Below are positions 1 through 64,000 of a stretch of DNA of 64,000 nucleotides, piece by piece. The notes beneath the pieces were generated by a model. That model searched no databases. It worked only from the letters and a program-made list of their open reading frames with translations, and was not told the DNA's origin. The position numbers and the translations under genes are program-made. Numbering within the stretch: the first letter of the stretch is position 1; every line of letters starts with the position of its first letter. The DNA is from Bacillota bacterium (lineage in GTDB: Bacteria > Bacillota > DTU025), in contig JBMNJT010000002.1 of the NCBI GenBank assembly GCA_050951805.1, positions 1,152,001 through 1,216,000 of the forward strand, in the 5' to 3' direction.

Positions 1-51
1 AGGGATTCGGCATGGCTTGGCGCGGTCGTGGCGCCGACCGGAGGGAGGGGC

Positions 52-1935
52 TTAATCCTCATTCCCGGGACAAGTGTCCCCGTTGAAACCGAGGGCGTTG
101 GAGAGTTCCTCCCTTGATGGTGTCACCCATATGGTCTTGTGGGCCTCGTAGATTACCATCCCCGGCCGTGCGCCCCGCGGCTTGCGAACATTTCTAGCCT
201 CTGTATAGTCGACTGCAACGTTCGACGACATCCGGGCCTGGCTGTAGTAGGCCGCCAGCAACGCGGCGGCGCGCAGCGTCTCATCTGGCACTTCTTGGTT
301 CGGCCTTCGCCTGACTACTACGTGGGCACCATGTATGTCTTTTGCATGGAACCACAGGTCATGTGGGCGGGCGAGCTTTGTTGTGAGATGATCGTTCTCG
401 AGGTTGTTCTTCCCCACGTATATTTCATCGCCTGATGCGGCTCTGAAGCTGGTGGGCATCGGCATCCGCTCTTTGTGTTTCTTTTTCGCTCTCCGCGCGC
501 TCCCGCGTTCCTGTCGGGGCTGTATGAAACCGAGGGCGGCGAGTTCCTCAGTGATACCGTTCAATGTCTCTTCTGTTTCGGCTATTGTCGCCATGGCCAG
601 CATCGATTCGAGATAAGCCACCTCTTCTTCGGTGGCGGCAATGTTGGCAGTCACTGCTTTTCGGGCCCTCTCTGCTTTGGAGTAGCGTGCAAAGAATGAC
701 TGTGCGTTCTCGGACGCTGACAGGCTCGGGTCGACTTCGATCTCGACGGTAGGCGCTGCGGGGTCATAGTAATCCACGACGCGCACGCGATCTTCTCTCA
801 ATGGGCCGCGCCCTAACGAGTGGATGTTGGCTGTTAGGAGTTCGCCTTTTCTGCGGAAGGCCGATGAATCTTCAGCCTCCGCCAGATCTCGCCGTTGGGC
901 CTCGAGTTTTCGCACCGACCGTGCTAGCCTGGCCTCTACCTTGTGCGTGATGTTGCTTCTGGTTAATTCCAGCCTTTCGCGTTCTTCGGCGCGATTGTAG
1001 CATCTGTCGATCATCTCGGAGGCGGATGCGAATCTCTCTACGCGATACTCCCCAGAAAGCCCTGAAAGTCCCCAAACACAGCAGGCTGTAGGCTTGCCGG
1101 AGTGACGGTCGAAGGATGCCTCGAAAAGGAAGTCGCCCACCTTGACTGCTCGCCGAAAATCTTCAAACTGCGCCCACAGTAGGCTGATGTCATCCGCATG
1201 GAGCTCGAGGGCTGAACGGTCCGGGTCGATGCCTGCCCGCCAAGCGATCTCTCTGCTGTGATTCGGCCCAATGCCTGCAAAGCCAGATGAGATGAGATTG
1301 GCAACGCTATCCTTGCGCCTGCTTGGGCGACGCTTGGACGCGGCGTCAGCCTCGGCTCGCGCGCGGATCTGCGCGGACTGCCTTTGAATGATGGCGCGGA
1401 ACTCTTCGGCTGTCACCCGGAAGGGATCAGCTTTTTCGATGGGCGGAGGCGGAACGTATGATGCTCCCGGCGTGATTTCCCTGTATCTGTTGCGTGATGT
1501 GTCCACTCGGTGTGCTGCATCGAGAATACGCCCGTCCATACGGACGAGGATGATGTTGGACAAGCGACCTGTAAGCTCGGCTATGAGGAGCTTGTTGTCG
1601 GAAGGATCGGTGTCTGCCCACCCTTCAATCTGCATAATTATGATTCGGTCGAGCCCATCCTGGCGGACAGATACGACTCTGCCGCCGACTAAGTGCTTTC
1701 GCAGAAGCATGCAGAAGGCGGTGGGGGTCGGCAGGGAAGGGGGGACCGAATCTGTCAGGCATATCCTGCTAGATGTGGGCGAGGCGGATATCAGGAGCGA
1801 CGGTGCGCGTCCACGCCCAAGATCAAGCGTGATGCAGTCGTGCGAAGGCGACTGGATCTTATCGATTCTGGTGCCGGTCAACTCTCTTTCGATCTCCCGA
1901 GTAACGGCATAGAGTGTCATTCCATCTATCTGCAT
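52..1935 (-). CDS. rqcH: Ribosome quality control protein RqcH / Rqc2 (FbpA, NFACT family)
   Basis: N-terminus MQIDGMTLYAV..., TAFCMLLRKHL, LIAELTGRLSNIIL, and C-terminal NFACT-R YVGKNNLENDHLT...DLWFHAKDIHGAHVV...VDYT...KPRGARPGMVIY. Lies divergent from a yloB-like ATPase, as yloA does in Bacillus. Start placed at the ATG at 1935, which follows an AAAGGGG RBS. Confidence 0.93.
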   Translation of the reverse strand: MQIDGMTLYAVTREIERELTGTRIDKIQSPSHDCITLDLGRGRAPSLLISASPTSSRICLTDSVPPSLPTPTAFCMLLRKHLVGGRVVSVRQDGLDRIIIMQIEGWADTDPSDNKLLIAELTGRLSNIILVRMDGRILDAAHRVDTSRNRYREITPGASYVPPPPIEKADPFRVTAEEFRAIIQRQSAQIRARAEADAASKRRPSRRKDSVANLISSGFAGIGPNHSREIAWRAGIDPDRSALELHADDISLLWAQFEDFRRAVKVGDFLFEASFDRHSGKPTACCVWGLSGLSGEYRVERFASASEMIDRCYNRAEERERLELTRSNITHKVEARLARSVRKLEAQRRDLAEAEDSSAFRRKGELLTANIHSLGRGPLREDRVRVVDYYDPAAPTVEIEVDPSLSASENAQSFFARYSKAERARKAVTANIAATEEEVAYLESMLAMATIAETEETLNGITEELAALGFIQPRQERGSARRAKKKHKERMPMPTSFRAASGDEIYVGKNNLENDHLTTKLARPHDLWFHAKDIHGAHVVVRRRPNQEVPDETLRAAALLAAYYSQARMSSNVAVDYTEARNVRKPRGARPGMVIYEAHKTIWVTPSREELSNALGFNGDTCPGNED

Positions 1936-2061
1936 GATCTGCGCCCCTTTCAATGCAGTTTTCAGTATAGCACCCGTGTATGAACCCGGTCAAAGGACAA
2001 TAGGAATAAAGGACGAGACTGCTCGTGCGGAAGATGGCACGGTGTGGAGGTGGTGTTGGCA

Positions 2062-4884
2062 ATGTCCGAGTTGCGCGCTTGGCACTCCGTCAGCGCTGGG
2101 GTGGTTGAGAGGGAGCTCGAGACTTCGGCCTCGTCCGGCCTCACGTCTAAGGAGGCGCGGGCGAGGCGGGGGGCGTACGGACCAAATCAGATAAGGGCGG
2201 GAAGGCGTCAGTCGCCGCTGGTGATTCTTTTAAACCAGTTTCAGGACTTCATGGTTCTAGTGCTTCTCGGTGCCACGGCTGTATCAGCCTTTCTGGGCGA
2301 GTACAGAGACGTCGTGGCCATTCTCGCAATAGTCGTCCTCAACGCGGTTCTCGGCTTTGTCCAGGAATTCAGGGCAGAAAAAGCTCTTGAAGCTCTGCGC
2401 AAGCTTTCGGCGCCCAAGGCGACGGTGCTCAGAGACGGACGCGCCACGCAGATCGATGCGGTGGATGTGGTTCCCGGAGATGTGATCATCTTAAACCCGG
2501 GCGACAGAATTCCGGCAGATGCGAGGCTCGCAGAGAGCTACGGGGTAGAGGTGGACGAGTCTGTCCTGACTGGCGAATCAAGGCCGGTCAAGAAGGATGC
2601 TTCCTGCATTGTGCGGCAATCGGCGCCCGTTGTGGAGCACAGGAACATGCTGCACGCAGGGACTGTGGTGACGCGGGGGCGGGCGATAGGCTTAGTTGTC
2701 GCCACGGGGATGGAGACTGAGATGGGGAGGATAGCCGGGATGATAGAGGATGTATCTGACGGCGATACTCCTCTCCAACGTAGGCTCTCGCATCTCGGCA
2801 GGTGGTTGGTGGCGGGATGTCTCTTTCTATGCGCTCTCGTTGCCGGGCTCGGGGTTGCTAGAGGGGAACCTATTGAGCTCATGTTTCTTGCCGGGGTGAG
2901 CTTGGCTGTGGCGGCGATCCCCGAAGGGCTGCCTGCAATAGTCACCGTCAGCCTCGCTCTGGGGGTGCAGAGGATGAGCGCGAGGAAGGCTATTGTCAGG
3001 AAACTTTCGGCGGTGGAGACTTTAGGTTGTGCTACCGTGATCTGCGCCGACAAGACTGGCACTTTGACTCAGAACCAGATGACTGTGGTGGAGATCGATT
3101 TGATAGGACGGAATATTCAGGTGACAGGGTCGGGGTACTCCCCTGAGGGCGAATTCTTGGAAGGCGGCGAAACAATCGACCCTTTAAATGATGGGATTTT
3201 TGAGGACTTGCTTCTTTGTGCTGCTCTGTGCAACGATGCAAGCCTCGTGCGGCAGAGTGCTGAGGAGAGGACGACCGGCTCCATGGGGCGCGGACGGGGA
3301 CGGGGTTATGGCTATGGGCCTGGACGGAGCTGGGATGTTGTCGGAGATCCCACTGAAGGCGCTCTGCTTGCCATGGCATACAAGGGTGGCCGGGAGATTA
3401 TGCAAAAGGTGCGCAGCTTTACACGGGTTGCAGAGATCCCGTTCGAGCCCGAGCGGCGGATGATGGCAGTGGCTTGCAGTGGGCCTTCCGGGGTATTTAC
3501 TTTCGTGAAGGGAGCGCCCCAGGTAGTCCTCGAACTGTGCGAAGGCCGTTATGTGGGGGGACATGTGGAAGGCGGCATCGTGTTGCGTGACCGCCGGTTT
3601 GACGGTGCCGTGCTGGCACGCAATTCCTCCATGGCATCGAAGTCGATGAGGGTGCTCGCCATGGCCTCGGCGCCGGGGAACCTCATCGAGCAGATCCGGG
3701 TGGGGCAGTCTCATGCTCTTTCGGGCCTCACATTCCTGGGGATGGTCGGCATGGTCGATCCACCGCGTCCGGAGGCGGCGCGCTCAGTTGCTCTGGCTAA
3801 GAAAGCGGGGATCGCGACGTTGATGATCACCGGGGACCATGCTGCGACTGCAGAGGCAATAGCGAAGCAGGTGGGAATCATGGAGAGCGGGCGCCGGATT
3901 CTCACAGGCGAGGAACTGGACGCCATGAGCGATCGGCAACTTGAAGAGGTGATTTCCGAGGTAGCTGTCTTTGCCAGGGTGGCGCCTGCACACAAACTCC
4001 GGGTAGTTCGGGCTCTCAGAGCGCAAGGTCACGTGGTGGCTGTGACAGGGGATGGGGTTAACGATGCTCCGGCCATACGCGAGGCCGATATAGGGATCGC
4101 AATGGGGAAAAACGGGACTGACGTGGCCAGAGAGGCGTCGAGCATGGTGCTGTCAGACGACAACTACGCCACGATAATCGCGGCGATCGAGGAGGGCAGG
4201 TCGATCTATGATAATATCCGCAAGTTCATCAGATACCTCTTGGCGTGCAATGTGGGCGAGGTGCTAACCATGCTTCTGGCTGTAGCGGGCGGGCTTCCGT
4301 TGCCGCTGACGCCCATACAGATCCTGTGGATGAACTTGATGACCGACGGGCTGCCTGCTATGGCCCTGGCTGCCGACCCCACGGACCCAAATACGATGCA
4401 ACGAGCCCCTAGATGTCCCAGTGAGAGCCTGTTCGCCCACGGTTTGGGGCTGAAAGTGCTCGCGGACGGAGTCTTCATCAGCATTTGCACCATTGCCTGC
4501 TACATATCGGCCGGCGCTTTTCTCGGACACGATCTTGATACGGCACGGACAATGGCTTTTTCCACTTTGGTCATGTCGCAGCTGGTCTATGTCTTTCGAT
4601 GTCGAGTGGAGGAGAGGTCGGCTCTTGAATCGGGCAGGCGGCCTTCAAACAGATTTCTGCTTGGTGCGGTCGGGATCTCAGTCGTTCTTCAAGTGTTAGG
4701 CGTCCATCACCACGTGGGCCGTGCATTCTTGGGGACCTGCGAGTTGTCGGTGGTGGATTGGGTGTTGGTCCTTTTCCTCTCCGGCTGGTCTACTTTCCTG
4801 GCTTCTGCGGTCAGGGCGGTACAAAGGGCCATCAGACGGCGATGTACTGTTTTCAGGGTGAATAAAGCGGGCCAAGGCACATGA
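2062..4884 (+). CDS. yloB: Cation (Ca2+-type, P2A) transporting P-type ATPase
   Basis: LTGES, IPEGL, DKTGTLT, KGAP, MITGDH, TGDGVNDAPA and QILWMNL motifs. GGAGG RBS upstream of the ATG at 2062. Confidence 0.93.
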   Translation: MSELRAWHSVSAGVVERELETSASSGLTSKEARARRGAYGPNQIRAGRRQSPLVILLNQFQDFMVLVLLGATAVSAFLGEYRDVVAILAIVVLNAVLGFVQEFRAEKALEALRKLSAPKATVLRDGRATQIDAVDVVPGDVIILNPGDRIPADARLAESYGVEVDESVLTGESRPVKKDASCIVRQSAPVVEHRNMLHAGTVVTRGRAIGLVVATGMETEMGRIAGMIEDVSDGDTPLQRRLSHLGRWLVAGCLFLCALVAGLGVARGEPIELMFLAGVSLAVAAIPEGLPAIVTVSLALGVQRMSARKAIVRKLSAVETLGCATVICADKTGTLTQNQMTVVEIDLIGRNIQVTGSGYSPEGEFLEGGETIDPLNDGIFEDLLLCAALCNDASLVRQSAEERTTGSMGRGRGRGYGYGPGRSWDVVGDPTEGALLAMAYKGGREIMQKVRSFTRVAEIPFEPERRMMAVACSGPSGVFTFVKGAPQVVLELCEGRYVGGHVEGGIVLRDRRFDGAVLARNSSMASKSMRVLAMASAPGNLIEQIRVGQSHALSGLTFLGMVGMVDPPRPEAARSVALAKKAGIATLMITGDHAATAEAIAKQVGIMESGRRILTGEELDAMSDRQLEEVISEVAVFARVAPAHKLRVVRALRAQGHVVAVTGDGVNDAPAIREADIGIAMGKNGTDVAREASSMVLSDDNYATIIAAIEEGRSIYDNIRKFIRYLLACNVGEVLTMLLAVAGGLPLPLTPIQILWMNLMTDGLPAMALAADPTDPNTMQRAPRCPSESLFAHGLGLKVLADGVFISICTIACYISAGAFLGHDLDTARTMAFSTLVMSQLVYVFRCRVEERSALESGRRPSNRFLLGAVGISVVLQVLGVHHHVGRAFLGTCELSVVDWVLVLFLSGWSTFLASAVRAVQRAIRRRCTVFRVNKAGQGT

Positions 4885-4911
4885 AACCGCAGGGATATTG
4901 CATATCCTAGC

Positions 4912-4936
4912 AGGATTTTCGGTGTCTGAGTGGAAT
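4912..4936 (+). promoter_or_regulatory. Putative sigma-H promoter upstream of yloC
   Basis: AGGAT-N13-GTGGAAT matches the sigma-H consensus AGGA...GAAT. Confidence 0.55.
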
Positions 4937-5055
4937 ACTAGGTTCCTAAAAGCATCCCGTTTGGGCTGGCATTTTGCAGTGAATACTTGATGCAGCTGGT
5001 GTTTGTGTAGTACAATGAGCTGCACGCTAGACGGAAAAGGATGGAACTTTGATAT

Positions 5056-5934
5056 ATGCTGATGAGTATGACCGGGTATGGGCGGGCTGCAAACAGCGGT
5101 CCCGAAGGCGATGTCACGGTTGAGATCAGATCTTTAAACCACAGATACTTCGATGTCTCGCTCCGGATGCCGAGGGAGTTCTCTCCGGTTGAGGAGAGGG
5201 TAAGATCCCTTGTTGCGGAGAGAATTGCGCGCGGCAGGATCGAAGTCTCGGTGTCGGTAGATTGGCACGACGGCAGTCGGCGAACTGTCGCTTTAGATAC
5301 GTGCCTTGCGCGCGCCTACGCAGAGGGTCTGGCCAGGCTCGCCCATGAGCTTGCTCTTGCCCCGATATCATCAGTGGACGTCCTCTCAGGGCTGCCCGAT
5401 GTGATAACCCTTTCTGAGGCGAAGATTGATGTAGATATCCTTTGGAATATGGTTCAGCCGGCGCTTTCCGATGCCATCGACCAGGTTGTGCAGATGAGGA
5501 AGGAAGAAGGGGCAAGGCTGGAAAGGGATATCGCAGGCAGAATAGAAATGATTGAGATGAGGGTGGACGAGGTTGGGCGTCGCGCGCCTGAGGTGGTCGA
5601 TTCTTACAGGGCGAAGCTTGCTCGAAGGGTGAGCGAGATGATAGGGGACGTCCGTGTTGACGAGGCCAGGCTTGCGACTGAGGTAGCACTGTTCGCTGAT
5701 AGGTGCGATATTACTGAGGAGACGGTTCGCTTCAAGAGCCACATAGGGCAGTTCCGTGATACAATTTCGGAGTCAGGGGACTGCGGCAAGAAGCTGGATT
5801 TTATAATACAGGAGATGAACCGCGAGGCTAATACTATCGCAGCGAAATCTCAGGATTCATTCATTTCGGCTTTGGCAGTGGAGATCAAGGCCGAACTGGA
5901 GAAAGTACGCGAACAAGTGCAGAATGTCGAGTAA
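5056..5934 (+). CDS. yloC: YicC/YloC family endoribonuclease
   Basis: SMTGYG, EIRSLNHRYFD, DITEETVRF, GKKLDFIIQEMNREANTIAAK, EKVREQVQNVE. Confidence 0.95.
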   Translation: MLMSMTGYGRAANSGPEGDVTVEIRSLNHRYFDVSLRMPREFSPVEERVRSLVAERIARGRIEVSVSVDWHDGSRRTVALDTCLARAYAEGLARLAHELALAPISSVDVLSGLPDVITLSEAKIDVDILWNMVQPALSDAIDQVVQMRKEEGARLERDIAGRIEMIEMRVDEVGRRAPEVVDSYRAKLARRVSEMIGDVRVDEARLATEVALFADRCDITEETVRFKSHIGQFRDTISESGDCGKKLDFIIQEMNREANTIAAKSQDSFISALAVEIKAELEKVREQVQNVE

Positions 5935-5982
5935 GGCTCTTGACGCTGCCGTAAGCCAACAATTAATGGGAGGTGCGCGTAA

Positions 5983-6294
5983 ATGGCACTGCCGGAACTG
6001 ACAGATGAACAGAAACGTGAGGCGCTCAAGAAAGCTCAGGAGGTAAGGAGCAAGAGGGCTCAGATCAGGGCGGAACTGAAAAAAGGCAACATGTCCTTGG
6101 AGGAGGTTCTCGCAAACGCTGAGGACGAGGTCATTGGCAAGATGCGCGTTGCATACTTGCTGGAGTCGCTGCCTAGGATAGGCAAGGTTAGGGCCCGTCA
6201 GATCATGGAGGAAATCGGCATAGATGAGAACCGAAGGGTCCAGGGCCTTGGCGTCCGTCAGAAGGAGGCCCTCCTGAACAAGCTGGCGAAGTAG
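5983..6294 (+). CDS. mihF: Actinobacterial-type integration host factor (mIHF/sIHF, H2TH nucleoid protein)
   Basis: [26 protein letters not shown]...[39 protein letters not shown] closely resembles mIHF. GGGAGG RBS. Confidence 0.88.
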
Positions 6295-6304
6295 GTGGGG
6301 AACC

Positions 6305-6571
6305 GTGGATATTAAGCTTGTCAACATAGGCTTCGGAAACATGGTGGCCGCAAACAGGCTGGTGGCGATCGTGAGTCCTGAGTCTGCGCCTATCAAAAGG
6401 ATTATCCAGGAAGGGCGCAAACGCGGCATGTTGATCGATGCTACCTACGGGCGCAGGACGAGGGCGGTAATCATCACAGATAGCGGCCATGTAGTATTGT
6501 CCGCTGTCCAGCCTGAAACTGTGGCTCATCGAGTGGAGATGAAGGAAGCAGATGTCGACGGGCGTGATTAG
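6305..6571 (+). CDS. remA: RemA (YlzA, DUF370) regulator
   Basis: [28 protein letters not shown]...[30 protein letters not shown]. Confidence 0.95.
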
Positions 6572-6581
6572 GGGTACGGAT

Positions 6582-7232
6582 ATGCTCAAGCGGCTTACAG
6601 AGGTTCCGAGAATTCGTGGCAACCTCATTGTGATCTCCGGGCCTTCGGGCTCGGGCAAAAACTCAGCGCTTGCCGCCGTAAGGAGTAAGGTTCCTGATCT
6701 GGTCTACTCTATTTCGGCGACTACACGTCGCCCAAGGGAGGACGAGATAGACGGCGTTCACTACTTCTTCCTGACCCGCGAGGAGTTCCTTGCCATGAAA
6801 GATGCAGGGGCCTTTTTGGAGACTGCTGAGTTCTGTGGAAACCTTTACGGTACTCCGCGAAGCTTTGTTGAGGGAAAGCTTGATGCAGGGGAAGATGTGA
6901 TTATGGACATTGAGATACGCGGGGCTGACCAAGTGAGGGCCAAGATGCCTGATGCGGTTACCATCTTTCTGATGCCGCCGTCCCTTGCAGAACTAGAGGC
7001 AAGGCTGGCAAAGCGGGGCGCTGATTCGCCTGAGGCGACAAGAAGACGCCTTAGGAAGGCTATAGAGGAGATACCTGCCGTGCTGAAATATGATTATGTG
7101 GTTCTCAACTATGATTTGGAGCAGGCCGCAGAGCAGATCCGGTCTATTATAGTCGCGGAGCGGGCCCGGGTGGGCAGATGCGACTGTGAGCATTTTATCC
7201 GCGGTTTTGAGATGGAATCGCAGATATTCTGA
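6582..7232 (+). CDS. gmk: Guanylate kinase
   Basis: ISGPSGSGK P-loop, SATTRRPREDEIDGVHYFF, YGTP. An alternative start exists at 6552. Confidence 0.95.
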   Translation: MLKRLTEVPRIRGNLIVISGPSGSGKNSALAAVRSKVPDLVYSISATTRRPREDEIDGVHYFFLTREEFLAMKDAGAFLETAEFCGNLYGTPRSFVEGKLDAGEDVIMDIEIRGADQVRAKMPDAVTIFLMPPSLAELEARLAKRGADSPEATRRRLRKAIEEIPAVLKYDYVVLNYDLEQAAEQIRSIIVAERARVGRCDCEHFIRGFEMESQIF

Positions 7233-7345
7233 GGGAATATGGTGTTGAGCCTCCCTGACGCCACAGACCCGGATGGCGGATGAAGGGGGCTTTTACAAGG
7301 TACGTGCGGCGGCGCCGCCGCCGCATGCATAAGGAGGCTACTCGA

Positions 7346-7648
7346 GTGATTCGACCCTCATTGGAAGAACTGATGGATCATAGCGACAGCAGGTATACGC
7401 TGGTGGTAATGGCGGCCAGACGGGCAAGGAAGATAATGTCGGCGCAGAAGGACGTAATAGAGTATGGTCCTGAAAAGCCTGTAACCCGCGCGCTGCGGGA
7501 GATAGCCGAGGGAAAGGTGACGTATTATAGGCCTAGCCCTGGCGAAACCGGCATACCCAAGAAATATGACGGCTGGGTGGAACAGCCCAGCGGCAGGGAG
7601 CAGCTGAAGCCTACCGATGACTATTTGGAGCGTGCCCCGCTTTTTTAG
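7346..7648 (+). CDS. rpoZ: RNA polymerase omega subunit
   Basis: RPSLEELM..SDSRYTLVVMAARRAR...KPVTRALREI. GTG start after an AAGGAGG RBS. gmk-rpoZ-coaBC synteny. Confidence 0.92.
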   Translation: MIRPSLEELMDHSDSRYTLVVMAARRARKIMSAQKDVIEYGPEKPVTRALREIAEGKVTYYRPSPGETGIPKKYDGWVEQPSGREQLKPTDDYLERAPLF

Positions 7649-7662
7649 GAGTGTGATCGCCC

Positions 7663-8859
7663 GTGACTGGCACGTGTGTGTTGGGGGTGACCGGAGGGAT
7701 AGCGGCGGCCAAAGCTTCGCTTCTTGCAAGCATGCTGGTCAAGCAAGGGCTTGATGTACATGTGATCATGACGGAGGCAGCGTGCGAGTTTGTTGCGCCT
7801 CTCACCTTCAGGACGCTCACAGCCAATCCTGTAAGCGTAGACATGTTTGCCGAGCCTGGCGAGTGGAACGTGAAGCACGTATCCCTTGCGGAAGCCGCTG
7901 ATGTTTTCGTGGTGGCTCCGGCAACGGCCAACTTCATCGGGAAGGTCGCATCTGGGATAGCTGATGACTTGCTTACTACGACGATCATGGCCACGCGCGC
8001 CCCCCGGGTGATAGCGCCGGCCATGAATTCTGGCATGTACGCAAACCCCATCGTCCAGCGGAATATAGAGACCCTTTCGGCGCTGGGCTATAGATTCATC
8101 GGGCCCGAGTCGGGCAGGCTGGCCTGTGGCGATGTGGGCGCGGGCAGGCTTGCGGAGCCGGAGAGAATTCTCGATTTCGTTCTCCATGTGTGTGCAGGGA
8201 CGGGCCGGCCGTCACTTGCGGGACTGCGGGTGGTTGTGACCGCCGGACCAACTAGGGAGCCCATAGATCCCGTCCGGTTCATTACCAACAGGTCATCTGG
8301 GAAGATGGGGTATGCGATTGCAGGCGCGGCGGCTGTGCGGGGAGCGAAGGTGACTTTGGTTTCGGGTCCTGTATTCCTTCCGGCGCCCGAGGGGTGTGAG
8401 ATGGTCAGAGTCGAAACCGCCTGCCAGATGCGGGATGCGACGATCGATGCTGCGCAAGAGGCGGACGTGGTCGTTGCGGCTGCGGCCGTTGCCGACTACA
8501 TGCCGGCTTCTTTCAGCGAGAGCAAGATTAAAAAGTCATCGGGCTTCGGTTCTTTGGAGCTCTCGCGCACGCCTGATATCCTGGCCGAGCTGGGGAGTGC
8601 AAAGGGAGAGCGCGTACTTGTGGGTTTTGCTGCTGAAACAGATGACTTGCTCTCCAATGCTGAGCGAAAACTTTCCTCCAAGAATCTCGACATGATAGTC
8701 GCCAACATGGTCGGCGGTGAGGACTCTCCTTTCGGGGCCGATCATAACACTGTCACAATCCTCTGCCCGGGCGCACCGCCCGAGACATTTCCTGCAATGT
8801 CCAAGCTCGTGCTGGCGCACGAGATTCTGGATAGGGTTTCTGCCATCTGCCACCACTAA
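7663..8859 (+). CDS. coaBC: Bifunctional phosphopantothenoylcysteine decarboxylase/ligase
   Basis: GVTGGIAA, APATAN, PAMN, LACGDVGAGRL, TAGPTREPIDPVRFITNRSSGKMG, VGFAAET. Confidence 0.96.
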   Translation: MTGTCVLGVTGGIAAAKASLLASMLVKQGLDVHVIMTEAACEFVAPLTFRTLTANPVSVDMFAEPGEWNVKHVSLAEAADVFVVAPATANFIGKVASGIADDLLTTTIMATRAPRVIAPAMNSGMYANPIVQRNIETLSALGYRFIGPESGRLACGDVGAGRLAEPERILDFVLHVCAGTGRPSLAGLRVVVTAGPTREPIDPVRFITNRSSGKMGYAIAGAAAVRGAKVTLVSGPVFLPAPEGCEMVRVETACQMRDATIDAAQEADVVVAAAAVADYMPASFSESKIKKSSGFGSLELSRTPDILAELGSAKGERVLVGFAAETDDLLSNAERKLSSKNLDMIVANMVGGEDSPFGADHNTVTILCPGAPPETFPAMSKLVLAHEILDRVSAICHH

Positions 8860-8924
8860 GAGGCAAATTGAGGATAATTGGTCCTGATATAAGGGAGGCT
8901 TCTGCATTTATGGAGTAATGTAGA

Positions 8925-8949
8925 AGGAATACGAAAATGTACGTAGAAC
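8925..8949 (+). promoter_or_regulatory. Putative sigma-H promoter upstream of pilB
   Basis: AGGAA-N13-GTAGAAC. Confidence 0.45.
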
Positions 8950-8987
8950 GTTACTCGTAGTCAACTGATGGGGAGGCCTGATGCCCT

Positions 8988-10727
8988 TTGACGCGACCCG
9001 GCCACAAACGAATTGGCGATTATTTGCTCGAGGCGGGGGCGCTCACCGAAGACGAACTCGAAGAGGCGCTCGAGATTCAGCGGCGCACAGGGGAGCGCTT
9101 GGGCAGGGTCCTCGTGAAGTTGGGGCATGTGAGCGAGAGTTCGATTGCAACTGTGATCGAGCGGCAGCTAGGCATTCCCAGAGTGAGCCTTGCGGAGTAT
9201 GTGGTTGCTGATGACGTGATCAAGATTGTTCCCGAAAACATGGCAAGAAGGTACAAGGTTCTTGCTGTCGAAAGGGACGGCAACAAACTGACCCTTGCCA
9301 TGGCTGATCCTCTCAATGTTCTGGCGATTGACGACATAAAGCTGGCTACCGGGTTCGAAGTCAGTCCTGTAGTTGCACCTGAGGACGAAATAGTTCGCGC
9401 GCTAGATCAGTACTACGGTTCTTCTGAGGACCTGGATGAAGTAGTACGCTACCTGGAGAAATACTCTGAAGATGCCATCCGGTTTGCCAGCTACGAAGAG
9501 GAGATAGGCGTTGACCGTCTGCGCGAGCTCGTTGACGAAGCTCCCGTGGTTAGGCTGGTCAACATGATAATCGCCCAGGCTGTGGGAGAACGGGCGTCAG
9601 ATATTCATGTGGAGCCGCATGCCACAGGGGTCAGGGTCAGATACAGAGTAGACGGAATTCTCCGCGAGGTCATGGATCTTCCCAGGGGAAGCCATGCGGC
9701 GATCGCCTCGCGGTTCAAGATAATGAGCAATATGGATATAGCTGAAAGGCGCGTGCCTCAGGACGGCAGAGTTCAGCTGAAGGTGGAGGGCGAAGAGATA
9801 GACCTCAGGGTGTCGACGCTGCCCACCATCTATGGAGAGAAGGTCGTCTGCCGCGTGCTGTTCAGGCGCGGGGCCATGGTCAAACTGGAGCAACTTGGGT
9901 TTCTCCCCGACAACCTGGAGCTTTGGCATCGGGCGCTTTCTTGCCCCTATGGCATTATTCTGGTCACGGGCCCCACAGGAAGCGGGAAGACGCAGACGTT
10001 GTATGCATCGCTGAACCAGTTGAACTCGGTTGAGAAGAACATAATCACTATAGAGGATCCTGTGGAGTTCAGGCTTGACGGGATAAATCAGGTGCAGACG
10101 AATCCCAAGGCGGGCCTGACTTTTGCTTCAGGGCTCAGATCGATGCTGAGACAGGACCCCGACATCATAATGGTGGGAGAGATCCGGGATCGCGATACCG
10201 CCGAGATCGCAGTTAATGCGGCTCTCACGGGCCACCTGGTCCTCTCGACGCTCCACACAAATGACGCGCCGGGCGCAACTGTGCGTTTAGTGGATATGGG
10301 GGCTGAGCCGTTTTTGGTCGCGTCATCTTTGATATGCGTATTATCGCAAAGGCTTGTCCGCAAGGTTTGCACGCACTGTAGGGAAGACTATGTCCCCGAC
10401 GACGAGGAGTGGGGCAGGTGGGTCAGGATGACGCGTGGGCTTTCAGATGAATCCGGCTTGGGGCTCCCTCGCCGCCTTGTGCGCGGGAAAGGGTGTCGCC
10501 AGTGCGGCAACACGGGGTACCGGGGACGGACGGCAATACATGAGATCATGATGGTGACGGAGCCCATACGGGAGCTAGTGTCGGGCAACGCTTCCAGTGA
10601 CGTTGTGGCGGAAGTCGCCAGGGAGCAGGGGATGAGAAGGCTCATCGAGGATGGTGCGGACAAGGTCCGAATGGGGATTACTACTTTGGACGAGGTTATG
10701 AGGGTGGCGGCCGGGTCGGAAGTCTAG
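8988..10727 (+). CDS. pilB: Type IV pilus extension ATPase with N-terminal MshEN domain
   Basis: ASDIHVEP, PQDGR, GPTGSGKT, TIEDPVE, LRQDPDIIMVGEIRD, TGHLVLSTLHTN, and Zn motif CTHC...CRQC. Tandem RIGxxL/RLGxxL MshEN motifs at the N-terminus. Confidence 0.95.
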   Translation: MTRPGHKRIGDYLLEAGALTEDELEEALEIQRRTGERLGRVLVKLGHVSESSIATVIERQLGIPRVSLAEYVVADDVIKIVPENMARRYKVLAVERDGNKLTLAMADPLNVLAIDDIKLATGFEVSPVVAPEDEIVRALDQYYGSSEDLDEVVRYLEKYSEDAIRFASYEEEIGVDRLRELVDEAPVVRLVNMIIAQAVGERASDIHVEPHATGVRVRYRVDGILREVMDLPRGSHAAIASRFKIMSNMDIAERRVPQDGRVQLKVEGEEIDLRVSTLPTIYGEKVVCRVLFRRGAMVKLEQLGFLPDNLELWHRALSCPYGIILVTGPTGSGKTQTLYASLNQLNSVEKNIITIEDPVEFRLDGINQVQTNPKAGLTFASGLRSMLRQDPDIIMVGEIRDRDTAEIAVNAALTGHLVLSTLHTNDAPGATVRLVDMGAEPFLVASSLICVLSQRLVRKVCTHCREDYVPDDEEWGRWVRMTRGLSDESGLGLPRRLVRGKGCRQCGNTGYRGRTAIHEIMMVTEPIRELVSGNASSDVVAEVAREQGMRRLIEDGADKVRMGITTLDEVMRVAAGSEV

Positions 10728-10781
10728 GCGATTCCATCTGTACATATGGGGCTTTTGCTTTTCGGGAGAGTGATATCATAG

Positions 10782-11873
10782 GTGACTGATAGCTTGAAGA
10801 TAGACGGATTGCTTATGGAGGCGGTAAATCTCGGGGCTTCAGACCTTCACCTCACTACAGGGCTTCCTCCAATGGTGAGGGTGAGCGGAGCTTTGAAAGC
10901 CCTGGAAGGGCATCTTCCACTCAAACCGGCTGATACTCGCGAAATGATGTACAGCATCATGAAGCCGGACATTCGGGAGAGGTATGAGGCGGCGGGAGAG
11001 GTCGACTTCTCCCACGGTATGCCGGGGGTTGCCAGGTTCAGGGTGAACGCTTATACGCAGCGTGGCTCTGTGGGGGCAGCGTTCAGGGTCATTCCAACAA
11101 GGATCAGGTCCTTGGAGGAACTTGGCCTTCCGCCTGTGGTGAAGACGTTTGCCGACAAGACCAGGGGGATGGTGCTGGTTACCGGTCCCACGGGAAGCGG
11201 AAAGTCGACGACCCTGGCCTCTCTCATTGACATAATCAATTCGGAGCGGGCGTGCCACGTGATCACCTTGGAGGACCCCATAGAGTACCTTCACAAGCAC
11301 CGAAAGAGCATGATCAACCAGAGGGAAGTGGGGACGGACACCAAGTCTTTTGCGGCGGCGCTCAGGGCTGCCCTCAGGGAGGATCCTGATGTTATCCTCG
11401 TGGGGGAGATGCGGGATCTGGAAACGACTTCTATCGCTCTCACAGCGGCTGAAACAGGGCACCTTGTATTTGCCACGCTGCACACAAACGACACGGTGCA
11501 GACTGTGGACAGGATCATTGACCAGTACCCTCCCCACCAGCAGCAGCAGGTGAGGGTTCAGCTTGCGGCGGTACTGCAGGGAGTGGTATCCCAGATTCTG
11601 CTGCCCCGGGCTGATGGCCAGGGAAGGATCGTGGCGGTGGAGGTTCTAGTGGCGAACCCCGCTGTGCGCAACCTTATTCGCGAGGGGAAGACCCATCAGA
11701 TTTATTCAGTGCTTCAGACAGGCGCAAAACAAGGGATGATAAGCCTCGACATGTACCTCGTAGATATGGCGAAACGTGGGATCATTACGTACGATGATGC
11801 GCTGAGCCATGCGACGAACCCTGATGAGATGAGGCGGCTCGGTCAATTCGCTCAGCCGACGATGAGGCTGTAG
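10782..11873 (+). CDS. pilT: Type IV pilus retraction ATPase
   Basis: ASDLHL, GPTGSGKSTTL, EDPIEY, ALREDPDVILVGEMRD, AVRNLIRE. Confidence 0.96.
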   Translation: MTDSLKIDGLLMEAVNLGASDLHLTTGLPPMVRVSGALKALEGHLPLKPADTREMMYSIMKPDIRERYEAAGEVDFSHGMPGVARFRVNAYTQRGSVGAAFRVIPTRIRSLEELGLPPVVKTFADKTRGMVLVTGPTGSGKSTTLASLIDIINSERACHVITLEDPIEYLHKHRKSMINQREVGTDTKSFAAALRAALREDPDVILVGEMRDLETTSIALTAAETGHLVFATLHTNDTVQTVDRIIDQYPPHQQQQVRVQLAAVLQGVVSQILLPRADGQGRIVAVEVLVANPAVRNLIREGKTHQIYSVLQTGAKQGMISLDMYLVDMAKRGIITYDDALSHATNPDEMRRLGQFAQPTMRL

Positions 11874-11891
11874 ACGGGGGGGTGAGGGGAA

Positions 11892-13127
11892 GTGGCAAGT
11901 CTCTCTTGGTCGTATCGTGGGCGCGACACGAGCGGCCGGGTGGTTGAGGGCGTTATGGAGGCGGAAAACGCCGAAGTAGTTGCCGAACGCCTTCGGTCGC
12001 AGGGCTACATTCCTGTGATGATAACTCAGGCGAGGCGATCGGTGTTTGCAGGGGATGCGACGACTGCTTCAGATAGGAAGGCCCAGGCTGCGACGAGCCT
12101 CGACACGATGCAGCTTTCGTTGATTTCGCGTCAGATGGCCACTATGGTGGCTGCCGGGATTCCTCTGGTCCAAACATTGGCCATCCTCTCACAACAGATC
12201 GAGGATCCACGCATCGCCGAGCTCATCAGCGAAGTGAGGCGGAGCGTTGAGTCGGGTGAGACTTTTGCGGCGTCTTTAGCCAAACACCCAGGATGCTTCC
12301 CACCGCTCTTTGCGCACATGGTGGAGGCGGGGGAAGCGTCGGGAACTTTGGACATAGTGATGAGCCGCGTGGCCAACTACTACGAGCAACAAGTGAAGAT
12401 CCGAAGCCAGATAAAGAATGCGTTGGTTTATCCGATAATACTTGTAGCAGTGGCTTTTGTGGTAATCATGATTCTTATGGCGTTCGTGTTGCCCACGTTC
12501 ATCGACATGTTCGAGGGGTTCGACATGGAGCTGCCGTGGGTTACCAGGGTCGTATTCGGGTATGGGCAGAGCGTGCAACGCGCGTGGTACCTCCATTTTG
12601 GAATCCCGACTGTTGTGATTTTCTGGTTTGTGAGCTATGTGAAGGGGTCGGGGAAAAGCTGGTGGGATCATACGGTGCTGAGGCTGAAGGTGTCTGGCCC
12701 GATAGTCAGAAAGAGTCAGACGGCCCAGTTTGCGCGGACTTTTGCCATGCTCACCCAGAGCGGTGTGCCTATGTTGCAATCTCTTGACATTCTTGAAAGA
12801 TTGTCAGATAATGCCGTAGTCAGGGAGACAGTGGAAGCATCGAAGGTCTCCGTCCGCGATGGTGCCGGACTTGCCAGACCTCTCAGACAATCGCAAATAT
12901 TCCCACCGATGCTTGCACACATGGTCGCAGTTGGCGAGGAGACCGGAGACCTCGATGGAATGCTCAACAAGACAGCCGACTTCTTCGAACAGGAAGTTGA
13001 GTACGAGATCCAACGAGTCACGACTGCAATAGAGCCCGTCATGACTCTGATAATCGGGTTCTTCGTGGCGCTCATCGTGGCATCGGTGATGATTCCCATG
13101 TTCAGCATGGCGAGCTTTGGGATTTAG
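11892..13127 (+). CDS. pilC: Type IV pilus platform protein (GspF family)
   Basis: Two T2SSF domains, AGEASGTLD and VGEETGDLD, with TM segments. Confidence 0.95.
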   Translation: MASLSWSYRGRDTSGRVVEGVMEAENAEVVAERLRSQGYIPVMITQARRSVFAGDATTASDRKAQAATSLDTMQLSLISRQMATMVAAGIPLVQTLAILSQQIEDPRIAELISEVRRSVESGETFAASLAKHPGCFPPLFAHMVEAGEASGTLDIVMSRVANYYEQQVKIRSQIKNALVYPIILVAVAFVVIMILMAFVLPTFIDMFEGFDMELPWVTRVVFGYGQSVQRAWYLHFGIPTVVIFWFVSYVKGSGKSWWDHTVLRLKVSGPIVRKSQTAQFARTFAMLTQSGVPMLQSLDILERLSDNAVVRETVEASKVSVRDGAGLARPLRQSQIFPPMLAHMVAVGEETGDLDGMLNKTADFFEQEVEYEIQRVTTAIEPVMTLIIGFFVALIVASVMIPMFSMASFGI

Positions 13128-13368
13128 GGTTGGTTGTGGGATGTACCTGGTGATGTGATGGACTTTCCAGGGCGGATTTGGCTCAGTTGGGGCTGCGGGG
13201 CAGGTTGCTCCCGCGGGGCTGGATCGTTCTGAGACCATGAGGCCATAAAGATAGCAGCTTGATGTATTCACGTACATGTCTCGCTCGGATATCTGAGACG
13301 AACAGGGAGGGTTCGAGTGGCTTCAAAGATTATCAGAGGGTTACAGAATTGAAGGGAGGATCATATTA

Positions 13369-13773
13369 ATGAAGAGGGATCAACGCGGTTTTACACTGAT
13401 GGAACTGATGATCGTTATCGTGATCATCGGTGTGTTGGCGGCGATTGGAGTGCCGGCGTACAAGAACTACGTCACCAAGGCCAAAACGGCAGCTTGTGAG
13501 TCAAACCGGCGTACCATAGCTACTGCGCTTGGTATGTACTATGCGGAGGAAGGCGAGTATCCTATCAGTCTTGGCGACTCCAAGTTGGCTGAGTATGTAT
13601 CCAATATTGCGGAGATCTCGAAGTGTCCAGCCAACAAAGATATATCATATGAGCTTGAGGTTTCAGGCGATGAGGTGAGCGGGTGGAATGTAGCCATCAC
13701 TTGTGGCGAAGAAGGGCATGAACCCTTCATAGTATCAGGCACATATGGGACTGATGTTACTAGTGCTCCATAA
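13369..13773 (+). CDS. pilA: Type IVa pilin 1
   Basis: Class III signal QRG|FTLMELMIV, a hydrophobic helix and GVPAY. GAAGGGAGG RBS. Confidence 0.93.
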
Positions 13774-13836
13774 TGAGAGTCGTCTGACTCGGGGCACCTA
13801 TCGTCTAGTCTAGTCGGTGCATTTGTGCTCAATCAC

Positions 13837-13870
13837 GGCCTTGCCGCTCTCAACAGAGCGCGGCAAGGCC
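13837..13870. terminator. Strong hairpin downstream of pilin 1
   Basis: GGCCTTGCCGC...GCGGCAAGGCC forms a perfect 11-bp inverted repeat. There is no clear U-tract, so a terminator role is uncertain. Confidence 0.45.
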
Positions 13871-13874
13871 AGTC

Positions 13875-14261
13875 GTGAGCGGTTCGGCGACGGATCTCAA
13901 GCCTCACAGTATGCGACTTGGGTCTGTTGCCATGGAACTTGTGCAGTTCGTGCAGTTCAATGCACTAGTAGTGCTCCTGTCCTCCATGGCAGGGGTGCTT
14001 AGCTTTGGTCTGAGCTTGGTAGCTTCTTTCATACTGATTTGTTTAGCCGTTCCGATTGCGCCGGTGCGGTCTCACGTAGCGGTTGTAGCTGCCGTTGGCC
14101 GTCGATGTGTAGGGTGCTTCCCCTTGATCTTTGTTTTTCTACCCATCATCTTTACGGAGATGCCTCAACACTGGCCTTGTACATACTTGCGTCACTTTTC
14201 GCGGCAACGCTATCGGTGTTACTTAGTCATTAATGGTTTCGACTATCTCTCAATGTCATGA
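13875..14261 (+). pseudogene. Possible degraded membrane-protein gene between the two pilins
   Basis: Hydrophobic stretches run in two + frames (13875-14261 and 14039-14233). No RBS and no family recognised. Confidence 0.25.
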
Positions 14262-14614
14262 TACGGTTCTTTGGATCATGTAGGAGCACTGAGGATGCTG
14301 CCCATGTCGAGAATGGCGGGCTTTGCGATGTAGTCTAGGAGATAATGGAGGAGAGGTCCAACAATATTGGCGATGGTGAGAGCTCACGTCCTTAGGGAGC
14401 GGTTCAGGTCGAAATGAGGTTTGAGGGCAACATGTTATTCTCACGCGGTTCGGTGTCCCCGATGGCTGCAAAGTCTGCAGCTAGATACGGTTGCCGCACA
14501 TTGTGCTGGTAGAGCATCCGAGTTGTGCAGAGTCGATGAGTGTCGATGAGCTTGGAGTTCCAGCTGTTCAGAGTCTTGATATGAGGGTACGAAGTTGAAG
14601 GGAGGATCTTGCCA

Positions 14615-15016
14615 GTGAGAAATGATCAACGCGGTTTTACATTGATGGAACTGATGATCGTGGTCGTGATCATCGGGGTGTTATCGGCGATTGGGGTGCC
14701 GGCGTATAAGAACTACGTAATTCAGGCCAAAGAGTCCGCCTGTGATGCAAACAGGCGGACTATTGCAACTGCGCTTGGCATGTATTATGCGGAGACTGGC
14801 AAATACCCATCTGAGGAAGATGGCTTTGCCGCCTTGTCCCCGTATGTATCGAATATCGAGGCTATAGCCAAGTGTCCAGCTGATAAGTCGGACTATACCC
14901 TTTCTTCTTCAGGCAGTGAGGAAGTCGGATGGCTTGTGACCATCAACTGCAAGGAACACGGGAAGTTTACAGTAGCAGGAAAACTGTCGGAGGTTGAACT
15001 ACCCAACCAACCCTAG
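14615..15016 (+). CDS. pilA: Type IVa pilin 2 (paralogue of pilin 1)
   Basis: QRG|FTLMELMIV. Shares the leader TTGAAGGGAGGATC and near-identical 5' coding DNA with pilin 1. The GTG start lies 9 nt from GGAGG. Confidence 0.93.
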   Translation: MRNDQRGFTLMELMIVVVIIGVLSAIGVPAYKNYVIQAKESACDANRRTIATALGMYYAETGKYPSEEDGFAALSPYVSNIEAIAKCPADKSDYTLSSSGSEEVGWLVTINCKEHGKFTVAGKLSEVELPNQP

Positions 15017-15191
15017 ACATTACAGGGTACCCACTCTAGTGTGGTTGCTTGAGTCGTCATGTTTGGCATGAACACTCGGCCTGTAGAACCATGCGACTAT
15101 CGGCAGCTAGAACTTCACAGGCGATTGGTGAACCATTTCATCGAGTTGCTTTAGCGTATTCTACGACTATCACCGCAGAGGGTGCTTTCGT

Positions 15192-15944
15192 TTGCCGTAT
15201 GCAATCCCGCTAGTCTCATTCATACTCGGCCTGGTGATCGGCAGCTTTCTCAATGTCTGCATCTGCCGTCTGCCGTATGGGGGCTCCATTGTGAGCCCGG
15301 GTTCGGCGTGTCCGAATTGCGGCAGGCCCCTTGCCCCGCGTGACCTGGTCCCGGTAGCAAGCTACGTGGCGCTTGGAGGCAAGTGCAGATACTGCGGGGA
15401 GCCGATCTCGATCCAGTACCCCATCGTGGAGCTTGCGACGGGGTTGCTTTATGCTGCAATCGTATGGACCTATGGCCTCACATTCGAAAGCCTCTCACTC
15501 CTCATCTTCGTCTCCCTGATCATCATCTGTGCCGGGACTGATTTCAATACCGGTCTCATACTCAATTCCGTCACGTTTCCCGGCGTTGCCATTGGAGTTG
15601 CCATGTCATTCGTGGTTCCAAGCATGACACCTTTGGAGTCCCTGCTGGGCCTGCTGGTCTCAGGAGGCGTCGTCTGGATCATGTACGCCGCCACCCGGGG
15701 CCGCGGAATGGGCGGGGGAGACGTCAAGTTCATGGCGATGGTTGGGGCCTTCTTAGGCTGGGACAGGGGCCTGTTGACACTTTTCCTCGGGGCACTGATC
15801 GGCTCGATGGTGGGGATAGCCCGGATCGTCTCCGGGAAGCAGGAGAGGCGCGATCCCATTCCATTCGGACCGTTCTTGTCCATAGGGGCTATCATTTCTG
15901 TCTTCTTCGGCGCGAAGATGCTTGGGTTTCTCCATCTATGGTAG
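15192..15944 (+). CDS. pilD: Prepilin peptidase/methyltransferase
   Basis: GSFLNVCICRLP, SACPNC, GKCRYC, GMGGGDVK, IPFGPFL. Confidence 0.96.
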   Translation: MPYAIPLVSFILGLVIGSFLNVCICRLPYGGSIVSPGSACPNCGRPLAPRDLVPVASYVALGGKCRYCGEPISIQYPIVELATGLLYAAIVWTYGLTFESLSLLIFVSLIIICAGTDFNTGLILNSVTFPGVAIGVAMSFVVPSMTPLESLLGLLVSGGVVWIMYAATRGRGMGGGDVKFMAMVGAFLGWDRGLLTLFLGALIGSMVGIARIVSGKQERRDPIPFGPFLSIGAIISVFFGAKMLGFLHLW

Positions 15945-15967
15945 GAGTTTTCAGGTTATAGTCGAAA
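15943..15967 (+). promoter_or_regulatory. Putative sigma-H promoter upstream of pilM
   Basis: AGGAG-N13-GTCGAAA. Confidence 0.4.
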
Positions 15968-16009
15968 GATATCTCGATACAGAGTTTCAGAAGAGGGGGG
16001 TGTGTATGA

Positions 16010-17137
16010 GTGCCGTTGCGCCTCTTTTCCAGACAGAGCAGGAGTATGATCGGAGTAGATATCGGCACCAGCCGCGTCAAGGTTGTGGAACTTGTGGGCC
16101 GCGGCGAGGGTGTTGAACTAACCCGCGCCGCCATCGAGCTTGCGCCGCCCGGGGCCATCCGGGACGGCCAGATAGTCTCGCCTGAACTGGTGGCAGAGGT
16201 TATCCAGCGGGGCTTTGCTAAGGGTCGGATTAAGCCTGGCGAAGTAGTCGCTGCAATAGCTGGTCGGGGAGTAGTCGTAAGGCATGTGAAGTTTCCTAGG
16301 ATGCCCGAAGAGGAACTGAGAGAGGCGATCAAGTGGGAAGGCCAACAGCACATCCCCATGCCCATTGAGGAGGCCGTAGTCGATTTCGAGATCATAGACG
16401 ACTACTCGGGTTCTGATGAGGCCGAGATGGAAGTGATGCTTGTTGCGGCCCCGCGGAAGCTGGTGGAATCGCATGTACAAGCTATCGAGCTGGCTGGACT
16501 TACACCCATTGCCATAGATGTTCAGCCATTTGCTGTCCTCAGGGCTTTAAGATATGAGCCTGGGGATAAGACGCTCCATCCCAATGGTCGGTCAGCAACG
16601 GCATATGTCGACATCGGCGCCGGCACTACCGATATACTCATCGCCCAAGGCGAAAGACTCAGGTTCACGAGAATCGTCCCCTTAGGCGGCAACACCTTCA
16701 CCAACGCTATCGCTGAGACGTTGGGAGTTAGCTTCGAGGAAGCAGAGGCAATAAAGATTGCAAAGGGAAGGGTTTGTGTCGACGGTTGCGGCGAACCTTG
16801 TGCAGACAGGGAGGAACAGGACATCTCGGATGCAATTGCGAATGTCGCCGCAGACGTTGCTATGGATATAAGACGTTCCCTCGACTACCACGACCTGCAA
16901 CTTGAGGGAAGAAGCCAGGATGCCGGAGTGACTAGGGTAGTTCTCACAGGTGGTGCATCAGTAATGGAAGGCCTTGACTGCTACCTCGAGAGCGAGCTGG
17001 GTCTTGCGACTGTGATGGGCGACCCACTGAAGAGCATCCTTGTAAACCAGAGGCTAGCCAACAAGGAGGAACTGTCGAGACTTGGCCCCATGTTCGCTGT
17101 GGGTATAGGCCTTGCCCTTCGGGAGGTGGTTGACTGA
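16010..17137 (+). CDS. pilM: Type IV pilus assembly protein PilM
   Basis: IGVDIGTSRVKVV, VDIGAGTT, VLTGGAS, AVGIGLALR (actin-like fold). Confidence 0.95.
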   Translation: MPLRLFSRQSRSMIGVDIGTSRVKVVELVGRGEGVELTRAAIELAPPGAIRDGQIVSPELVAEVIQRGFAKGRIKPGEVVAAIAGRGVVVRHVKFPRMPEEELREAIKWEGQQHIPMPIEEAVVDFEIIDDYSGSDEAEMEVMLVAAPRKLVESHVQAIELAGLTPIAIDVQPFAVLRALRYEPGDKTLHPNGRSATAYVDIGAGTTDILIAQGERLRFTRIVPLGGNTFTNAIAETLGVSFEEAEAIKIAKGRVCVDGCGEPCADREEQDISDAIANVAADVAMDIRRSLDYHDLQLEGRSQDAGVTRVVLTGGASVMEGLDCYLESELGLATVMGDPLKSILVNQRLANKEELSRLGPMFAVGIGLALREVVD

Positions 17138-17682
17138 TGTCAAAGATCAACCTGCTTCCGCAGCGGGAACCGGAAGAATCCGGGATAAGCCCGGCCAAGC
17201 TCGGACTGATAATCGTCCTTGAGATTGCCATAGTGGGCGCTTCAGCGCTCTATGCCTACAGGCACTTCTTCATACAGCAATTGGAGGAGGATATCGATAG
17301 GATAGAGGCCCAAATTGGAGCGATTCGGGCAGATGTCGAGGCCGTGGAAAAGGTGCAACGGCGAACTGCCGATATCAGGAAACGAATAGATGAAGCTGAA
17401 GCTATCAGCGCTGAGGGCCTCGCATCGGGCCGTGTTATGAGAGAAGTTCGGGACATCATTCCCAGGGACATCTGGCTTTCGTCTCTTTCAATCAACCCCG
17501 ATGGCGGAGTGAGCCTTGCAGGAGACACCTTCTCCATAGAATCAGTGGCCCGCTTTGCACTGGCTATCGAGGATTCGCCCATGTTCGGCGAGGCTCATGT
17601 GGGGTCTGTAAGCTTAGCAGCTGAGGGAGATTACGAGGTGTACGACTTCAACATCGACTGCATGCTTGATGCTCGGAGGTGA
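17137..17682 (+). CDS. pilN: PilN
   Basis: INLLP motif, a TM segment, a coiled coil and IPRDIWLSSL. Confidence 0.92.
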   Translation: MSKINLLPQREPEESGISPAKLGLIIVLEIAIVGASALYAYRHFFIQQLEEDIDRIEAQIGAIRADVEAVEKVQRRTADIRKRIDEAEAISAEGLASGRVMREVRDIIPRDIWLSSLSINPDGGVSLAGDTFSIESVARFALAIEDSPMFGEAHVGSVSLAAEGDYEVYDFNIDCMLDARR

Positions 17683-18308
17683 CAGGCATGTCTCTTTCGA
17701 CGGAAGTCAACCCCAAGCAGGCCAAGACATTTATCGTGCTGATTATATTGGCTGCGGCGGGCCTCCTTTATATGTACGTGTTCGCCCCCCAAGCGCGAAA
17801 ACTGGCGGACGCCAGAACGCGTCTTGACGAGGCCAACTCCGTGCTGACAGTAGACTTGGCCAAGATTCGAGGCGCCGGGAGGTCCGAAGAAGAACTTGAA
17901 CTTGCCATGGCCCAACTGGAGAACTTTGAGCGCCTTATTCCCCGAGAAGACAGAATACACTACGTCCTCCGCGATATGGAGTCAGTCGCCCTGTCCAACC
18001 ATGTTGCCATTGACAGCCTCACCATCGCCTCCGGCATGCCGCGGGGGCAGTACGTCGAGATACCAATGACCTTGAACGTTTCCGGAACATACAACAACAT
18101 AATCGGCTTTCTGGACGGAATTGCAGACATTGAGCGGGTCATGAATGTGCACAGCCTTTCTTTTGGAGGGGGGCGAGAACTCTGGCGTGAAGGCGGTGGA
18201 ACCCAGGATCGAGCGGTCCGTTCGCCAGATGCTTATATATCTTCAACAATTCAGGTAACGACATACGCCAGGCCGAGGGGTGATGATCAGGTTGGCGCTG
18301 GATCTTAG
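17679..18308 (+). CDS. pilO: PilO
   Basis: TM segment and coiled coil, YVEIPMTLNVSGTYNNIIGFL..I..IERVMNV. Located after pilN. Confidence 0.9.
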   Translation: MTGMSLSTEVNPKQAKTFIVLIILAAAGLLYMYVFAPQARKLADARTRLDEANSVLTVDLAKIRGAGRSEEELELAMAQLENFERLIPREDRIHYVLRDMESVALSNHVAIDSLTIASGMPRGQYVEIPMTLNVSGTYNNIIGFLDGIADIERVMNVHSLSFGGGRELWREGGGTQDRAVRSPDAYISSTIQVTTYARPRGDDQVGAGS

Positions 18309-18906
18309 CAGAGAATCCCGGAACGAGTGGCCGTCTCCAGACGGCGAAACCGAAGCTAGAAAGAGGAAATACAGATGGACCGCCCTCATAGTTGCGCTGT
18401 TGCTCGTCGCGTCATTTTCCGGCTACATGTGGTTCCTGAAGAATCGAAAGCCGGATCGGTATCCTGGTGGGTCTGACGTGGTTGCCGGAGGGCGTGTTGC
18501 CGCTAGGCTCTCGGCTCTGCTCGACCAGAGCCACGAGTATGGTTGGTCCAGAGTGGAAGAGGAGCTTTCGCCGGTGGGGCATGGTCGTTGGGACCCGTTC
18601 AAGACTTTGCTTCCCGATCCGGTGCAGATAGTCCCCGTGGAACCGAGGACGCCGATTCCAGCTTTGCCGGAGCCCGAAGATTCAGCCCCTTGTGAACCGG
18701 CTTTGCCCAAGGTTCGGCTGACCGGAGTCTTAAAGTCGGGCGATAGGGCGATTGCATTGCTTTTAGTGGACGGGAGAAGCGTGATAACGCGCGTCGGAGA
18801 CGCGCCCTTCGATGGCGCAGAGGTCCGCTCTATCGACGACAAGTCCATAACGATTTCGTTTGGCGGGACTGATTTCACTTACCAACTGGGAGGTGAGCGG
18901 AGATGA
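18280..18906 (+). CDS. PilP/GspC-like membrane-anchored alignment protein
   Basis: N-terminal TM, GRWDPF motif, Pro-rich linker, and C-terminal VRLTGVL...AIALL...VGD...V..I beta domain. Sits between pilO and pilQ. Confidence 0.7.
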   Translation: MMIRLALDLSRESRNEWPSPDGETEARKRKYRWTALIVALLLVASFSGYMWFLKNRKPDRYPGGSDVVAGGRVAARLSALLDQSHEYGWSRVEEELSPVGHGRWDPFKTLLPDPVQIVPVEPRTPIPALPEPEDSAPCEPALPKVRLTGVLKSGDRAIALLLVDGRSVITRVGDAPFDGAEVRSIDDKSITISFGGTDFTYQLGGERR

Positions 18907-21900
18907 GAAATAGGGGATTGGGAAGGCGAGCGGCGGCAGCATTGGCTCTCATCTTGTGCCTGGCCTTCGCTGGGCAGGCTGCATTTGGCGCCTTGGAGCG
19001 CCGCGTCGATCTTGACCTGGTAGATGCTGAACTTGCAGACGTGTTTCGCGCCCTAGCGGAACTGGGAGATATGAATATAGTGCTCGACCCCGCGGTACGC
19101 GGAACCCTCACAATTCGCCTTCATGGCCTTGCAGTCGAAGACGCGCTTAGGCTCGTCGCCTACACTACCGGCGTGAAATACAGGGTCGAAGGCTCTACAA
19201 TGATCGTCCTTCCGCCGGGCGCTGTTTCAACCAGCCTGGAGCCGCTGGGCATCGAGAAGTTCTCGCTCACCTATGCCAGAACGACTGACGTTATTGGCCC
19301 TGCAAGGCTTGTTGCAGGCGGAGCGAAACTGGAGGCGGATGAGCGGACCAACTCCATCATCGCCTGTGGGTCAGCCGAAGAGCTCAGGGCCATAGGTGAT
19401 GTACTGAGGATGCTTGACGTTCCTGTCCAGTTGCCTCCGGAGGCCATCGCTTCGCTTGCCGATGCTGGGTTGTCTTCGGGCCGCGAGTCTCTCGAGATTA
19501 TTAGGCTCCAACATGCCCCCGCCCAGGGGGTGGCCGACCTGTTGGCCTTGGTGGTTCCTGCCGACAGGATGCGGGTGGATTCACGCACGAACACCATAGT
19601 GGTCATCATTGACGAGGCCTCCCGTGAAAGAGCGATGAAGATAGTATCCGAAGTGGACGTGGCAGAGCCCCCTGATGATGGAGGTTTTTCGAGTGTTCCC
19701 GGGAAGGGTGTAAACCTGCAGACTGAGGCAGTCGAGGCCGAGACGGTGAAAGTGATCAAGCTTGCGTGGGCCCCCGTGGACAGGGTCCGTGAAGCCCTCA
19801 GTGTCATCATCGACCTTTCCAAGGTTGGAATGGATTCACGCACAAATTCGCTCATTGTAAATGCGACGCCTGAACAGATAGCCCGGATTGAAGAGGTTGT
19901 GACTCTTCTCGATGTCGCTGTGGTAGCCGGGGAAAAGCAGCCTGCACCAGCCCATGATGGTATACATATGTTCAAGCTCGAGCACGCATCAGCCAAATCA
20001 GTGCGAGACGTCCTTACCATGATCCTGCCCCCTGAAAAAATGCAGGTGGACGAGAGGACGAACACCGTGGTGATAATGGCGGATGATGATACTTGCGCTC
20101 GAGTTGTAGAACTTGTTGAGACTTTGGATGTAGAAACTGCGGCCGACCAGGCACTCATCGGGGAAGAGAAGATCGTTGAGACTATCCCCTTGGCCCATGC
20201 CTCTTTGGATGCAATTCGAGATGCCCTGGCTTTGGTGGTGCCGAAAGAAGCTGTCGTAATCGATGAGAGGACGCGGTCGGTAATCGTGAAAGGCACCCGG
20301 TCGCAGCGTGAGCGTGCCCGCGAGATCGCAGCCCTTCTTGACGTGCCGGACGGGCCTTTACATGAGACAGGAGCCGCGACAGATCCCTCTTCGGAGCCGA
20401 CAACCAACATCCGCGCATTCAGGCTTCGTGAGGCCGACCCTGAATCCGTTAAAGAGGCCCTCTCGATGGTGATGCCGAAGACTTCTATTTATGTGGACGC
20501 GCGCACCAAATCTGTATTGGTCGTCGGGCTCTTAGACGAACTGGCCCGTGCAGCGGAGATCGTTGCCCTTATCGACCAACCATCTCGTGATGACGTCAGT
20601 GTGGGTTTGGCAAAAGGCGAGTCGGAAATCCTGGAAATGAGGGTGATCCGGCTGGTTCATGCCCCGGCTGCGAAAATTCGGGATATGATTGCTCCGATAA
20701 TGCCGGAGATCAGGATTGCCGCGGACGAGCGTAGCAATTCATTGCTGATAGTTGCTTCCCCGTCTTTGCAGGAGCGCGCAGCTAGCGTGGTGACGGCTCT
20801 CGACATAGAGGTTCTCCAGCCCGAGCAGGGCACTGAGCCTGCAGCGCCGCGCGATCCCGAGGTGACCCGGGTGGTTACGCTTGCCCATGCCGAAGCCGCA
20901 GAGGTTCGTGAGGCTTTGGCCCCGATAGTGCCGATTTCCAGCATCACTGTGGATCCCCGTACGAATTCCTTGGTGATCGTGGCGGCGCAGTCGAAGATGG
21001 ACAGGGCGCTGGACGTTGTGGCGAAACTGGATGTGGAGACTGCGGCGAGTTCCGAGAGCCTCCCTGAGGAGGCGGCGCACGTGTCCGAAAGCCCGAAAGC
21101 CGAGGTGGTGAGGTTGAAATATGCATCGCCATCGAAGGTTCGGGATGCCCTGGCGCCTACGATTCCCGTATCGAGGATAAGCGTGGACGAGCGAACCGGG
21201 TCGCTCGTTATCGTGGGAACAGAGGCCGAGATGACACAGGCCCTTGCGATTATAGACAAGCTCGACATAGAGGTTCTCCAGCCCGAGCAGGGCACCGAGC
21301 CTGCAGCGCCGCGTGATCCCGAGGTGACCCGGGTGGTGACGCTTGCCCATGCCGAAGCCGCAGAGGTTCGTGAGGCTTTGGCCCCGATAGTGCCGATCTC
21401 CAGCATCACTGTGGATCCCCGTACGAATTCCTTGGTGATCGTGGCGGCGCAGTCGAGGATGGACAGGGCGCTGGACGTTGTGGCAAAACTGGATGTGGAG
21501 ACTGTGGCGAGTTCCGAGAGCCTCCCTGAGGAGGCGGCGCACGTGTCCGAAAGCCCGAAAGCCGAGGTGGTGAGGTTGAAATATGCATCGCCATCGAAGG
21601 TTCGGGATGCCCTGGCGCCTACGATTCCCGTATCGAGGATAAGCGTGGACGAGCGAACCGGGTCGCTCGTTATCGTGGGAACAGAGGCCGAGATGACACA
21701 GGCCCTTGCGATTATAGACAAGCTCGACATAGAGGTTCTCCAGCCCGAGCAGGGCACCGAGCCTGCAGCGCCGCGTGATCCCGAGGTGACCCGGGTGGTG
21801 ATGCTTGCCCATGCCGAAGCCGCAGAGGTTCGTGAGGCTTTGGCCCCGATAGTGCCGATCTCCAGCATCACTGTGGATCCCCGTACGAATTCCTTGGTGA

Positions 21901-23330
21901 TCGTGGCGGCACAGTCGAGGATGGACAGGGCCCTTGAAGTCGTGGGGAAGCTCGACATAGAAGTTGGCACTGCCGAGGAGGAACATGACTTGGCGCAGGC
22001 GGAGCGGCCTGAGGTCGTGGCCTACAGGCTTGCATACGCGAGCGCAGAGTCGCTGCGCCCTGCTTTGGGTCTCGTTGCGTCCCCTTCCGACTTGGAAGTT
22101 GACGAAAGGACAAATACTTTGATCGTCAGGGCCGTGCCTTCGGTGCAGGAACGTGTAGCAGAGCTCGTGGCGTCCCTCGACATACCTGTGGAGGTGCCGA
22201 AAGCCCCCGAGCCCGGGCTCGAGATATTGCGGATTTTCAGACTGAAGCATGCCTCGCCGTCGGAGATGAAATCGCTTTTGGGCTTGATTGCGCCAAAGGC
22301 CAAGATGCAGCCGGATGACCGGACAGGTTCTCTCGTGGTTCTCGCTCCCGCTGAAACCATCCCTGAATTGGAGGCGCTCATCGAGAGCCTGGACCTTCCA
22401 TCAGTGGCGTCAAAGGACGAGCCTGACCCGGTGGTGACCAGGATATACAGGCTCAACTACGCATCGCCTTCCGACATCGAGCGGGCCTTGGGAAGCTTCG
22501 TAGAAGGAACCATAGGATCAGATGCCCGAACATCCTCAGTCGTGGTAAGAGCGGCCCAGTCCGAACAGGCGAAGGCGCTCGAGCTCATAGACTCCCTCGA
22601 TTCAGAACTTCCCCAAGTGCTGATCGAGGCGAGGCTGGAGGAACTAACGGGAGACGCAGCCAGGAAACTGGGTATCGACTGGACCTTTTCAGGCCTCTCA
22701 TTCGGCGAGAATGCCTTTGGCCAGTGGGTGAGTGTTAGCATGGACTTCCTTGCCAACCTTACCGCCTTGGAGGAATCGGGACATGCAACGCTAATAAGCA
22801 GGCAGCATACTTTCACCGTTGACGGCAAGACAGGGAAGATCCTCATAGGCGACAGGATCCCTATCATAACCCAGGAAGTCCAGGACGGGCAGGCCGTGAA
22901 TAGAGTGGAGTTCATAAACGCAGGCATCGAGCTTGCGATAACTCCCAAAGTGAGCAGCGACGGGACTATAACTGCCACGGTCAAGCCGGTGATCAGCTCG
23001 ATAGTGGGGTGGACTCCTCAGAACTACCCGCAGATCAGGACTAGAGAGCTGGAAACTGTAGTTTCCCTTAAGAGTGGACAGACTGCTGTCATCGGCGGAC
23101 TCCTACATCGCGACGAGGTGGAGGGGATGGCAAAGGTGCCGCTTTTGGGAGATATCCCGCTTCTGGGAGAGTTGTTCAAGAAGCGGACTACGACTACAAA
23201 CACCACAGAGCTGGTGATGTTGATCACGGCGTACCAGGTCAACCCCGGGCAGCGGTCGGCAGTGGGACCTGCGCAGGAAGGCGACTCATTCCCGATAGTA
23301 GTGGAAGATGCGCTGGGCGGAAAGAAGTGA
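18903..23330 (+). CDS. pilQ: Giant type IV pilus secretin (N0 + about 15 N3-type domains + secretin barrel)
   Basis: Signal peptide, N0 (VDLDLVDAELADVFRALAELGDMNIV), 15 repeats of L.(H/Y)A...V...L...D.RT.S.IV...LD, and C-terminal PQVLIEARL...GIELAITPKV...RELETVV...VIGGL...KVPLLGDIPLLGELFK. Confidence 0.93.
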   Translation: MRNRGLGRRAAAALALILCLAFAGQAAFGALERRVDLDLVDAELADVFRALAELGDMNIVLDPAVRGTLTIRLHGLAVEDALRLVAYTTGVKYRVEGSTMIVLPPGAVSTSLEPLGIEKFSLTYARTTDVIGPARLVAGGAKLEADERTNSIIACGSAEELRAIGDVLRMLDVPVQLPPEAIASLADAGLSSGRESLEIIRLQHAPAQGVADLLALVVPADRMRVDSRTNTIVVIIDEASRERAMKIVSEVDVAEPPDDGGFSSVPGKGVNLQTEAVEAETVKVIKLAWAPVDRVREALSVIIDLSKVGMDSRTNSLIVNATPEQIARIEEVVTLLDVAVVAGEKQPAPAHDGIHMFKLEHASAKSVRDVLTMILPPEKMQVDERTNTVVIMADDDTCARVVELVETLDVETAADQALIGEEKIVETIPLAHASLDAIRDALALVVPKEAVVIDERTRSVIVKGTRSQRERAREIAALLDVPDGPLHETGAATDPSSEPTTNIRAFRLREADPESVKEALSMVMPKTSIYVDARTKSVLVVGLLDELARAAEIVALIDQPSRDDVSVGLAKGESEILEMRVIRLVHAPAAKIRDMIAPIMPEIRIAADERSNSLLIVASPSLQERAASVVTALDIEVLQPEQGTEPAAPRDPEVTRVVTLAHAEAAEVREALAPIVPISSITVDPRTNSLVIVAAQSKMDRALDVVAKLDVETAASSESLPEEAAHVSESPKAEVVRLKYASPSKVRDALAPTIPVSRISVDERTGSLVIVGTEAEMTQALAIIDKLDIEVLQPEQGTEPAAPRDPEVTRVVTLAHAEAAEVREALAPIVPISSITVDPRTNSLVIVAAQSRMDRALDVVAKLDVETVASSESLPEEAAHVSESPKAEVVRLKYASPSKVRDALAPTIPVSRISVDERTGSLVIVGTEAEMTQALAIIDKLDIEVLQPEQGTEPAAPRDPEVTRVVMLAHAEAAEVREALAPIVPISSITVDPRTNSLVIVAAQSRMDRALEVVGKLDIEVGTAEEEHDLAQAERPEVVAYRLAYASAESLRPALGLVASPSDLEVDERTNTLIVRAVPSVQERVAELVASLDIPVEVPKAPEPGLEILRIFRLKHASPSEMKSLLGLIAPKAKMQPDDRTGSLVVLAPAETIPELEALIESLDLPSVASKDEPDPVVTRIYRLNYASPSDIERALGSFVEGTIGSDARTSSVVVRAAQSEQAKALELIDSLDSELPQVLIEARLEELTGDAARKLGIDWTFSGLSFGENAFGQWVSVSMDFLANLTALEESGHATLISRQHTFTVDGKTGKILIGDRIPIITQEVQDGQAVNRVEFINAGIELAITPKVSSDGTITATVKPVISSIVGWTPQNYPQIRTRELETVVSLKSGQTAVIGGLLHRDEVEGMAKVPLLGDIPLLGELFKKRTTTTNTTELVMLITAYQVNPGQRSAVGPAQEGDSFPIVVEDALGGKK
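20799..21931 (+). repeat. In-frame tandem repeat of a 462-bp unit, about 2.45 copies, inside pilQ
   Basis: CTCGACATAGAGGTTCTCCAGCCCGAGCAGG starts at 20799, 21261 and 21723. The copies differ by only a handful of substitutions. Confidence 0.97.
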
Positions 23331-23408
23331 ACAGATCGACTGCTGTGCGGGCCGCTCGCGTGAAGCGCCGCATCTAGCCAGGATGGCCGGTGGCGTTGCG
23401 ATGCCGTG

Positions 23409-23440
23409 GAGAGCGGTCGCTTTCTCGGGCGATCGCTCTC
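23409..23440 (+). terminator. Hairpin after the pil operon
   Basis: GAGAGCGGTCGC-N8-GCGATCGCTCTC stem with one G-U pair and no clear U-tract. Confidence 0.4.
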
Positions 23441-23525
23441 GACACTTGCTGGTGAAATAGCGTGCGCTATTGCCTCCAATTATTGTTTGAGCCACAATGT
23501 TGTGGTAGAGTAATTTGCGGGAGGA

Positions 23526-24590
23526 ATGAAGATGAGACTCGGGAAGCTACGCGCCCAATTTAGAGAACGAGATATAGATGGCTTTATAATCGCATCCTAC
23601 GAGAACCGCTACTATATGAGCGGGTTTTCCGGGACTGCCGGGACCTTAGTGATCAGCGCGGACGACGCAGTATTGATCACCGACTTCAGATACGTGGAGC
23701 AGGCGAAAGCACAGGCTCCCGAGTTCCGTGTAATCATGCACAAAGGCCCGATGGTGGACACGGTGAAAGAAGTAGTGGCCGGCATGGGCTTAAAAAGAGT
23801 TGGATTCGAATCGGCGAGGATCACGTTTTCAGAGTATGCTCTGATAAGAGATGCTCTGGAAGGCGTGGAGTTGGTTCCTGAGAAGGACGTTGTTGAGTCC
23901 CTCAGGATGATCAAGAGCGATGAGGAGATCGCACTGATAGCTGAGGCATGCAGGATAACGGATGCCGCGTTTGATCATATCCTCGGGTACATTAAGCCGG
24001 GAGTGACCGAATCGGAGATAGCCAACGAGCTTGTCAGCTTTATGGTCAAGCACGATGTGAAGCCGAGCTTTGATTTTATAGTGGCCTCCGGAGAAAGAAG
24101 CGCGCTGCCGCATGGCGTGGCATCTGACAAGATCATCGAACCTGGGGATTTCGTCACACTCGATTTCGGCGGGTTTTACAGGCGGTATACTTCCGACATG
24201 ACCCGAACTGTGGTTGTGGGCACGCCCACCGAAGAGCAGAAAGCCATATACGATTTGGTGCTCAGGGCGCAGTTGGAGTCGATCGACGCAGCGAAAGCTG
24301 GGACCACCGGCAAAGAGGTGGATAGCGTTGCTAGGGGAATAATAGAAGATGCGGGGCACGGGGAGCATTTCGGCCATGGGCTGGGCCACTCTGTTGGGTT
24401 GGAGATTCATGAGAACCCGCGTTTCTCGCCTGCTGATTCTAGCCTGATTGAGCCGGGAATGGTGCTCTCTGTCGAGCCAGGCGTCTATGTGCCTGGTTGG
24501 GGCGGAGTCCGGATAGAGGACCTTGTGGTAATCACCGACGGAGAGGCTAGGGTCCTGAGCAGTTCACCGAAAAACCTCATTCAACTGTAA
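23526..24590 (+). CDS. Xaa-Pro aminopeptidase (M24, YqhT/PapA-like)
   Basis: NRYYMSGF, TDFRY, ALPHG, SDMTRT, HGLGHSVGLEIHE, EPGVY, GVRIED. Upstream of efp. Confidence 0.93.
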   Translation: MKMRLGKLRAQFRERDIDGFIIASYENRYYMSGFSGTAGTLVISADDAVLITDFRYVEQAKAQAPEFRVIMHKGPMVDTVKEVVAGMGLKRVGFESARITFSEYALIRDALEGVELVPEKDVVESLRMIKSDEEIALIAEACRITDAAFDHILGYIKPGVTESEIANELVSFMVKHDVKPSFDFIVASGERSALPHGVASDKIIEPGDFVTLDFGGFYRRYTSDMTRTVVVGTPTEEQKAIYDLVLRAQLESIDAAKAGTTGKEVDSVARGIIEDAGHGEHFGHGLGHSVGLEIHENPRFSPADSSLIEPGMVLSVEPGVYVPGWGGVRIEDLVVITDGEARVLSSSPKNLIQL

Positions 24591-24605
24591 CCAGGGGGGT
24601 TCCTC

Positions 24606-25163
24606 ATGATTTCCACGAATGATTTTAGAACCGGGCTTACCATCGAATGGGATGGCGGAGTCTGGACTGTCGTCGATTTTCAGCATGTCAAACCCGGAAA
24701 GGGCGCCGCGTTCGTTCGGGCGAAACTGAAGAACGTGATCACCGGCGCTGTGATCGAGAATACTTTCCGGGCGGGTGAGAAACTGCCGAAGGCACAGATA
24801 GAGTACAGGGAGATGCAGTTCCTGTATGAATCGGGCGGGCAGTATTTCCTGATGGATCAGAATACTTATGACCAGATATCCCTCAGCCAAGACGTATTGG
24901 CCGACGCCATCCAGTATCTCAAAGAGAACATGATCATAGGAGTTCAATTCTACGAGGGTTCGCCCATCGGTATCGAGCTACCGAACTTCGTGGAGCTGGA
25001 GATAGTGGAGACGGATCCCGGCCTTCGCGGCGATACGGCTTCAGGCGGAACCAAGCCTGCCAAGCTGGAGACAGGCGCCGTGGTGCAAGTGCCCCTGTTC
25101 GTGCAGACAGGCGACAAGATTAGGGTAGATACCCGCACCAACCAGTATCTGGAGCGCGTGTAA
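24606..25163 (+). CDS. efp: Elongation factor P
   Basis: [33 protein letters not shown]. Confidence 0.98.
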
Positions 25164-25237
25164 GCGCGCCGGGTGGGACGTGCAGGGCGCGTTTGGGGTG
25201 GATTGGTGTGGTGCAAAACAATCAGGTGTAGAATGTG

Positions 25238-25266
25238 GCGACCGCAAAGCGCGGTCGCTTCCTTAT
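25238..25266 (+). terminator. Probable intrinsic terminator after efp
   Basis: GCGACCGC-AAAGC-GCGGTCGC followed by TTCCTTAT. Confidence 0.6.
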
Positions 25267-25660
25267 ATGTCATCGAAGATTCGCCCCAAAAGACGGCACG
25301 TGCAGTTATCGCTCATATCCCGGGGCAAAGCTGATTTGATCAGCGCGAAAAACAAGAGCGTGCTTCAGCCCCTACTTCAATCTTAGACTTGTAAAACTTG
25401 GGTGTTTGAGGCGGCCGCGGCCTTGAAAGGTTGGCTTATTAGGAGCGTTGTCTGTACTTTTTTAGTGTATGCAGTGTAAGATGGCCCATATTGGGTGATT
25501 CCACGCTGGAATAATAAAAAGGCAGGCGATGCCATGGTCGAATGTGAGCTTTCGCTTTCGTCTTCAGGCAACGCGTTCAGAGCGTCTGCCTAATTCTCTT
25601 TTCAGACTATGCACACACAAGTTCTATCGCACTCATGCGAAAATCGGCATCCTCGTCCGG

Positions 25661-25688
25661 TCATATTCCTTGCGCCAGCCCATATTAT
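25661..25688 (+). promoter_or_regulatory. Sigma-E promoter of the spoIIIA operon
   Basis: TCATATT-N13-CATATTAT about 45 nt upstream of spoIIIAA. spoIIIA is sigma-E-dependent in Bacillus and Clostridium. Confidence 0.7.
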
Positions 25689-25733
25689 TGAATAGCATGT
25701 CTCTGATTTGAAACCGGTCTTGGGGGGACATTT

Positions 25734-26825
25734 GTGAGGCGCATTGTTCGAGATCTTGTGGCGGAACAGATCTGTCCGGCTCTCCCCCCACGTGCCCGCG
25801 AGGCTGTTAAGGCTCTGCCTGATGAGGTCAGACAGAGCCTTACAGAGATAAGGCTGAGGCGTGGGCGTCCCGCCATGGGAGTGGTGCCTGAGGGCGACTT
25901 TTACCTCTCCTCAGACGGACAACCCTTGTGGCTGGACCGTGGCAGGGCGGCCTTTAGCTCGGAGATTCCCGCAAGCGCGGTCATGTGCAGTGAGGATGAG
26001 TGGGACGCTGCGATGCGGCTTGTAACAGAATGCTCCATATACGCCCTTGAGAGGGAGCTCGCCGCGGGCTACATCACTCTCCGCGGGGGGCACAGGGTGG
26101 GGCTCGTGGGCCGTGCTGTCCTAGAAGGGGGCCGAATTCGGACGCAGCGGGAGCTTTCGGCCATGAATTTCCGGATAGCAAGGCAGATCATTGGCGCAGC
26201 AGACAGTATCATGCCTTACATTGTTCGCCGCGTCGGAACGTTACAGCACCATCGGGTTTCAGTCTTTAGCACTCTCATCCTTTCCGGGCCCGGGTACGGC
26301 AAGACGACTCTGCTCCGGGATATTGCACGACAGCTTTCGTACGGTCAAAACGGAACGGGCCTCATGGTTGGCGTCGTGGACGAGCGTTCTGAGATCGCCG
26401 CATGCTCAGGCGGCATTCCTGGAAACGACTTGGGCCCAAGAGCGGACGTAATCGATAGCTGCCCGAAGGCCGAAGGAATGATGATCATGATAAGGTCGAT
26501 GTCGCCCGATGTCATCGTTACTGACGAGATAGGCCATGCCGCTGACAGCGAGGCTATCGAAGAGGCGCGCAGGTGCGGCGTGGCTGTGATTGCCAGCGCC
26601 CACGCTTCCGACTGGGATGATGCGCAAAGGAGGCCCGCCCTACGCGACATTTTGGCTCGGGGCGCGTTTGAAAGAGGAATACTCCTCAGCAACAGGCTTG
26701 GAATTTGCACGTGTGAACGCATTGTCCACATGGCGACAGGGACAGATCTCTTGGATTCCCCGTTTCTTCTTTCGGCCCGGGCGGACGAAAGGGACGGAGG
26801 TGCATGCAGATGCGGGTTGCGCTGA
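25734..26825 (+). CDS. spoIIIAA: Stage III sporulation protein AA
   Basis: EIRLRRGRP, GYITLRGGHRVG, GYGKTTLLRDIAR, VDERSEIA, RSMSPDVIVTDEIG. Confidence 0.96.
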   Translation: MRRIVRDLVAEQICPALPPRAREAVKALPDEVRQSLTEIRLRRGRPAMGVVPEGDFYLSSDGQPLWLDRGRAAFSSEIPASAVMCSEDEWDAAMRLVTECSIYALERELAAGYITLRGGHRVGLVGRAVLEGGRIRTQRELSAMNFRIARQIIGAADSIMPYIVRRVGTLQHHRVSVFSTLILSGPGYGKTTLLRDIARQLSYGQNGTGLMVGVVDERSEIAACSGGIPGNDLGPRADVIDSCPKAEGMMIMIRSMSPDVIVTDEIGHAADSEAIEEARRCGVAVIASAHASDWDDAQRRPALRDILARGAFERGILLSNRLGICTCERIVHMATGTDLLDSPFLLSARADERDGGACRCGLR

Positions 26826-27352
26826 AGATAGCCGGAGCGGCGCTTACCATAATCTCCAGCGGCCTTGCTGGACTGACTGTGGCCTGCTCGTACCGGACGC
26901 ACGCGAGGGAGCTTGCCGGCTGGGTTACTGCCCTTGCTGTGCTGGAGACGGAGATATCATATGGCTTGACCAAACTGGGCCAAGCCATGCGCCACGCGGG
27001 ACAGTCTGCTGGCGGAAGCCCCAAACGGGTCCTCGCCCGCGCGGCTGACCTTCTTGAGGATGGGGGTTACGGGTCGGCAGGTGATTGCATATCGAAGGCT
27101 TTGACCGAGGAAACGGCGTCATGCAGCTTTCTTTGGAGTGACAAATGGCGCGAGGATCTGGAAGCCGTAGTAGTGCTCGGCGAGGCGTTGGGCGCCTCCG
27201 ACTCCGCTGATCAGGCCCGACATATCTCTCTTGCCTCTCGCCGACTAGAGAGGCGAAGACAGCTCGCAGAAGAAGCCGCCACAGTCAATTACCGTCTATG
27301 GTCGGCAATGGGGTTCCTTATAGGTGGCATGGTGGCCATAGCCTTGATCTGA
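26804..27352 (+). CDS. spoIIIAB: Stage III sporulation protein AB
   Basis: LKIAGA..., LETEISYG, LG.SD...Q, a C-terminal TM, and operon position. Confidence 0.88.
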   Translation: MQMRVALKIAGAALTIISSGLAGLTVACSYRTHARELAGWVTALAVLETEISYGLTKLGQAMRHAGQSAGGSPKRVLARAADLLEDGGYGSAGDCISKALTEETASCSFLWSDKWREDLEAVVVLGEALGASDSADQARHISLASRRLERRRQLAEEAATVNYRLWSAMGFLIGGMVAIALI

Positions 27353-27387
27353 CGAACCTTGCGCACAATGAAAAGGAGGGCCTAACA

Positions 27388-27585
27388 GTGGGGCTCGACT
27401 TGGTCCTGAGGATAGCAGGCGTAGGCATTCTCGCCTCGGTGCTGTGCACGATCCTGAAGCAACAGGATAAAGAGGAATACTCGTTGCTGGTAGCCACGGC
27501 TGGGCTCGTGGTGGTCTTCGTCATGCTCTTGGATTATATAGAGGAACTGCTTTCAAGCGTGCGCACTGTATTCAGACTATGGTAA
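27388..27585 (+). CDS. spoIIIAC: Stage III sporulation protein AC
   Basis: DLVLRIAGVGILASVLCTILKQQDKEE...VRTVFRL. AAGGAGG RBS before the GTG at 27388. Confidence 0.92.
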   Translation: MGLDLVLRIAGVGILASVLCTILKQQDKEEYSLLVATAGLVVVFVMLLDYIEELLSSVRTVFRLW

Positions 27586-27600
27586 GGGGCGGACTGCGAC

Positions 27601-27990
27601 GTGGAGATATTTCAGGTTGTGGGCATGGCGATCTTGGGAGCGGTCCTCCTTGCATTCCTGAGGCAGACTCGGTCCGACATGGCAATTGTCCTTTCGGCCG
27701 CTCTGGGCATCGTCGTCTTCCTCATGGTTGTAACGCGTCTAGCCTACTTCGTAGAAGTCCTGTCCGACCTCGCAGTGCGTGCAGGGGTCAACAGAATGTA
27801 CCTCGATACTGTTCTGAGAGTAATTGGTGTGGCGTATCTCGCGGCCTTTGGCGGACAGGTGTGCCGCGATGCCGGGGAGGGGGCTTTAGCTACAAAAGTG
27901 GAGCTTGCAGGAAAAGTCCTCATCCTGGCGATGTCTGTCCCATTGATGTTTGCTTTACTCGATCTGATCCTGAGGATCCTTCCGTCATGA
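27601..27990 (+). CDS. spoIIIAD: Stage III sporulation protein AD
   Basis: MEIFQVVG..., IGVAYLAAFGGQVCRDAGEGALATKVELAGK. Confidence 0.95.
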   Translation: MEIFQVVGMAILGAVLLAFLRQTRSDMAIVLSAALGIVVFLMVVTRLAYFVEVLSDLAVRAGVNRMYLDTVLRVIGVAYLAAFGGQVCRDAGEGALATKVELAGKVLILAMSVPLMFALLDLILRILPS

Positions 27991-29393
27991 TGCGCCTAGG
28001 ACTGGTGAAACTCCCTTTAGTGCAGGTGGGAGGTGGCGGCCTCGCAGAAGAGGCAATCGCGGGAAGAACTCCAGGATCGGCGTGGATAGCCGGGACGGTC
28101 CGGATGGTGAAAAAGGGGAAAACAAGTGTGCGTTCTGGAGGCGCTGGCCAGGTTGGGACTGGCCCGAAAGGCATGCGGGAGCGGAGCAGTTGCAGCCCTG
28201 CCAAGGTCGCCGTCATCATGATCTGCTTTATCTTGTGTTCGCATTGGGCTGTGGCTAAATGCTCGGGCCGAGGCGAATCCGGGATTGCCGATAGCCCCGA
28301 TAGTCTTCTGGCAGAAGCTGCAATGGAACAGATATCGGCGATGGATGTTGCCGAGATTGAGCGCTTCATCCGCGGCCTCGATGATGATATAGCGGAGAAT
28401 ATGCCCGAATTTAACATAATAGAGATTATGTCAAATCAAGCAGCGGGAATCTTCGACCTTGGCGGGCTCGCGCGGAAAGCCGTATCCTTTCTCCTTCGGG
28501 AAGTCAAAGTCAATCTGAAGCTCCTCGGGGAGCTGATAGTAGTGGCGATGATCGGTTCGATACTGTGCACTTTCGGATCGGGATTGGGGGAGGAGGGCCC
28601 GTGCGCCATGGCATGGGCTGTATGCTACATGACCCTGGTTACAATGGGAATAAGATCCTTTTCGGTGTCCGCGGATCTCGCGACAGGCGCTGTCGACAGC
28701 ATGATCTCCTTTATGCATGCCATAATCCCGGCGTTGGTCGGACTCCTTGCAACATCTGGAGGGGTGACGACCGCCGCAGTAGTTTCACCTCTGGTGCTCG
28801 TGGCCACCACGACTGTTGGAACTTTGGTGAAGACGACAGTCATCCCTCTGTTGCTGCTCGGTGCTGCGCTCACGCTTGTTGGGAATGTGAGCGACCGAAA
28901 ACAGGTGACGAAACTGGCCAGCCTTTTGCGCTGGTGGTCTATGACCATTCTGGGCCTCGCGTCAACCTTGTTCGTGGCGTTCGTGGGCGTGCGTGGAGGG
29001 CTCGCTTCTGTTTCAGATGCGGCGTCGGCGAAGGCCGCCAAGTTCCTCGCAGGTAGCATGATTCCGGTTATTGGCAAGGTGTTTGGGGACGCGATAGATT
29101 TGGTCGCTGCGTCTTCCCTAGTTGTTAGGGGTGCCTTGGGCGCCTTTGGCCTAGTGTCGCTCGTGGTTGTCTGCCTGTTTCCTGTTTTCAAGATGGTCGC
29201 GGTAATGCTCATGTTCAAGATTGCAGCAGCAGTAGCCGAACCGCTGGGGGATCCACGCGTGTCAGACTGTCTTGCGGAGCTTGCGGATGTCCTCTCCGCC
29301 CTGTGCATCTGTGTGACCACAGTCGGTTTGATGTTCTTCATCTGCATATCCCTCGTTGTGGGGTTGAGTGGGCTCGTGGTGGCGATCCGCTGA
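27987..29393 (+). CDS. spoIIIAE: Stage III sporulation protein AE
   Basis: Polytopic membrane protein with KAAKFLAGSMIPVIG..DA and EPLGD. The start is uncertain (27987 or 28173). Confidence 0.9.
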   Translation: MMRLGLVKLPLVQVGGGGLAEEAIAGRTPGSAWIAGTVRMVKKGKTSVRSGGAGQVGTGPKGMRERSSCSPAKVAVIMICFILCSHWAVAKCSGRGESGIADSPDSLLAEAAMEQISAMDVAEIERFIRGLDDDIAENMPEFNIIEIMSNQAAGIFDLGGLARKAVSFLLREVKVNLKLLGELIVVAMIGSILCTFGSGLGEEGPCAMAWAVCYMTLVTMGIRSFSVSADLATGAVDSMISFMHAIIPALVGLLATSGGVTTAAVVSPLVLVATTTVGTLVKTTVIPLLLLGAALTLVGNVSDRKQVTKLASLLRWWSMTILGLASTLFVAFVGVRGGLASVSDAASAKAAKFLAGSMIPVIGKVFGDAIDLVAASSLVVRGALGAFGLVSLVVVCLFPVFKMVAVMLMFKIAAAVAEPLGDPRVSDCLAELADVLSALCICVTTVGLMFFICISLVVGLSGLVVAIR

Positions 29394-29543
29394 CTCTTTT
29401 TGGCGTAGGCGCGCCGCAAGGGAGTTAGGTTGTTGCCAGGGTTCAAGCTGCCCTTGAGGCTGCTTGGTGAATCAGGGCGTTATTAGGCAACGTGGCGGGC
29501 GCCGAATCAGGTGCCATGTCGATGCTTTGGAGGTGGATGGCGC

Positions 29544-30071
29544 GTGGAAGCCATATCCGCGTGGGTGAGGGGGATCGTCGTCCTGGTGTTGGCGGTTACT
29601 TTCCTTGAAATGCTCGTTCCCAGGTCGGGCCTGAAAAAGTTCGTCGACATGGTTATGGGCCTTGCGGTGATAGCGGGCATCATTGCTCCATTGGTCAACA
29701 TCGGAATGGGATACGTCGATGGCAAGCTGGCGGAGGCAGACAGGTTTGCCATGTCAGGAAACTTGGGGACGCTAGGGGAGCCACGCGGATTGGACGGCCA
29801 ACAGATCGCCGCGGAACTTACGGAGACCGTTATTGAGGCGAAGGTGCGCGAAGCGCTTGCCGCCCGGTTCTACGGAAAGAACTGTTTCTGGGAAGTCCGG
29901 GCATCCATCGATCGCAGTGGCGCGCTGCTGGGGATAGAAGTGAATGTGAGCTTTGGGGGCGCTGCTGAAGGTTGTGCCCGCCCCGGCGACTCTGAAATAG
30001 CTGCCGCTGCATCCGCAGCCTTGGGGGTTGACCCAGAGATGATCATTGTAAGGCAGGTGGGAAGAAGATGA
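29544..30071 (+). CDS. spoIIIAF: Stage III sporulation protein AF
   Basis: ISAWVRGIVVLVLAVTFLEMLVP...KKFVDMVMGL...P. GGAGG RBS. Confidence 0.9.
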   Translation: MEAISAWVRGIVVLVLAVTFLEMLVPRSGLKKFVDMVMGLAVIAGIIAPLVNIGMGYVDGKLAEADRFAMSGNLGTLGEPRGLDGQQIAAELTETVIEAKVREALAARFYGKNCFWEVRASIDRSGALLGIEVNVSFGGAAEGCARPGDSEIAAAASAALGVDPEMIIVRQVGRR

Positions 30072-30712
30072 GCGAAGAGAGACGATTTGGTACGGATTTG
30101 CTGAACATGCCGGGGCTCAAACCACTGCTTCTCCTGGCCGGCTTGGGTGTGCTATTGATCATCGTGGGGAGCCTTGTTAAGACTTCACCGCGTGATTCCG
30201 GCAATGCAATTGATGGCTATTCTGGCCTAGAACCGATTTCTTCGGAAACATCGCCTCCTTCGTCGGCCGTGGGCGACCGGCTTTCCGACTTGTCCCCTGC
30301 AGACAGATACCGGGTTGACCTTGAAACGAGATCGGCAGCTATTCTCTCAAAGGTGGAGGGAGCAGGCACAGTCAGTGTCCAGATAACTTTGGAAGGCGGC
30401 ACATACCGGGAGTACGCGGTCAATTCCGTGGAGGAATACAAAAATGTGGATGAGAAGATGTCGTCGGGCGAGGCGAGGGTGACGACTGAGAAGCGAGAAA
30501 CCCGCGACGTCGTCTTGCCTTCTCATCCCTCTTCAGGGCGCGGACAGTCTCCTATCTTGGTTTTGGAACGCTCTCCTGCTATCTCCGGAGTGCTGGTGGC
30601 GGCGTCGGGCGCATCGGATTCAAGAACCAAACGGGAGCTTGCCGAAGCTGCACAGACGCTCCTTGGTGTGCCGGCTCACAGGGTCATGGTCGTGGTTGCC
30701 AAGTCCCCGTAG
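30068..30712 (+). CDS. spoIIIAG: Stage III sporulation protein AG
   Basis: TM segment, ILSKVEGAGTVSVQITLE, P.ISGVLVAASGA, LGVPAHRV. Confidence 0.93.
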   Translation: MSEERRFGTDLLNMPGLKPLLLLAGLGVLLIIVGSLVKTSPRDSGNAIDGYSGLEPISSETSPPSSAVGDRLSDLSPADRYRVDLETRSAAILSKVEGAGTVSVQITLEGGTYREYAVNSVEEYKNVDEKMSSGEARVTTEKRETRDVVLPSHPSSGRGQSPILVLERSPAISGVLVAASGASDSRTKRELAEAAQTLLGVPAHRVMVVVAKSP

Positions 30713-30802
30713 GCAGCTAGCACGGATGTGATCGAAAACTTGCACTCGGTCCTTGTCGGCGGAAATCTTCGAATTGCAGACGCGCAGACCGGGAGGTGGG
30801 CA

Positions 30803-31519
30803 ATGTCCATGATAAAGAAGACAAAGCAATACTTTGGGCAGCGTGGTGATAGATTCTGGCTCAAGGCATCCTACCTGATGCTGGCGGTGGCGGTGGTGAT
30901 CCTGGGAATCACGGCGATCGTAGACCCCGACCTCTATCGTCGCCGCTCATCTGCGCCGGCAGTTGACGCCGAAGGCGACAACGGTTTGAGTGTTACGGAA
31001 GACAACGGTAGTGAGGAGGATCTGTCGGAAGGAGAGGAGTCTGCCGATTTGCGTGGAGCGACTCTGCCGACATCCGTCCTCTCAGATGGTAATGACCAGT
31101 ATGGGTCCGTCGGGGGCCCGGGCTCGGTCACGCCCTTCGGCGCCGAGCCTTTCATCATGCCATCGGGAGCAGACTTTTTCGAAGAACTCAAGATTGATCG
31201 CGACAAGACGCGTTCTCGCGAACGCGAAGTGATCCAAGATCTCATCGAAGATCCGAATACCCACCCAGATGTGCGCAAGCGCGCACAGGAGGCTCTTCTT
31301 TCCCTGGCGGAACGAGCACGGCGCGAGGCTGAAGCTGAAAGCATGATACAGGCAAAAGGATACGAGCAGGCTGTGGTCTTTCTATCGGAGGCTGGCGCAA
31401 GCGTGGTCGTAAAGTCGGGAAGACTTGAAGAAGCGGAAGTCAAGCGTATAGGCGATGCGGTGTCGGCCGCTACAGGCATGGAGTTGCGGCGGATCAGCAT
31501 AATGGAGAGAGAACCGTGA
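30803..31519 (+). CDS. spoIIIAH: Stage III sporulation protein AH
   Basis: TM segment, FFEELKIDRDKTRS, E.MIQAKGYEQAVV. Confidence 0.92.
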   Translation: MSMIKKTKQYFGQRGDRFWLKASYLMLAVAVVILGITAIVDPDLYRRRSSAPAVDAEGDNGLSVTEDNGSEEDLSEGEESADLRGATLPTSVLSDGNDQYGSVGGPGSVTPFGAEPFIMPSGADFFEELKIDRDKTRSREREVIQDLIEDPNTHPDVRKRAQEALLSLAERARREAEAESMIQAKGYEQAVVFLSEAGASVVVKSGRLEEAEVKRIGDAVSAATGMELRRISIMEREP

Positions 31520-31641
31520 AGGATAATCTAGGCATGCGGTGAATTCATTTCTATGATTGGCTACTTGGGGACCGGCAGTTCTGTTATAATGCTAATATGA
31601 TCAGCGAGGGTTCCTCTGGACGCTTGCCAGGAGGTGTGAAT

Positions 31642-32025
31642 ATGGAGCTTATGGAAGATCCGGGAATGGGATCTGTCAAAATCGCAAATGAAGTGGTAGC
31701 AGTCATAGCCGGCCTTGCAACTATCGAAGTTGAAGGCATTGCAGGGATGAGCGGCGGAATAGCGGAAGGCTGGAGCGAGCTGTGGGGCAAGAAGAACCTG
31801 GCCCGTGGGGTCAAGGTTGAGGTCGGCGAGCAGCAGGCGGCAGTCGATCTGAACGTCGTGGTGAAATATGGCGCGGTAATACCTGAGGTCTGCGAAGAGG
31901 TTCAGCGCAACGTCAAAAGGACGATCGAGATTATGACCGGCTTGGAAGTGGTTCAAGTCAATGTCCATGTGACTAACGTGTTCATTGAGGAGAAGGAGAC
32001 ATCTACCGATGTTCGGGTTCGTTAG
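31642..32025 (+). CDS. Asp23/Gls24 family protein (YqhY-like)
   Basis: GSVKIANEVVAVIAGLA..EVEGIAGMSGG, GVKVEVGE, MTGLEV..VNVHV. Confidence 0.93.
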   Translation: MELMEDPGMGSVKIANEVVAVIAGLATIEVEGIAGMSGGIAEGWSELWGKKNLARGVKVEVGEQQAAVDLNVVVKYGAVIPEVCEEVQRNVKRTIEIMTGLEVVQVNVHVTNVFIEEKETSTDVRVR

Positions 32026-32063
32026 CAATATCGCCTGTTACCTTGATGACGGGGGTGGCCACA

Positions 32064-32603
32064 TTGAAAACCATTGACCGAGTGATTCTCATTGCCACCG
32101 CTGTAATCATAGTCTTCCTCGGTTCGGTGGTTCTTGCGTCTGTTTCGGGGGGAGGATTCCCCAATGCCTTTGCCATTGCTTTTTATGATTCAGTGGCGAG
32201 CAATAGGATTGCAGCTGCCATAATCGGCATCGCGATAGTTCTTGTAACTTTGTATGTGATCATGATGGCTCTTAGAGTAGAGGAGTCAGCGGAACCGATT
32301 ATCACTGGGACAGGTCTTGGCGATGTGCAGATTTCCATGGCTGCTGTGGAGGCCATTGCGCAGAGGGCTGCCCAGAAGGTGGATGGTGTCCGCAACGTTG
32401 AGGCTGCAGCGGAGGGCAATGAGGATGGCATCACACTTCATGCGCGCATAAATGTTTATCCTGATGTTAGCATCCCAGAGGTTTGTGAAAACCTGGAAAG
32501 AGAGCTTTCCGAAGCAATGCATGCCGTTATAGGGTTGCCAGTCAAATCCATACACACGGTTGTTAAAGGAGTATCACGCATGGAGAGCAAGCCCCGACCG
32601 TAG
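32064..32603 (+). CDS. amaP: Alkaline shock response membrane anchor AmaP
   Basis: Two N-terminal TMs, G.VQIS..AVE.IA, and synteny asp23-amaP-DUF2273-nusB. Confidence 0.8.
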   Translation: MKTIDRVILIATAVIIVFLGSVVLASVSGGGFPNAFAIAFYDSVASNRIAAAIIGIAIVLVTLYVIMMALRVEESAEPIITGTGLGDVQISMAAVEAIAQRAAQKVDGVRNVEAAAEGNEDGITLHARINVYPDVSIPEVCENLERELSEAMHAVIGLPVKSIHTVVKGVSRMESKPRP

Positions 32604-32645
32604 GGCGCTGAGCGACGCATAAAGTGGGGGCAATGCCTGGAGGAG

Positions 32646-32885
32646 ATGGTCCGCATGCCTTGGTTTGGAGACGGCAGATTCAATGTTCCCGAAGGTAGCT
32701 CCGGACAGTTTGTGGGGGCTATCGTAGGCGCCATCTTCGGGCTGCTCGTCTTGATCGCAGGATTTTGGCGAGCGCTCGCTTTTGCGCTTTTTGTGGGAAT
32801 CGGTTTTATTGTAGGCAGATACATCGATGTTAATGACGAATTCAGGGAGAGGTTTGCGCGGCGGTTTGGACGTCGGCGAAACTGA
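32646..32885 (+). CDS. DUF2273 small membrane protein
   Basis: GAIVGAIFGLLVLIAGFWRAL...IGFIVGRYID. Confidence 0.8.
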   Translation: MVRMPWFGDGRFNVPEGSSGQFVGAIVGAIFGLLVLIAGFWRALAFALFVGIGFIVGRYIDVNDEFRERFARRFGRRRN

Positions 32886-32901
32886 CAGGAGTGGTTGACG
32901 C

Positions 32902-33459
32902 ATGCGCTCAGAAAGGCGGCGGGCCCGTGAGGCCGCCATGCGAGCCCTTTATCAAATGGACATGTCAGGGTGCACATCGGAAGATGCGATTTCCTATGCA
33001 GTATCGAGCTCTTCCGACCTTGATCTTCCCGAGCGGGCGCAGGGATATGCTTCTCAGCTTGTGTGTGCCGCGGTGGAGAGAATGACAGAGATAGATGCTG
33101 TTATGGCGGGGATCGCCCATGATTGGGCGGTCCAGCGGATGTCGCCAACCGATCGGAATATCATGAGGATAGCAGTATGCGAAATGCTTTATCTTAAGGA
33201 CGTGCCTGTGGCTACTGCCATCGACGAGGCCGTCGAAATCGCCAAGCTTTATGGGACTGCCGATTCTCCGAGATTCGTCAACGGAATCTTGGGGGCCTTG
33301 GCTGAGCGCATCAAGGATGGCCAGGGCCCAGCGGATGGTGCGGATGCGGGCGAGGGCCGTGCCGAGTCATCTGACGCAGCCAGCGGCGGCGACGTGGAAG
33401 GAGATTCTGGGGGCGAATGTCTTGGCGGGGCGCATGAAGGTCGGGACACTCGGGTTTGA
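32902..33459 (+). CDS. nusB: Transcription antitermination factor NusB
   Basis: RRRAREAAMRALYQ, DRNIMRIAVCE, IDEAVEIAKLYG...RFVNGILG. Confidence 0.96.
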   Translation: MRSERRRAREAAMRALYQMDMSGCTSEDAISYAVSSSSDLDLPERAQGYASQLVCAAVERMTEIDAVMAGIAHDWAVQRMSPTDRNIMRIAVCEMLYLKDVPVATAIDEAVEIAKLYGTADSPRFVNGILGALAERIKDGQGPADGADAGEGRAESSDAASGGDVEGDSGGECLGGAHEGRDTRV

Positions 33460-34417
33460 TACGAGCTGCTATACAACTTCAGTGGCTCTTGTAATCAGCG
33501 GCATCCTCGCCTATGATGGCAGGGCGCCGCTTCAGGTTTCCAAGGGCAAAGTAGGGCTCAGACAGTCGGAGGCCCTGTTTCAGCATGTCCGTAACCTGCC
33601 TCGCCTTGTTGAGGAAGCATGTGATGTGGCGAGGCGGGAATCATGCGACATTGTTGCCGTCGGGGCCAGCGCATGGCCGCGACGTATGGAAGGATCCTAC
33701 ATGCCCGTCTTTCTTGCGTCATCAGGGTATGGCCGCGCTGTAGCGGCTGCCCTTGAAGCGCCGTGCTTGGAGATATCTCACCAGGAAGGCCACATTGCCG
33801 CGGCCAGGTGGTCTTCGGGACTCGAATCTCGAGGAGGCTTTCTCGCCCTTCACCTTTCCGGAGGCACGACCGAGCTTCTCAGTGTCCATGACAGGTTTGA
33901 AATGGAGCTTTTGGGGGGCACTGGCGATCTCAACGCGGGGCAGTTTATCGACAGGGTAGGGGTGGCTCTCGGGCTTCCGTTCCCTGCGGGGCCCGACCTT
34001 GAGCGCCTTGCTGGACACGGCGTTCCGGGGCGGGTCAGGCTTCCGGTGGCCGTTAGTGGGCTCAAGGTGAGCTTTTCTGGCCCTTGCTCGGCCGCCATGA
34101 GAGAATTGGATTCAGGGGCCGGCCATGCCGACATGGCATACGCGGTGCTCGAGTGCATAGGCAGATCGGTCGGCGCAATGTGTTGCGAGGGATTGCGCTT
34201 CTTCCGGGCGCAGGAGCTTCTTGTTGCGGGAGGCGTGGCGTCAAACTACATCATCAGGCGTATCCTCTCCGAGACAATCGAAGACCAGCTCCCGGACGCA
34301 AAAGTGTATTATGCTTCGCCCGAGCATTCAAGGGACAATGCCGTAGGATGCGCGCTTCTTGCGTGGCAGATGCATTTGGAGGGCATGCGCGAATCACGGG
34401 AAGAAGGCAAGGAGTGA
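33434..34417 (+). CDS. Kae1/TsaD-like paralogue (annotated elsewhere as O-sialoglycoprotein endopeptidase)
   Basis: LGFDTSCYTTS, SHQEGH, HLSGGTTEL, GQFIDRVG..LGLPFPAG, GGVASN, DNAVG. Confidence 0.85.
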   Translation: MKVGTLGFDTSCYTTSVALVISGILAYDGRAPLQVSKGKVGLRQSEALFQHVRNLPRLVEEACDVARRESCDIVAVGASAWPRRMEGSYMPVFLASSGYGRAVAAALEAPCLEISHQEGHIAAARWSSGLESRGGFLALHLSGGTTELLSVHDRFEMELLGGTGDLNAGQFIDRVGVALGLPFPAGPDLERLAGHGVPGRVRLPVAVSGLKVSFSGPCSAAMRELDSGAGHADMAYAVLECIGRSVGAMCCEGLRFFRAQELLVAGGVASNYIIRRILSETIEDQLPDAKVYYASPEHSRDNAVGCALLAWQMHLEGMRESREEGKE

Positions 34418-34423
34418 ATGTAG

Positions 34424-35719
34424 ATGGCAGGTCGGTACAAGGCGGGTACGTCTGGGGCTTCAGATGGAGGCTTTGGGCCACATGGGTCCACTGGAACATG
34501 TGGAGCCTGTGGATCAGACGGGAGTTTCAGTGTGTCGGGGATTCCGAACTTGCCTGGCATGCCGCAGATGGCGGGAAAGGTAGGGTCTTACGAGATCTTC
34601 ACCGTATCCGAGATTACCCGTCGGGTGGCGCGGGCCCTGGACCGAGATCCGGTTTTGGGTGATATCTGGGTGAATGGAGAAATAGCCAATTTTACCCATC
34701 ATTCGTCCGGACACATCTATTTTACCTTGAAGGACGATAGTTCGCGGCTTCGCGCGGTGATGTTCCGAGGGAGCAACATTGGGTTGCGGTTCCGCCCTGC
34801 CGATGGAATGCGCGTTTACGCCCATGGGTATGTAGGCGTTTACGAGCGTGGAGGAGAATACCAGCTATATGTTGACTTGATGGAGCCCGCGGGCCTCGGC
34901 GAGCTCTACCTGGCCTTCCAGCAACTCCGAGCCAAACTGGAGGCGGAAGGGCTATTTGACCCTGCCGCCAAGAGGCCGCTGCCGAAGTTTCCGAGACGCC
35001 TTGGTGTGATCACGTCCCCTACTGGAGCTGCGGTGCGCGACATAATAACTGTGACTCGAAGGCGTTGGCCGGGAATTGACATACTGGTAATTCCAGCTCT
35101 TGTGCAGGGCTCGGATGCTCCCGCCAGCATAGTTCAGGCCTTCGATCGAGCCGGTCAAGTCCGTGACATCGACGTAATCATAGTGGGGAGGGGCGGGGGC
35201 TCTGCCGAGGAATTGTGGGCCTTTAACGATGAGGAAGTAGCCAGGGCAATAAGGCGATCCCGAGTTCCGGTTGTGTCTGCCGTAGGGCATGAAACTGATT
35301 TTACTATTGCCGATTTTGCTGCTGATGTGCGGGCGCCCACCCCGTCCGCCGCCGCGGAGCTGGTTGTGCCTGATGCATCGGCTTATGCCCACCATGTTGA
35401 GTTGTTGGAAGCCAGGCTAGTTCGCACAGTTCGAATGCGAGTAATGCAAAGGCGCCAGTATGTGGACGAGCTGAGCAGGCGACTTATTCAAGCAATTCAG
35501 ACGAAGTTGCGAACAAGCAAGGATCGCCTTGAGTATCTCGGCAGGATGCTGGACGCTCTTGACCCAGAGGCTGTTCTCGGGCGGGGCTATGCGATATGTC
35601 GTGGACAAGACGGGACGGTATTGCGCAGAGCTGACCAGGTTGCCGGGGGAGACGAAGTCACAGTACAGCTTGGCTGCGGTGAACTCGGTTGCACAATCCA
35701 TGATGTGAAGGTGGGTTGA
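34424..35719 (+). CDS. xseA: Exodeoxyribonuclease VII large subunit
   Basis: GEIANF..HSSGHIYFTLKD, ITSPTGAAVRD, GRGGGSAEELWAFNDE, SAVGHETD, APTPSAAAE, LGRGY. Confidence 0.96.
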   Translation: MAGRYKAGTSGASDGGFGPHGSTGTCGACGSDGSFSVSGIPNLPGMPQMAGKVGSYEIFTVSEITRRVARALDRDPVLGDIWVNGEIANFTHHSSGHIYFTLKDDSSRLRAVMFRGSNIGLRFRPADGMRVYAHGYVGVYERGGEYQLYVDLMEPAGLGELYLAFQQLRAKLEAEGLFDPAAKRPLPKFPRRLGVITSPTGAAVRDIITVTRRRWPGIDILVIPALVQGSDAPASIVQAFDRAGQVRDIDVIIVGRGGGSAEELWAFNDEEVARAIRRSRVPVVSAVGHETDFTIADFAADVRAPTPSAAAELVVPDASAYAHHVELLEARLVRTVRMRVMQRRQYVDELSRRLIQAIQTKLRTSKDRLEYLGRMLDALDPEAVLGRGYAICRGQDGTVLRRADQVAGGDEVTVQLGCGELGCTIHDVKVG

Positions 35720-35722
35720 AGA

Positions 35723-35992
35723 ATGAGCATTCCTTCGGACATGACTTTTGAAACGGCTCTCGCCCGCTTGGAGAAGATAGTCGAAAAGATGGATTCAGGC
35801 GAGCCGTCGCTTGAAGAGGCGCTCAAGCTTTTCAGCGAAGGCACTGAACTAGTGCGATATTGTTCCTCCGTAATCGAAGATGCTGAAGGCAAGCTGGAGG
35901 TACTAGTCCAGGGCAAAGATGGAAGGGACGTGGCCGTGCCCTTCGAAGAGTTCAACTCAGGAGACGAAGACAGGGAGGATGACGAAGCTTGA
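35723..35992 (+). CDS. xseB: Exodeoxyribonuclease VII small subunit
   Basis: TFETALARLEKIVEKMDSGE.SLEEALKLFSEG. Confidence 0.95.
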   Translation: MSIPSDMTFETALARLEKIVEKMDSGEPSLEEALKLFSEGTELVRYCSSVIEDAEGKLEVLVQGKDGRDVAVPFEEFNSGDEDREDDEA

Positions 35993-36880
35993 GGTTGCCC
36001 CAATGGTATTCCGAATTCGTGGAAAAAGTGGATGCGGCTCTCGATGACGTGATGCCCGGGGGCGATGTGGAACTGCGGGCATTACATGAGGCAATGCGTT
36101 ACTCCGTATTTCCGGGCGGAAAGAGAATCAGGCCCGCTATGGTCCGGGCATCCTGTTCTGCCGTGGCAAGAATGCATCCGGGTTGCCACTACCGATGCAG
36201 TGATTTGGCCTTCAGTCGCCCTGGAACTCGTCCATTGCTATTCGCTGATCCACGACGATTTGCCGTGCATGGATGATGATGATTACAGGCGAGGCAAGCC
36301 TTCATGTCACAAGGCGTATGGCGAAGCCGTGGCCCTTCTGGCTGGAGATGCCCTTCTCACATTGGCTTTTGAGGTCCTCACGAACAATGGTTTTGTGGAT
36401 GTGGTTGGCCCCGATGCGACCTGCTCTTGTGTACAGGCATTGGCGTCGGCGGCGGGCGGCAATGGCATGATTGGCGGGCAGGTATTGGACATCTCTCCTT
36501 GGCCGTGGCCCGGATCTGAACGTGTCGATTCCGGTGCCTTGTGCCGGATGGAGATGCTGAAGACGGGAAAGCTTTTCGAGTGTGCGGCGGAAATGGGCGG
36601 GATCGTGGGAGGCGCAAATGCCGAGGAGCTCGGGGTGGTTTGCGGGATCGCTGCCGACATTGGGCTTGCTTTTCAGATCCGTGACGACCTCGAAGATGCA
36701 GATTCTCAAAGGGACAGTGGAAGAAGTGGATTCCTGACCGCGGTCTCGGTATGGGGAATCGATGGTGCGCGACGGCAATTTGCGGCTCTAATGGATTCTG
36801 CAAGGACGAAATGTGCAGTTTTGGGAGACGCTGCTTCAGAGTTGACAGACATAATTGACATTGTCGACAGGGAATGGTAG
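35989..36880 (+). pseudogene. ispA: Farnesyl-diphosphate synthase IspA split by a +1 frameshift (real lesion or assembly error)
   Basis: Frame 1 has AMRYSV.PGGKRIRP. Frame 2 has ELVHCYSLIHDDLPCMDDDDYRRGKPSCH, GGQVLD, KTGKL and GLAFQIRDD. The switch lies near 36160-36200. Confidence 0.85.
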
Positions 36881-36890
36881 TGGTGAGCTG

Positions 36891-37355
36891 ATGTTTGCGC
36901 CCGATACAGGATTGTTTAGCAACAGAATACTGTGGACATCCATATTGGCCTGGGCCATAGCCCAGACACTCAAGGTATTTACATGCATATGGGCTGAAGG
37001 CAAGCCCGACTGGTCAAAGATTGTAGGCCCGGGAGGCATGCCCAGTTCCCATTCGGCCTTCGTTACAAGTATCGCAGTGGGAGTGGGGATCCAGGAAGGA
37101 TGGAACTCAGCTCTATTCGCGGTGACGGTGGGATTTGCCCTTGTCGTGATGTACGATGCCGCAGGTATCAGGCGGGCTGCCGGGGAGCATGCGCAAGTCC
37201 TAAACCAGCTTATCGAGAGGGCGTTTCGGGAGGGGTATCTGGAGTCTACGAAGTTACGGGAGCTTCTCGGACACACACCGCTCGAAGTGGCAATGGGCGC
37301 CTTCCTCGGGATTGTGGTGTCTTGGCTCATGATAGGATGGGCATTGAAAGGCTAG
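36891..37355 (+). CDS. Divergent PAP2 family protein (DUF212, YuiD-like)
   Basis: AQTLK, GGMPSSHSA, VMYDAAGIRRAAGEHAQVLN, LRELLGHTPLEV. Confidence 0.93.
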   Translation: MFAPDTGLFSNRILWTSILAWAIAQTLKVFTCIWAEGKPDWSKIVGPGGMPSSHSAFVTSIAVGVGIQEGWNSALFAVTVGFALVVMYDAAGIRRAAGEHAQVLNQLIERAFREGYLESTKLRELLGHTPLEVAMGAFLGIVVSWLMIGWALKG

Positions 37356-37535
37356 CCGTTTTTGGACGATGCACGCTTCGCTCGATCTGTTTAATATAGA
37401 AGTCTGTCGAGAAATCTCTGTGGCTTGGAACCTGCATTGCCGGAAGTGTTGAGCCGTTCAAGCCAGGTCGATCCTGGCATTGTCAGCCATATGGATGACT
37501 GACAGCTCCCGACCGACACGCTCGCGCAGCTGCCA

Positions 37536-37564
37536 TTGAATGGGTCTAGGTTTTGCGGTATAAT
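37536..37564 (+). promoter_or_regulatory. Sigma-A promoter of the OLE RNA operon
   Basis: TTGAAT-N17-TATAAT ending 13 nt before the OLE terminal stem. Confidence 0.8.
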
Positions 37565-37577
37565 GTTGATCGAACAG

Positions 37578-38180
37578 GATAGGTGGCGCAGTATCCTAGT
37601 CGGTGTTGGCTTTCTCGAAGACGGGGATAAAATACCGTTAAGGGCACATCGATGAAGTCCCTTGTGCTGGCTTTCGACGCCCAGTTGGGGGTTGGTGCAG
37701 GGGGTTAAGGTTGTGGGGCGATCCGCAATGGCATGTGGGCGTTGACCCTGCTTCCGTGGAGACCCAAGTTCGTGGGGTTGAAAAGCTTTACGGCTTGGGG
37801 TGAACCTGCATGTCGGTACTGGCCCTGGTGGGCCCAATGGTGCTGGGTGCAGCGTAGCCTGCCTTGAGTGGATGTGCGGGATGGCGGGTGCCAAGTCATT
37901 GTCTCCCCGGCCAAGGAACATGACCTTTTGCCGCTTGAAAGCCCATCTGCAAAAGAGGATAGAGAATGGCCAGCATTGCCGAGGAAAACTCCTAGGCTGT
38001 TTGCATTGCATGGCGCTCTGGGGATTACGGTGTGATCTAAGTGGCAATCCAGTTGCTCCTTCGGCGACGAGGAGAACCTGTCGTAAAGGGAAACCGCCCG
38101 CCGGCGACGGTAGGGCGCACAGGGGGGAAAACCTGCTGGACCTCAAGTCACAATATTTACTCAGGGCGCTGCCACCTATC
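37578..38180 (+). ncRNA. ole: OLE RNA (ornate, large, extremophilic)
   Basis: About 603 nt with no credible ORF, closed by a perfect 10-bp terminal stem (GATAGGTGGC 37578-87 / GCCACCTATC 38171-80). The segment GATGAAG...GTGCTGGCTTT..ACGCCCAGT.GGGG..GGTGC.GGG.GTTAAGG resembles OLE as I recall it. Canonical location between ispA and oapA-dxs-tlyA-nadK-argR-recN. Confidence 0.93.
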
Positions 38181-38262
38181 GGTTTATTTATTCATCCGAC
38201 TATTTCGGATCCATATTATGCGCATTCAGGCTGAAGCCCATATTTTTTGAGGTGAACATGAC

Positions 38263-38847
38263 TTGCCACGTGATTTTGGGCGAATCATAGCAGTAGGGCT
38301 ATGGACATTCGCTCTATCGGCGGCTTTGAGCTACCTTTCTGGCTCTGCGGCTGGGAACCTCAGCCCCTGGTTTTCGGTCGCTGTTTTGATGGCAATAATT
38401 GCCACTGGGATTCTCTTCGACATTGTGGGGACTGCTGCAGCCGCGGCCAGCGAAGCTCCGATCAACGCTATGGCCGCTAATCGTGTGTACGGAGCAAGTG
38501 AGGCGCTAAGGCTCGTCCGGAACTCTCCGGCAGTTGCTAGTATCTGCAATGACGTTGTCGGCGACATCTGTGGCACTGTGAGCGGAGCGGTCGGCGCTAC
38601 GATCATTCTGCGCATAGCTGCTTCGACCGGGGGATGGCTTGCAGAATCCGCATCTGTGTTGGTCATCGCTCTGATTTCGGCTGTCACAGTTGCAGGCAAG
38701 GCCATTGGCAAGCGTGTAGCGATAGAATCAGCCAACGATGTCGTGTTGTCAGTGGGGCGGATAATTGCGACATACGAAAGGTTTACTGGACGGTCCAAGG
38801 ATGCCAAAGGCAGAAAGCGGAACAATGGAAGAAGTAGCAAGGATTGA
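38263..38847 (+). CDS. oapA: OLE-associated protein A
   Basis: Membrane protein directly after OLE with GILFDIVG, AMAA..V.GA.EA..L.RN, CNDVVGDICGTVSG and TVAGKAIGK. Confidence 0.9.
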   Translation: MPRDFGRIIAVGLWTFALSAALSYLSGSAAGNLSPWFSVAVLMAIIATGILFDIVGTAAAAASEAPINAMAANRVYGASEALRLVRNSPAVASICNDVVGDICGTVSGAVGATIILRIAASTGGWLAESASVLVIALISAVTVAGKAIGKRVAIESANDVVLSVGRIIATYERFTGRSKDAKGRKRNNGRSSKD

Positions 38848-38924
38848 CGGCACGCTGAAGCATCAATGATTATTGCCGATCCTCCCAAATGTGGAGCGGA
38901 CGGTCAAGGGACGGTGGGTTCCCT

Positions 38925-40844
38925 ATGAACAGCATTCTCCAGAGCATCGATTCACCTTCCGACCTGCGAAGGCTCTCAGACAGGGAGATACGGCAGCTTG
39001 CGGAGGAGATTCGGCATTACCTGGTACATACTGTTTCCCGTACCGGCGGGCACTTGGCGCCAAACCTGGGTGTAGTTGAGCTTACGATAGCAATTCACCT
39101 TGCTCTCGATTGTCCTCGCGACAAGGTGATATGGGATGTAGGCCACCAGTCATATGTTCACAAGCTTCTCACCGGAAGGTGTGGGGCTTTTGCCTCTCTG
39201 CGGCAGCAGGGGGGCATAAGTGGTTTCCCGAAACCGTCAGAGAGCGAATACGACGCCTTTGCCACTGGACACTCCAGTACGTCCATATCTGCCGCCCTCG
39301 GCATGGCCTTGGCGCGTGATGCTGCAGGTGAAGACTATACTGTAATGGCGGTGATTGGAGACGGCGCGCTCGGCGGCGGGATGGCTCTTGAAGCGATGAA
39401 TCATGCCGGGCACACCAAGACCGATCTCATAGTCATACTCAATGATAACGAGATGTCCATTTCCCGAAGTGTCGGAGCGCTGGCAGGGGTGTTGGGCTCC
39501 GCTCGAACCCATCCGGGCAGACGACGCTTCAAGTATGGATTTGACCGGTTTGTCATGGGCATACCGGTAATTGGGAAGGCACTCAAAGCAGCTGGATACA
39601 GGTTGAAGAAAAGCGTCAAGAGCTTTGTCCTGCCTGGAATGGTCTTTGAGGAGCTAGGCTTCACTTATCTGGGGCCAATCGATGGACACAATGTAAAGGC
39701 CGTGAGCCGCGCCATAGACGACGCCAAGCGCGCGGGGGGGCCGGTCTTGATACACGTCATAACAAGAAAAGGCAAGGGCTATGCGCCTGCTGAGCAGGAC
39801 CTCGCGAAATTCCATGGCACCGGTCCATTCGTTGTTGAGACCGGAACTCAGATTTCCAGTGACCGGCCCACTTTTACGTCGCACTTCAGCGAATTCATGC
39901 TTCGCGCTGCTGAAGAAGATGACAGGATTGTGGCGATAACGGCTGCCATGGCCGAGGGTACTGGTCTGCGCAGTTTTGCGGAGGCCTATCCCGGGCGCTT
40001 TTACGATGTGGGCATTGCTGAGCAGCACGCGGTCACTTTTGCTGCTGGGCTTGCTACAGCTGGTCTCCGTCCCGTTGTGGCCATATACTCCACCTTTCTT
40101 CAGCGGGCCTATGACCAGATAGTGCACGATGTGGCATTGCAAGGTCTGCCGGTAATTCTTGCTGTTGACCGCGGAGGGATAGTGGGCGAAGACGGCCCCA
40201 CTCATCAAGGCCTGCTTGATGTAGGATATCTGAGGCAGATACCCGGGATGACTGTGATGGCGCCCAAGGATGGTGCGGAGCTGCAGAGTATGTTCGGGAC
40301 TGCTCTGGAACATGATGGGCCATCGGCCATAAGGTATCCTAAGTCGGCTTGCCCGGAGAAGGAGGTCGAGTGGCCTGCAAGGCCTATTCCCATTGGCAAG
40401 GCGGAAGTCATGCGGGATGGCCTGCATTGTGCCATATTCGCCCTTGGGCCCATGGTATGGCCTGCTCTCGAAGCTAGCAGGATTCTGTCGACCCGTGGAG
40501 TAAGTTGTGCAGTGGTGAATCCCAGGTTTGTGAAGCCGATCGATGTTGATACATTGCTGGAATACGCTGGCAGGACGGGAATCATTATCACATGCGAGGA
40601 CTCTTGCCTGGCGGGTGGGTTTGGTTCAGCAGTTTTGGAGTCGCTGTCAGAGGCGGGCGTTTTGGATGTGCATGTTGTGAGGCTTGGAGCGCCAGACGAC
40701 TTCGTGGGCCAGGGAAAACGGGATGATGTCTTGTCTGATCTCGGTTTGGATGCCAAAGGCATAGCTGATGCGGTGATGCAGGCGCTAAGAGGGCGAGAGG
40801 GCGAGAGGGCGGTTGGCGGTGGTTTGTATGTCTCAACAAGCTAA
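38925..40844 (+). CDS. dxs: 1-deoxy-D-xylulose-5-phosphate synthase
   Basis: GGHLAPNLGVVELT, WDVGHQSY, GDGALGGG, NDNEMSI, DVGIAEQH, DGPTHQG, IRYP. Confidence 0.97.
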   Translation: MNSILQSIDSPSDLRRLSDREIRQLAEEIRHYLVHTVSRTGGHLAPNLGVVELTIAIHLALDCPRDKVIWDVGHQSYVHKLLTGRCGAFASLRQQGGISGFPKPSESEYDAFATGHSSTSISAALGMALARDAAGEDYTVMAVIGDGALGGGMALEAMNHAGHTKTDLIVILNDNEMSISRSVGALAGVLGSARTHPGRRRFKYGFDRFVMGIPVIGKALKAAGYRLKKSVKSFVLPGMVFEELGFTYLGPIDGHNVKAVSRAIDDAKRAGGPVLIHVITRKGKGYAPAEQDLAKFHGTGPFVVETGTQISSDRPTFTSHFSEFMLRAAEEDDRIVAITAAMAEGTGLRSFAEAYPGRFYDVGIAEQHAVTFAAGLATAGLRPVVAIYSTFLQRAYDQIVHDVALQGLPVILAVDRGGIVGEDGPTHQGLLDVGYLRQIPGMTVMAPKDGAELQSMFGTALEHDGPSAIRYPKSACPEKEVEWPARPIPIGKAEVMRDGLHCAIFALGPMVWPALEASRILSTRGVSCAVVNPRFVKPIDVDTLLEYAGRTGIIITCEDSCLAGGFGSAVLESLSEAGVLDVHVVRLGAPDDFVGQGKRDDVLSDLGLDAKGIADAVMQALRGREGERAVGGGLYVSTS

Positions 40845-41736
40845 AATCAGACTCGATCAGCTAGTTGTAGAGCGTGGGCTGGCAGCAAGCCGAGAGGCGG
40901 GAAAGCGTGAAATACTAGCCGGAAACGTCTTTGTGGACGGAGTGCGCGAGGACAAGCCGGGGACGATGATTCGGGCTGACGCCAAGATATCCCTGGAACG
41001 GCGTGGCCCGCGGTACGCGAGTCGGGGCGGAGAGAAGCTGGCGCACGCGCTGAAAACTTTCGCTATCGATGTAAATGGCCGCGTTGCCATAGATATAGGC
41101 GCCTCTACGGGCGGATTTACCGACGTGCTCTTGAAAGCGGGGGCGTCGCGAGTTTACTGTGTGGATGTGGGCTATGGGCAACTTGCCTGGAGCCTGAGAC
41201 AGGACCCGCGCGTGGAAGTCTTTGATCGAACGAACGCGCGCTACATAACGCCTGATATGTTCGATCCGCGCCCCTGTTTTGCCTCTGTAGACGTGTCCTT
41301 CATATCTTTGTCCAAAATACTGCCCGCCTTGTATGCGGTGCTGCAAGGACGGGCCGAGGCTGTGTGCTTGGTGAAGCCCCAGTTCGAGGCGGGGCGCCGC
41401 AACGTCGGCAAGCGAGGCGTAGTTCGTGACCCTGCGGTGCATGCTGAAGTTCTTCGGGCGGTTTATGGGCATGCACGTGATGCAGGTTTTGAGGTGTTGG
41501 AGTACACGTGGTCTCCTATTACTGGACCTGAGGGAAACATCGAGTTTTTGGTCCATCTGCGCAAACAAGACGCAAACACGCAGCGGATCTGCAGTTGTCC
41601 CCACGCAGGCGCCGACGCACCGACTTCTTGCAGTCTCGATGGGGAATTGTGCGGAATAGCCGAAGCTCAGCTCGATAGGGCAATCAAATCAACTGTTCAG
41701 CAGGCGCACGTGGCCCACGACCGAAGCGGCGACTAG
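40828..41736 (+). CDS. tlyA: TlyA family rRNA methyltransferase
   Basis: S4 domain RLD..., YASRGGEKL, DIGASTGGFTD, DVSFISL, VKPQFE, SPITGPEGNIEF. Confidence 0.96.
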   Translation: MSQQAKIRLDQLVVERGLAASREAGKREILAGNVFVDGVREDKPGTMIRADAKISLERRGPRYASRGGEKLAHALKTFAIDVNGRVAIDIGASTGGFTDVLLKAGASRVYCVDVGYGQLAWSLRQDPRVEVFDRTNARYITPDMFDPRPCFASVDVSFISLSKILPALYAVLQGRAEAVCLVKPQFEAGRRNVGKRGVVRDPAVHAEVLRAVYGHARDAGFEVLEYTWSPITGPEGNIEFLVHLRKQDANTQRICSCPHAGADAPTSCSLDGELCGIAEAQLDRAIKSTVQQAHVAHDRSGD

Positions 41737-41796
41737 CCCCAACAGCAACGTGTCCGCGCGGTCATTGGCTGTAGATAGGGCTTCGGGTCTGGACTG

Positions 41797-42636
41797 ATGA
41801 AAGGGGGGGGTCTTACGAAAAGGGCGGGAATCGTAGTGCACGCGGCAAAACCGGAGGCAAGAAGGCTGGCTGGCCACGTAGAGGAGTGGATGCGTGGGGC
41901 AGGGGTCGACGTGGTCATCGACGATTGTCTGGATCGACCGCTTCCGGAAGATATCGATTGCGCTATTGTCCTTGGAGGAGATGGAACCCTTCTCTCTGCT
42001 GCTAGGCGGGCTGCAACCAGGGGAATTCCGATTTTAGGGGTTAATCTGGGGAACCTTGGTTTTCTCACGGAGGTGGAACCATCGCAGCTCGAACCGGCCC
42101 TTCGAGCTCTTGTTGATGGAAACTACACCGTCGAAGAGCGAACAATGGTTGAGGCTGTCGTTTTCCGCAATGGACAGGCTGTCAAGACTCTTTGCGGCCT
42201 TAACGACGTGGTCATTACCAAGGGGGCTTTTGCCAGAATAGTTCAGCTTGGGGTATTCGTGAATGATGCATATTTCGCCACCTTCCCCGCGGACGGGGTT
42301 ATCATATCGAGCCCTACAGGATCCACTGCCTACTCACTATCGGCAGGCGGACCTCTGATCAATCCCAACATCGATGTTCTTCTCATCACTCCAATCTGTC
42401 CGCACAGCCTTTTCTCGCGTTCTCTTGTGATTGCAGGGAGCGATAAGGTGCGGGTTTTGGTGGAGACGGCCCATGAAGACGTGGCGGTTACCGTCGACGG
42501 TCAGATCGGGTTCGAACTCCAGTCAATGGACGAAATAGTGGTTGGCAGGGCTCCGTACGTGACGAGGTTTGTCAGGCTTGAGACCAGGAATTTTTACGGG
42601 ATACTGAGGGAAAGGCTCAAGCGGGACCGCTTGTAA
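41797..42636 (+). CDS. nadK: NAD kinase
   Basis: LGGDGTLL, GVNLGNLGFL, LND, DGVIISSPTGSTAYSLSAGGP. Confidence 0.96.
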   Translation: MKGGGLTKRAGIVVHAAKPEARRLAGHVEEWMRGAGVDVVIDDCLDRPLPEDIDCAIVLGGDGTLLSAARRAATRGIPILGVNLGNLGFLTEVEPSQLEPALRALVDGNYTVEERTMVEAVVFRNGQAVKTLCGLNDVVITKGAFARIVQLGVFVNDAYFATFPADGVIISSPTGSTAYSLSAGGPLINPNIDVLLITPICPHSLFSRSLVIAGSDKVRVLVETAHEDVAVTVDGQIGFELQSMDEIVVGRAPYVTRFVRLETRNFYGILRERLKRDRL

Positions 42637-42679
42637 TGGCGGGCCGCAGAGGAAAAGGCATGTGCGGGAGGCGTCGGAG

Positions 42680-43129
42680 GTGAAAGCAAGAAGACACCAG
42701 AGGATTCTGGATATTGTCAGATCGCAAACGATAAAGACTCAGGAGGAATTGGCTGAGGAACTTGCGCGAGAGGGTATTACTGTTACGCAGGCCACAATCT
42801 CACGCGACATAAAAGAACTCCGGCTGATAAAAGCGCCTGTGGGCGACGGCACTTATCGGTACACGATCCCGACCGATCGCAGCATAGAAGATATAAACAG
42901 GCGGGTAGAACGCATCTTCCGCGAAGTTATAATAAGCATTGAAGACAGCGAAAACATTATAGTCATAAAAACATTGGAAGGCGCTGCTCAGGCGGTTGCC
43001 GCGGTCCTGGATGACCTGGCATGGCGAGAAATAGTAGGGTCTTTGGCGGGCGACGACACAATATTGCTCATTATCAAACCGGTTCAGTCCGTGCCCGATG
43101 TGATGTCCCGGCTGAACAAGTTCCGATAA
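42680..43129 (+). CDS. argR: Arginine repressor
   Basis: KARRHQRI, TQEEL, TQATISRDIKEL, GSLAGDDT. Confidence 0.96.
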   Translation: MKARRHQRILDIVRSQTIKTQEELAEELAREGITVTQATISRDIKELRLIKAPVGDGTYRYTIPTDRSIEDINRRVERIFREVIISIEDSENIIVIKTLEGAAQAVAAVLDDLAWREIVGSLAGDDTILLIIKPVQSVPDVMSRLNKFR

Positions 43130-43190
43130 TAGGGCAGGCCGGTTGTGTGAGCAGGCTGTTGCTGGTCGCCGCGTCTTTGGGGGCAAGGCG

Positions 43191-44910
43191 ATGCTTTCGG
43201 AAATAGATGTGCGGAACTACGCGCTTATAGAACGGCTGTCACTGAGATTCGGAAATGGATTCAATGTTCTCACAGGGGAGACCGGCGCCGGAAAATCGCT
43301 GGTTATAGACTGTGTGGGCCTTGTTATTGGTGGAAGGGCTTCCTCTGAATCTGTCCGTGCCGGCTGCGATTCTGCTGTGGTGGAGGCTGTTTTCAATATA
43401 TCGGATGTGCCCGATGTGGAAGCGCTCCTGCTCGAACAGGGCATAGATCCTGAGCCTGATGGGACGCTCATCGTGACTCGGGAAGTTTCTAGGCAGGGGC
43501 GTTCACGTTGCAGGCTGAATGGCCGCATTGTGACCTTGACCGCGCTGTCGGCCATAGGCGAGCGCTTGGTCGACATATATGGGCAACATGAATACCAATC
43601 TCTCGCCAGACCATCCCGGCATATCGGCCTGCTCGACGCCTTTGGCGGAGCCCGGTTGGAGCAGGTTCGGGATTCAGTCCGCCAGCTTTATGAAGAATGG
43701 CGCGGATGCGAGGAGGAATTGGCCGAGCTGCGCCAGCATGCTCGGGAGCGCGCACAGCGCGCCGATCTTCTCGCCTTTCAAGTCAATGAAATAGAATCTG
43801 CCAATCTCGAGCCCGGCGAGGATGTTCACCTCGTCGCGGAGCAGACAGTACTAGCCAACGCTGAAAGCCTTTACGACGCCGTCGTTCGCGCTTACAGCCT
43901 CATCTATGAATCCTCTTATCCTGATATCGCATCAGCCCGCGACATGTTGGGCGAGGCTCTCGAGGAACTGGACAATGCGTCTCGAATCGACGGGACATTG
44001 ACTTCTCTTGCCGAGAGCTTGTCTGCATTGTGCGACCACACCACAGAGATATCCCGCGCCCTCAGGGAATACCGCGACTCAATCGAATTCGACCCGGAAA
44101 GACTTGCCGAGGTGGAAGAGAGGCTTTCCGCAATTTCGAGGTTGAAACGGAAGTACGGCGATTCGCTGGCAGATGTTATAGACCACGGGCAACTTGCCCG
44201 TGAGGAGCTGGAGTCCATGACAGGAGCAGGGCGTCGCGTGGACGAGCTGGAAGGTCGTTCAGCGGCCCTCTCGGAGGAGTTGGGCAACTGCGCCTCCAAG
44301 CTCTCTGCGATGAGATGCGAAATAGCGGCCGAGCTTGAGAAGGAGGTCTCCAGGGAGCTGCGGGACCTGTCCATGCCCCATGCAGTCTTTAAAGTTGATG
44401 TAGACAGGAAAAAGGGATGGACACGAGATAGTTGTGGATGGCACGCCCGTTGTAATCGGTCCTGACGGCTTTGACAATGTGGAATTTCTGTTTTCAGCTA
44501 ACCCGGGAGAGGAACCGAGGCCTCTTGCGCGTATAGCCAGCGGAGGAGAGATGTCCCGGGTTATGTTGGCGATCAAGTCTGTGCTAGCTGTAGCGGATGC
44601 TATGCCGACCATGGTCTTCGACGAAGTGGATGCGGGAATCGGGGGCGAGGCGGCGATAGCTGTCGCGTCAAAGCTTGCGAATATAGGCAAAGTTCGGCAG
44701 GTGCTTGCGGTAACCCATTTGCCGCAAATTGCCGCGGTGGCCGACAATCATTACGCTGTTTCCAAGCTGGAAAGGAGTGGGAGGACGGAGGTGACAGTGG
44801 AAAAGCTCGATATCGAGGAGAGGGTGACGGAGGTAGCGAGGATGCTGGCTGGCGAGGCTCCATCATCTGTGACCGTGGCACATGCCCGGGAGATGCTTTC
44901 TCGGCGCTAG
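43191..44910 (+). pseudogene. recN: DNA repair protein RecN split by a +1 frameshift at an A5G3 run (44409-44416)
   Basis: The N part has LTGETGAGKS and DIYGQHE. The C part has FSANPGEEPRPLARIASGGEMSR, FDEVDAGIGG and VTHLPQIAA. Deleting one A gives a continuous DRKRDGHEIVVDG. Confidence 0.9.
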
Positions 44911-44982
44911 GGATGAAGGAGTTGGCATGCCTATGTTGAAGAATTGCGAAAGAAAGCATTTTGTGTCAGGAGGAGGGAGGGC

Positions 44983-45330
44983 TTGGGCCGCTTCACAGGT
45001 GGCCTACGGCCGAGCAAGGTGAGATTGAAGGACCATCCCATACTGGACTTTTCTGCCGGACAGGAGGTTGCATTTACTTTCGACGGGAAAAAGTTAAAAG
45101 GGATTGATGGGGAGCCAATAGCTGCCGCTCTCCATGCCAATGGTGTTCGTGTCCTCCGACACAGTCCAGTTAGTGGACGTGCACGGGGGTTTTTCTGTGC
45201 TATAGGCAATTGCTCGTCATGCTTGATGACTGTAGATGGCGTGCCGAACGTGCGTGTGTGCACAGAACCGCTGAGAGAGGGAATGGTAGTCGAAACTCAG
45301 AAAGGCCACGGCCAGCTGCCCATCGACTGA
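44983..45330 (+). CDS. 2Fe-2S subunit (Fer2_4) of a sarcosine oxidase/proline dehydrogenase-like complex
   Basis: HPIL, GEPIAAAL.ANG, RGFFCAIGNCSSCLMTVDGVPNVRVC. Confidence 0.88.
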   Translation: MGRFTGGLRPSKVRLKDHPILDFSAGQEVAFTFDGKKLKGIDGEPIAAALHANGVRVLRHSPVSGRARGFFCAIGNCSSCLMTVDGVPNVRVCTEPLREGMVVETQKGHGQLPID

Positions 45331-45352
45331 GGCGGGCCGAGCAGCAAGGACG

Positions 45353-46456
45353 GTGAACCTGTTGAAGGAAGTTGACATTGCTGTGATTGGCGCAGGCCCA
45401 GCGGGGCTTGCAGCTGCACTGGCGTGCGCCGAAGCGGGTGCGTCTACTCTGCTCATTGACGCAAATGATGTCCCAGGGGGTCAGCTTGTAAAGCAGACTC
45501 ATAAGTTCTTTGGATCAGAACGGCAGCACGCTGGAACAAGGGGGATTCAGATTCCGGAGCTTTTCGCAAAGAAGCTCGTGGAACATCCCAATGTAGAGAC
45601 TATGTGGGATACGACCGCATCGGGCTATTATGATTCCGGAGAGCTCGTGGTGGAGGATGGAAAGAGATTCATTAAGATTCTGCCAAAGCGCTTGATAGTG
45701 TCGACAGGCGCTTCCGAGAGATTCGTCCTTTTCGAGAACAATGACTTGCCCGGAGTGTACGGCGCCGGCGCGGTTCAGACTCTGATGAACGTTTATGGAG
45801 TCGTTCCCGGCGACCGGGTGTTGATGGTGGGTTCGGGCAATATCGGACTTATCGTCAGCTATCAGCTTATCCAGGCTGGTGTGGACGTGGCGGCCGTGAT
45901 CGAGGCCGCGCCGTGCATAGGAGGCTACCTAGTTCACGCGGCGAAGTTGCGCAGAGCTGGAGTGCCAATACTTACTTCCCACACCATTGTGGCAGCTCAC
46001 GGCGAAGAGTGTGTGACAGGCGCCACTATTGCGAAGGTAGACGAAAAATGGCAAGCAATTCCAGGCACTGAGTGCGAGATAGAATGCGATGTGATATGCC
46101 TAGCCGTGGGGCTGATGCCCTTGGTTGATATCCTGTGGCAGGCAGGGTGCGAGATGAAGTACGCGCCGGAGTTGGGCGGACACGTGCCTGTTCGCGACGA
46201 TAACATGCGCACTTCAAATCCTAATGTATATGTTGCAGGCGATTCGGGAGGAGTCGAAGAGGCCAGTTCGGCGATGATAACCGGCGAGATAGCCGGCATA
46301 AGCGCGGCTGAATCCCTCGGACTTAAGGCGCCGGAAGCAGACGCGAGGCTCGCACAACTCAAGGCGGATCTTGCAGCCATCAGATCGGGACCGGCTGGCG
46401 AAAAGATCTGTGCCGGAGTATGTCGTGCGACGGTGTGCGGAGGTGTTTGGGAATGA
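45353..46456 (+). CDS. NAD(P)/FAD-dependent oxidoreductase, alpha-like subunit
   Basis: IGAGPAG, GGQLVKQTHKFFG, NNDLPGVYGAGAVQTLMN, VYVAGD. Confidence 0.88.
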   Translation: MNLLKEVDIAVIGAGPAGLAAALACAEAGASTLLIDANDVPGGQLVKQTHKFFGSERQHAGTRGIQIPELFAKKLVEHPNVETMWDTTASGYYDSGELVVEDGKRFIKILPKRLIVSTGASERFVLFENNDLPGVYGAGAVQTLMNVYGVVPGDRVLMVGSGNIGLIVSYQLIQAGVDVAAVIEAAPCIGGYLVHAAKLRRAGVPILTSHTIVAAHGEECVTGATIAKVDEKWQAIPGTECEIECDVICLAVGLMPLVDILWQAGCEMKYAPELGGHVPVRDDNMRTSNPNVYVAGDSGGVEEASSAMITGEIAGISAAESLGLKAPEADARLAQLKADLAAIRSGPAGEKICAGVCRATVCGGVWE

Positions 46457-46749
46457 CCGACCGACCGGAACGGATAGATGACGACGTGATAGTATGCAGG
46501 TGCGAGGACGTTACCTTGGGCGATATTCGTCGTCTGATAGCAAATGGTTATCACACAATAGATGAGATCAAGCGCATTTCCCGCGCAGGCATGGGCCAAT
46601 GCCAGGGCAGAACGTGCAGGCATCTTATTGCGCGAGAGCTTGCTGCGGCCCTTGGCGTGTCAGTGGAGGAAGTGGAGATGCCGACTTTCAGGCCGCCTAC
46701 GAGGCCTGTGTTACTATCCACAATTGCAAGGGGCGAAGGCGATGAGTAA
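46453..46749 (+). CDS. BFD-like 2Fe-2S subunit
   Basis: VCRCEDVT, KR..RAGMGQCQGRTC, RPP. Confidence 0.88.
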   Translation: MTDRPERIDDDVIVCRCEDVTLGDIRRLIANGYHTIDEIKRISRAGMGQCQGRTCRHLIARELAAALGVSVEEVEMPTFRPPTRPVLLSTIARGEGDE

Positions 46750-47896
46750 AAAGAGCGCTGATATCGTCGTAATAGGCGGCGGGGTGGTCGGGTGCGCAAC
46801 AGCCTTTGAGCTCGCTCGCTTGGGTTGCAAAGACATAGTGCTTGTAGAGCGGAACACGATTGCTTCAGGGTCAACAGGGAGATGCGGCGCGGGTGTAAGG
46901 CAGCAGTTTGGGACGGAACTCAACTGCGTGCTGGCTCGCGAGTCTGTCAGGATCTTCGAACAGATGGACGAGTATCTCGATTACAAGCCAGGTGTTGAGT
47001 TCAGGCAGAGCGGCTATTTGATGCTCGCTTATTCGGATTCCCAGTGGGAGCAGTTCAGACGCAATGTAAAACTCGAGCGTAGCTTGGACATTGACGTGGA
47101 GATGCTCACGCCTGAAGGCGCGAGGGAGATAGTTCCTTTCCTTAACCTTGAGGGTATGGTCGGAGCTACGTTCTGCCAGACGGACGGGCACGCCAATCCG
47201 TTCCATACAGCGTTCGCATATGCGCAGGCTGCAAAGAGGCTCGGTGCAGAGGTTCTTACTCACACTTCTGTGGTCGACATAGAGGTGGAAAACAACCGCA
47301 TAAAGGCGGTTGTGACCGATAAAGGGAGGATCGAAACGTCAGCAGTTGTCAACTGCGCTGGGGCATATTCTGCTAAGATAGCCGCAATGGCAGGCATCGA
47401 TTTGCCGGTATGGGGCGAGCGGCATCAGATCCTAATAACGGAGCCGGTTGAGGCTATGATGGGACCGATGGTCATCTCTTTCCACCATGATTTCTACTGT
47501 CAGCAGACACCCCACGGAAGTTTCATCATGGGAATAGGCATGCCGGGGGAGCCTAAGAGCTTCAACATACACTCATCCGTGGATTTTCTCGAAGGGATGG
47601 CAAAGACTGTAATGAAGATCCTGCCCCCCCTAGGCAACCTCAGGGTTGTCCGCCAGTGGGCGGGCCTTTATGACAGGTCTCCAGATGCTCAACCGATATT
47701 GGGCGAGTGTCCGCCTGTGGAGCGTTTTTACAATGCCAATGGTTTTTCGGGGCACGGTTTCATGGTTGCGCCCATCGTTGGGCGGGCTATGGCAGAGCTT
47801 ATCATGCTCGGCAAACCTTCTGTCGATATAAGCAAATTAGATGCTGGAAGATTTGAACGAGGCGAACTCGTTTTGGAACCGGCGGTAGTCGGATAA
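46742..47896 (+). CDS. FAD-dependent amino-acid oxidoreductase (DAO/SoxB-like beta subunit)
   Basis: IGGGVVG, GSTGRCGAGVRQQF, RQWAGLYD.SPD.QPILG, GFSGHGFM. Confidence 0.9.
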   Translation: MSKKSADIVVIGGGVVGCATAFELARLGCKDIVLVERNTIASGSTGRCGAGVRQQFGTELNCVLARESVRIFEQMDEYLDYKPGVEFRQSGYLMLAYSDSQWEQFRRNVKLERSLDIDVEMLTPEGAREIVPFLNLEGMVGATFCQTDGHANPFHTAFAYAQAAKRLGAEVLTHTSVVDIEVENNRIKAVVTDKGRIETSAVVNCAGAYSAKIAAMAGIDLPVWGERHQILITEPVEAMMGPMVISFHHDFYCQQTPHGSFIMGIGMPGEPKSFNIHSSVDFLEGMAKTVMKILPPLGNLRVVRQWAGLYDRSPDAQPILGECPPVERFYNANGFSGHGFMVAPIVGRAMAELIMLGKPSVDISKLDAGRFERGELVLEPAVVG

Positions 47897-47902
47897 ACCT
47901 AG

Positions 47903-47928
47903 AGGAATTTCCCCAGATAACGTAGAAG
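47903..47928 (+). promoter_or_regulatory. Putative sigma-H promoter upstream of exbB
   Basis: AGGAA-N14-GTAGAAG. Shares ACGTAGAA with the element upstream of pilB. Confidence 0.4.
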
Positions 47929-47984
47929 AATGGAGGAGCGTCCAAACATCACAAGCGGGCGCATTTGTCGGTAGAGGGGGAGCT

Positions 47985-48611
47985 ATGGCGATGCTAAAAT
48001 ACATAAAAGCCGGCGGACCAGTCATGTACCCAATCATTTTTGTGTCAATAATCGGACTAGCCGTCGTCATCGAGAAGATCATCCAACTTTTCCATACACA
48101 AACAGACTCGGATCGCATCATGCGCTCGGTCAAACTCAACCTTGCACAGGGACGCCCCGTAGAGGCAATGCAGGCCGTAAAGAATGAAAAAGGGCCTATC
48201 GCGGGCGTTGCCCGCGCCGCTATAGCAAATTACGATAAACCCCGTGAACAGATCAGGGCGGCGGTAGAAGCCGCAGGCCGGGAAGAGGTATTCATGATGG
48301 AGCGGAAGATGAACGTGCTCGACGGTGTCATCACGCTTGCACCTCTTCTCGGCCTTCTCGGAACCGTTACTGGCCTCATCAAGAGCTTTCAGGTCCTGTC
48401 GGCGTTCGGGGGCCTCACTACGCCGGCACAGCTTTCGGGCGGCATCGCGGAAGCGATGATCACGACTGCTGCAGGGCTCATCGTTGCCACGCCTCTGGTT
48501 ATCATTGAAAGTTGGCTCTCAGTGGTGATAGACGACAGAGTGGCAGACATGGAGAAGTACGCCATTGAGCTCATAGCGTTGGCGGCAGGCGAAGATGAGG
48601 GGGACCAGTGA
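47985..48611 (+). CDS. exbB: MotA/TolQ/ExbB proton channel protein
   Basis: GGPVMYPI, APLLGLLGTVTGLIKSF, GGIAEAMITTAAGL.VA.P. Confidence 0.93.
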   Translation: MAMLKYIKAGGPVMYPIIFVSIIGLAVVIEKIIQLFHTQTDSDRIMRSVKLNLAQGRPVEAMQAVKNEKGPIAGVARAAIANYDKPREQIRAAVEAAGREEVFMMERKMNVLDGVITLAPLLGLLGTVTGLIKSFQVLSAFGGLTTPAQLSGGIAEAMITTAAGLIVATPLVIIESWLSVVIDDRVADMEKYAIELIALAAGEDEGDQ

Positions 48612-49039
48612 TGTTCGAGAATCACCGTGCAAAGAGAAGGTTAGGCCATGTGATAATAACGCCGCTCATCGACGTCATGTTCTATCTAGTCGCTTTCTTG
48701 CTGGTTTTCGGCACATTCCGAACGGAGACCACTGGAATGCCTATGGAGCTTCCAAGGGCTGCAACTCCGAGCGATCTTGCTCGCGAACACATCATCGTGG
48801 CTATCGATTCGAGCGGGCGAATCTACTATGACGAACGGATTGTGGTCGACGGCGAGCTTACCACCGGGCTATTGCCGAGACTAGCTGCGAACCCTGATCG
48901 CCTCGTCATCATAAAGGCGGACAAGTCAGTCACTTATGAAAGACTCATTCAGGTAATCGACGCGATCAGGATGGCCGGCGGAGTCCACCTGGCTCTTGCC
49001 GTCGAACGTGCTCCGCAATCGGGCGGTGTTGAGAGATGA
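48608..49039 (+). CDS. exbD: ExbD/TolR protein
   Basis: ITPLIDVMF with the conserved TM Asp, and IKADKSVTY..LIQVID. Confidence 0.93.
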   Translation: MMFENHRAKRRLGHVIITPLIDVMFYLVAFLLVFGTFRTETTGMPMELPRAATPSDLAREHIIVAIDSSGRIYYDERIVVDGELTTGLLPRLAANPDRLVIIKADKSVTYERLIQVIDAIRMAGGVHLALAVERAPQSGGVER

Positions 49040-50019
49040 TCCAGAGTCGGCAGACTCAAGGTCAGTTGGAGAGCTTGCTGATATCGGTGCTCATCCATGC
49101 GGCGATCATATTCCTGGTGCCGTACGTGGCGCCTGCGCCAACCGTGGATGTGTATCCGCTCGACGTTGCGGGGGTCATAGAGATATCCGCAATTGAAACA
49201 GAGCCTGCCTCCCCGGCACCTGCGCCAGGGCTCAATGTGAAGGAAGTTGCGCCAACGCCGGCGTCGGAGCCTCCAAAGGCAGCGCCGACGAAGAAGAAAG
49301 ATCCTAAACCTGCGGTAGCACCAGCGCCTGCCGCCAAACCACAGCCTCAGCCAGCGGCTGAGCCGAAACCAGTGGAGAAGACGGAACCGAAGGTCCCAAC
49401 GCCCGCAGTTGACAAGCCCGAAGTTGTTTCGAGTCCAGCAGGAAAGAGCGTTGCCCCGGCTTCGGAACCCGAACCTGTTCCCGCTGCTGCGCCCGCACAG
49501 GTTCCAGAACCGAATTCGACATTGAGCAAGGCTGTCGAGTCGCCGACTGCATCGGCCAAGAGCTATACGGAAGCGAAGCCTGCCTCGGGATCAGGCACTG
49601 TCGGCGGAACGGGTGAAAAACCTCCGACTGCAGGAGATCCTGGAGAAACCGGAGTAGTTCCGCGGCCGGAATACCCAGGTGACGATCGTACGGGATACGG
49701 AATGATAAGTTCTACAGGCGGCGCCGGTCACGGCGTGGTTATACCCAAAGGCGTGCAGAACATCAAGGGTCGGGGAGAAGCAAAAGTTAGGATACGCGTG
49801 ACATCGGACGGAAAGGTCGACTCAGTTAGTTTCTTGATTCCGCCGCCGGATAAGGCTATGGAAAAACCTATCCGCAACGCGATTATGGGGGAATGGGTTT
49901 TCAAACCAGACACAACTTTGGGACGGGAAGACGCCTATTACCTCGATGTATGGATCAGCTATGATGGCGGAACGGAGGATATATCGGTCGAAAGCGAACG
50001 CGTTTCGTATAAAAGGTGA
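49036..50019 (+). CDS. TonB/TolA-like energy transducer
   Basis: TM with SVLIH (SxxxH), a long Pro/Ala/Lys/Glu-rich linker, and C-terminal G.AKVRIRVTSDGKV...WVFKP resembling TonB_C. Confidence 0.8.
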   Translation: MIQSRQTQGQLESLLISVLIHAAIIFLVPYVAPAPTVDVYPLDVAGVIEISAIETEPASPAPAPGLNVKEVAPTPASEPPKAAPTKKKDPKPAVAPAPAAKPQPQPAAEPKPVEKTEPKVPTPAVDKPEVVSSPAGKSVAPASEPEPVPAAAPAQVPEPNSTLSKAVESPTASAKSYTEAKPASGSGTVGGTGEKPPTAGDPGETGVVPRPEYPGDDRTGYGMISSTGGAGHGVVIPKGVQNIKGRGEAKVRIRVTSDGKVDSVSFLIPPPDKAMEKPIRNAIMGEWVFKPDTTLGREDAYYLDVWISYDGGTEDISVESERVSYKR

Positions 50020-50038
50020 TTGTTGAACGCACGCGGAG

Positions 50039-52063
50039 GTGCCTTATATCATGGTAAGATCATGCAAGGCGCGCGCGGTCGTCACAGCTCTTGTCCTTCT
50101 CTGGTGTGCATTTATCATGCATCCGGGAATCTCACGAGCGGACACTGCGGCGCCTGTTGAGATAAGCAATCAATTCATCAGGATCACCGTGAATCCCGGA
50201 CCCGCAGAGGCGGGTAGGTTTGGATTGGAGACCACTGGGGGCGATCCCCGAAACCCAGCCGACGATGGACTGCCGCTTATTTACGGACGCCCTATGCCGT
50301 GGACTTCCTATACGACGGTTCGCATCGACGGTTCAGATTGGGTCTTCGGCGGGAAAACGACTCGTCGCGCTGGAAGATCAGGTATGTATGGCGAACAGGT
50401 ACGGCCTCCTCAGATAGAGGACGGCAAGGTCGTCTGCAGCTACATGCTGGGAGATATTCTTGTCACCCAGGAACTTTCATTTGTAAAGAGTCCGAGCACG
50501 CGTTACCTCGATACTGCGAGGATCCACTACAAGCTGGAGAATACGGGGAGCGTGACGCGGAGTGTGGGCTTGCGGTTGATGATCGACACGATGCTCGGAG
50601 CCAACGACGGAGCGCCACTCCGTGTCGGTGAAAAGACGATCGTTTCAGATACTATGCTTTCAAGAAGAGAGATACCTGATTATTGGCAAGCCTTTGATTC
50701 CATTGTCGAGCCTTCTGTTACTGCGCAGGGAACAATGGCTGGGGGCGAGCTCACGCCTCCAACTCAGATAGCTTTCTCCGATTGGGGTTCGTTTGCCGAC
50801 AATTTATGGGACGTCAATCTCGTTCACGGCAGGGAATTTGTGCGCGCCAGAGAGTCTGACCTCGATTCTGCGGTCGCGATGTACTGGTCGCCATCGCTTC
50901 TAGCACCCGGGGAAGTGAGGCATTATGTGACATATTATGGCTTGGGCGGGATTACCCTGGCCCCTGGCAAGCTGGCTCTGGGAATGACAGCACCGTCCGA
51001 AGTAGGGCTTTCTGCTGACGGGACGGCCTCGTTCCTCGCAGTGGCCTACGTAAGCAATACCGGGGAAGGGCCGGCTCATGATGTGACTGCTTCTCTGTCG
51101 CTTCCAATCGGGTTTACCCTGGCAGATGGACATGCCAGGACCCGAACGGTTGGCGATCTTGAGCCGGGAGAGACCGCACAGGTAGCATGGCAAGTGATTG
51201 CCTCATGGGGTGCTGTTGGCGGCGGCAACCTAGAGGTCAATGTGAGCGCGACCAACGCCAACCCGAACAAGGTTTCAAGGCGTGTCGAGATACTGGCGCC
51301 TCCGCGCCTGTTGGCGAGGATAAGCCATTTGGAAGCCCTCCAAGTGCGCGGGGAGGAGATCTACCCGTGGCCCGTGAGGCTGACGGTTCGTGTGGAGAAC
51401 ACCGGAGGATCGCCGGCTCATTGGGCCAGGGTCAAGCTGGACTCGATTGGGGGCTTCTCCGTTATCGGAGGCGATGTAACGCAGTTGCTGATTGGGACGT
51501 TGGAACCCAATCGCCCACTCGACTTCACTTGGGTTCTGGGGGGCCATCCCGATGCAGGCACCCACACCATTCTGGTGAGCGCTTCTGCTGATGATGTGCC
51601 GGCGTCGAGCGCTAGCGCATCTATTCAGGTGCCTTTGCTCGTGCCAAAGGTTTGGGTGAAGCCCAGCAAAACACGGGTAATGCCTGGCGACATATTCAGT
51701 GTGGACGTTATGATAACCAATGTCCCTGATCTGAAATCTGCTAAGTTCGATTTGAGGTACGATAATGACTTCGTCGATCTGGCCCTCGTGTCAAGAGGCG
51801 GACTATTTGCTGCAGGCGGTGAGCTCATGCCGTGGAGCGAGGGAGATTCCCGATCGACGCCGGGCCGAGTCGCAGGGACGTGGGGCTCCTTGAATTCGCC
51901 TGGGTATGCTTGGGGCAGCGCGGCAACATTCTACTTCCAGGCGAGAGCAATGGGAGATGCGCGATTTTCCGTAGAAAATCTCGTTCTTTCGGACGCGTCA
52001 GGCAGGGTGATATCGCTGGAATCCGTCCCTACTCCCTGCACGGTTCAGATCACCAGGCAATAA
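50039..52063 (+). CDS. Exported multi-domain beta-rich protein with Ig-like (NEW3/CARDB-like) repeats and a C-terminal cohesin-like domain
   Basis: Signal peptide ending ...SRA. V.NTG...A...L.PG motifs occur twice. C-terminal V.PGDIFSVDV.ITNV.DL.SAKFDLRYD...A...F.A...G. Confidence 0.75.
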   Translation: MPYIMVRSCKARAVVTALVLLWCAFIMHPGISRADTAAPVEISNQFIRITVNPGPAEAGRFGLETTGGDPRNPADDGLPLIYGRPMPWTSYTTVRIDGSDWVFGGKTTRRAGRSGMYGEQVRPPQIEDGKVVCSYMLGDILVTQELSFVKSPSTRYLDTARIHYKLENTGSVTRSVGLRLMIDTMLGANDGAPLRVGEKTIVSDTMLSRREIPDYWQAFDSIVEPSVTAQGTMAGGELTPPTQIAFSDWGSFADNLWDVNLVHGREFVRARESDLDSAVAMYWSPSLLAPGEVRHYVTYYGLGGITLAPGKLALGMTAPSEVGLSADGTASFLAVAYVSNTGEGPAHDVTASLSLPIGFTLADGHARTRTVGDLEPGETAQVAWQVIASWGAVGGGNLEVNVSATNANPNKVSRRVEILAPPRLLARISHLEALQVRGEEIYPWPVRLTVRVENTGGSPAHWARVKLDSIGGFSVIGGDVTQLLIGTLEPNRPLDFTWVLGGHPDAGTHTILVSASADDVPASSASASIQVPLLVPKVWVKPSKTRVMPGDIFSVDVMITNVPDLKSAKFDLRYDNDFVDLALVSRGGLFAAGGELMPWSEGDSRSTPGRVAGTWGSLNSPGYAWGSAATFYFQARAMGDARFSVENLVLSDASGRVISLESVPTPCTVQITRQ

Positions 52064-52087
52064 CATCAACGGTCAAATGGGGGGGTC

Positions 52088-54475
52088 ATGATGTCTGAGA
52101 TTTCGAAGCGGCTGAGCATCACAGCGATAAGTGTGCTGATAGTGATCTCGCTAATGTCCTCAGCAGTCCTGGCGGCGCCGGTCACAATAAGGGACGTGCC
52201 GGAGGATCATTGGGCATACGAAGCAGTGAAGCTTCTTGTAGAAAAGGGATATATGGGCGTATATGAGAGCGGCAATTTCTGTGGAGATGATCCGGTCAGC
52301 AGGTATTTGCTTGCCTTTGTGACGGCAAAACTCCTCCGTGATGTGGAGGCGGGCCGTACAACTCTGAGCGAGGACGACATGAGAGTGGTTAGGGAGACAG
52401 CCACGGTCCTCAGGGAGCAGTTGGCTGTGGTCACTGCCAGGCTGGAGGAGGTAGAGCGGATTGCCGCCGGTGCGGCAGGCGACGCCAAAATCGCGCAGGA
52501 GACTTCTGCTTCAGTGGCGCTCAACTACAGCCGGTTGGAACAGGCCATGGAGGAGCAGCGCAAGCAATTGCTGGCGGAGATCGGAAAGACCGCGGGTGCG
52601 TCCGATCAGAAGCTTACTGCGGTCTTCGGTGATCTGAAGAAACAGAGTCAAGAGATCGAAACAGAGCTGGGCCAGGAGATTTCGGAGCTTGCGGCCAGAG
52701 CCGACTCCTTGGAGGCTTTTGCACATAGGTCGTTTGCTTCTGAGGCCCAGTCTCGTGCTGATCTCGAGGCCAAGCTGACGCTATCTCTGAATAAGATCAG
52801 CGAGGACCAGCGGGCTTATGTTGCCCAGATGAATGAGCTCGGGGCGCGGGTAAATGACGTTGACGGAAGATTGAACGCGCTTCAGTCGGAGACGGGATCA
52901 CGCATAGCCACGCTCTCTCTCAGGCTTGATGACACAGCTAAAGGCTTGGCAGCGAATAAGGCCTGGATGGAGAGCGCATTGGCAGCGCTTGATAACAAGG
53001 TCAGCCAGCTGTCAGACGCTTTGGATGCTCAGCGCGTCGACACTGAGCTGAAGCTCGGGTCGATGCAGGCATATCAGAACGGACAGCTTTCATCTGCCAT
53101 AGAGGGCGAACGTGTTGCTAGGGAAAAGGCAGATGCAGGACTGGTGCAACAGATAGATGCTCTGTCGCTTTCTCTGAGCAAGGAGACTCAAGAGCGGAAG
53201 GCTTCGGATGCGGAGATTGCGGCCCGCCAAGCTGAGCTCGAATCGACGCTCAATCTCAAGATAGACAGCGCGATCCAGACTGAGCGTGCCACGCGAGCTT
53301 CCGAACTTGCCGAACTCATGGCGAGGCTGGAGTCTTTAACATCGTCCCAGGACGAATTGGAGCAGACAACTGCTCTCAGATTGGCTGCGGGGATAGAACG
53401 TGAAAAGGCCGATAGGGAAAAGGCGCAGGCAGGACTGGCGCAACAGGTAAGCGCCTTGTCTTTGTCCTTGGATGAAGAGTCCAAAGCGCGAGAGGCTCTG
53501 GGCCTCGATATGTTGGCCCGCCAAGCTCAGCTTGAATCTGCGCTAACTCGCAAAATCGACAGTGCGATCGAAGGCGAAAACGCCGACAGGAAGGCGGCTT
53601 ATGCGGAACTCTCGAGCAAGATAGATGCCTTTTCACTTTCCTTGGGCAAGGAACTCGAGACCGAGCGCGCGCAGCGTGAAGCGGCAGATATTGCCCACCA
53701 GGAAGAGGCAAGAAGGATTCTGGATGAAATTGCGGCCGCCCGGCGCGACATTACTGACATAGAAAGAAAGACTGCAGAAGCAGACGCTGCCATCATTGCG
53801 GCCCTGGAGATCCAGGAGAGCCGAGTCGCCGAACTCGGTGCAGAACTTGCACGTCTCGCTGCAGATGTGAGGACCCTCCAGGAGTATGCTGCAGGCATCG
53901 AGGCGGAGCTGCTCCAGATGTCTGAAAAGACCAGCGAGGATTATGCGTCACAGCAAGCTGCCCTGGCGGAGTTGGCGAAGGCCTTGGACCAGACATCTGC
54001 CGATCTGTCAGCGGCCATCAAGGCCAATGCCGCAGAAGACCTGAAGACCAACGGAAGGGTGCTTCAGAACACCATGCGCATTCAGGATGTGGCGAGGAGT
54101 CTTGACGCTACGAATGAACGTTTGGGGCAGACCGATGTAGCAGTTCGTCAGGCCGAAGGCTCGATAGAGGAGATAACTGCTAGGCTCGCCGAGATAGATT
54201 CACATCTAGCAAGCATAGACAGGTTGCTTGCAGGAAGTGTGGACGAGTTAGCCAAAAAATTCTCGGATGACCTTGTGGCGGAAAGATGGGAAGCCGAGAT
54301 GAGAGAGGTCAAGCTTCAATCGATGATTGAAGAGCTTGAGGCGAGGGTGGAAAAACTTGAGGGTGAGAAGGCCCAGGCAGATGCGAAAAAGCCCGGTTCT
54401 GCCGGAGCCATCGTTGCAGTACTCGGCGTTATTGCCGCTGTAGCTGCAATAGCTATAGGAAGCGGGGGCAAGTAG
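52088..54475 (+). CDS. SLH-domain protein with a very long coiled coil and C-terminal hydrophobic anchor (Omp-alpha-like)
   Basis: Signal peptide, SLH (RDVPEDHWAYEAVKLLVEKGYM..Y..G.F.GDDPVSRY), about 670 aa of helical heptad-type sequence, and C-terminal GAIVAVLGVIAAVAAIAIG. No beta-barrel. Confidence 0.85.
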   Translation: MMSEISKRLSITAISVLIVISLMSSAVLAAPVTIRDVPEDHWAYEAVKLLVEKGYMGVYESGNFCGDDPVSRYLLAFVTAKLLRDVEAGRTTLSEDDMRVVRETATVLREQLAVVTARLEEVERIAAGAAGDAKIAQETSASVALNYSRLEQAMEEQRKQLLAEIGKTAGASDQKLTAVFGDLKKQSQEIETELGQEISELAARADSLEAFAHRSFASEAQSRADLEAKLTLSLNKISEDQRAYVAQMNELGARVNDVDGRLNALQSETGSRIATLSLRLDDTAKGLAANKAWMESALAALDNKVSQLSDALDAQRVDTELKLGSMQAYQNGQLSSAIEGERVAREKADAGLVQQIDALSLSLSKETQERKASDAEIAARQAELESTLNLKIDSAIQTERATRASELAELMARLESLTSSQDELEQTTALRLAAGIEREKADREKAQAGLAQQVSALSLSLDEESKAREALGLDMLARQAQLESALTRKIDSAIEGENADRKAAYAELSSKIDAFSLSLGKELETERAQREAADIAHQEEARRILDEIAAARRDITDIERKTAEADAAIIAALEIQESRVAELGAELARLAADVRTLQEYAAGIEAELLQMSEKTSEDYASQQAALAELAKALDQTSADLSAAIKANAAEDLKTNGRVLQNTMRIQDVARSLDATNERLGQTDVAVRQAEGSIEEITARLAEIDSHLASIDRLLAGSVDELAKKFSDDLVAERWEAEMREVKLQSMIEELEARVEKLEGEKAQADAKKPGSAGAIVAVLGVIAAVAAIAIGSGGK

Positions 54476-54555
54476 GAAACTCTCGAGGGCTCTAATGCTC
54501 CTTTTGGAAGCGTTTTGCCTTTTCTTTGAGGCGGTATACGTAGCATGTAGCTTAT

Positions 54556-54592
54556 AAGCAGGCTGGGGTCGTTGAGGCCCCGGCCTGCTTTT
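54556..54592 (+). terminator. Intrinsic terminator of the exbB-SLH operon
   Basis: AAGCAGGCTGGGGTC-loop-GGCCCCGGCCTGCTTTT. Confidence 0.75.
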
Positions 54593-54939
54593 GATCAAAG
54601 AACGAAGATTGTCTCTTCAGGTCTTGGTATCGATCATGGCAATGGTGCATGATTCTCGCGTTAAGCTGTAATCCCTGTCCTCAAACTTCTCATGGCAACC
54701 ATTGACGTTCACTTCAGCGGTCCCTCCAACTCCGTTCTGCGGGTTCCTTGCCACAACTGCTATGAGGCAGTTGCAGCAACGGGGCAAGGTACTATGATGA
54801 AAGGTCTTTTCATCGCCATTTCTCCCTTCACAGAATAGAATCTCCATGTAGTGCCCGGTTTGTCAAGTCAACCATCTGAAATGCTCTGGCGGGTACCGGA
54901 GAGAATCCGGATTGGCTTTGAAAGCGCCCATGGCATGGA

Positions 54940-54967
54940 ACCAAAGGTACGCCAAAGTCATAATGTA
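54940..54967 (+). promoter_or_regulatory. Putative sigma-K (or sigma-E) promoter
   Basis: AC-N17-CATAATGTA matches the sigma-K consensus AC...CATAnnnTA, about 50 nt upstream of the ORF at 55018. Confidence 0.45.
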
Positions 54968-55017
54968 TACCGCTTTGAGGTTTGCAGGTGGCGAAAGGCG
55001 CAAGGAGGAGAGTGTGA

Positions 55018-55185
55018 ATGGAAGAGTCTTTAAACAGGGAATTCATTGCTGACATCCTCACAATAGCAACGATAGCCATTAGCCTATGGCTGACCGGGGA
55101 GAGAGACGATACCGTGTTGGAAAAAAAGTGCGAGACACTGCCGAACATGGGGATGTTTCGTCCTTTCGGCGAACTGTCCAAGTAG
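55018..55185 (+). CDS. 55-aa hypothetical protein, missing from the ORF track
   Basis: AAGGAGGAG RBS. MEESLNREFIADILTIATIAISLWLTGERDDTVLEKKCETLPNMGMFRPFGELSK. Ends 18 nt before the subtilase. Confidence 0.7.
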   Translation: MEESLNREFIADILTIATIAISLWLTGERDDTVLEKKCETLPNMGMFRPFGELSK

Positions 55186-55203
55186 GGCAGGGGAGGTAGG
55201 ATC

Positions 55204-56400
55204 ATGCGTAGATGTCAGAGGCTTGGGGGAAATCTGGGCGTTCAGTCTTTTCGCTTCTCTGCGACAGGGAGGCCTAGGGAGCAAAAGATCGTGGTCTTCG
55301 ATCAGAACATCAGCCGAAACCAGTGGGCAGAGATCCTTGCGAACTGTCGTGGACATATTCTCCGTGAGCTACCGCTCGTTAATGGGGTATTGGTTTTGGT
55401 AGACGAAGAAGAGATTGCAGACGTACAGGCGTTGGCTCAATCGCGTTCAGGTGTGGTGAGAGTCGAAGACGATATCGATATAGAGTTAGCCTATGAGGTA
55501 GGCAAAGTGCAGTGGGGTCCGAGGTTTCGGGAGGACGTTCCCTGGGGCGTGAAGAGGATAAACATCGGGGACGCAAGTCAAACGGGAAATGGTGTGAATG
55601 TAGGGATATTAGACACAGGCGTTGACTCGCGCCACCCGGACCTCGCTGGGAACATAAAGGGCGGCTATAGCGCGATTGCCAGAATCGATTCCGCCTCAGA
55701 CGACAACGGCCATGGTACCCATGTAGCAGGGACAATAGGTGCACTGCAAAACAGTATTGGGGTGCTTGGGGTTGCGCCGAGAGCGAATATCTATGCAATC
55801 AAGGTCTTGGATGCGAAAGGATCCGGGAAGCTGTCCAGTCTGATCGATGGCATCGGTTGGTGTGTGGAAAAGGGTATCAAAGTGGTCAACATGAGCCTCA
55901 GTTCGAGCACTGAGAACCAGACATTTAGGGACATGGTTCAGAGTGCGCGCAAAGCAGGAATAACAATGGTATGTGCAGCAGGCAATCGCGGGCCTGGCAG
56001 CAATAGTGTGGGCTATCCGGCAAAGTACGTGGAATCCATAGCGGTTGCGGCTATTGATGAGAATGACAACATCGCCAACTTCTCAAGCAGGGGGCGGGAG
56101 ATCTCGATTTCGGCTCCGGGAGTTGATATTCTCTCAACCTGGCCGGGCAAGCAATACAGGAAGAGCACGGGGACATCAATGGCGGCGCCCCACGTTACAG
56201 GTGCAGTGGCGCTCCTTCTTGAGGCGGATCCGAGCTTGTCTCCGGCAGATATCAAGTCATTGCTGCAGGCAAGCGCCGACAGACTAGACGGAGTCAGTTC
56301 TGACGAGCAAGGTGCCGGAGTTCTCAACGTCTCTCAGGCCCTGTCAAGAGTATCGAAAAAACGGGTTCGCGAGGTTTGCGTTATGGGGGTGGCGACATGA
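55204..56400 (+). CDS. S8 subtilisin-family serine protease with propeptide and no signal peptide
   Basis: Catalytic triad motifs ILDTG, DDNGHGTHVAGTI and GTSMAAPHV, oxyanion AAGN, GGGGAGG RBS. Confidence 0.95.
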   Translation: MRRCQRLGGNLGVQSFRFSATGRPREQKIVVFDQNISRNQWAEILANCRGHILRELPLVNGVLVLVDEEEIADVQALAQSRSGVVRVEDDIDIELAYEVGKVQWGPRFREDVPWGVKRINIGDASQTGNGVNVGILDTGVDSRHPDLAGNIKGGYSAIARIDSASDDNGHGTHVAGTIGALQNSIGVLGVAPRANIYAIKVLDAKGSGKLSSLIDGIGWCVEKGIKVVNMSLSSSTENQTFRDMVQSARKAGITMVCAAGNRGPGSNSVGYPAKYVESIAVAAIDENDNIANFSSRGREISISAPGVDILSTWPGKQYRKSTGTSMAAPHVTGAVALLLEADPSLSPADIKSLLQASADRLDGVSSDEQGAGVLNVSQALSRVSKKRVREVCVMGVAT

Positions 56401-56894
56401 GAATTCCGACCGATCCAGACAGTATAGGGCTGATAAAGGCTATGCGTCCTTTCCTGAGCGAGAGGGGGCAGGCGGCGGTAGATGATGTCCTGGGTTCTGT
56501 TAACTTAGTAGGCATTTACACTTCAGTCAGCGATGTGTTGACCAAACGGCGCGGCATGGGGCACGATCGTCCTTTGGCCTTCCTGTCGAGCCTGGCTAAT
56601 ATGGAACTCGATCCTAAGATAATTGCGAAGGCGGTGGACAGCATGATGGAGATGTCAAAAAAGCCTGAGTCGGAGCCGGAAAGGGCAACCAGCCTTAATG
56701 GGCCCTCTGGCCCGAGTGCCGATGATGTGGCCAAAATGTTGCAGAACGTGATGGCTAAGGCGTCTTCTGATCCGAATTTTGCTGCGCTTCTTGGCTCGCT
56801 TGCGGAGGAAGGAATGAGGTCAAACATGTTGCCAAAACTCCTGGAGTCGCTTGGACCGGAATTCCTGCCGCCACAGGACCAGCCTGAGCAGTGA
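56397..56894 (+). CDS. Hypothetical helical protein
   Basis: The ATGA start overlaps the subtilase stop. N-terminal LIKAMRPFLSERGQAAVD motif. Confidence 0.75.
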   Translation: MRIPTDPDSIGLIKAMRPFLSERGQAAVDDVLGSVNLVGIYTSVSDVLTKRRGMGHDRPLAFLSSLANMELDPKIIAKAVDSMMEMSKKPESEPERATSLNGPSGPSADDVAKMLQNVMAKASSDPNFAALLGSLAEEGMRSNMLPKLLESLGPEFLPPQDQPEQ

Positions 56895-56908
56895 TAGGGG
56901 GTGTTCGG

Positions 56909-57010
56909 GTGAATCTGGGCGATATATTTGGGCCAGGCAGTGCATTGGGAAAACTCCTTCCGCTCTTGATCATGTTGATCATCTTTCTTTTCATAGAATG
57001 GTGGTTCTAG
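56909..57010 (+). CDS. 33-aa hydrophobic microprotein
   Basis: AGGGGGTG RBS and GTG start. MNLGDIFGPGSALGKLLPLLIMLIIFLFIEWWF. Confidence 0.65.
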   Translation: MNLGDIFGPGSALGKLLPLLIMLIIFLFIEWWF

Positions 57011-57037
57011 CGATAAACCGAATCGGGGGTGACTTCA

Positions 57038-57154
57038 TTGGTCGAGGGGTTTCCTGAAACTAAAGGGCAATGGTTCTTCTGGGGGTTTCCATGGTGGTGG
57101 TGGTTGATACTGGCTGCCGTAGTTCTTGTCGTGATCTTCGTCTTCTTGGTTTAG
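57038..57154 (+). CDS. 38-aa Trp-rich hydrophobic microprotein
   Basis: GGGGGTGA RBS and TTG start. MVEGFPETKGQWFFWGFPWWWWLILAAVVLVVIFVFLV. Confidence 0.65.
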   Translation: MVEGFPETKGQWFFWGFPWWWWLILAAVVLVVIFVFLV

Positions 57155-57712
57155 GGAGCAAATTGCGATGGAATGATGCCGACGGCTTGCATTGCAGGGT
57201 TTCGAATAGTGAGCGACAAGGTCTCATGAGGAAGTAGTTGTGGATAGTGAAACACGCTGTTGTCCTCTGCCAGTGAGTTCCAAGAGGATGATCGCGTTGG
57301 GGTAAAACATTAAAACATGGGCGGTCTACACACGATCCGAAGGAGGGCGCCGGCATGCGCTGGCAGGCCCTCCTTCAAAGGCATCTTGTTGCAGTTCCTA
57401 GAGAGCTCGAATTTACCTTGGTGACACGTAAGTCTTCACGGATTCAATGGAGTCGGCTAATAGTTGCCTCATTCAGGGACGTCACCAATCGGCGGAGCGA
57501 GACTGAGGTCCACCAGACTCGATCTAGTTCGCGCCTGGTGGCGTTTTTGCGTGCACGGGGCTAGTCGAAGCCGCGGGACGTAATGAGATCGTCCGTTCTG
57601 GCTAATCAGCGATGCGAAACCTAAGCGGGATGTTGCCTTCTTTGCGTTTCAGCTTCTGAAAGGCCGATGATATAATATTCGTAATGCTGAAATACAAAGG
57701 GGGCGAGGCAAC

Positions 57713-58930
57713 ATGGGTGCATCATTGGGGCCTGGAATTGTCATAGTAGGATTGGGGCCTGCTGCGGTCAATGCGTTGGAAGGGATAAGGTCGCAGGATG
57801 TGGACGTGCCGGTTACAATATTGTCTCAGGAACCATACTACGCTTATTATCGTCCTCGGCTTTCACATCTTCTTGGTGAAGAAGTGTCCTCTGAAAGCTT
57901 GGCAATTAAGAAGCCGCAATGGTATGAGGAGCGCAATGCCCAGGTATTGCTGGGTCAGACAGCGAAGGCGATCGATGTTGATCGCAAAACCGTGTCGCTG
58001 GATAATGGCAGCGAGCTTTCCGCTTCCTCTGTGATACTGGCTTGTGGAAGCAGTCCGTTCGTGCCCCCGCTTTCGGGGCTTGATAGGGAGAATGTGTTCT
58101 CCTTACGTACCGTCGATGATGCGCGGGCCATCTCCTCAGCCTGTGAGACCGCCAAGACAGTTTGCGTCGTGGGCGCAGGTCCCCTGGGGCTTGAGGCTGC
58201 GTGGGCCCTGGCCAAGCGCGATCTCGAGGTTCATCTGTTGGAGCATGGCTCTCGTTTGCTCTCGAAGATGCTTGATCAAAATGCATCACGGATGCTGGCG
58301 GAGATCGTGGAATCCGCCGGAATTGTTCTTCATCTATCGGCTTTTAGCGAGGCTTTGTTTCCGGGTGGGATCCGTCTTGCAGGAGGCGAGGAGATTCCCG
58401 GAGAAGTAATTTTGTTCTCCACAGGCGTAAGGCCGAATCTCGATGTTCCTCGTTCCGCTGGCCTCAAGATCAATCGCGGGGTGGAGGTCGACAAATTGAT
58501 GCGTACATCGACGCCGTGGATATACGCTGCCGGCGATGTTGCTGAATTCGAAGGCTCTGTAGGAGGAATCCTGCCGGTGGCGGTAGCGCAGGGCAAGGTA
58601 GCTGGCGTCAATGCCGCGGGTGGCCAAGAAGAGTATGTGGCGGTTCCGCCCTCATATACGCTGATGGTGATGGGAACAAGGCTCTTTTCCGTTGGCGATG
58701 TGCAGGATGGTCCCGACGTAACGTCCATAGTAGATGTCGATTACGATAGCCGAGTGTACCGCAAACTCGTGCTGTCAGGTGACAAGGTTGTAGGCGGCAT
58801 CCTCTTTGGCGACATAGCCGGATCCGACAAGATTCGCCGGGCTGTAGAAGAGGGCGTCCAATTGCCTGGCGCTGCAAAGGAAAGCGTGCCTGACTACGCT
58901 TCTCTTCTGGACATGATTGTGAGATACTAG
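57713..58930 (+). CDS. NAD(P)/FAD-dependent oxidoreductase (rubredoxin reductase/NirB N-terminal-like)
   Basis: YYRPRLSH, LACGS.PFVPP, VGAGPLGLE, GVRPN, IYAAGDVAE. TG-TATAAT promoter element at 57668-57676. Confidence 0.9.
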   Translation: MGASLGPGIVIVGLGPAAVNALEGIRSQDVDVPVTILSQEPYYAYYRPRLSHLLGEEVSSESLAIKKPQWYEERNAQVLLGQTAKAIDVDRKTVSLDNGSELSASSVILACGSSPFVPPLSGLDRENVFSLRTVDDARAISSACETAKTVCVVGAGPLGLEAAWALAKRDLEVHLLEHGSRLLSKMLDQNASRMLAEIVESAGIVLHLSAFSEALFPGGIRLAGGEEIPGEVILFSTGVRPNLDVPRSAGLKINRGVEVDKLMRTSTPWIYAAGDVAEFEGSVGGILPVAVAQGKVAGVNAAGGQEEYVAVPPSYTLMVMGTRLFSVGDVQDGPDVTSIVDVDYDSRVYRKLVLSGDKVVGGILFGDIAGSDKIRRAVEEGVQLPGAAKESVPDYASLLDMIVRY

Positions 58931-58963
58931 GAAATCTACATAGCTTTTTATGGAGGCGGCGGT

Positions 58964-60421
58964 ATGGAAGTCAGACGTAGATCAGCCAAGGTGGTAACTT
59001 TTGGGTGTCAGATGAATGAACGCGACTCTGAGACGATTATGGGCATCCTGTCAAGCCTCGGCTTCGAAGAGTCTTCTAAAGTTGAGGACGCCGACATTGT
59101 AATATTCGTCACCTGCTGTGTTAGGGAGAATGCTGAGAACCGCGCTTTTGGCAATTTGGGAGAGATGAAGCGCTTGAAAGAAGGCAACCCTAATCTCGTG
59201 GTTGGCATGTGCGGATGCATGGCCCAAAGAAGCGATCTCAGGGAGATAGTGCGCGCTCGAATGCCCTGGGTTAACCTGGTGTTTGGCACTCATAATATCC
59301 ACAGGCTGCCTGAGCTTCTCGAGCGCGTCTTCGCTGGCGAGCGGGTTGTGGAGGTGTGGGACGAGCCTGATGAAGTAGTTGAAGGTCTTCCTGCTGTGCG
59401 GGCCTATGGCCACAAAGCCTTCGTCAATATCACGTACGGCTGCGACAACTTCTGTACATACTGCATTGTGCCGTATGTGAGGGGAAGAGAGCGTAGCCGC
59501 CGCATGGAAGATGTAGTAGCTGAGGTCTGCGATCTAGCGGGGAGCGGGTGCGTCGAGGTGACGCTATTGGGTCAGAATGTCAACTCTTACGGTCGTGGCC
59601 TGCCGCCGCTTCCGTCGGGGTCATCGCCTGATTTCGCTGACCTTCTACACGAAGTCAACTTGGTGGATGGCATTAGACGCATCAGGTTTACCACATCACA
59701 CCCTAGGGACTTTTCTGACAAGATGATAGAGGCTGTTGCCTCATCGGAGAAGGTGTGCGAACATTTTCACTTACCTCTGCAGGCAGGGAGCGATAGAGTG
59801 CTTGAGATGATGCACAGAGGATATACTGCCGAGAGGTATCTGGCGCTTTTGGATCGGATAAGAGAAGCTGTTCCCGGGGCATCCATAACGACAGACATAA
59901 TGGTTGGTTTTCCGGGAGAGACGGAGGAAGATTTCCAGGCTACGATGGATGTGGTGAGGCAAGCGAGATTCGATGCGGCATTTACGTTCATCTATTCTCC
60001 CAGGCCAGGGACGGTTGCGGCTCGAATGCCAGACCAGATTGAAGATGAAGTGAAGCATGACCGCGTCTATCGCCTGATAGACCTCGTAAACTCGATAGCT
60101 AGCGAGGTCAATGACGAGCTGTGTGGATCGATAGTCGAGGTAATGGTGGAAGGGCCGTCCGAACGCGACCCGTCGGTCCTTTCAGGGAGAACAAGAACGA
60201 ACAAGATGATCCATTGGACTTCTGAGAAAGCTCACAATCCTGGCGACATTGTCATGCTGCGCGTTTCACAAACGCGCACTTGGACGCTGTACGGCGAGGA
60301 AATTGAGGGTCGTAGTGGGCATCGGGGTGCGCTAACCTGTGATGGGCACGAGGCTGCCGGAGAGGAGATGCAAGGCCGAACAGCGAGGTCCTCAGGCTTT
60401 GGCTACGGATGGAAGGTGTGA
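58964..60421 (+). CDS. miaB: tRNA-2-methylthio-N6-dimethylallyladenosine synthase
   Basis: TFGCQMNERDSE, CCVRENAE, GCDNFCTYCIVPYVRG, LLGQNVNSYG, TTDIMVGFPGET, and a TRAM domain. Confidence 0.97.
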   Translation: MEVRRRSAKVVTFGCQMNERDSETIMGILSSLGFEESSKVEDADIVIFVTCCVRENAENRAFGNLGEMKRLKEGNPNLVVGMCGCMAQRSDLREIVRARMPWVNLVFGTHNIHRLPELLERVFAGERVVEVWDEPDEVVEGLPAVRAYGHKAFVNITYGCDNFCTYCIVPYVRGRERSRRMEDVVAEVCDLAGSGCVEVTLLGQNVNSYGRGLPPLPSGSSPDFADLLHEVNLVDGIRRIRFTTSHPRDFSDKMIEAVASSEKVCEHFHLPLQAGSDRVLEMMHRGYTAERYLALLDRIREAVPGASITTDIMVGFPGETEEDFQATMDVVRQARFDAAFTFIYSPRPGTVAARMPDQIEDEVKHDRVYRLIDLVNSIASEVNDELCGSIVEVMVEGPSERDPSVLSGRTRTNKMIHWTSEKAHNPGDIVMLRVSQTRTWTLYGEEIEGRSGHRGALTCDGHEAAGEEMQGRTARSSGFGYGWKV

Positions 60422-60429
60422 CTGCAACG

Positions 60430-63078
60430 ATGTCTAAGCCGACTCCCATGATCCGCCAATACCGAGAGTTGAAGAAGAGATGTCCGGATGCCATTCTCAT
60501 GTTCAGGCTGGGCGATTTCTACGAGATGTTCATGGAAGATGCGGAGATCGCCAGCAGAATATTGGGGATAATGTTGACCTCACGCGAGGTCGGCTCGGGC
60601 AATAAGATGCCCATGTGCGGGGTTCCGCATCATGCTGTTGATCAGTACATTGCCACGCTGGTACAGAATGGGCACAAGGTAGCCATTGCGGACCAGGTGG
60701 AAGACCCGCGCACTGCCAAGGGGTTGGTGCGCAGGGACATAGTGCGGGTCGTGACTCCAGGGACGCTTGCGGACCAAGTGGACCCCGGCCGCAACAATTT
60801 TCTCATCGCCGTTGTTGCGACCGAGTCAGGCGTGGGGCTCGCTTCGTGCGATGCGTCCACTGGTGAGCTCGCGGCTACGCAGGCAGACGGCGATGATGCG
60901 TTTGCATTGATTTCAGAGGAAATCGACAGGATAGCTCCTGCCGAATGTATCTATCCTGGTGATTCACGTGGGCTTCAAGGTTCGTCTGGCCCTCGTTTTG
61001 ATGAGGATGATAAGGGGGGCGGTTGCCCGGTTGAGGGTAGTTTTGTCGCCTATCCCAGGCCGCCAATGGATTTCGAACGTGGGAGGGCTGAGGAGACGCT
61101 AATGTCCCAGTTTGGGGTGACCTCTCTCGAAGGTTACGGCGCAGCAGGAATGGATCTTGCTGTCAGGGCCGCCGGCGCCCTCGTATCCTACTTGCAGGAG
61201 ACGCAGATGACCAGCGTGCCGCAGATTTCAAGGATGCGCGTTTACCATCTGGGCGAATTCATGAGGATGGATACGCCGACCCGGCGCGCGTTGGAGATAT
61301 TCCACCGCGAAAGGGGTCTTCTTTCCGTCCTCGATAGCACTGTGACGCCCATGGGCGGGCGTCTCATCAGGTCGTGGTTCGAACGCCCTGCTGTGTCGGC
61401 GGCTGAAATCGAGAGCCGGTTGGATGCCGTGGAAGAGCTCGCAGGTGATTTGTTTCTCAGGGCAGATGTTCGCAAGACATTGGATCGCATGTACGATCTG
61501 GAGCGCACATGCGGGCGGATAGGGTATAGGACGGCTGGACCCCGGGATCTTTTGGCGCTGGCCTCGTCTCTTGAGGCCGTGGATGACCTGGCCGCTGTTC
61601 TTGGTGAGGCGAAGTCTTCCAGGATAATTGACCTAGCGGGGGCGCTTGATCCGGTTCCTGAAGCAACAGAACGTATAAGGGCATCTATCAAGCTTGACGC
61701 GAAGGCAAGCGCTAACGAGGGCGGAGTGATCTGTGAAGGCTACAGCGAGGAGGTAGATGAGCTCAGGCGTGCCTCCACGGAAGGGAAGGAATGGCTCATA
61801 AGGCTTGAAGCCCGTGAGCGGGAACGCACTGGCATAAAGTCGCTAAAAGTCGGCTTCAACCAGGTGTTTGGATACTACATCGAGGTCACTCACGCAAACA
61901 GCCACCTGGTGCCGGATGATTACACTCGCAAGCAAACGCTGGCCAACTCCGAGCGATACATTACGCCGGAGCTGAAGGAGCTGGAATCGAAGATCCTCGG
62001 TGCAGAGGAGAGGCTTATCAGGCTCGAGGCTGCGATATTCGAGCAGGTCAGGGACGATATCAGCGCTTACCTCCCGAGGATACTCGCAACGGCGCAGGCA
62101 GTGGCGGAACTAGATGTGCTGGCTTCATTTGCGGAGGATGCGCGGAACCGAGGTTACGTAAGGCCTCAAATCAACACTGGGAAAGCCACGGTGATACGCG
62201 ACGCGAGACACCCCGTGCTCGAAGAGATGTTGGGATCGGCTAGATACGTGCCCAACGACATAGAGGCTTCGTGCAATGGTGGAAGGTTGCTGATCATAAC
62301 AGGTCCCAACATGGCCGGAAAAAGTACGGTGCTTGCCACGATCGGGCTGATAACCGTCATGGCGCAAGTAGGGTCCTTCGTGCCGGCGGCTGATGCTGAG
62401 ATCGGGATATGCGACGCCATATATTACCGCACAGGGTCGTATGACGACATAAGTGCGGGCAAGAGCAGTTTCATGGTTGAGTTACTGGAGATCGCGAACA
62501 TTCTGAATAACGCCACGGATCGAAGCCTCATTCTCGTGGACGAGCTAGGCCGCGGGACAAGCACTTACGACGGCATGGCCCTCGCCTGGGCTGTTGCGGA
62601 ATGGGTGCATGATCACGTGGGGGCACGGGCACTTTTCACCACGCACTATCACGAATTGGCCGCATTGGAGGAGAGACTGCCCTATGCTCGCAACTACCAT
62701 GTAGGGGCAGTTGAGCGCGGTGGCGAACTTACGTTCCTTTACAGGTTGGCTCGTGGAAGCGTCGATAAGAGCTACGGTTTGCACGTTGCGAAAATGGCGG
62801 GTTTGCCTGGGGAGGTAATAAGGCGAGCTCAGCAAATACTAAAAGGCTTGGAAGCTGCTTCGCCTTCGGAAGGACATCAGATGACCTTGTTTGGCTGGGC
62901 AGACGAAGAGCCAGTTCGTGGGAGCGCTGCTGAGGTGATTGCAGAGGACGTTTCTCTGGCACAGACGGCTCAACGAGTTCTGGGAAGGCTGGAGGGGGTC
63001 GACGCAGACAACTTGACTCCCAGACAAGCCTTAGACCTTGTGTACGAGCTGAAGGATCTGGCCAGGATGAAGGAGTGA
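60430..63078 (+). CDS. mutS: DNA mismatch repair protein MutS
   Basis: TPMIRQY, FRLGDFYEMF, TGPNMAGKST, DELGRGTSTYDG, THYHEL, SYGLHVA. An alternative start exists at 60409. Confidence 0.98.
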   Translation: MSKPTPMIRQYRELKKRCPDAILMFRLGDFYEMFMEDAEIASRILGIMLTSREVGSGNKMPMCGVPHHAVDQYIATLVQNGHKVAIADQVEDPRTAKGLVRRDIVRVVTPGTLADQVDPGRNNFLIAVVATESGVGLASCDASTGELAATQADGDDAFALISEEIDRIAPAECIYPGDSRGLQGSSGPRFDEDDKGGGCPVEGSFVAYPRPPMDFERGRAEETLMSQFGVTSLEGYGAAGMDLAVRAAGALVSYLQETQMTSVPQISRMRVYHLGEFMRMDTPTRRALEIFHRERGLLSVLDSTVTPMGGRLIRSWFERPAVSAAEIESRLDAVEELAGDLFLRADVRKTLDRMYDLERTCGRIGYRTAGPRDLLALASSLEAVDDLAAVLGEAKSSRIIDLAGALDPVPEATERIRASIKLDAKASANEGGVICEGYSEEVDELRRASTEGKEWLIRLEARERERTGIKSLKVGFNQVFGYYIEVTHANSHLVPDDYTRKQTLANSERYITPELKELESKILGAEERLIRLEAAIFEQVRDDISAYLPRILATAQAVAELDVLASFAEDARNRGYVRPQINTGKATVIRDARHPVLEEMLGSARYVPNDIEASCNGGRLLIITGPNMAGKSTVLATIGLITVMAQVGSFVPAADAEIGICDAIYYRTGSYDDISAGKSSFMVELLEIANILNNATDRSLILVDELGRGTSTYDGMALAWAVAEWVHDHVGARALFTTHYHELAALEERLPYARNYHVGAVERGGELTFLYRLARGSVDKSYGLHVAKMAGLPGEVIRRAQQILKGLEAASPSEGHQMTLFGWADEEPVRGSAAEVIAEDVSLAQTAQRVLGRLEGVDADNLTPRQALDLVYELKDLARMKE

Positions 63079-63083
63079 ACTGG

Positions 63084-64000
63084 ATGCGTATAATCAGGCT
63101 TGCCCCTGAAGTCGCCAATAAGATAGCCGCAGGCGAAGTTGTTGAAAGGCCCGCGTCGGTTGTGAAGGAGCTTGTAGAAAACTCCATAGACGCCGGGGCT
63201 AACACCATAAGCATAGAGACGCTAGGAGGCGGTCTGGAGCTTGTCATGGTTACAGACGACGGTTGCGGCATGGGGCGAGAAGATGCGGCGCGGGCCTTTG
63301 AACGCCATGCCACCAGCAAGATTGCCCGGGCGGAAGACCTCTTTTCCATAGAAAGCCTCGGCTTCAGGGGCGAGGCTCTCCCGAGCATCGCTTCAGTTGC
63401 CAGAGTGAGGCTTGTCACCTGTGAGCGCGGAAGCGGTGAAGGGACGGTGGTAGTGGCGGAAGGGGGACGAGTGGGGGAGCCTACAGCTATCGGGGCACCC
63501 TGTGGTACAAGCATTGCCGTTCGGGATCTCTTCTTTAACACGCCTGCAAGGCTCAAGTATTTGCGTTCCGTCTCTACGGAGAACAGGAGGATCATAGGCA
63601 CCGTGGGCAGCCTGGCCCTGGCCCATCCTGAAATCGGATTTAGCCTCAAGGTGGACGGGCGCACGGCGCTTGTCACTCCGCAAGGCGGATCGATTGAGGA
63701 GGCGGCTGCCGCGGTCCTCGGGCTGGAGGTAGCTCGCGAGATGATTCCGGTAAAGAGTTCCTCCCACGGGATCTTCGTAAAAGGCCTCATCTCTTTGCCT
63801 CAGCACGCCAAGGGCAAACGCCGCGACTCGCAATACATATTTGTAAACGGTCGTCCGGTCGTATCCACGACAGTCTGGTCTGCCATAGACAAGGCCTACG
63901 ACAAGACTGTTCCCGTAGGCATCAGACCTCCGGTAATTCTTTCGATCGAGATTGATCCGTCTCAGATCGACGTCAACGTTCACCCAGCCAAGAGTGAAGT
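63084..64000 (+). CDS. mutL: DNA mismatch repair protein MutL (5' part, runs off the window)
   Basis: ANKIAAGEVVERPASVVKELVENSIDAG, DDGCGM, RHATSK, GFRGEALPSI, DVNVHPAKSE. Confidence 0.97.
   Translation, partial: MRIIRLAPEVANKIAAGEVVERPASVVKELVENSIDAGANTISIETLGGGLELVMVTDDGCGMGREDAARAFERHATSKIARAEDLFSIESLGFRGEALPSIASVARVRLVTCERGSGEGTVVVAEGGRVGEPTAIGAPCGTSIAVRDLFFNTPARLKYLRSVSTENRRIIGTVGSLALAHPEIGFSLKVDGRTALVTPQGGSIEEAAAAVLGLEVAREMIPVKSSSHGIFVKGLISLPQHAKGKRRDSQYIFVNGRPVVSTTVWSAIDKAYDKTVPVGIRPPVILSIEIDPSQIDVNVHPAKSE

Follow-up and report, generated by a model that had tools for sequence, protein, structure and literature searches.

A PilQ-type secretin with 15 Secretin_N modules in the type IV pilus operon of an uncultured diderm Bacillota class

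In this study, a window of 64,000 nucleotides (contig JBMNJT010000002.1, positions 1,152,001 to 1,216,000) from a genome of the Bacillota class DTU025 was analysed; the features of the window described below are all on the + strand. The host is an uncultured, spore-forming, diderm member of the Bacillota from anaerobic digesters. The window contained an operon with the order pilB-pilT-pilC-pilins-pilD-pilM-pilN-pilO-pilP-like, of which pilQ was the last gene. The pilB-like assembly ATPase had 579 aa (8988..10727; T2SSE, 463 bits, and MshEN). The second ATPase, of 363 aa (10782..11873; T2SSE, 158 bits), was taken as pilT-like by its size, which fits PilT. They were followed by the platform protein pilC (411 aa, 11892..13127; two T2SSF stretches), a type IV pilin (134 aa, 13369..13773; N_methyl motif, E 3.7e-10), a second pilin or pseudopilin (135 aa, 14609..15016; N_methyl and T2SSG) and the prepilin peptidase pilD (250 aa, 15192..15944; A24_N_bact and Peptidase_A24).

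The genes before pilQ were pilM (375 aa, 16010..17137; PilM_2, 181 bits), pilN (181 aa, 17137..17682; PilN, E 7.8e-11), pilO (209 aa, 17679..18308; PilO, E 1e-14) and a pilP-like gene (208 aa, 18280..18906). The pilP-like protein had no Pfam match; it begins with a single membrane helix, continues with a linker rich in Pro and has a beta domain at the C-terminus. A profile of 12 of its homologues from the class matched N. meningitidis PilP 2ivw (E 3.3e-4) and 4av2_M. The gene was kept directly upstream of pilQ in 11 other genomes of the class, and its stop codon overlapped the ATG of pilQ.

The pilQ gene was a single open frame of 1475 aa (18903..23330). Pfam gave 15 stretches of PF03958 Secretin_N (480 bits, E 1.9e-147) and one PF00263 Secretin domain, the outer-membrane domain, at aa 1288-1444 (22764..23234; 136 bits, cut-off 27.5). 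An iterated profile started from one module agreed with Pfam and found 15 modules of 56-58 aa, the first at aa 120-175 and the last at aa 1180-1235, with linkers of 12-28 aa between them. The array covered aa 120-1236 (19260..22610). A putative N0/STN domain at aa 37-104 (19011..19214) was indicated by sub-cut-off Pfam scores, with N0 at aa 37-73 (23.7 bits, cut-off 27) and STN at aa 57-104 (21.5 bits, cut-off 28.4); of 22 relatives, 7 (P0006, P0020 and P0022 among them) reached or passed the STN cut-off at the homologous stretch. It was thus confirmed that the frame at 18903-23330 encodes a PilQ-type secretin with 15 Secretin_N stretches, a weak N0/STN and one Secretin domain. The sequence-only reading had described a frame of 1475 aa with 15 modules after N0, and both figures held. 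Its motif, L.[HY]A ... D.RT.S.IV ... LD, was the consensus in the module alignment.

Among solved structures, PilQ of P. aeruginosa (6ve2, E 1.1e-28) and PilQ of M. xanthus (3jc8) were closest, and 22 solved secretins were matched at E <= 1e-5. It is highly improbable that this PilQ serves type II secretion or another secretin system and not pili. One relative was named 'type II secretory pathway component GspD/PulD' by its source, and Secretin_N is common to all secretin systems; however, pilQ is translationally coupled to the pilM-N-O-P-like set, the same operon contains pilins, pilD and the PilT-like ATPase, and the top solved matches are PilQ proteins.

The modules had been labelled 'N3-type', which was not borne out. 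The module is a generic minimal Secretin_N, and alignment over its full length was obtained only with N1 of GspD (module 8 with residues 112-170 of 5wln and 115-173 of 4ec5); GspD N3 aligned with the module over only the C-terminal 35 aa, in the C-terminal half of N3, yet with the highest local score. N1-N3 of GspD (5wq7, 5wln, 4ec5) belong to the same ring-building family, and the motif D.RTNSL...LD aligns with N1, N2 and N3. Three domains of this kind are present in GspD, of which N2 and N3 contain insertions, whereas the PilQ modules here are of N1 size.

No PF11741 match was found in PilQ at E <= 0.01, as expected from the earlier statement that AMIN domains were lacking. AMIN domains are typical of proteobacterial PilQ and absent from Thermus PilQ. 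Therefore, the present PilQ was grouped with Thermus-type PilQ rather than with proteobacterial PilQ. Secretins form a superfamily of 12-15-mers with stacked rings; one to six periplasmic rings are on record for them, and one to five copies of the ring-building domain are usual. PilQ of Thermus has 757 aa and six rings (N0-N5), is 350 A long, and is said to span a wide periplasm with these rings (excerpt of PMC5745081). Thermus thermophilus PilQ is likewise a pilus secretin without AMIN and with several stacked N-domain rings, and this bacterium also has a long SLH-coiled-coil-barrel connector, like the first spacer described below. In place of N0-N5, the protein studied here, known from its sequence only, has N0 and 15 minimal modules of 56-58 aa, some of which are recent tandem copies. 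The earlier estimate, by which Thermus PilQ has only about a third as many ring domains, is consistent with these counts.

Modules 8-12 were encoded by a tandem duplication of a 462-bp unit in 2.5 copies (20799..21945; TRF, 98% matches), in which one unit corresponded to two modules. This duplication accounts for three of the 15 modules. Copies 1 and 2 differed at 7 of 462 nt, with 5 synonymous and 2 nonsynonymous differences. The identity was 98% between modules 8 and 10, 100% between modules 9 and 11, and 91% between modules 12 and 10. Outside the recent duplicates, the modules had diverged to 30-55% identity and all still matched the module profile, so they are old, maintained modules. Recent duplication of the array was recurrent: besides the 98-100% copies of this genome, a 5-module block was duplicated at 100% in G019, and duplications were found at 89% in P0002, 78% in G009, 74% in G004 and 71% in G008. 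These young tandem duplications show how a secretin machine alters its length.

The repeat was compared with the contigs of four public runs (two DNA and two RNA-library runs). The unique parts of pilQ were covered at 99% or more; presence in an RNA library is no proof of transcription. The contigs of all four runs broke inside the repeat (20.8-21.95 kb), and none crossed it. Therefore, the count of PilQ may be off by one two-module unit. These unbridged breaks would fit an assembly error, with the 462-bp repeat over- or under-expanded and a true count of 13 or 17, but such an error is quite unlikely. The copies are distinguishable because of their 7 differences in 462 nt, the contig that carries the window is 1.56 Mb long in a genome of 8 contigs, a size that suggests long reads, and relatives carry similar duplications. 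The effect on the conclusion would be just two modules. One contig joint that skipped 1628 letters (21504-23133) was also considered; its shorter flank has only 25 letters, both of its sides have loose ends, and it was taken as the secretin of another organism.

The many-module secretin is a trait common to the whole uncultured class. Secretin_N modules numbered 9-16 in 22 of 22 close protein relatives, and of the 21 species genomes in the class, 18 contained the long secretin gene or pieces of it. Complete frames of the class carried from 11 to 19-20 modules, and none had fewer than 11. Outside the class, the longest secretin frame in a 301-genome sample of the phylum had at most 1103 aa. The rarity suggested by the sequence-only reading was not sustained, because 9-16 modules in all close relatives and a class-wide trait make 10-15 N domains routine. 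Databases already annotate this PilQ as a secretin, and it is one member of this trait; the surprise of the single gene is therefore limited. In one genome of the class (G012, 96% complete), both spacers described below were present, yet the secretin had only 499 aa. A second secretin of the present genome, with 521 aa and a single Secretin_N, would be too short to bridge a wide gap. This second Secretin match of equal score (141.9 bits) was considered as an assembly duplicate, which was rejected because it is a distinct protein.

Long arrays were also found in other phyla. Among 19 long secretins scanned, which their sources name as Planctomycetota or Verrucomicrobia (P0024-P0081), 16 had 12-22 Secretin_N stretches followed by one Secretin domain. 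These proteins of 1523-2554 aa had 22-24% identity to PilQ over long alignments, their modules were often longer, and their sources name them type II secretion protein D. Their array is probably an independent expansion. The literature searched, with most subscription journals outside its scope, contained no secretin of more than six N domains and no relation of secretin length to OmpM/SlpA stalk length. The excerpt of PMC12475490 (slime nozzles) contained nothing on N-domain number, and the DTU025 lineage was not described in the literature searched.

The genome has the genes of an outer membrane, with BamA (3 POTRA repeats), Skp/OmpH, LptF/G, LptC and LptA in one cluster; the presence of FlgH and FlgI likewise points to a diderm envelope. 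Together with the domains and the pilus operon, these envelope genes agreed with the earlier assignment to a PilQ-type secretin of diderm Bacillota. The class appears to be without lipid A synthesis genes.

Two long SLH-anchored proteins, referred to here as spacers, were found. Spacer 1 (1232 aa) is OmpM/SlpA-like, has SLH and a helical stalk, and is encoded outside the window (G000:C2:711946-715644). Its SLH domain (PF00395, 44 bits) matched OmpM of V. parvula (8bys, E 5.5e-14) and SlpA of D. radiodurans (7zgx, E 6e-11). The helical region of about 565-606 residues had a 37-aa repeat with a hydrophobic period of 3.70; Pro was absent from aa 138-671 and Gly from aa 322-648. When three copies of stalk aa 330-650 were submitted to a trimer test, the score was 0.28 against a mark of 0.32, which weighs neither way. 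The C-terminal ~530 aa end in F, as did 18 of 18 barrel-type SLH proteins listed for the outgroup genomes. The profile of this putative barrel gave only chance matches to solved structures (E of 1.7 or more); atlas look-alikes included one cluster in which 24% of the members had Porin_4 (score 0.93). A match to spacer 1 was present in 20 of 21 class genomes, with stalks of 416-705 aa in the 14 genomes in which they were measurable.

Spacer 1 has the same plan as SlpA and OmpM (7zgx, 8bys, 8bym), namely SLH, a helical stalk and a putative C-terminal outer-membrane part. Its stalk of ~565-606 aa is much longer than that of SlpA (roughly 160 aa, ~28 nm), and that of OmpM is shorter still. It has the 37-aa repeat with a period of 3.70 in place of heptads, and the putative barrel has no detectable similarity to solved chains. 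In the excerpt of PMC9388160, the coiled coil of D. radiodurans SlpA (~28 nm) equals the measured distance of 30 +/- 3 nm between outer membrane and wall, and shorter stalks in other bacteria are read as narrower periplasms.

Spacer 2 (P0123, 795 aa, 52088..54475; SLH E 1.5e-6) is an Omp-alpha-like rod with a signal peptide, SLH, ~680 helical residues and a hydrophobic C-terminal membrane helix; of the 21 class genomes, 20 encode it. Pro is absent between aa 70 and 768, the hydrophobic period is 3.5-3.6, and the stalk is a predicted coiled coil. Omp-alpha is known as a protein of about 380-400 aa with a rod of about 45-50 nm. The helical region of spacer 2 (~680 aa) is longer than Omp-alpha. 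Spacer 2 shares with Omp-alpha of Thermotoga maritima, as presented in the excerpt of PMC9388160, the plan of N-terminal SLH, long coiled-coil stalk and C-terminal membrane helix. The ~565 and ~680 helical residues of the two spacers would correspond to roughly 85-100 nm.

The relation between spacer length and secretin length was investigated with 20 outgroup genomes picked by secretin length alone, of which 2 showed no SLH tether. For the other 18 and this genome, Spearman's coefficient was 0.66 with stalk limits set by eye (n=19, p 0.002; kin not independent) and 0.58 with automatic limits (kin not independent). After post hoc exclusion of two genomes whose sole secretin is short and not part of a pilus operon (an orphan), rho was 0.95 by eye (16 genomes, one per genus) and 0.88 with automatic limits (17 genomes). 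Some stalk limits are approximate; automatic limits with a longer window had a rho of 0.96 against those set by eye. When taken alone, the second, prospective set of 8 outgroup genomes gave a rho of only 0.31, or 0.83 without the two orphans (n=6). Within the class, the Omp-alpha-like frame was related to the PilQ frame with a rho of 0.72 (n=9, p 0.03), and G019 was longest for both. The OmpM-like stalk was related to PilQ frame length with a rho of 0.67 (n=9, p 0.05) and only weakly to module number (rho 0.37, n=10, not significant). Across lineages, longer spacers tend to accompany longer secretins, and the relation was positive in every version computed. Exceptions include G220 and G063, which had spacers of ~216 and ~555 aa and secretins of only 389 and 409 aa.

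These exceptions bear on the view that the array is real and its length unrelated to envelope width. In that view, replication slippage or unequal crossing-over would add modules, which the cell would tolerate as a flexible string or use for some other task, for example attachment to the wall or to DNA instead of AMIN domains. The frequent near-identical block duplications mean high turnover, the within-class relation of module number to the OmpM-like stalk is weak, long spacers stand beside short secretins in G220, G063 and G012, and the linkers could permit flexibility. Nevertheless, complete frames never had fewer than 11 modules in the class or 9 in close relatives, older modules still fit the profile at their low identity, most differences between young copies are synonymous (5/7), and the cross-lineage co-variation did not change sign. 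An array unrelated to width was thus considered unlikely, while deserving more weight than the other alternatives.

A wide envelope is supported independently, though indirectly, by the two very long SLH spacers and by the co-variation of spacer and secretin lengths, both of which are read from genes. It is quite unlikely that the conduit instead crosses thick material, such as an exceptionally thick wall or additional layers beneath the outer membrane, with the modules lining a tunnel. D. radiodurans pairs a thick wall with a 121-nm periplasm (excerpt of PMC9388160), the sequence-only reading had suggested a thick wall, and sequence cannot tell a gap from its filling. However, SLH spacers attach to the wall at one end and to the outer membrane at the other, so their length measures distance outside the wall, as for SlpA. 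A filled space would also be a variant of the wide-gap reading and not a true alternative to it.

We consider it probable that the protein is a type IVa PilQ whose 15 modules form a stacked conduit across a wide gap between outer membrane and wall, set by the two long spacers. The C-terminal domain would be the gated pore in the outer membrane, and N0 would dock onto the inner-membrane PilM-N-O-P platform. The 15 minimal Secretin_N modules most likely stack into successive rings, giving a conduit of roughly 60-85 nm, which would guide the pilus over an unusually wide space between outer membrane and cell wall. The width of this gap would be set by the SLH-anchored spacers of 1232 and 795 aa. 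Array length shifts by tandem duplication of module blocks, and in this way the conduit could keep pace with spacers that become longer or shorter. At full extension, the spacers (85-100 nm) would be longer than a tightly stacked 16-ring array (~60 nm), and the two figures agree only at a Thermus-like ~5 nm per layer.

The flagellar genes of this genome look ordinary, with FlgG of 262 aa and with FlgH and FlgI present. In enteric bacteria, rod length is set by outer-membrane contact, and the tether length of Lpp sets the distance between outer membrane and wall, which the flagellar rod and RcsF must match (excerpt of PMC5771553). Ordinary flagellar genes would be compatible with a wide gap only if outer-membrane contact sets rod length here as well. 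The Lpp ruler is experimental and an unrelated lipoprotein, whereas the present ruler is deduced from gene lengths and applied to a secretin.

A broader proposal can be made tentatively, as a possibility that falls somewhat short of an even chance. The whole class may hold its outer membrane ~85-100 nm off the wall, as a loose, toga-like layer, by means of two rulers, and the secretin may track the ruler in evolution by duplicating or losing module blocks, which would make ring number a genomic read-out of width. Secretins of Planctomycetota and Verrucomicrobia with 12-22 modules may follow this rule as well.

A conserved form of 11 to 20 rings would be the longest secretin conduit known. A secretin and spacers of matching length would provide a predictor of envelope width, based on sequence alone, for unculturable bacteria. 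The results would extend the principle that periplasm size matters, experimental for Lpp, from enterics to pilus machines and diderm Bacillota, and the apparent lack of lipid A synthesis genes bears on the retention and loss of outer membranes in Bacillota.

The pilQ gene was one open frame on the plus strand (18903-23330), encoding 1475 aa. Pfam placed 15 stretches of Secretin_N (PF03958; 480 bits) and a single Secretin domain (PF00263; aa 1288-1444). N0 and STN matches at aa 37-104 were both under the Pfam cut-offs, and no AMIN domain was found by the scan. The Secretin_N modules were 56-58 aa each, extended from aa 120 to 1236 with linkers of 12-28 aa, and were recovered as the same set of 15 by a profile iterated from a single module. 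The sequence-only reading of a giant PilQ secretin with 15 modules after N0 and no AMIN domains was therefore confirmed. Its "N3-type" label was too specific, since one module aligned end to end with GspD N1, and with N2 and N3 only in its C-terminal half. The best matches to the whole protein among solved structures were PilQ of P. aeruginosa and PilQ of M. xanthus. Judged from sequence, the modules are minimal ring-building domains.

Among the best 120 of 359 matches of a protein word-index search with PilQ, the first 22 formed a close group (35-64% identity, 932-1574 aa) with 7-16 Secretin_N stretches by Pfam at a strict threshold and 9-16 by our own family profile. Where a source named them, it was as "Firmicutes", "Clostridia" or "Bacillota bacterium", and all relatives obtained by name were uncultured MAGs. 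The GTDB class of the host is one order with 21 species genomes. By protein search, 18 of the 21 carried a PilQ with many modules, either complete or truncated at a contig end; none was found in G003 (72% complete), G015 (77%) and G012 (96%), and the sole secretin of G012 had 499 aa. The module number was 11 in G001 and G006, 12 in G010, 13 in G002, G009, G016 and G014, 14 in G008, 14-15 in G020, 15 in the host, 16 in G013, 19-20 in G019 and at least 13 in G004. G017 had 13-14 plus 2 modules, its gene being divided into frames of 1121 and 379 aa (L096, G017:C13:349500-357000) by a frameshift, a stop codon or a sequencing error. Among 301 sampled genomes of the phylum, 68 had a secretin. The longest frames outside the class in this sample were 1103, 1056, 1038, 995 and 981 aa; the eleven outgroup secretins that matched Secretin_N had at most 5 stretches, and three others were Tad-type with BON domains. 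From outside the phylum, 19 of the 98 other matches listed were scanned, chosen for length, and 16 of them had 12-22 stretches; sources named some of them Verrucomicrobia or Phycisphaerales. Many-module secretins were thus routine in related lineages, and the rarity assumed for this module number was not borne out.

A tandem repeat of a 462-bp unit, equal to two modules, was present in 2.5 copies at 20799-21945 and contained modules 8-12; public contigs from four of four runs ended inside it, so the copy number is provisional. Copies 1 and 2 differed at 7 of 462 nt, and five of the seven differences were synonymous. Twenty runs, six of them RNA libraries, contained the stretch or half or more of the words sampled from it; they came from 14 studies, on digesters, sludge and bioreactors. 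The modules at the array ends were only 30-55% identical to their nearest copy in the same protein and are therefore old. Mid-array block duplications of different ages occurred in several lineages, with identities of 100% (G019), 98-100% (this genome), 89% (database protein P0002), 78% (G009), 74% (G004) and 71% (G008). The G019 block, duplicated at 100% amino-acid identity, comprised five modules, and its PilQ was the largest of the class (1775 aa, 19 Pfam stretches; L093:1260-6584, G019:C4).

On the same strand 5' of pilQ were pilB, a pilT-like ATPase gene, pilC, two pilin genes, pilD, pilM, pilN and pilO. A pilP-like gene (208 aa, plus strand) followed pilO, and its stop overlapped the pilQ start. 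Its product had no Pfam match; a profile built from it together with 11 homologues from the class matched Neisseria PilP (E 3.3e-4). The genes 3' of pilQ were prolidase, efp, spoIIIAA, spoIIIAB and spoIIIAE, and the last three indicated that the host forms spores. These engulfment-channel genes (25734-29393) lay 2.4 kb past pilQ in an outer-membrane organism. The host genome (2.75 Mb, 8 contigs, 97% complete) encoded BamA with POTRA repeats, Skp, LptF/G, LptC and LptA in a single cluster (L050:8994-16257). With the flagellar ring genes FlgH and FlgI also found, the host was identified as diderm. Searches of this genome recovered neither LpxC nor the LpxA C-terminal domain, and LpxB had only a weak match, from a family that also matched B. 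subtilis among the control genomes. The host may be a diderm Bacillota that kept its Lpt genes and has an outer membrane without lipid A. In the cluster, the LptF_LptG match of a 1103-aa frame (L050:11512-14823) was confined to the first 353 aa, with about 750 aa of other sequence fused behind.

SLH domains were found in three frames of the host genome. Spacer 1 (1232 aa; G000:C2:711946-715644, L048:13947-17645) lay about 4 kb 3' of the BamA-Lpt cluster. It consisted of a signal peptide, SLH, a Pro-rich linker, a helical stalk from about aa 140 to 705, and about 530 aa ending in F; its SLH part matched V. parvula OmpM and D. radiodurans SlpA. The stalk was Pro-free at aa 138-671 and Gly-free at aa 322-648. 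It had a 37-aa repeat with a hydrophobic period of exactly 3.70, which gives ten turns per repeat, and was not heptad-built. From near-identical 74-aa double units within the stalk, spacer 1 also seems to grow by tandem duplication. Directly 3', a 483-aa frame (L048:18196-19647) without a Pfam match had an SLH-like N-terminus by eye and ended in F; it may be a second outer-membrane protein with a short stalk, an odd fit with a wide gap. Spacer 2 (52088-54475, 795 aa) consisted of SLH, a Pro-free region of about 680 residues (period 3.5-3.6) and a membrane helix at the C-terminus, the same plan as described for Thermotoga Omp-alpha in PMC9388160. Each spacer was conserved across the class, in 20 of its 21 genomes. 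Around spacer 2 lay two frames on its 5' side (49036-52063), one of 327 aa without a family and one of 674 aa carrying a NEW3/NPCBM-associated domain, and on its 3' side a subtilase (55204-56400); all three may be co-located envelope proteins.

A helix rises 0.15 nm per residue. At this rise, the stalks are predicted to reach about 85 nm (spacer 1) and about 100 nm (spacer 2). The coiled coil of D. radiodurans SlpA, about 28 nm, equals the measured outer membrane-to-wall distance of 30 +/- 3 nm, and shorter stalks in other phyla are interpreted as narrower periplasms, according to PMC9388160. Thermus PilQ measures 350 A per 7 layers according to PMC5745081. By analogy, 16 N layers and the secretin at Thermus spacing would form a conduit of about 85 nm; with the rings packed tightly, at 3.5 nm each, it would measure about 60 nm.

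The second secretin of the host (G000:C3:16438-18003, L049:8439-10004; 521 aa, one Secretin_N) cannot span a wide gap. Directly 3' of it was a 2036-aa RHS-repeat protein (G000:C3:18015-24125, L049:10016-16126), and together they may make up a secretin-linked cassette for toxin export. An IS21-type transposase lay beside the secretin. The flagellar rod and ring genes were of ordinary size. This need not contradict a wide gap, since in enteric bacteria rod length is set by outer-membrane contact and grows as the Lpp tether lengthens, according to PMC5771553.

Outgroup genomes were chosen by secretin length alone, and the longest OmpM-like or Omp-alpha-like stalk was measured afterwards. In the first set (10 genomes and the host), stalk length and residues before the Secretin domain had identical rank order (rho 1.0; 0.85 with a crude automatic stalk limit). 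In a prospective second set of 10 genomes, G164 and G038 had no SLH tether, and the remaining eight gave a rho of only 0.31, because G220 and G063, with stalks measuring about 216 and 555 aa, had short secretins of only 389 and 409 aa. These two secretins consisted of N0, a single N domain and the pore, had no pil genes beside them and resembled the second secretin of the host. Pooling all 19 genomes gave a rho of 0.66 (p 0.002) when the stalk limits were set by eye and of 0.58 (p 0.009) when they were automatic; without the two orphans, a post hoc exclusion, rho was 0.95 by eye (16 genomes, one per genus) and 0.88 automatic (17 genomes). Within the class, the OmpM-like stalk gave rho 0.37 with module number (n = 10, not significant) and 0.67 with PilQ frame length (n = 9), and the Omp-alpha-like frame gave 0.72 with the PilQ frame (n = 9, p 0.03); the genomes are non-independent kin, so all these rho values overstate the evidence. 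G019 combined the highest module number with the longest Omp-alpha-like frame (952 aa).

The wide envelope proposed from PilQ length was thus made plausible by two further gene families, the spacers, and by the comparative trends, and its support stays indirect. The many-module trait is a property of the class and not singular to this gene, and this PilQ is an example of a variant, found across the class, of a known machine.
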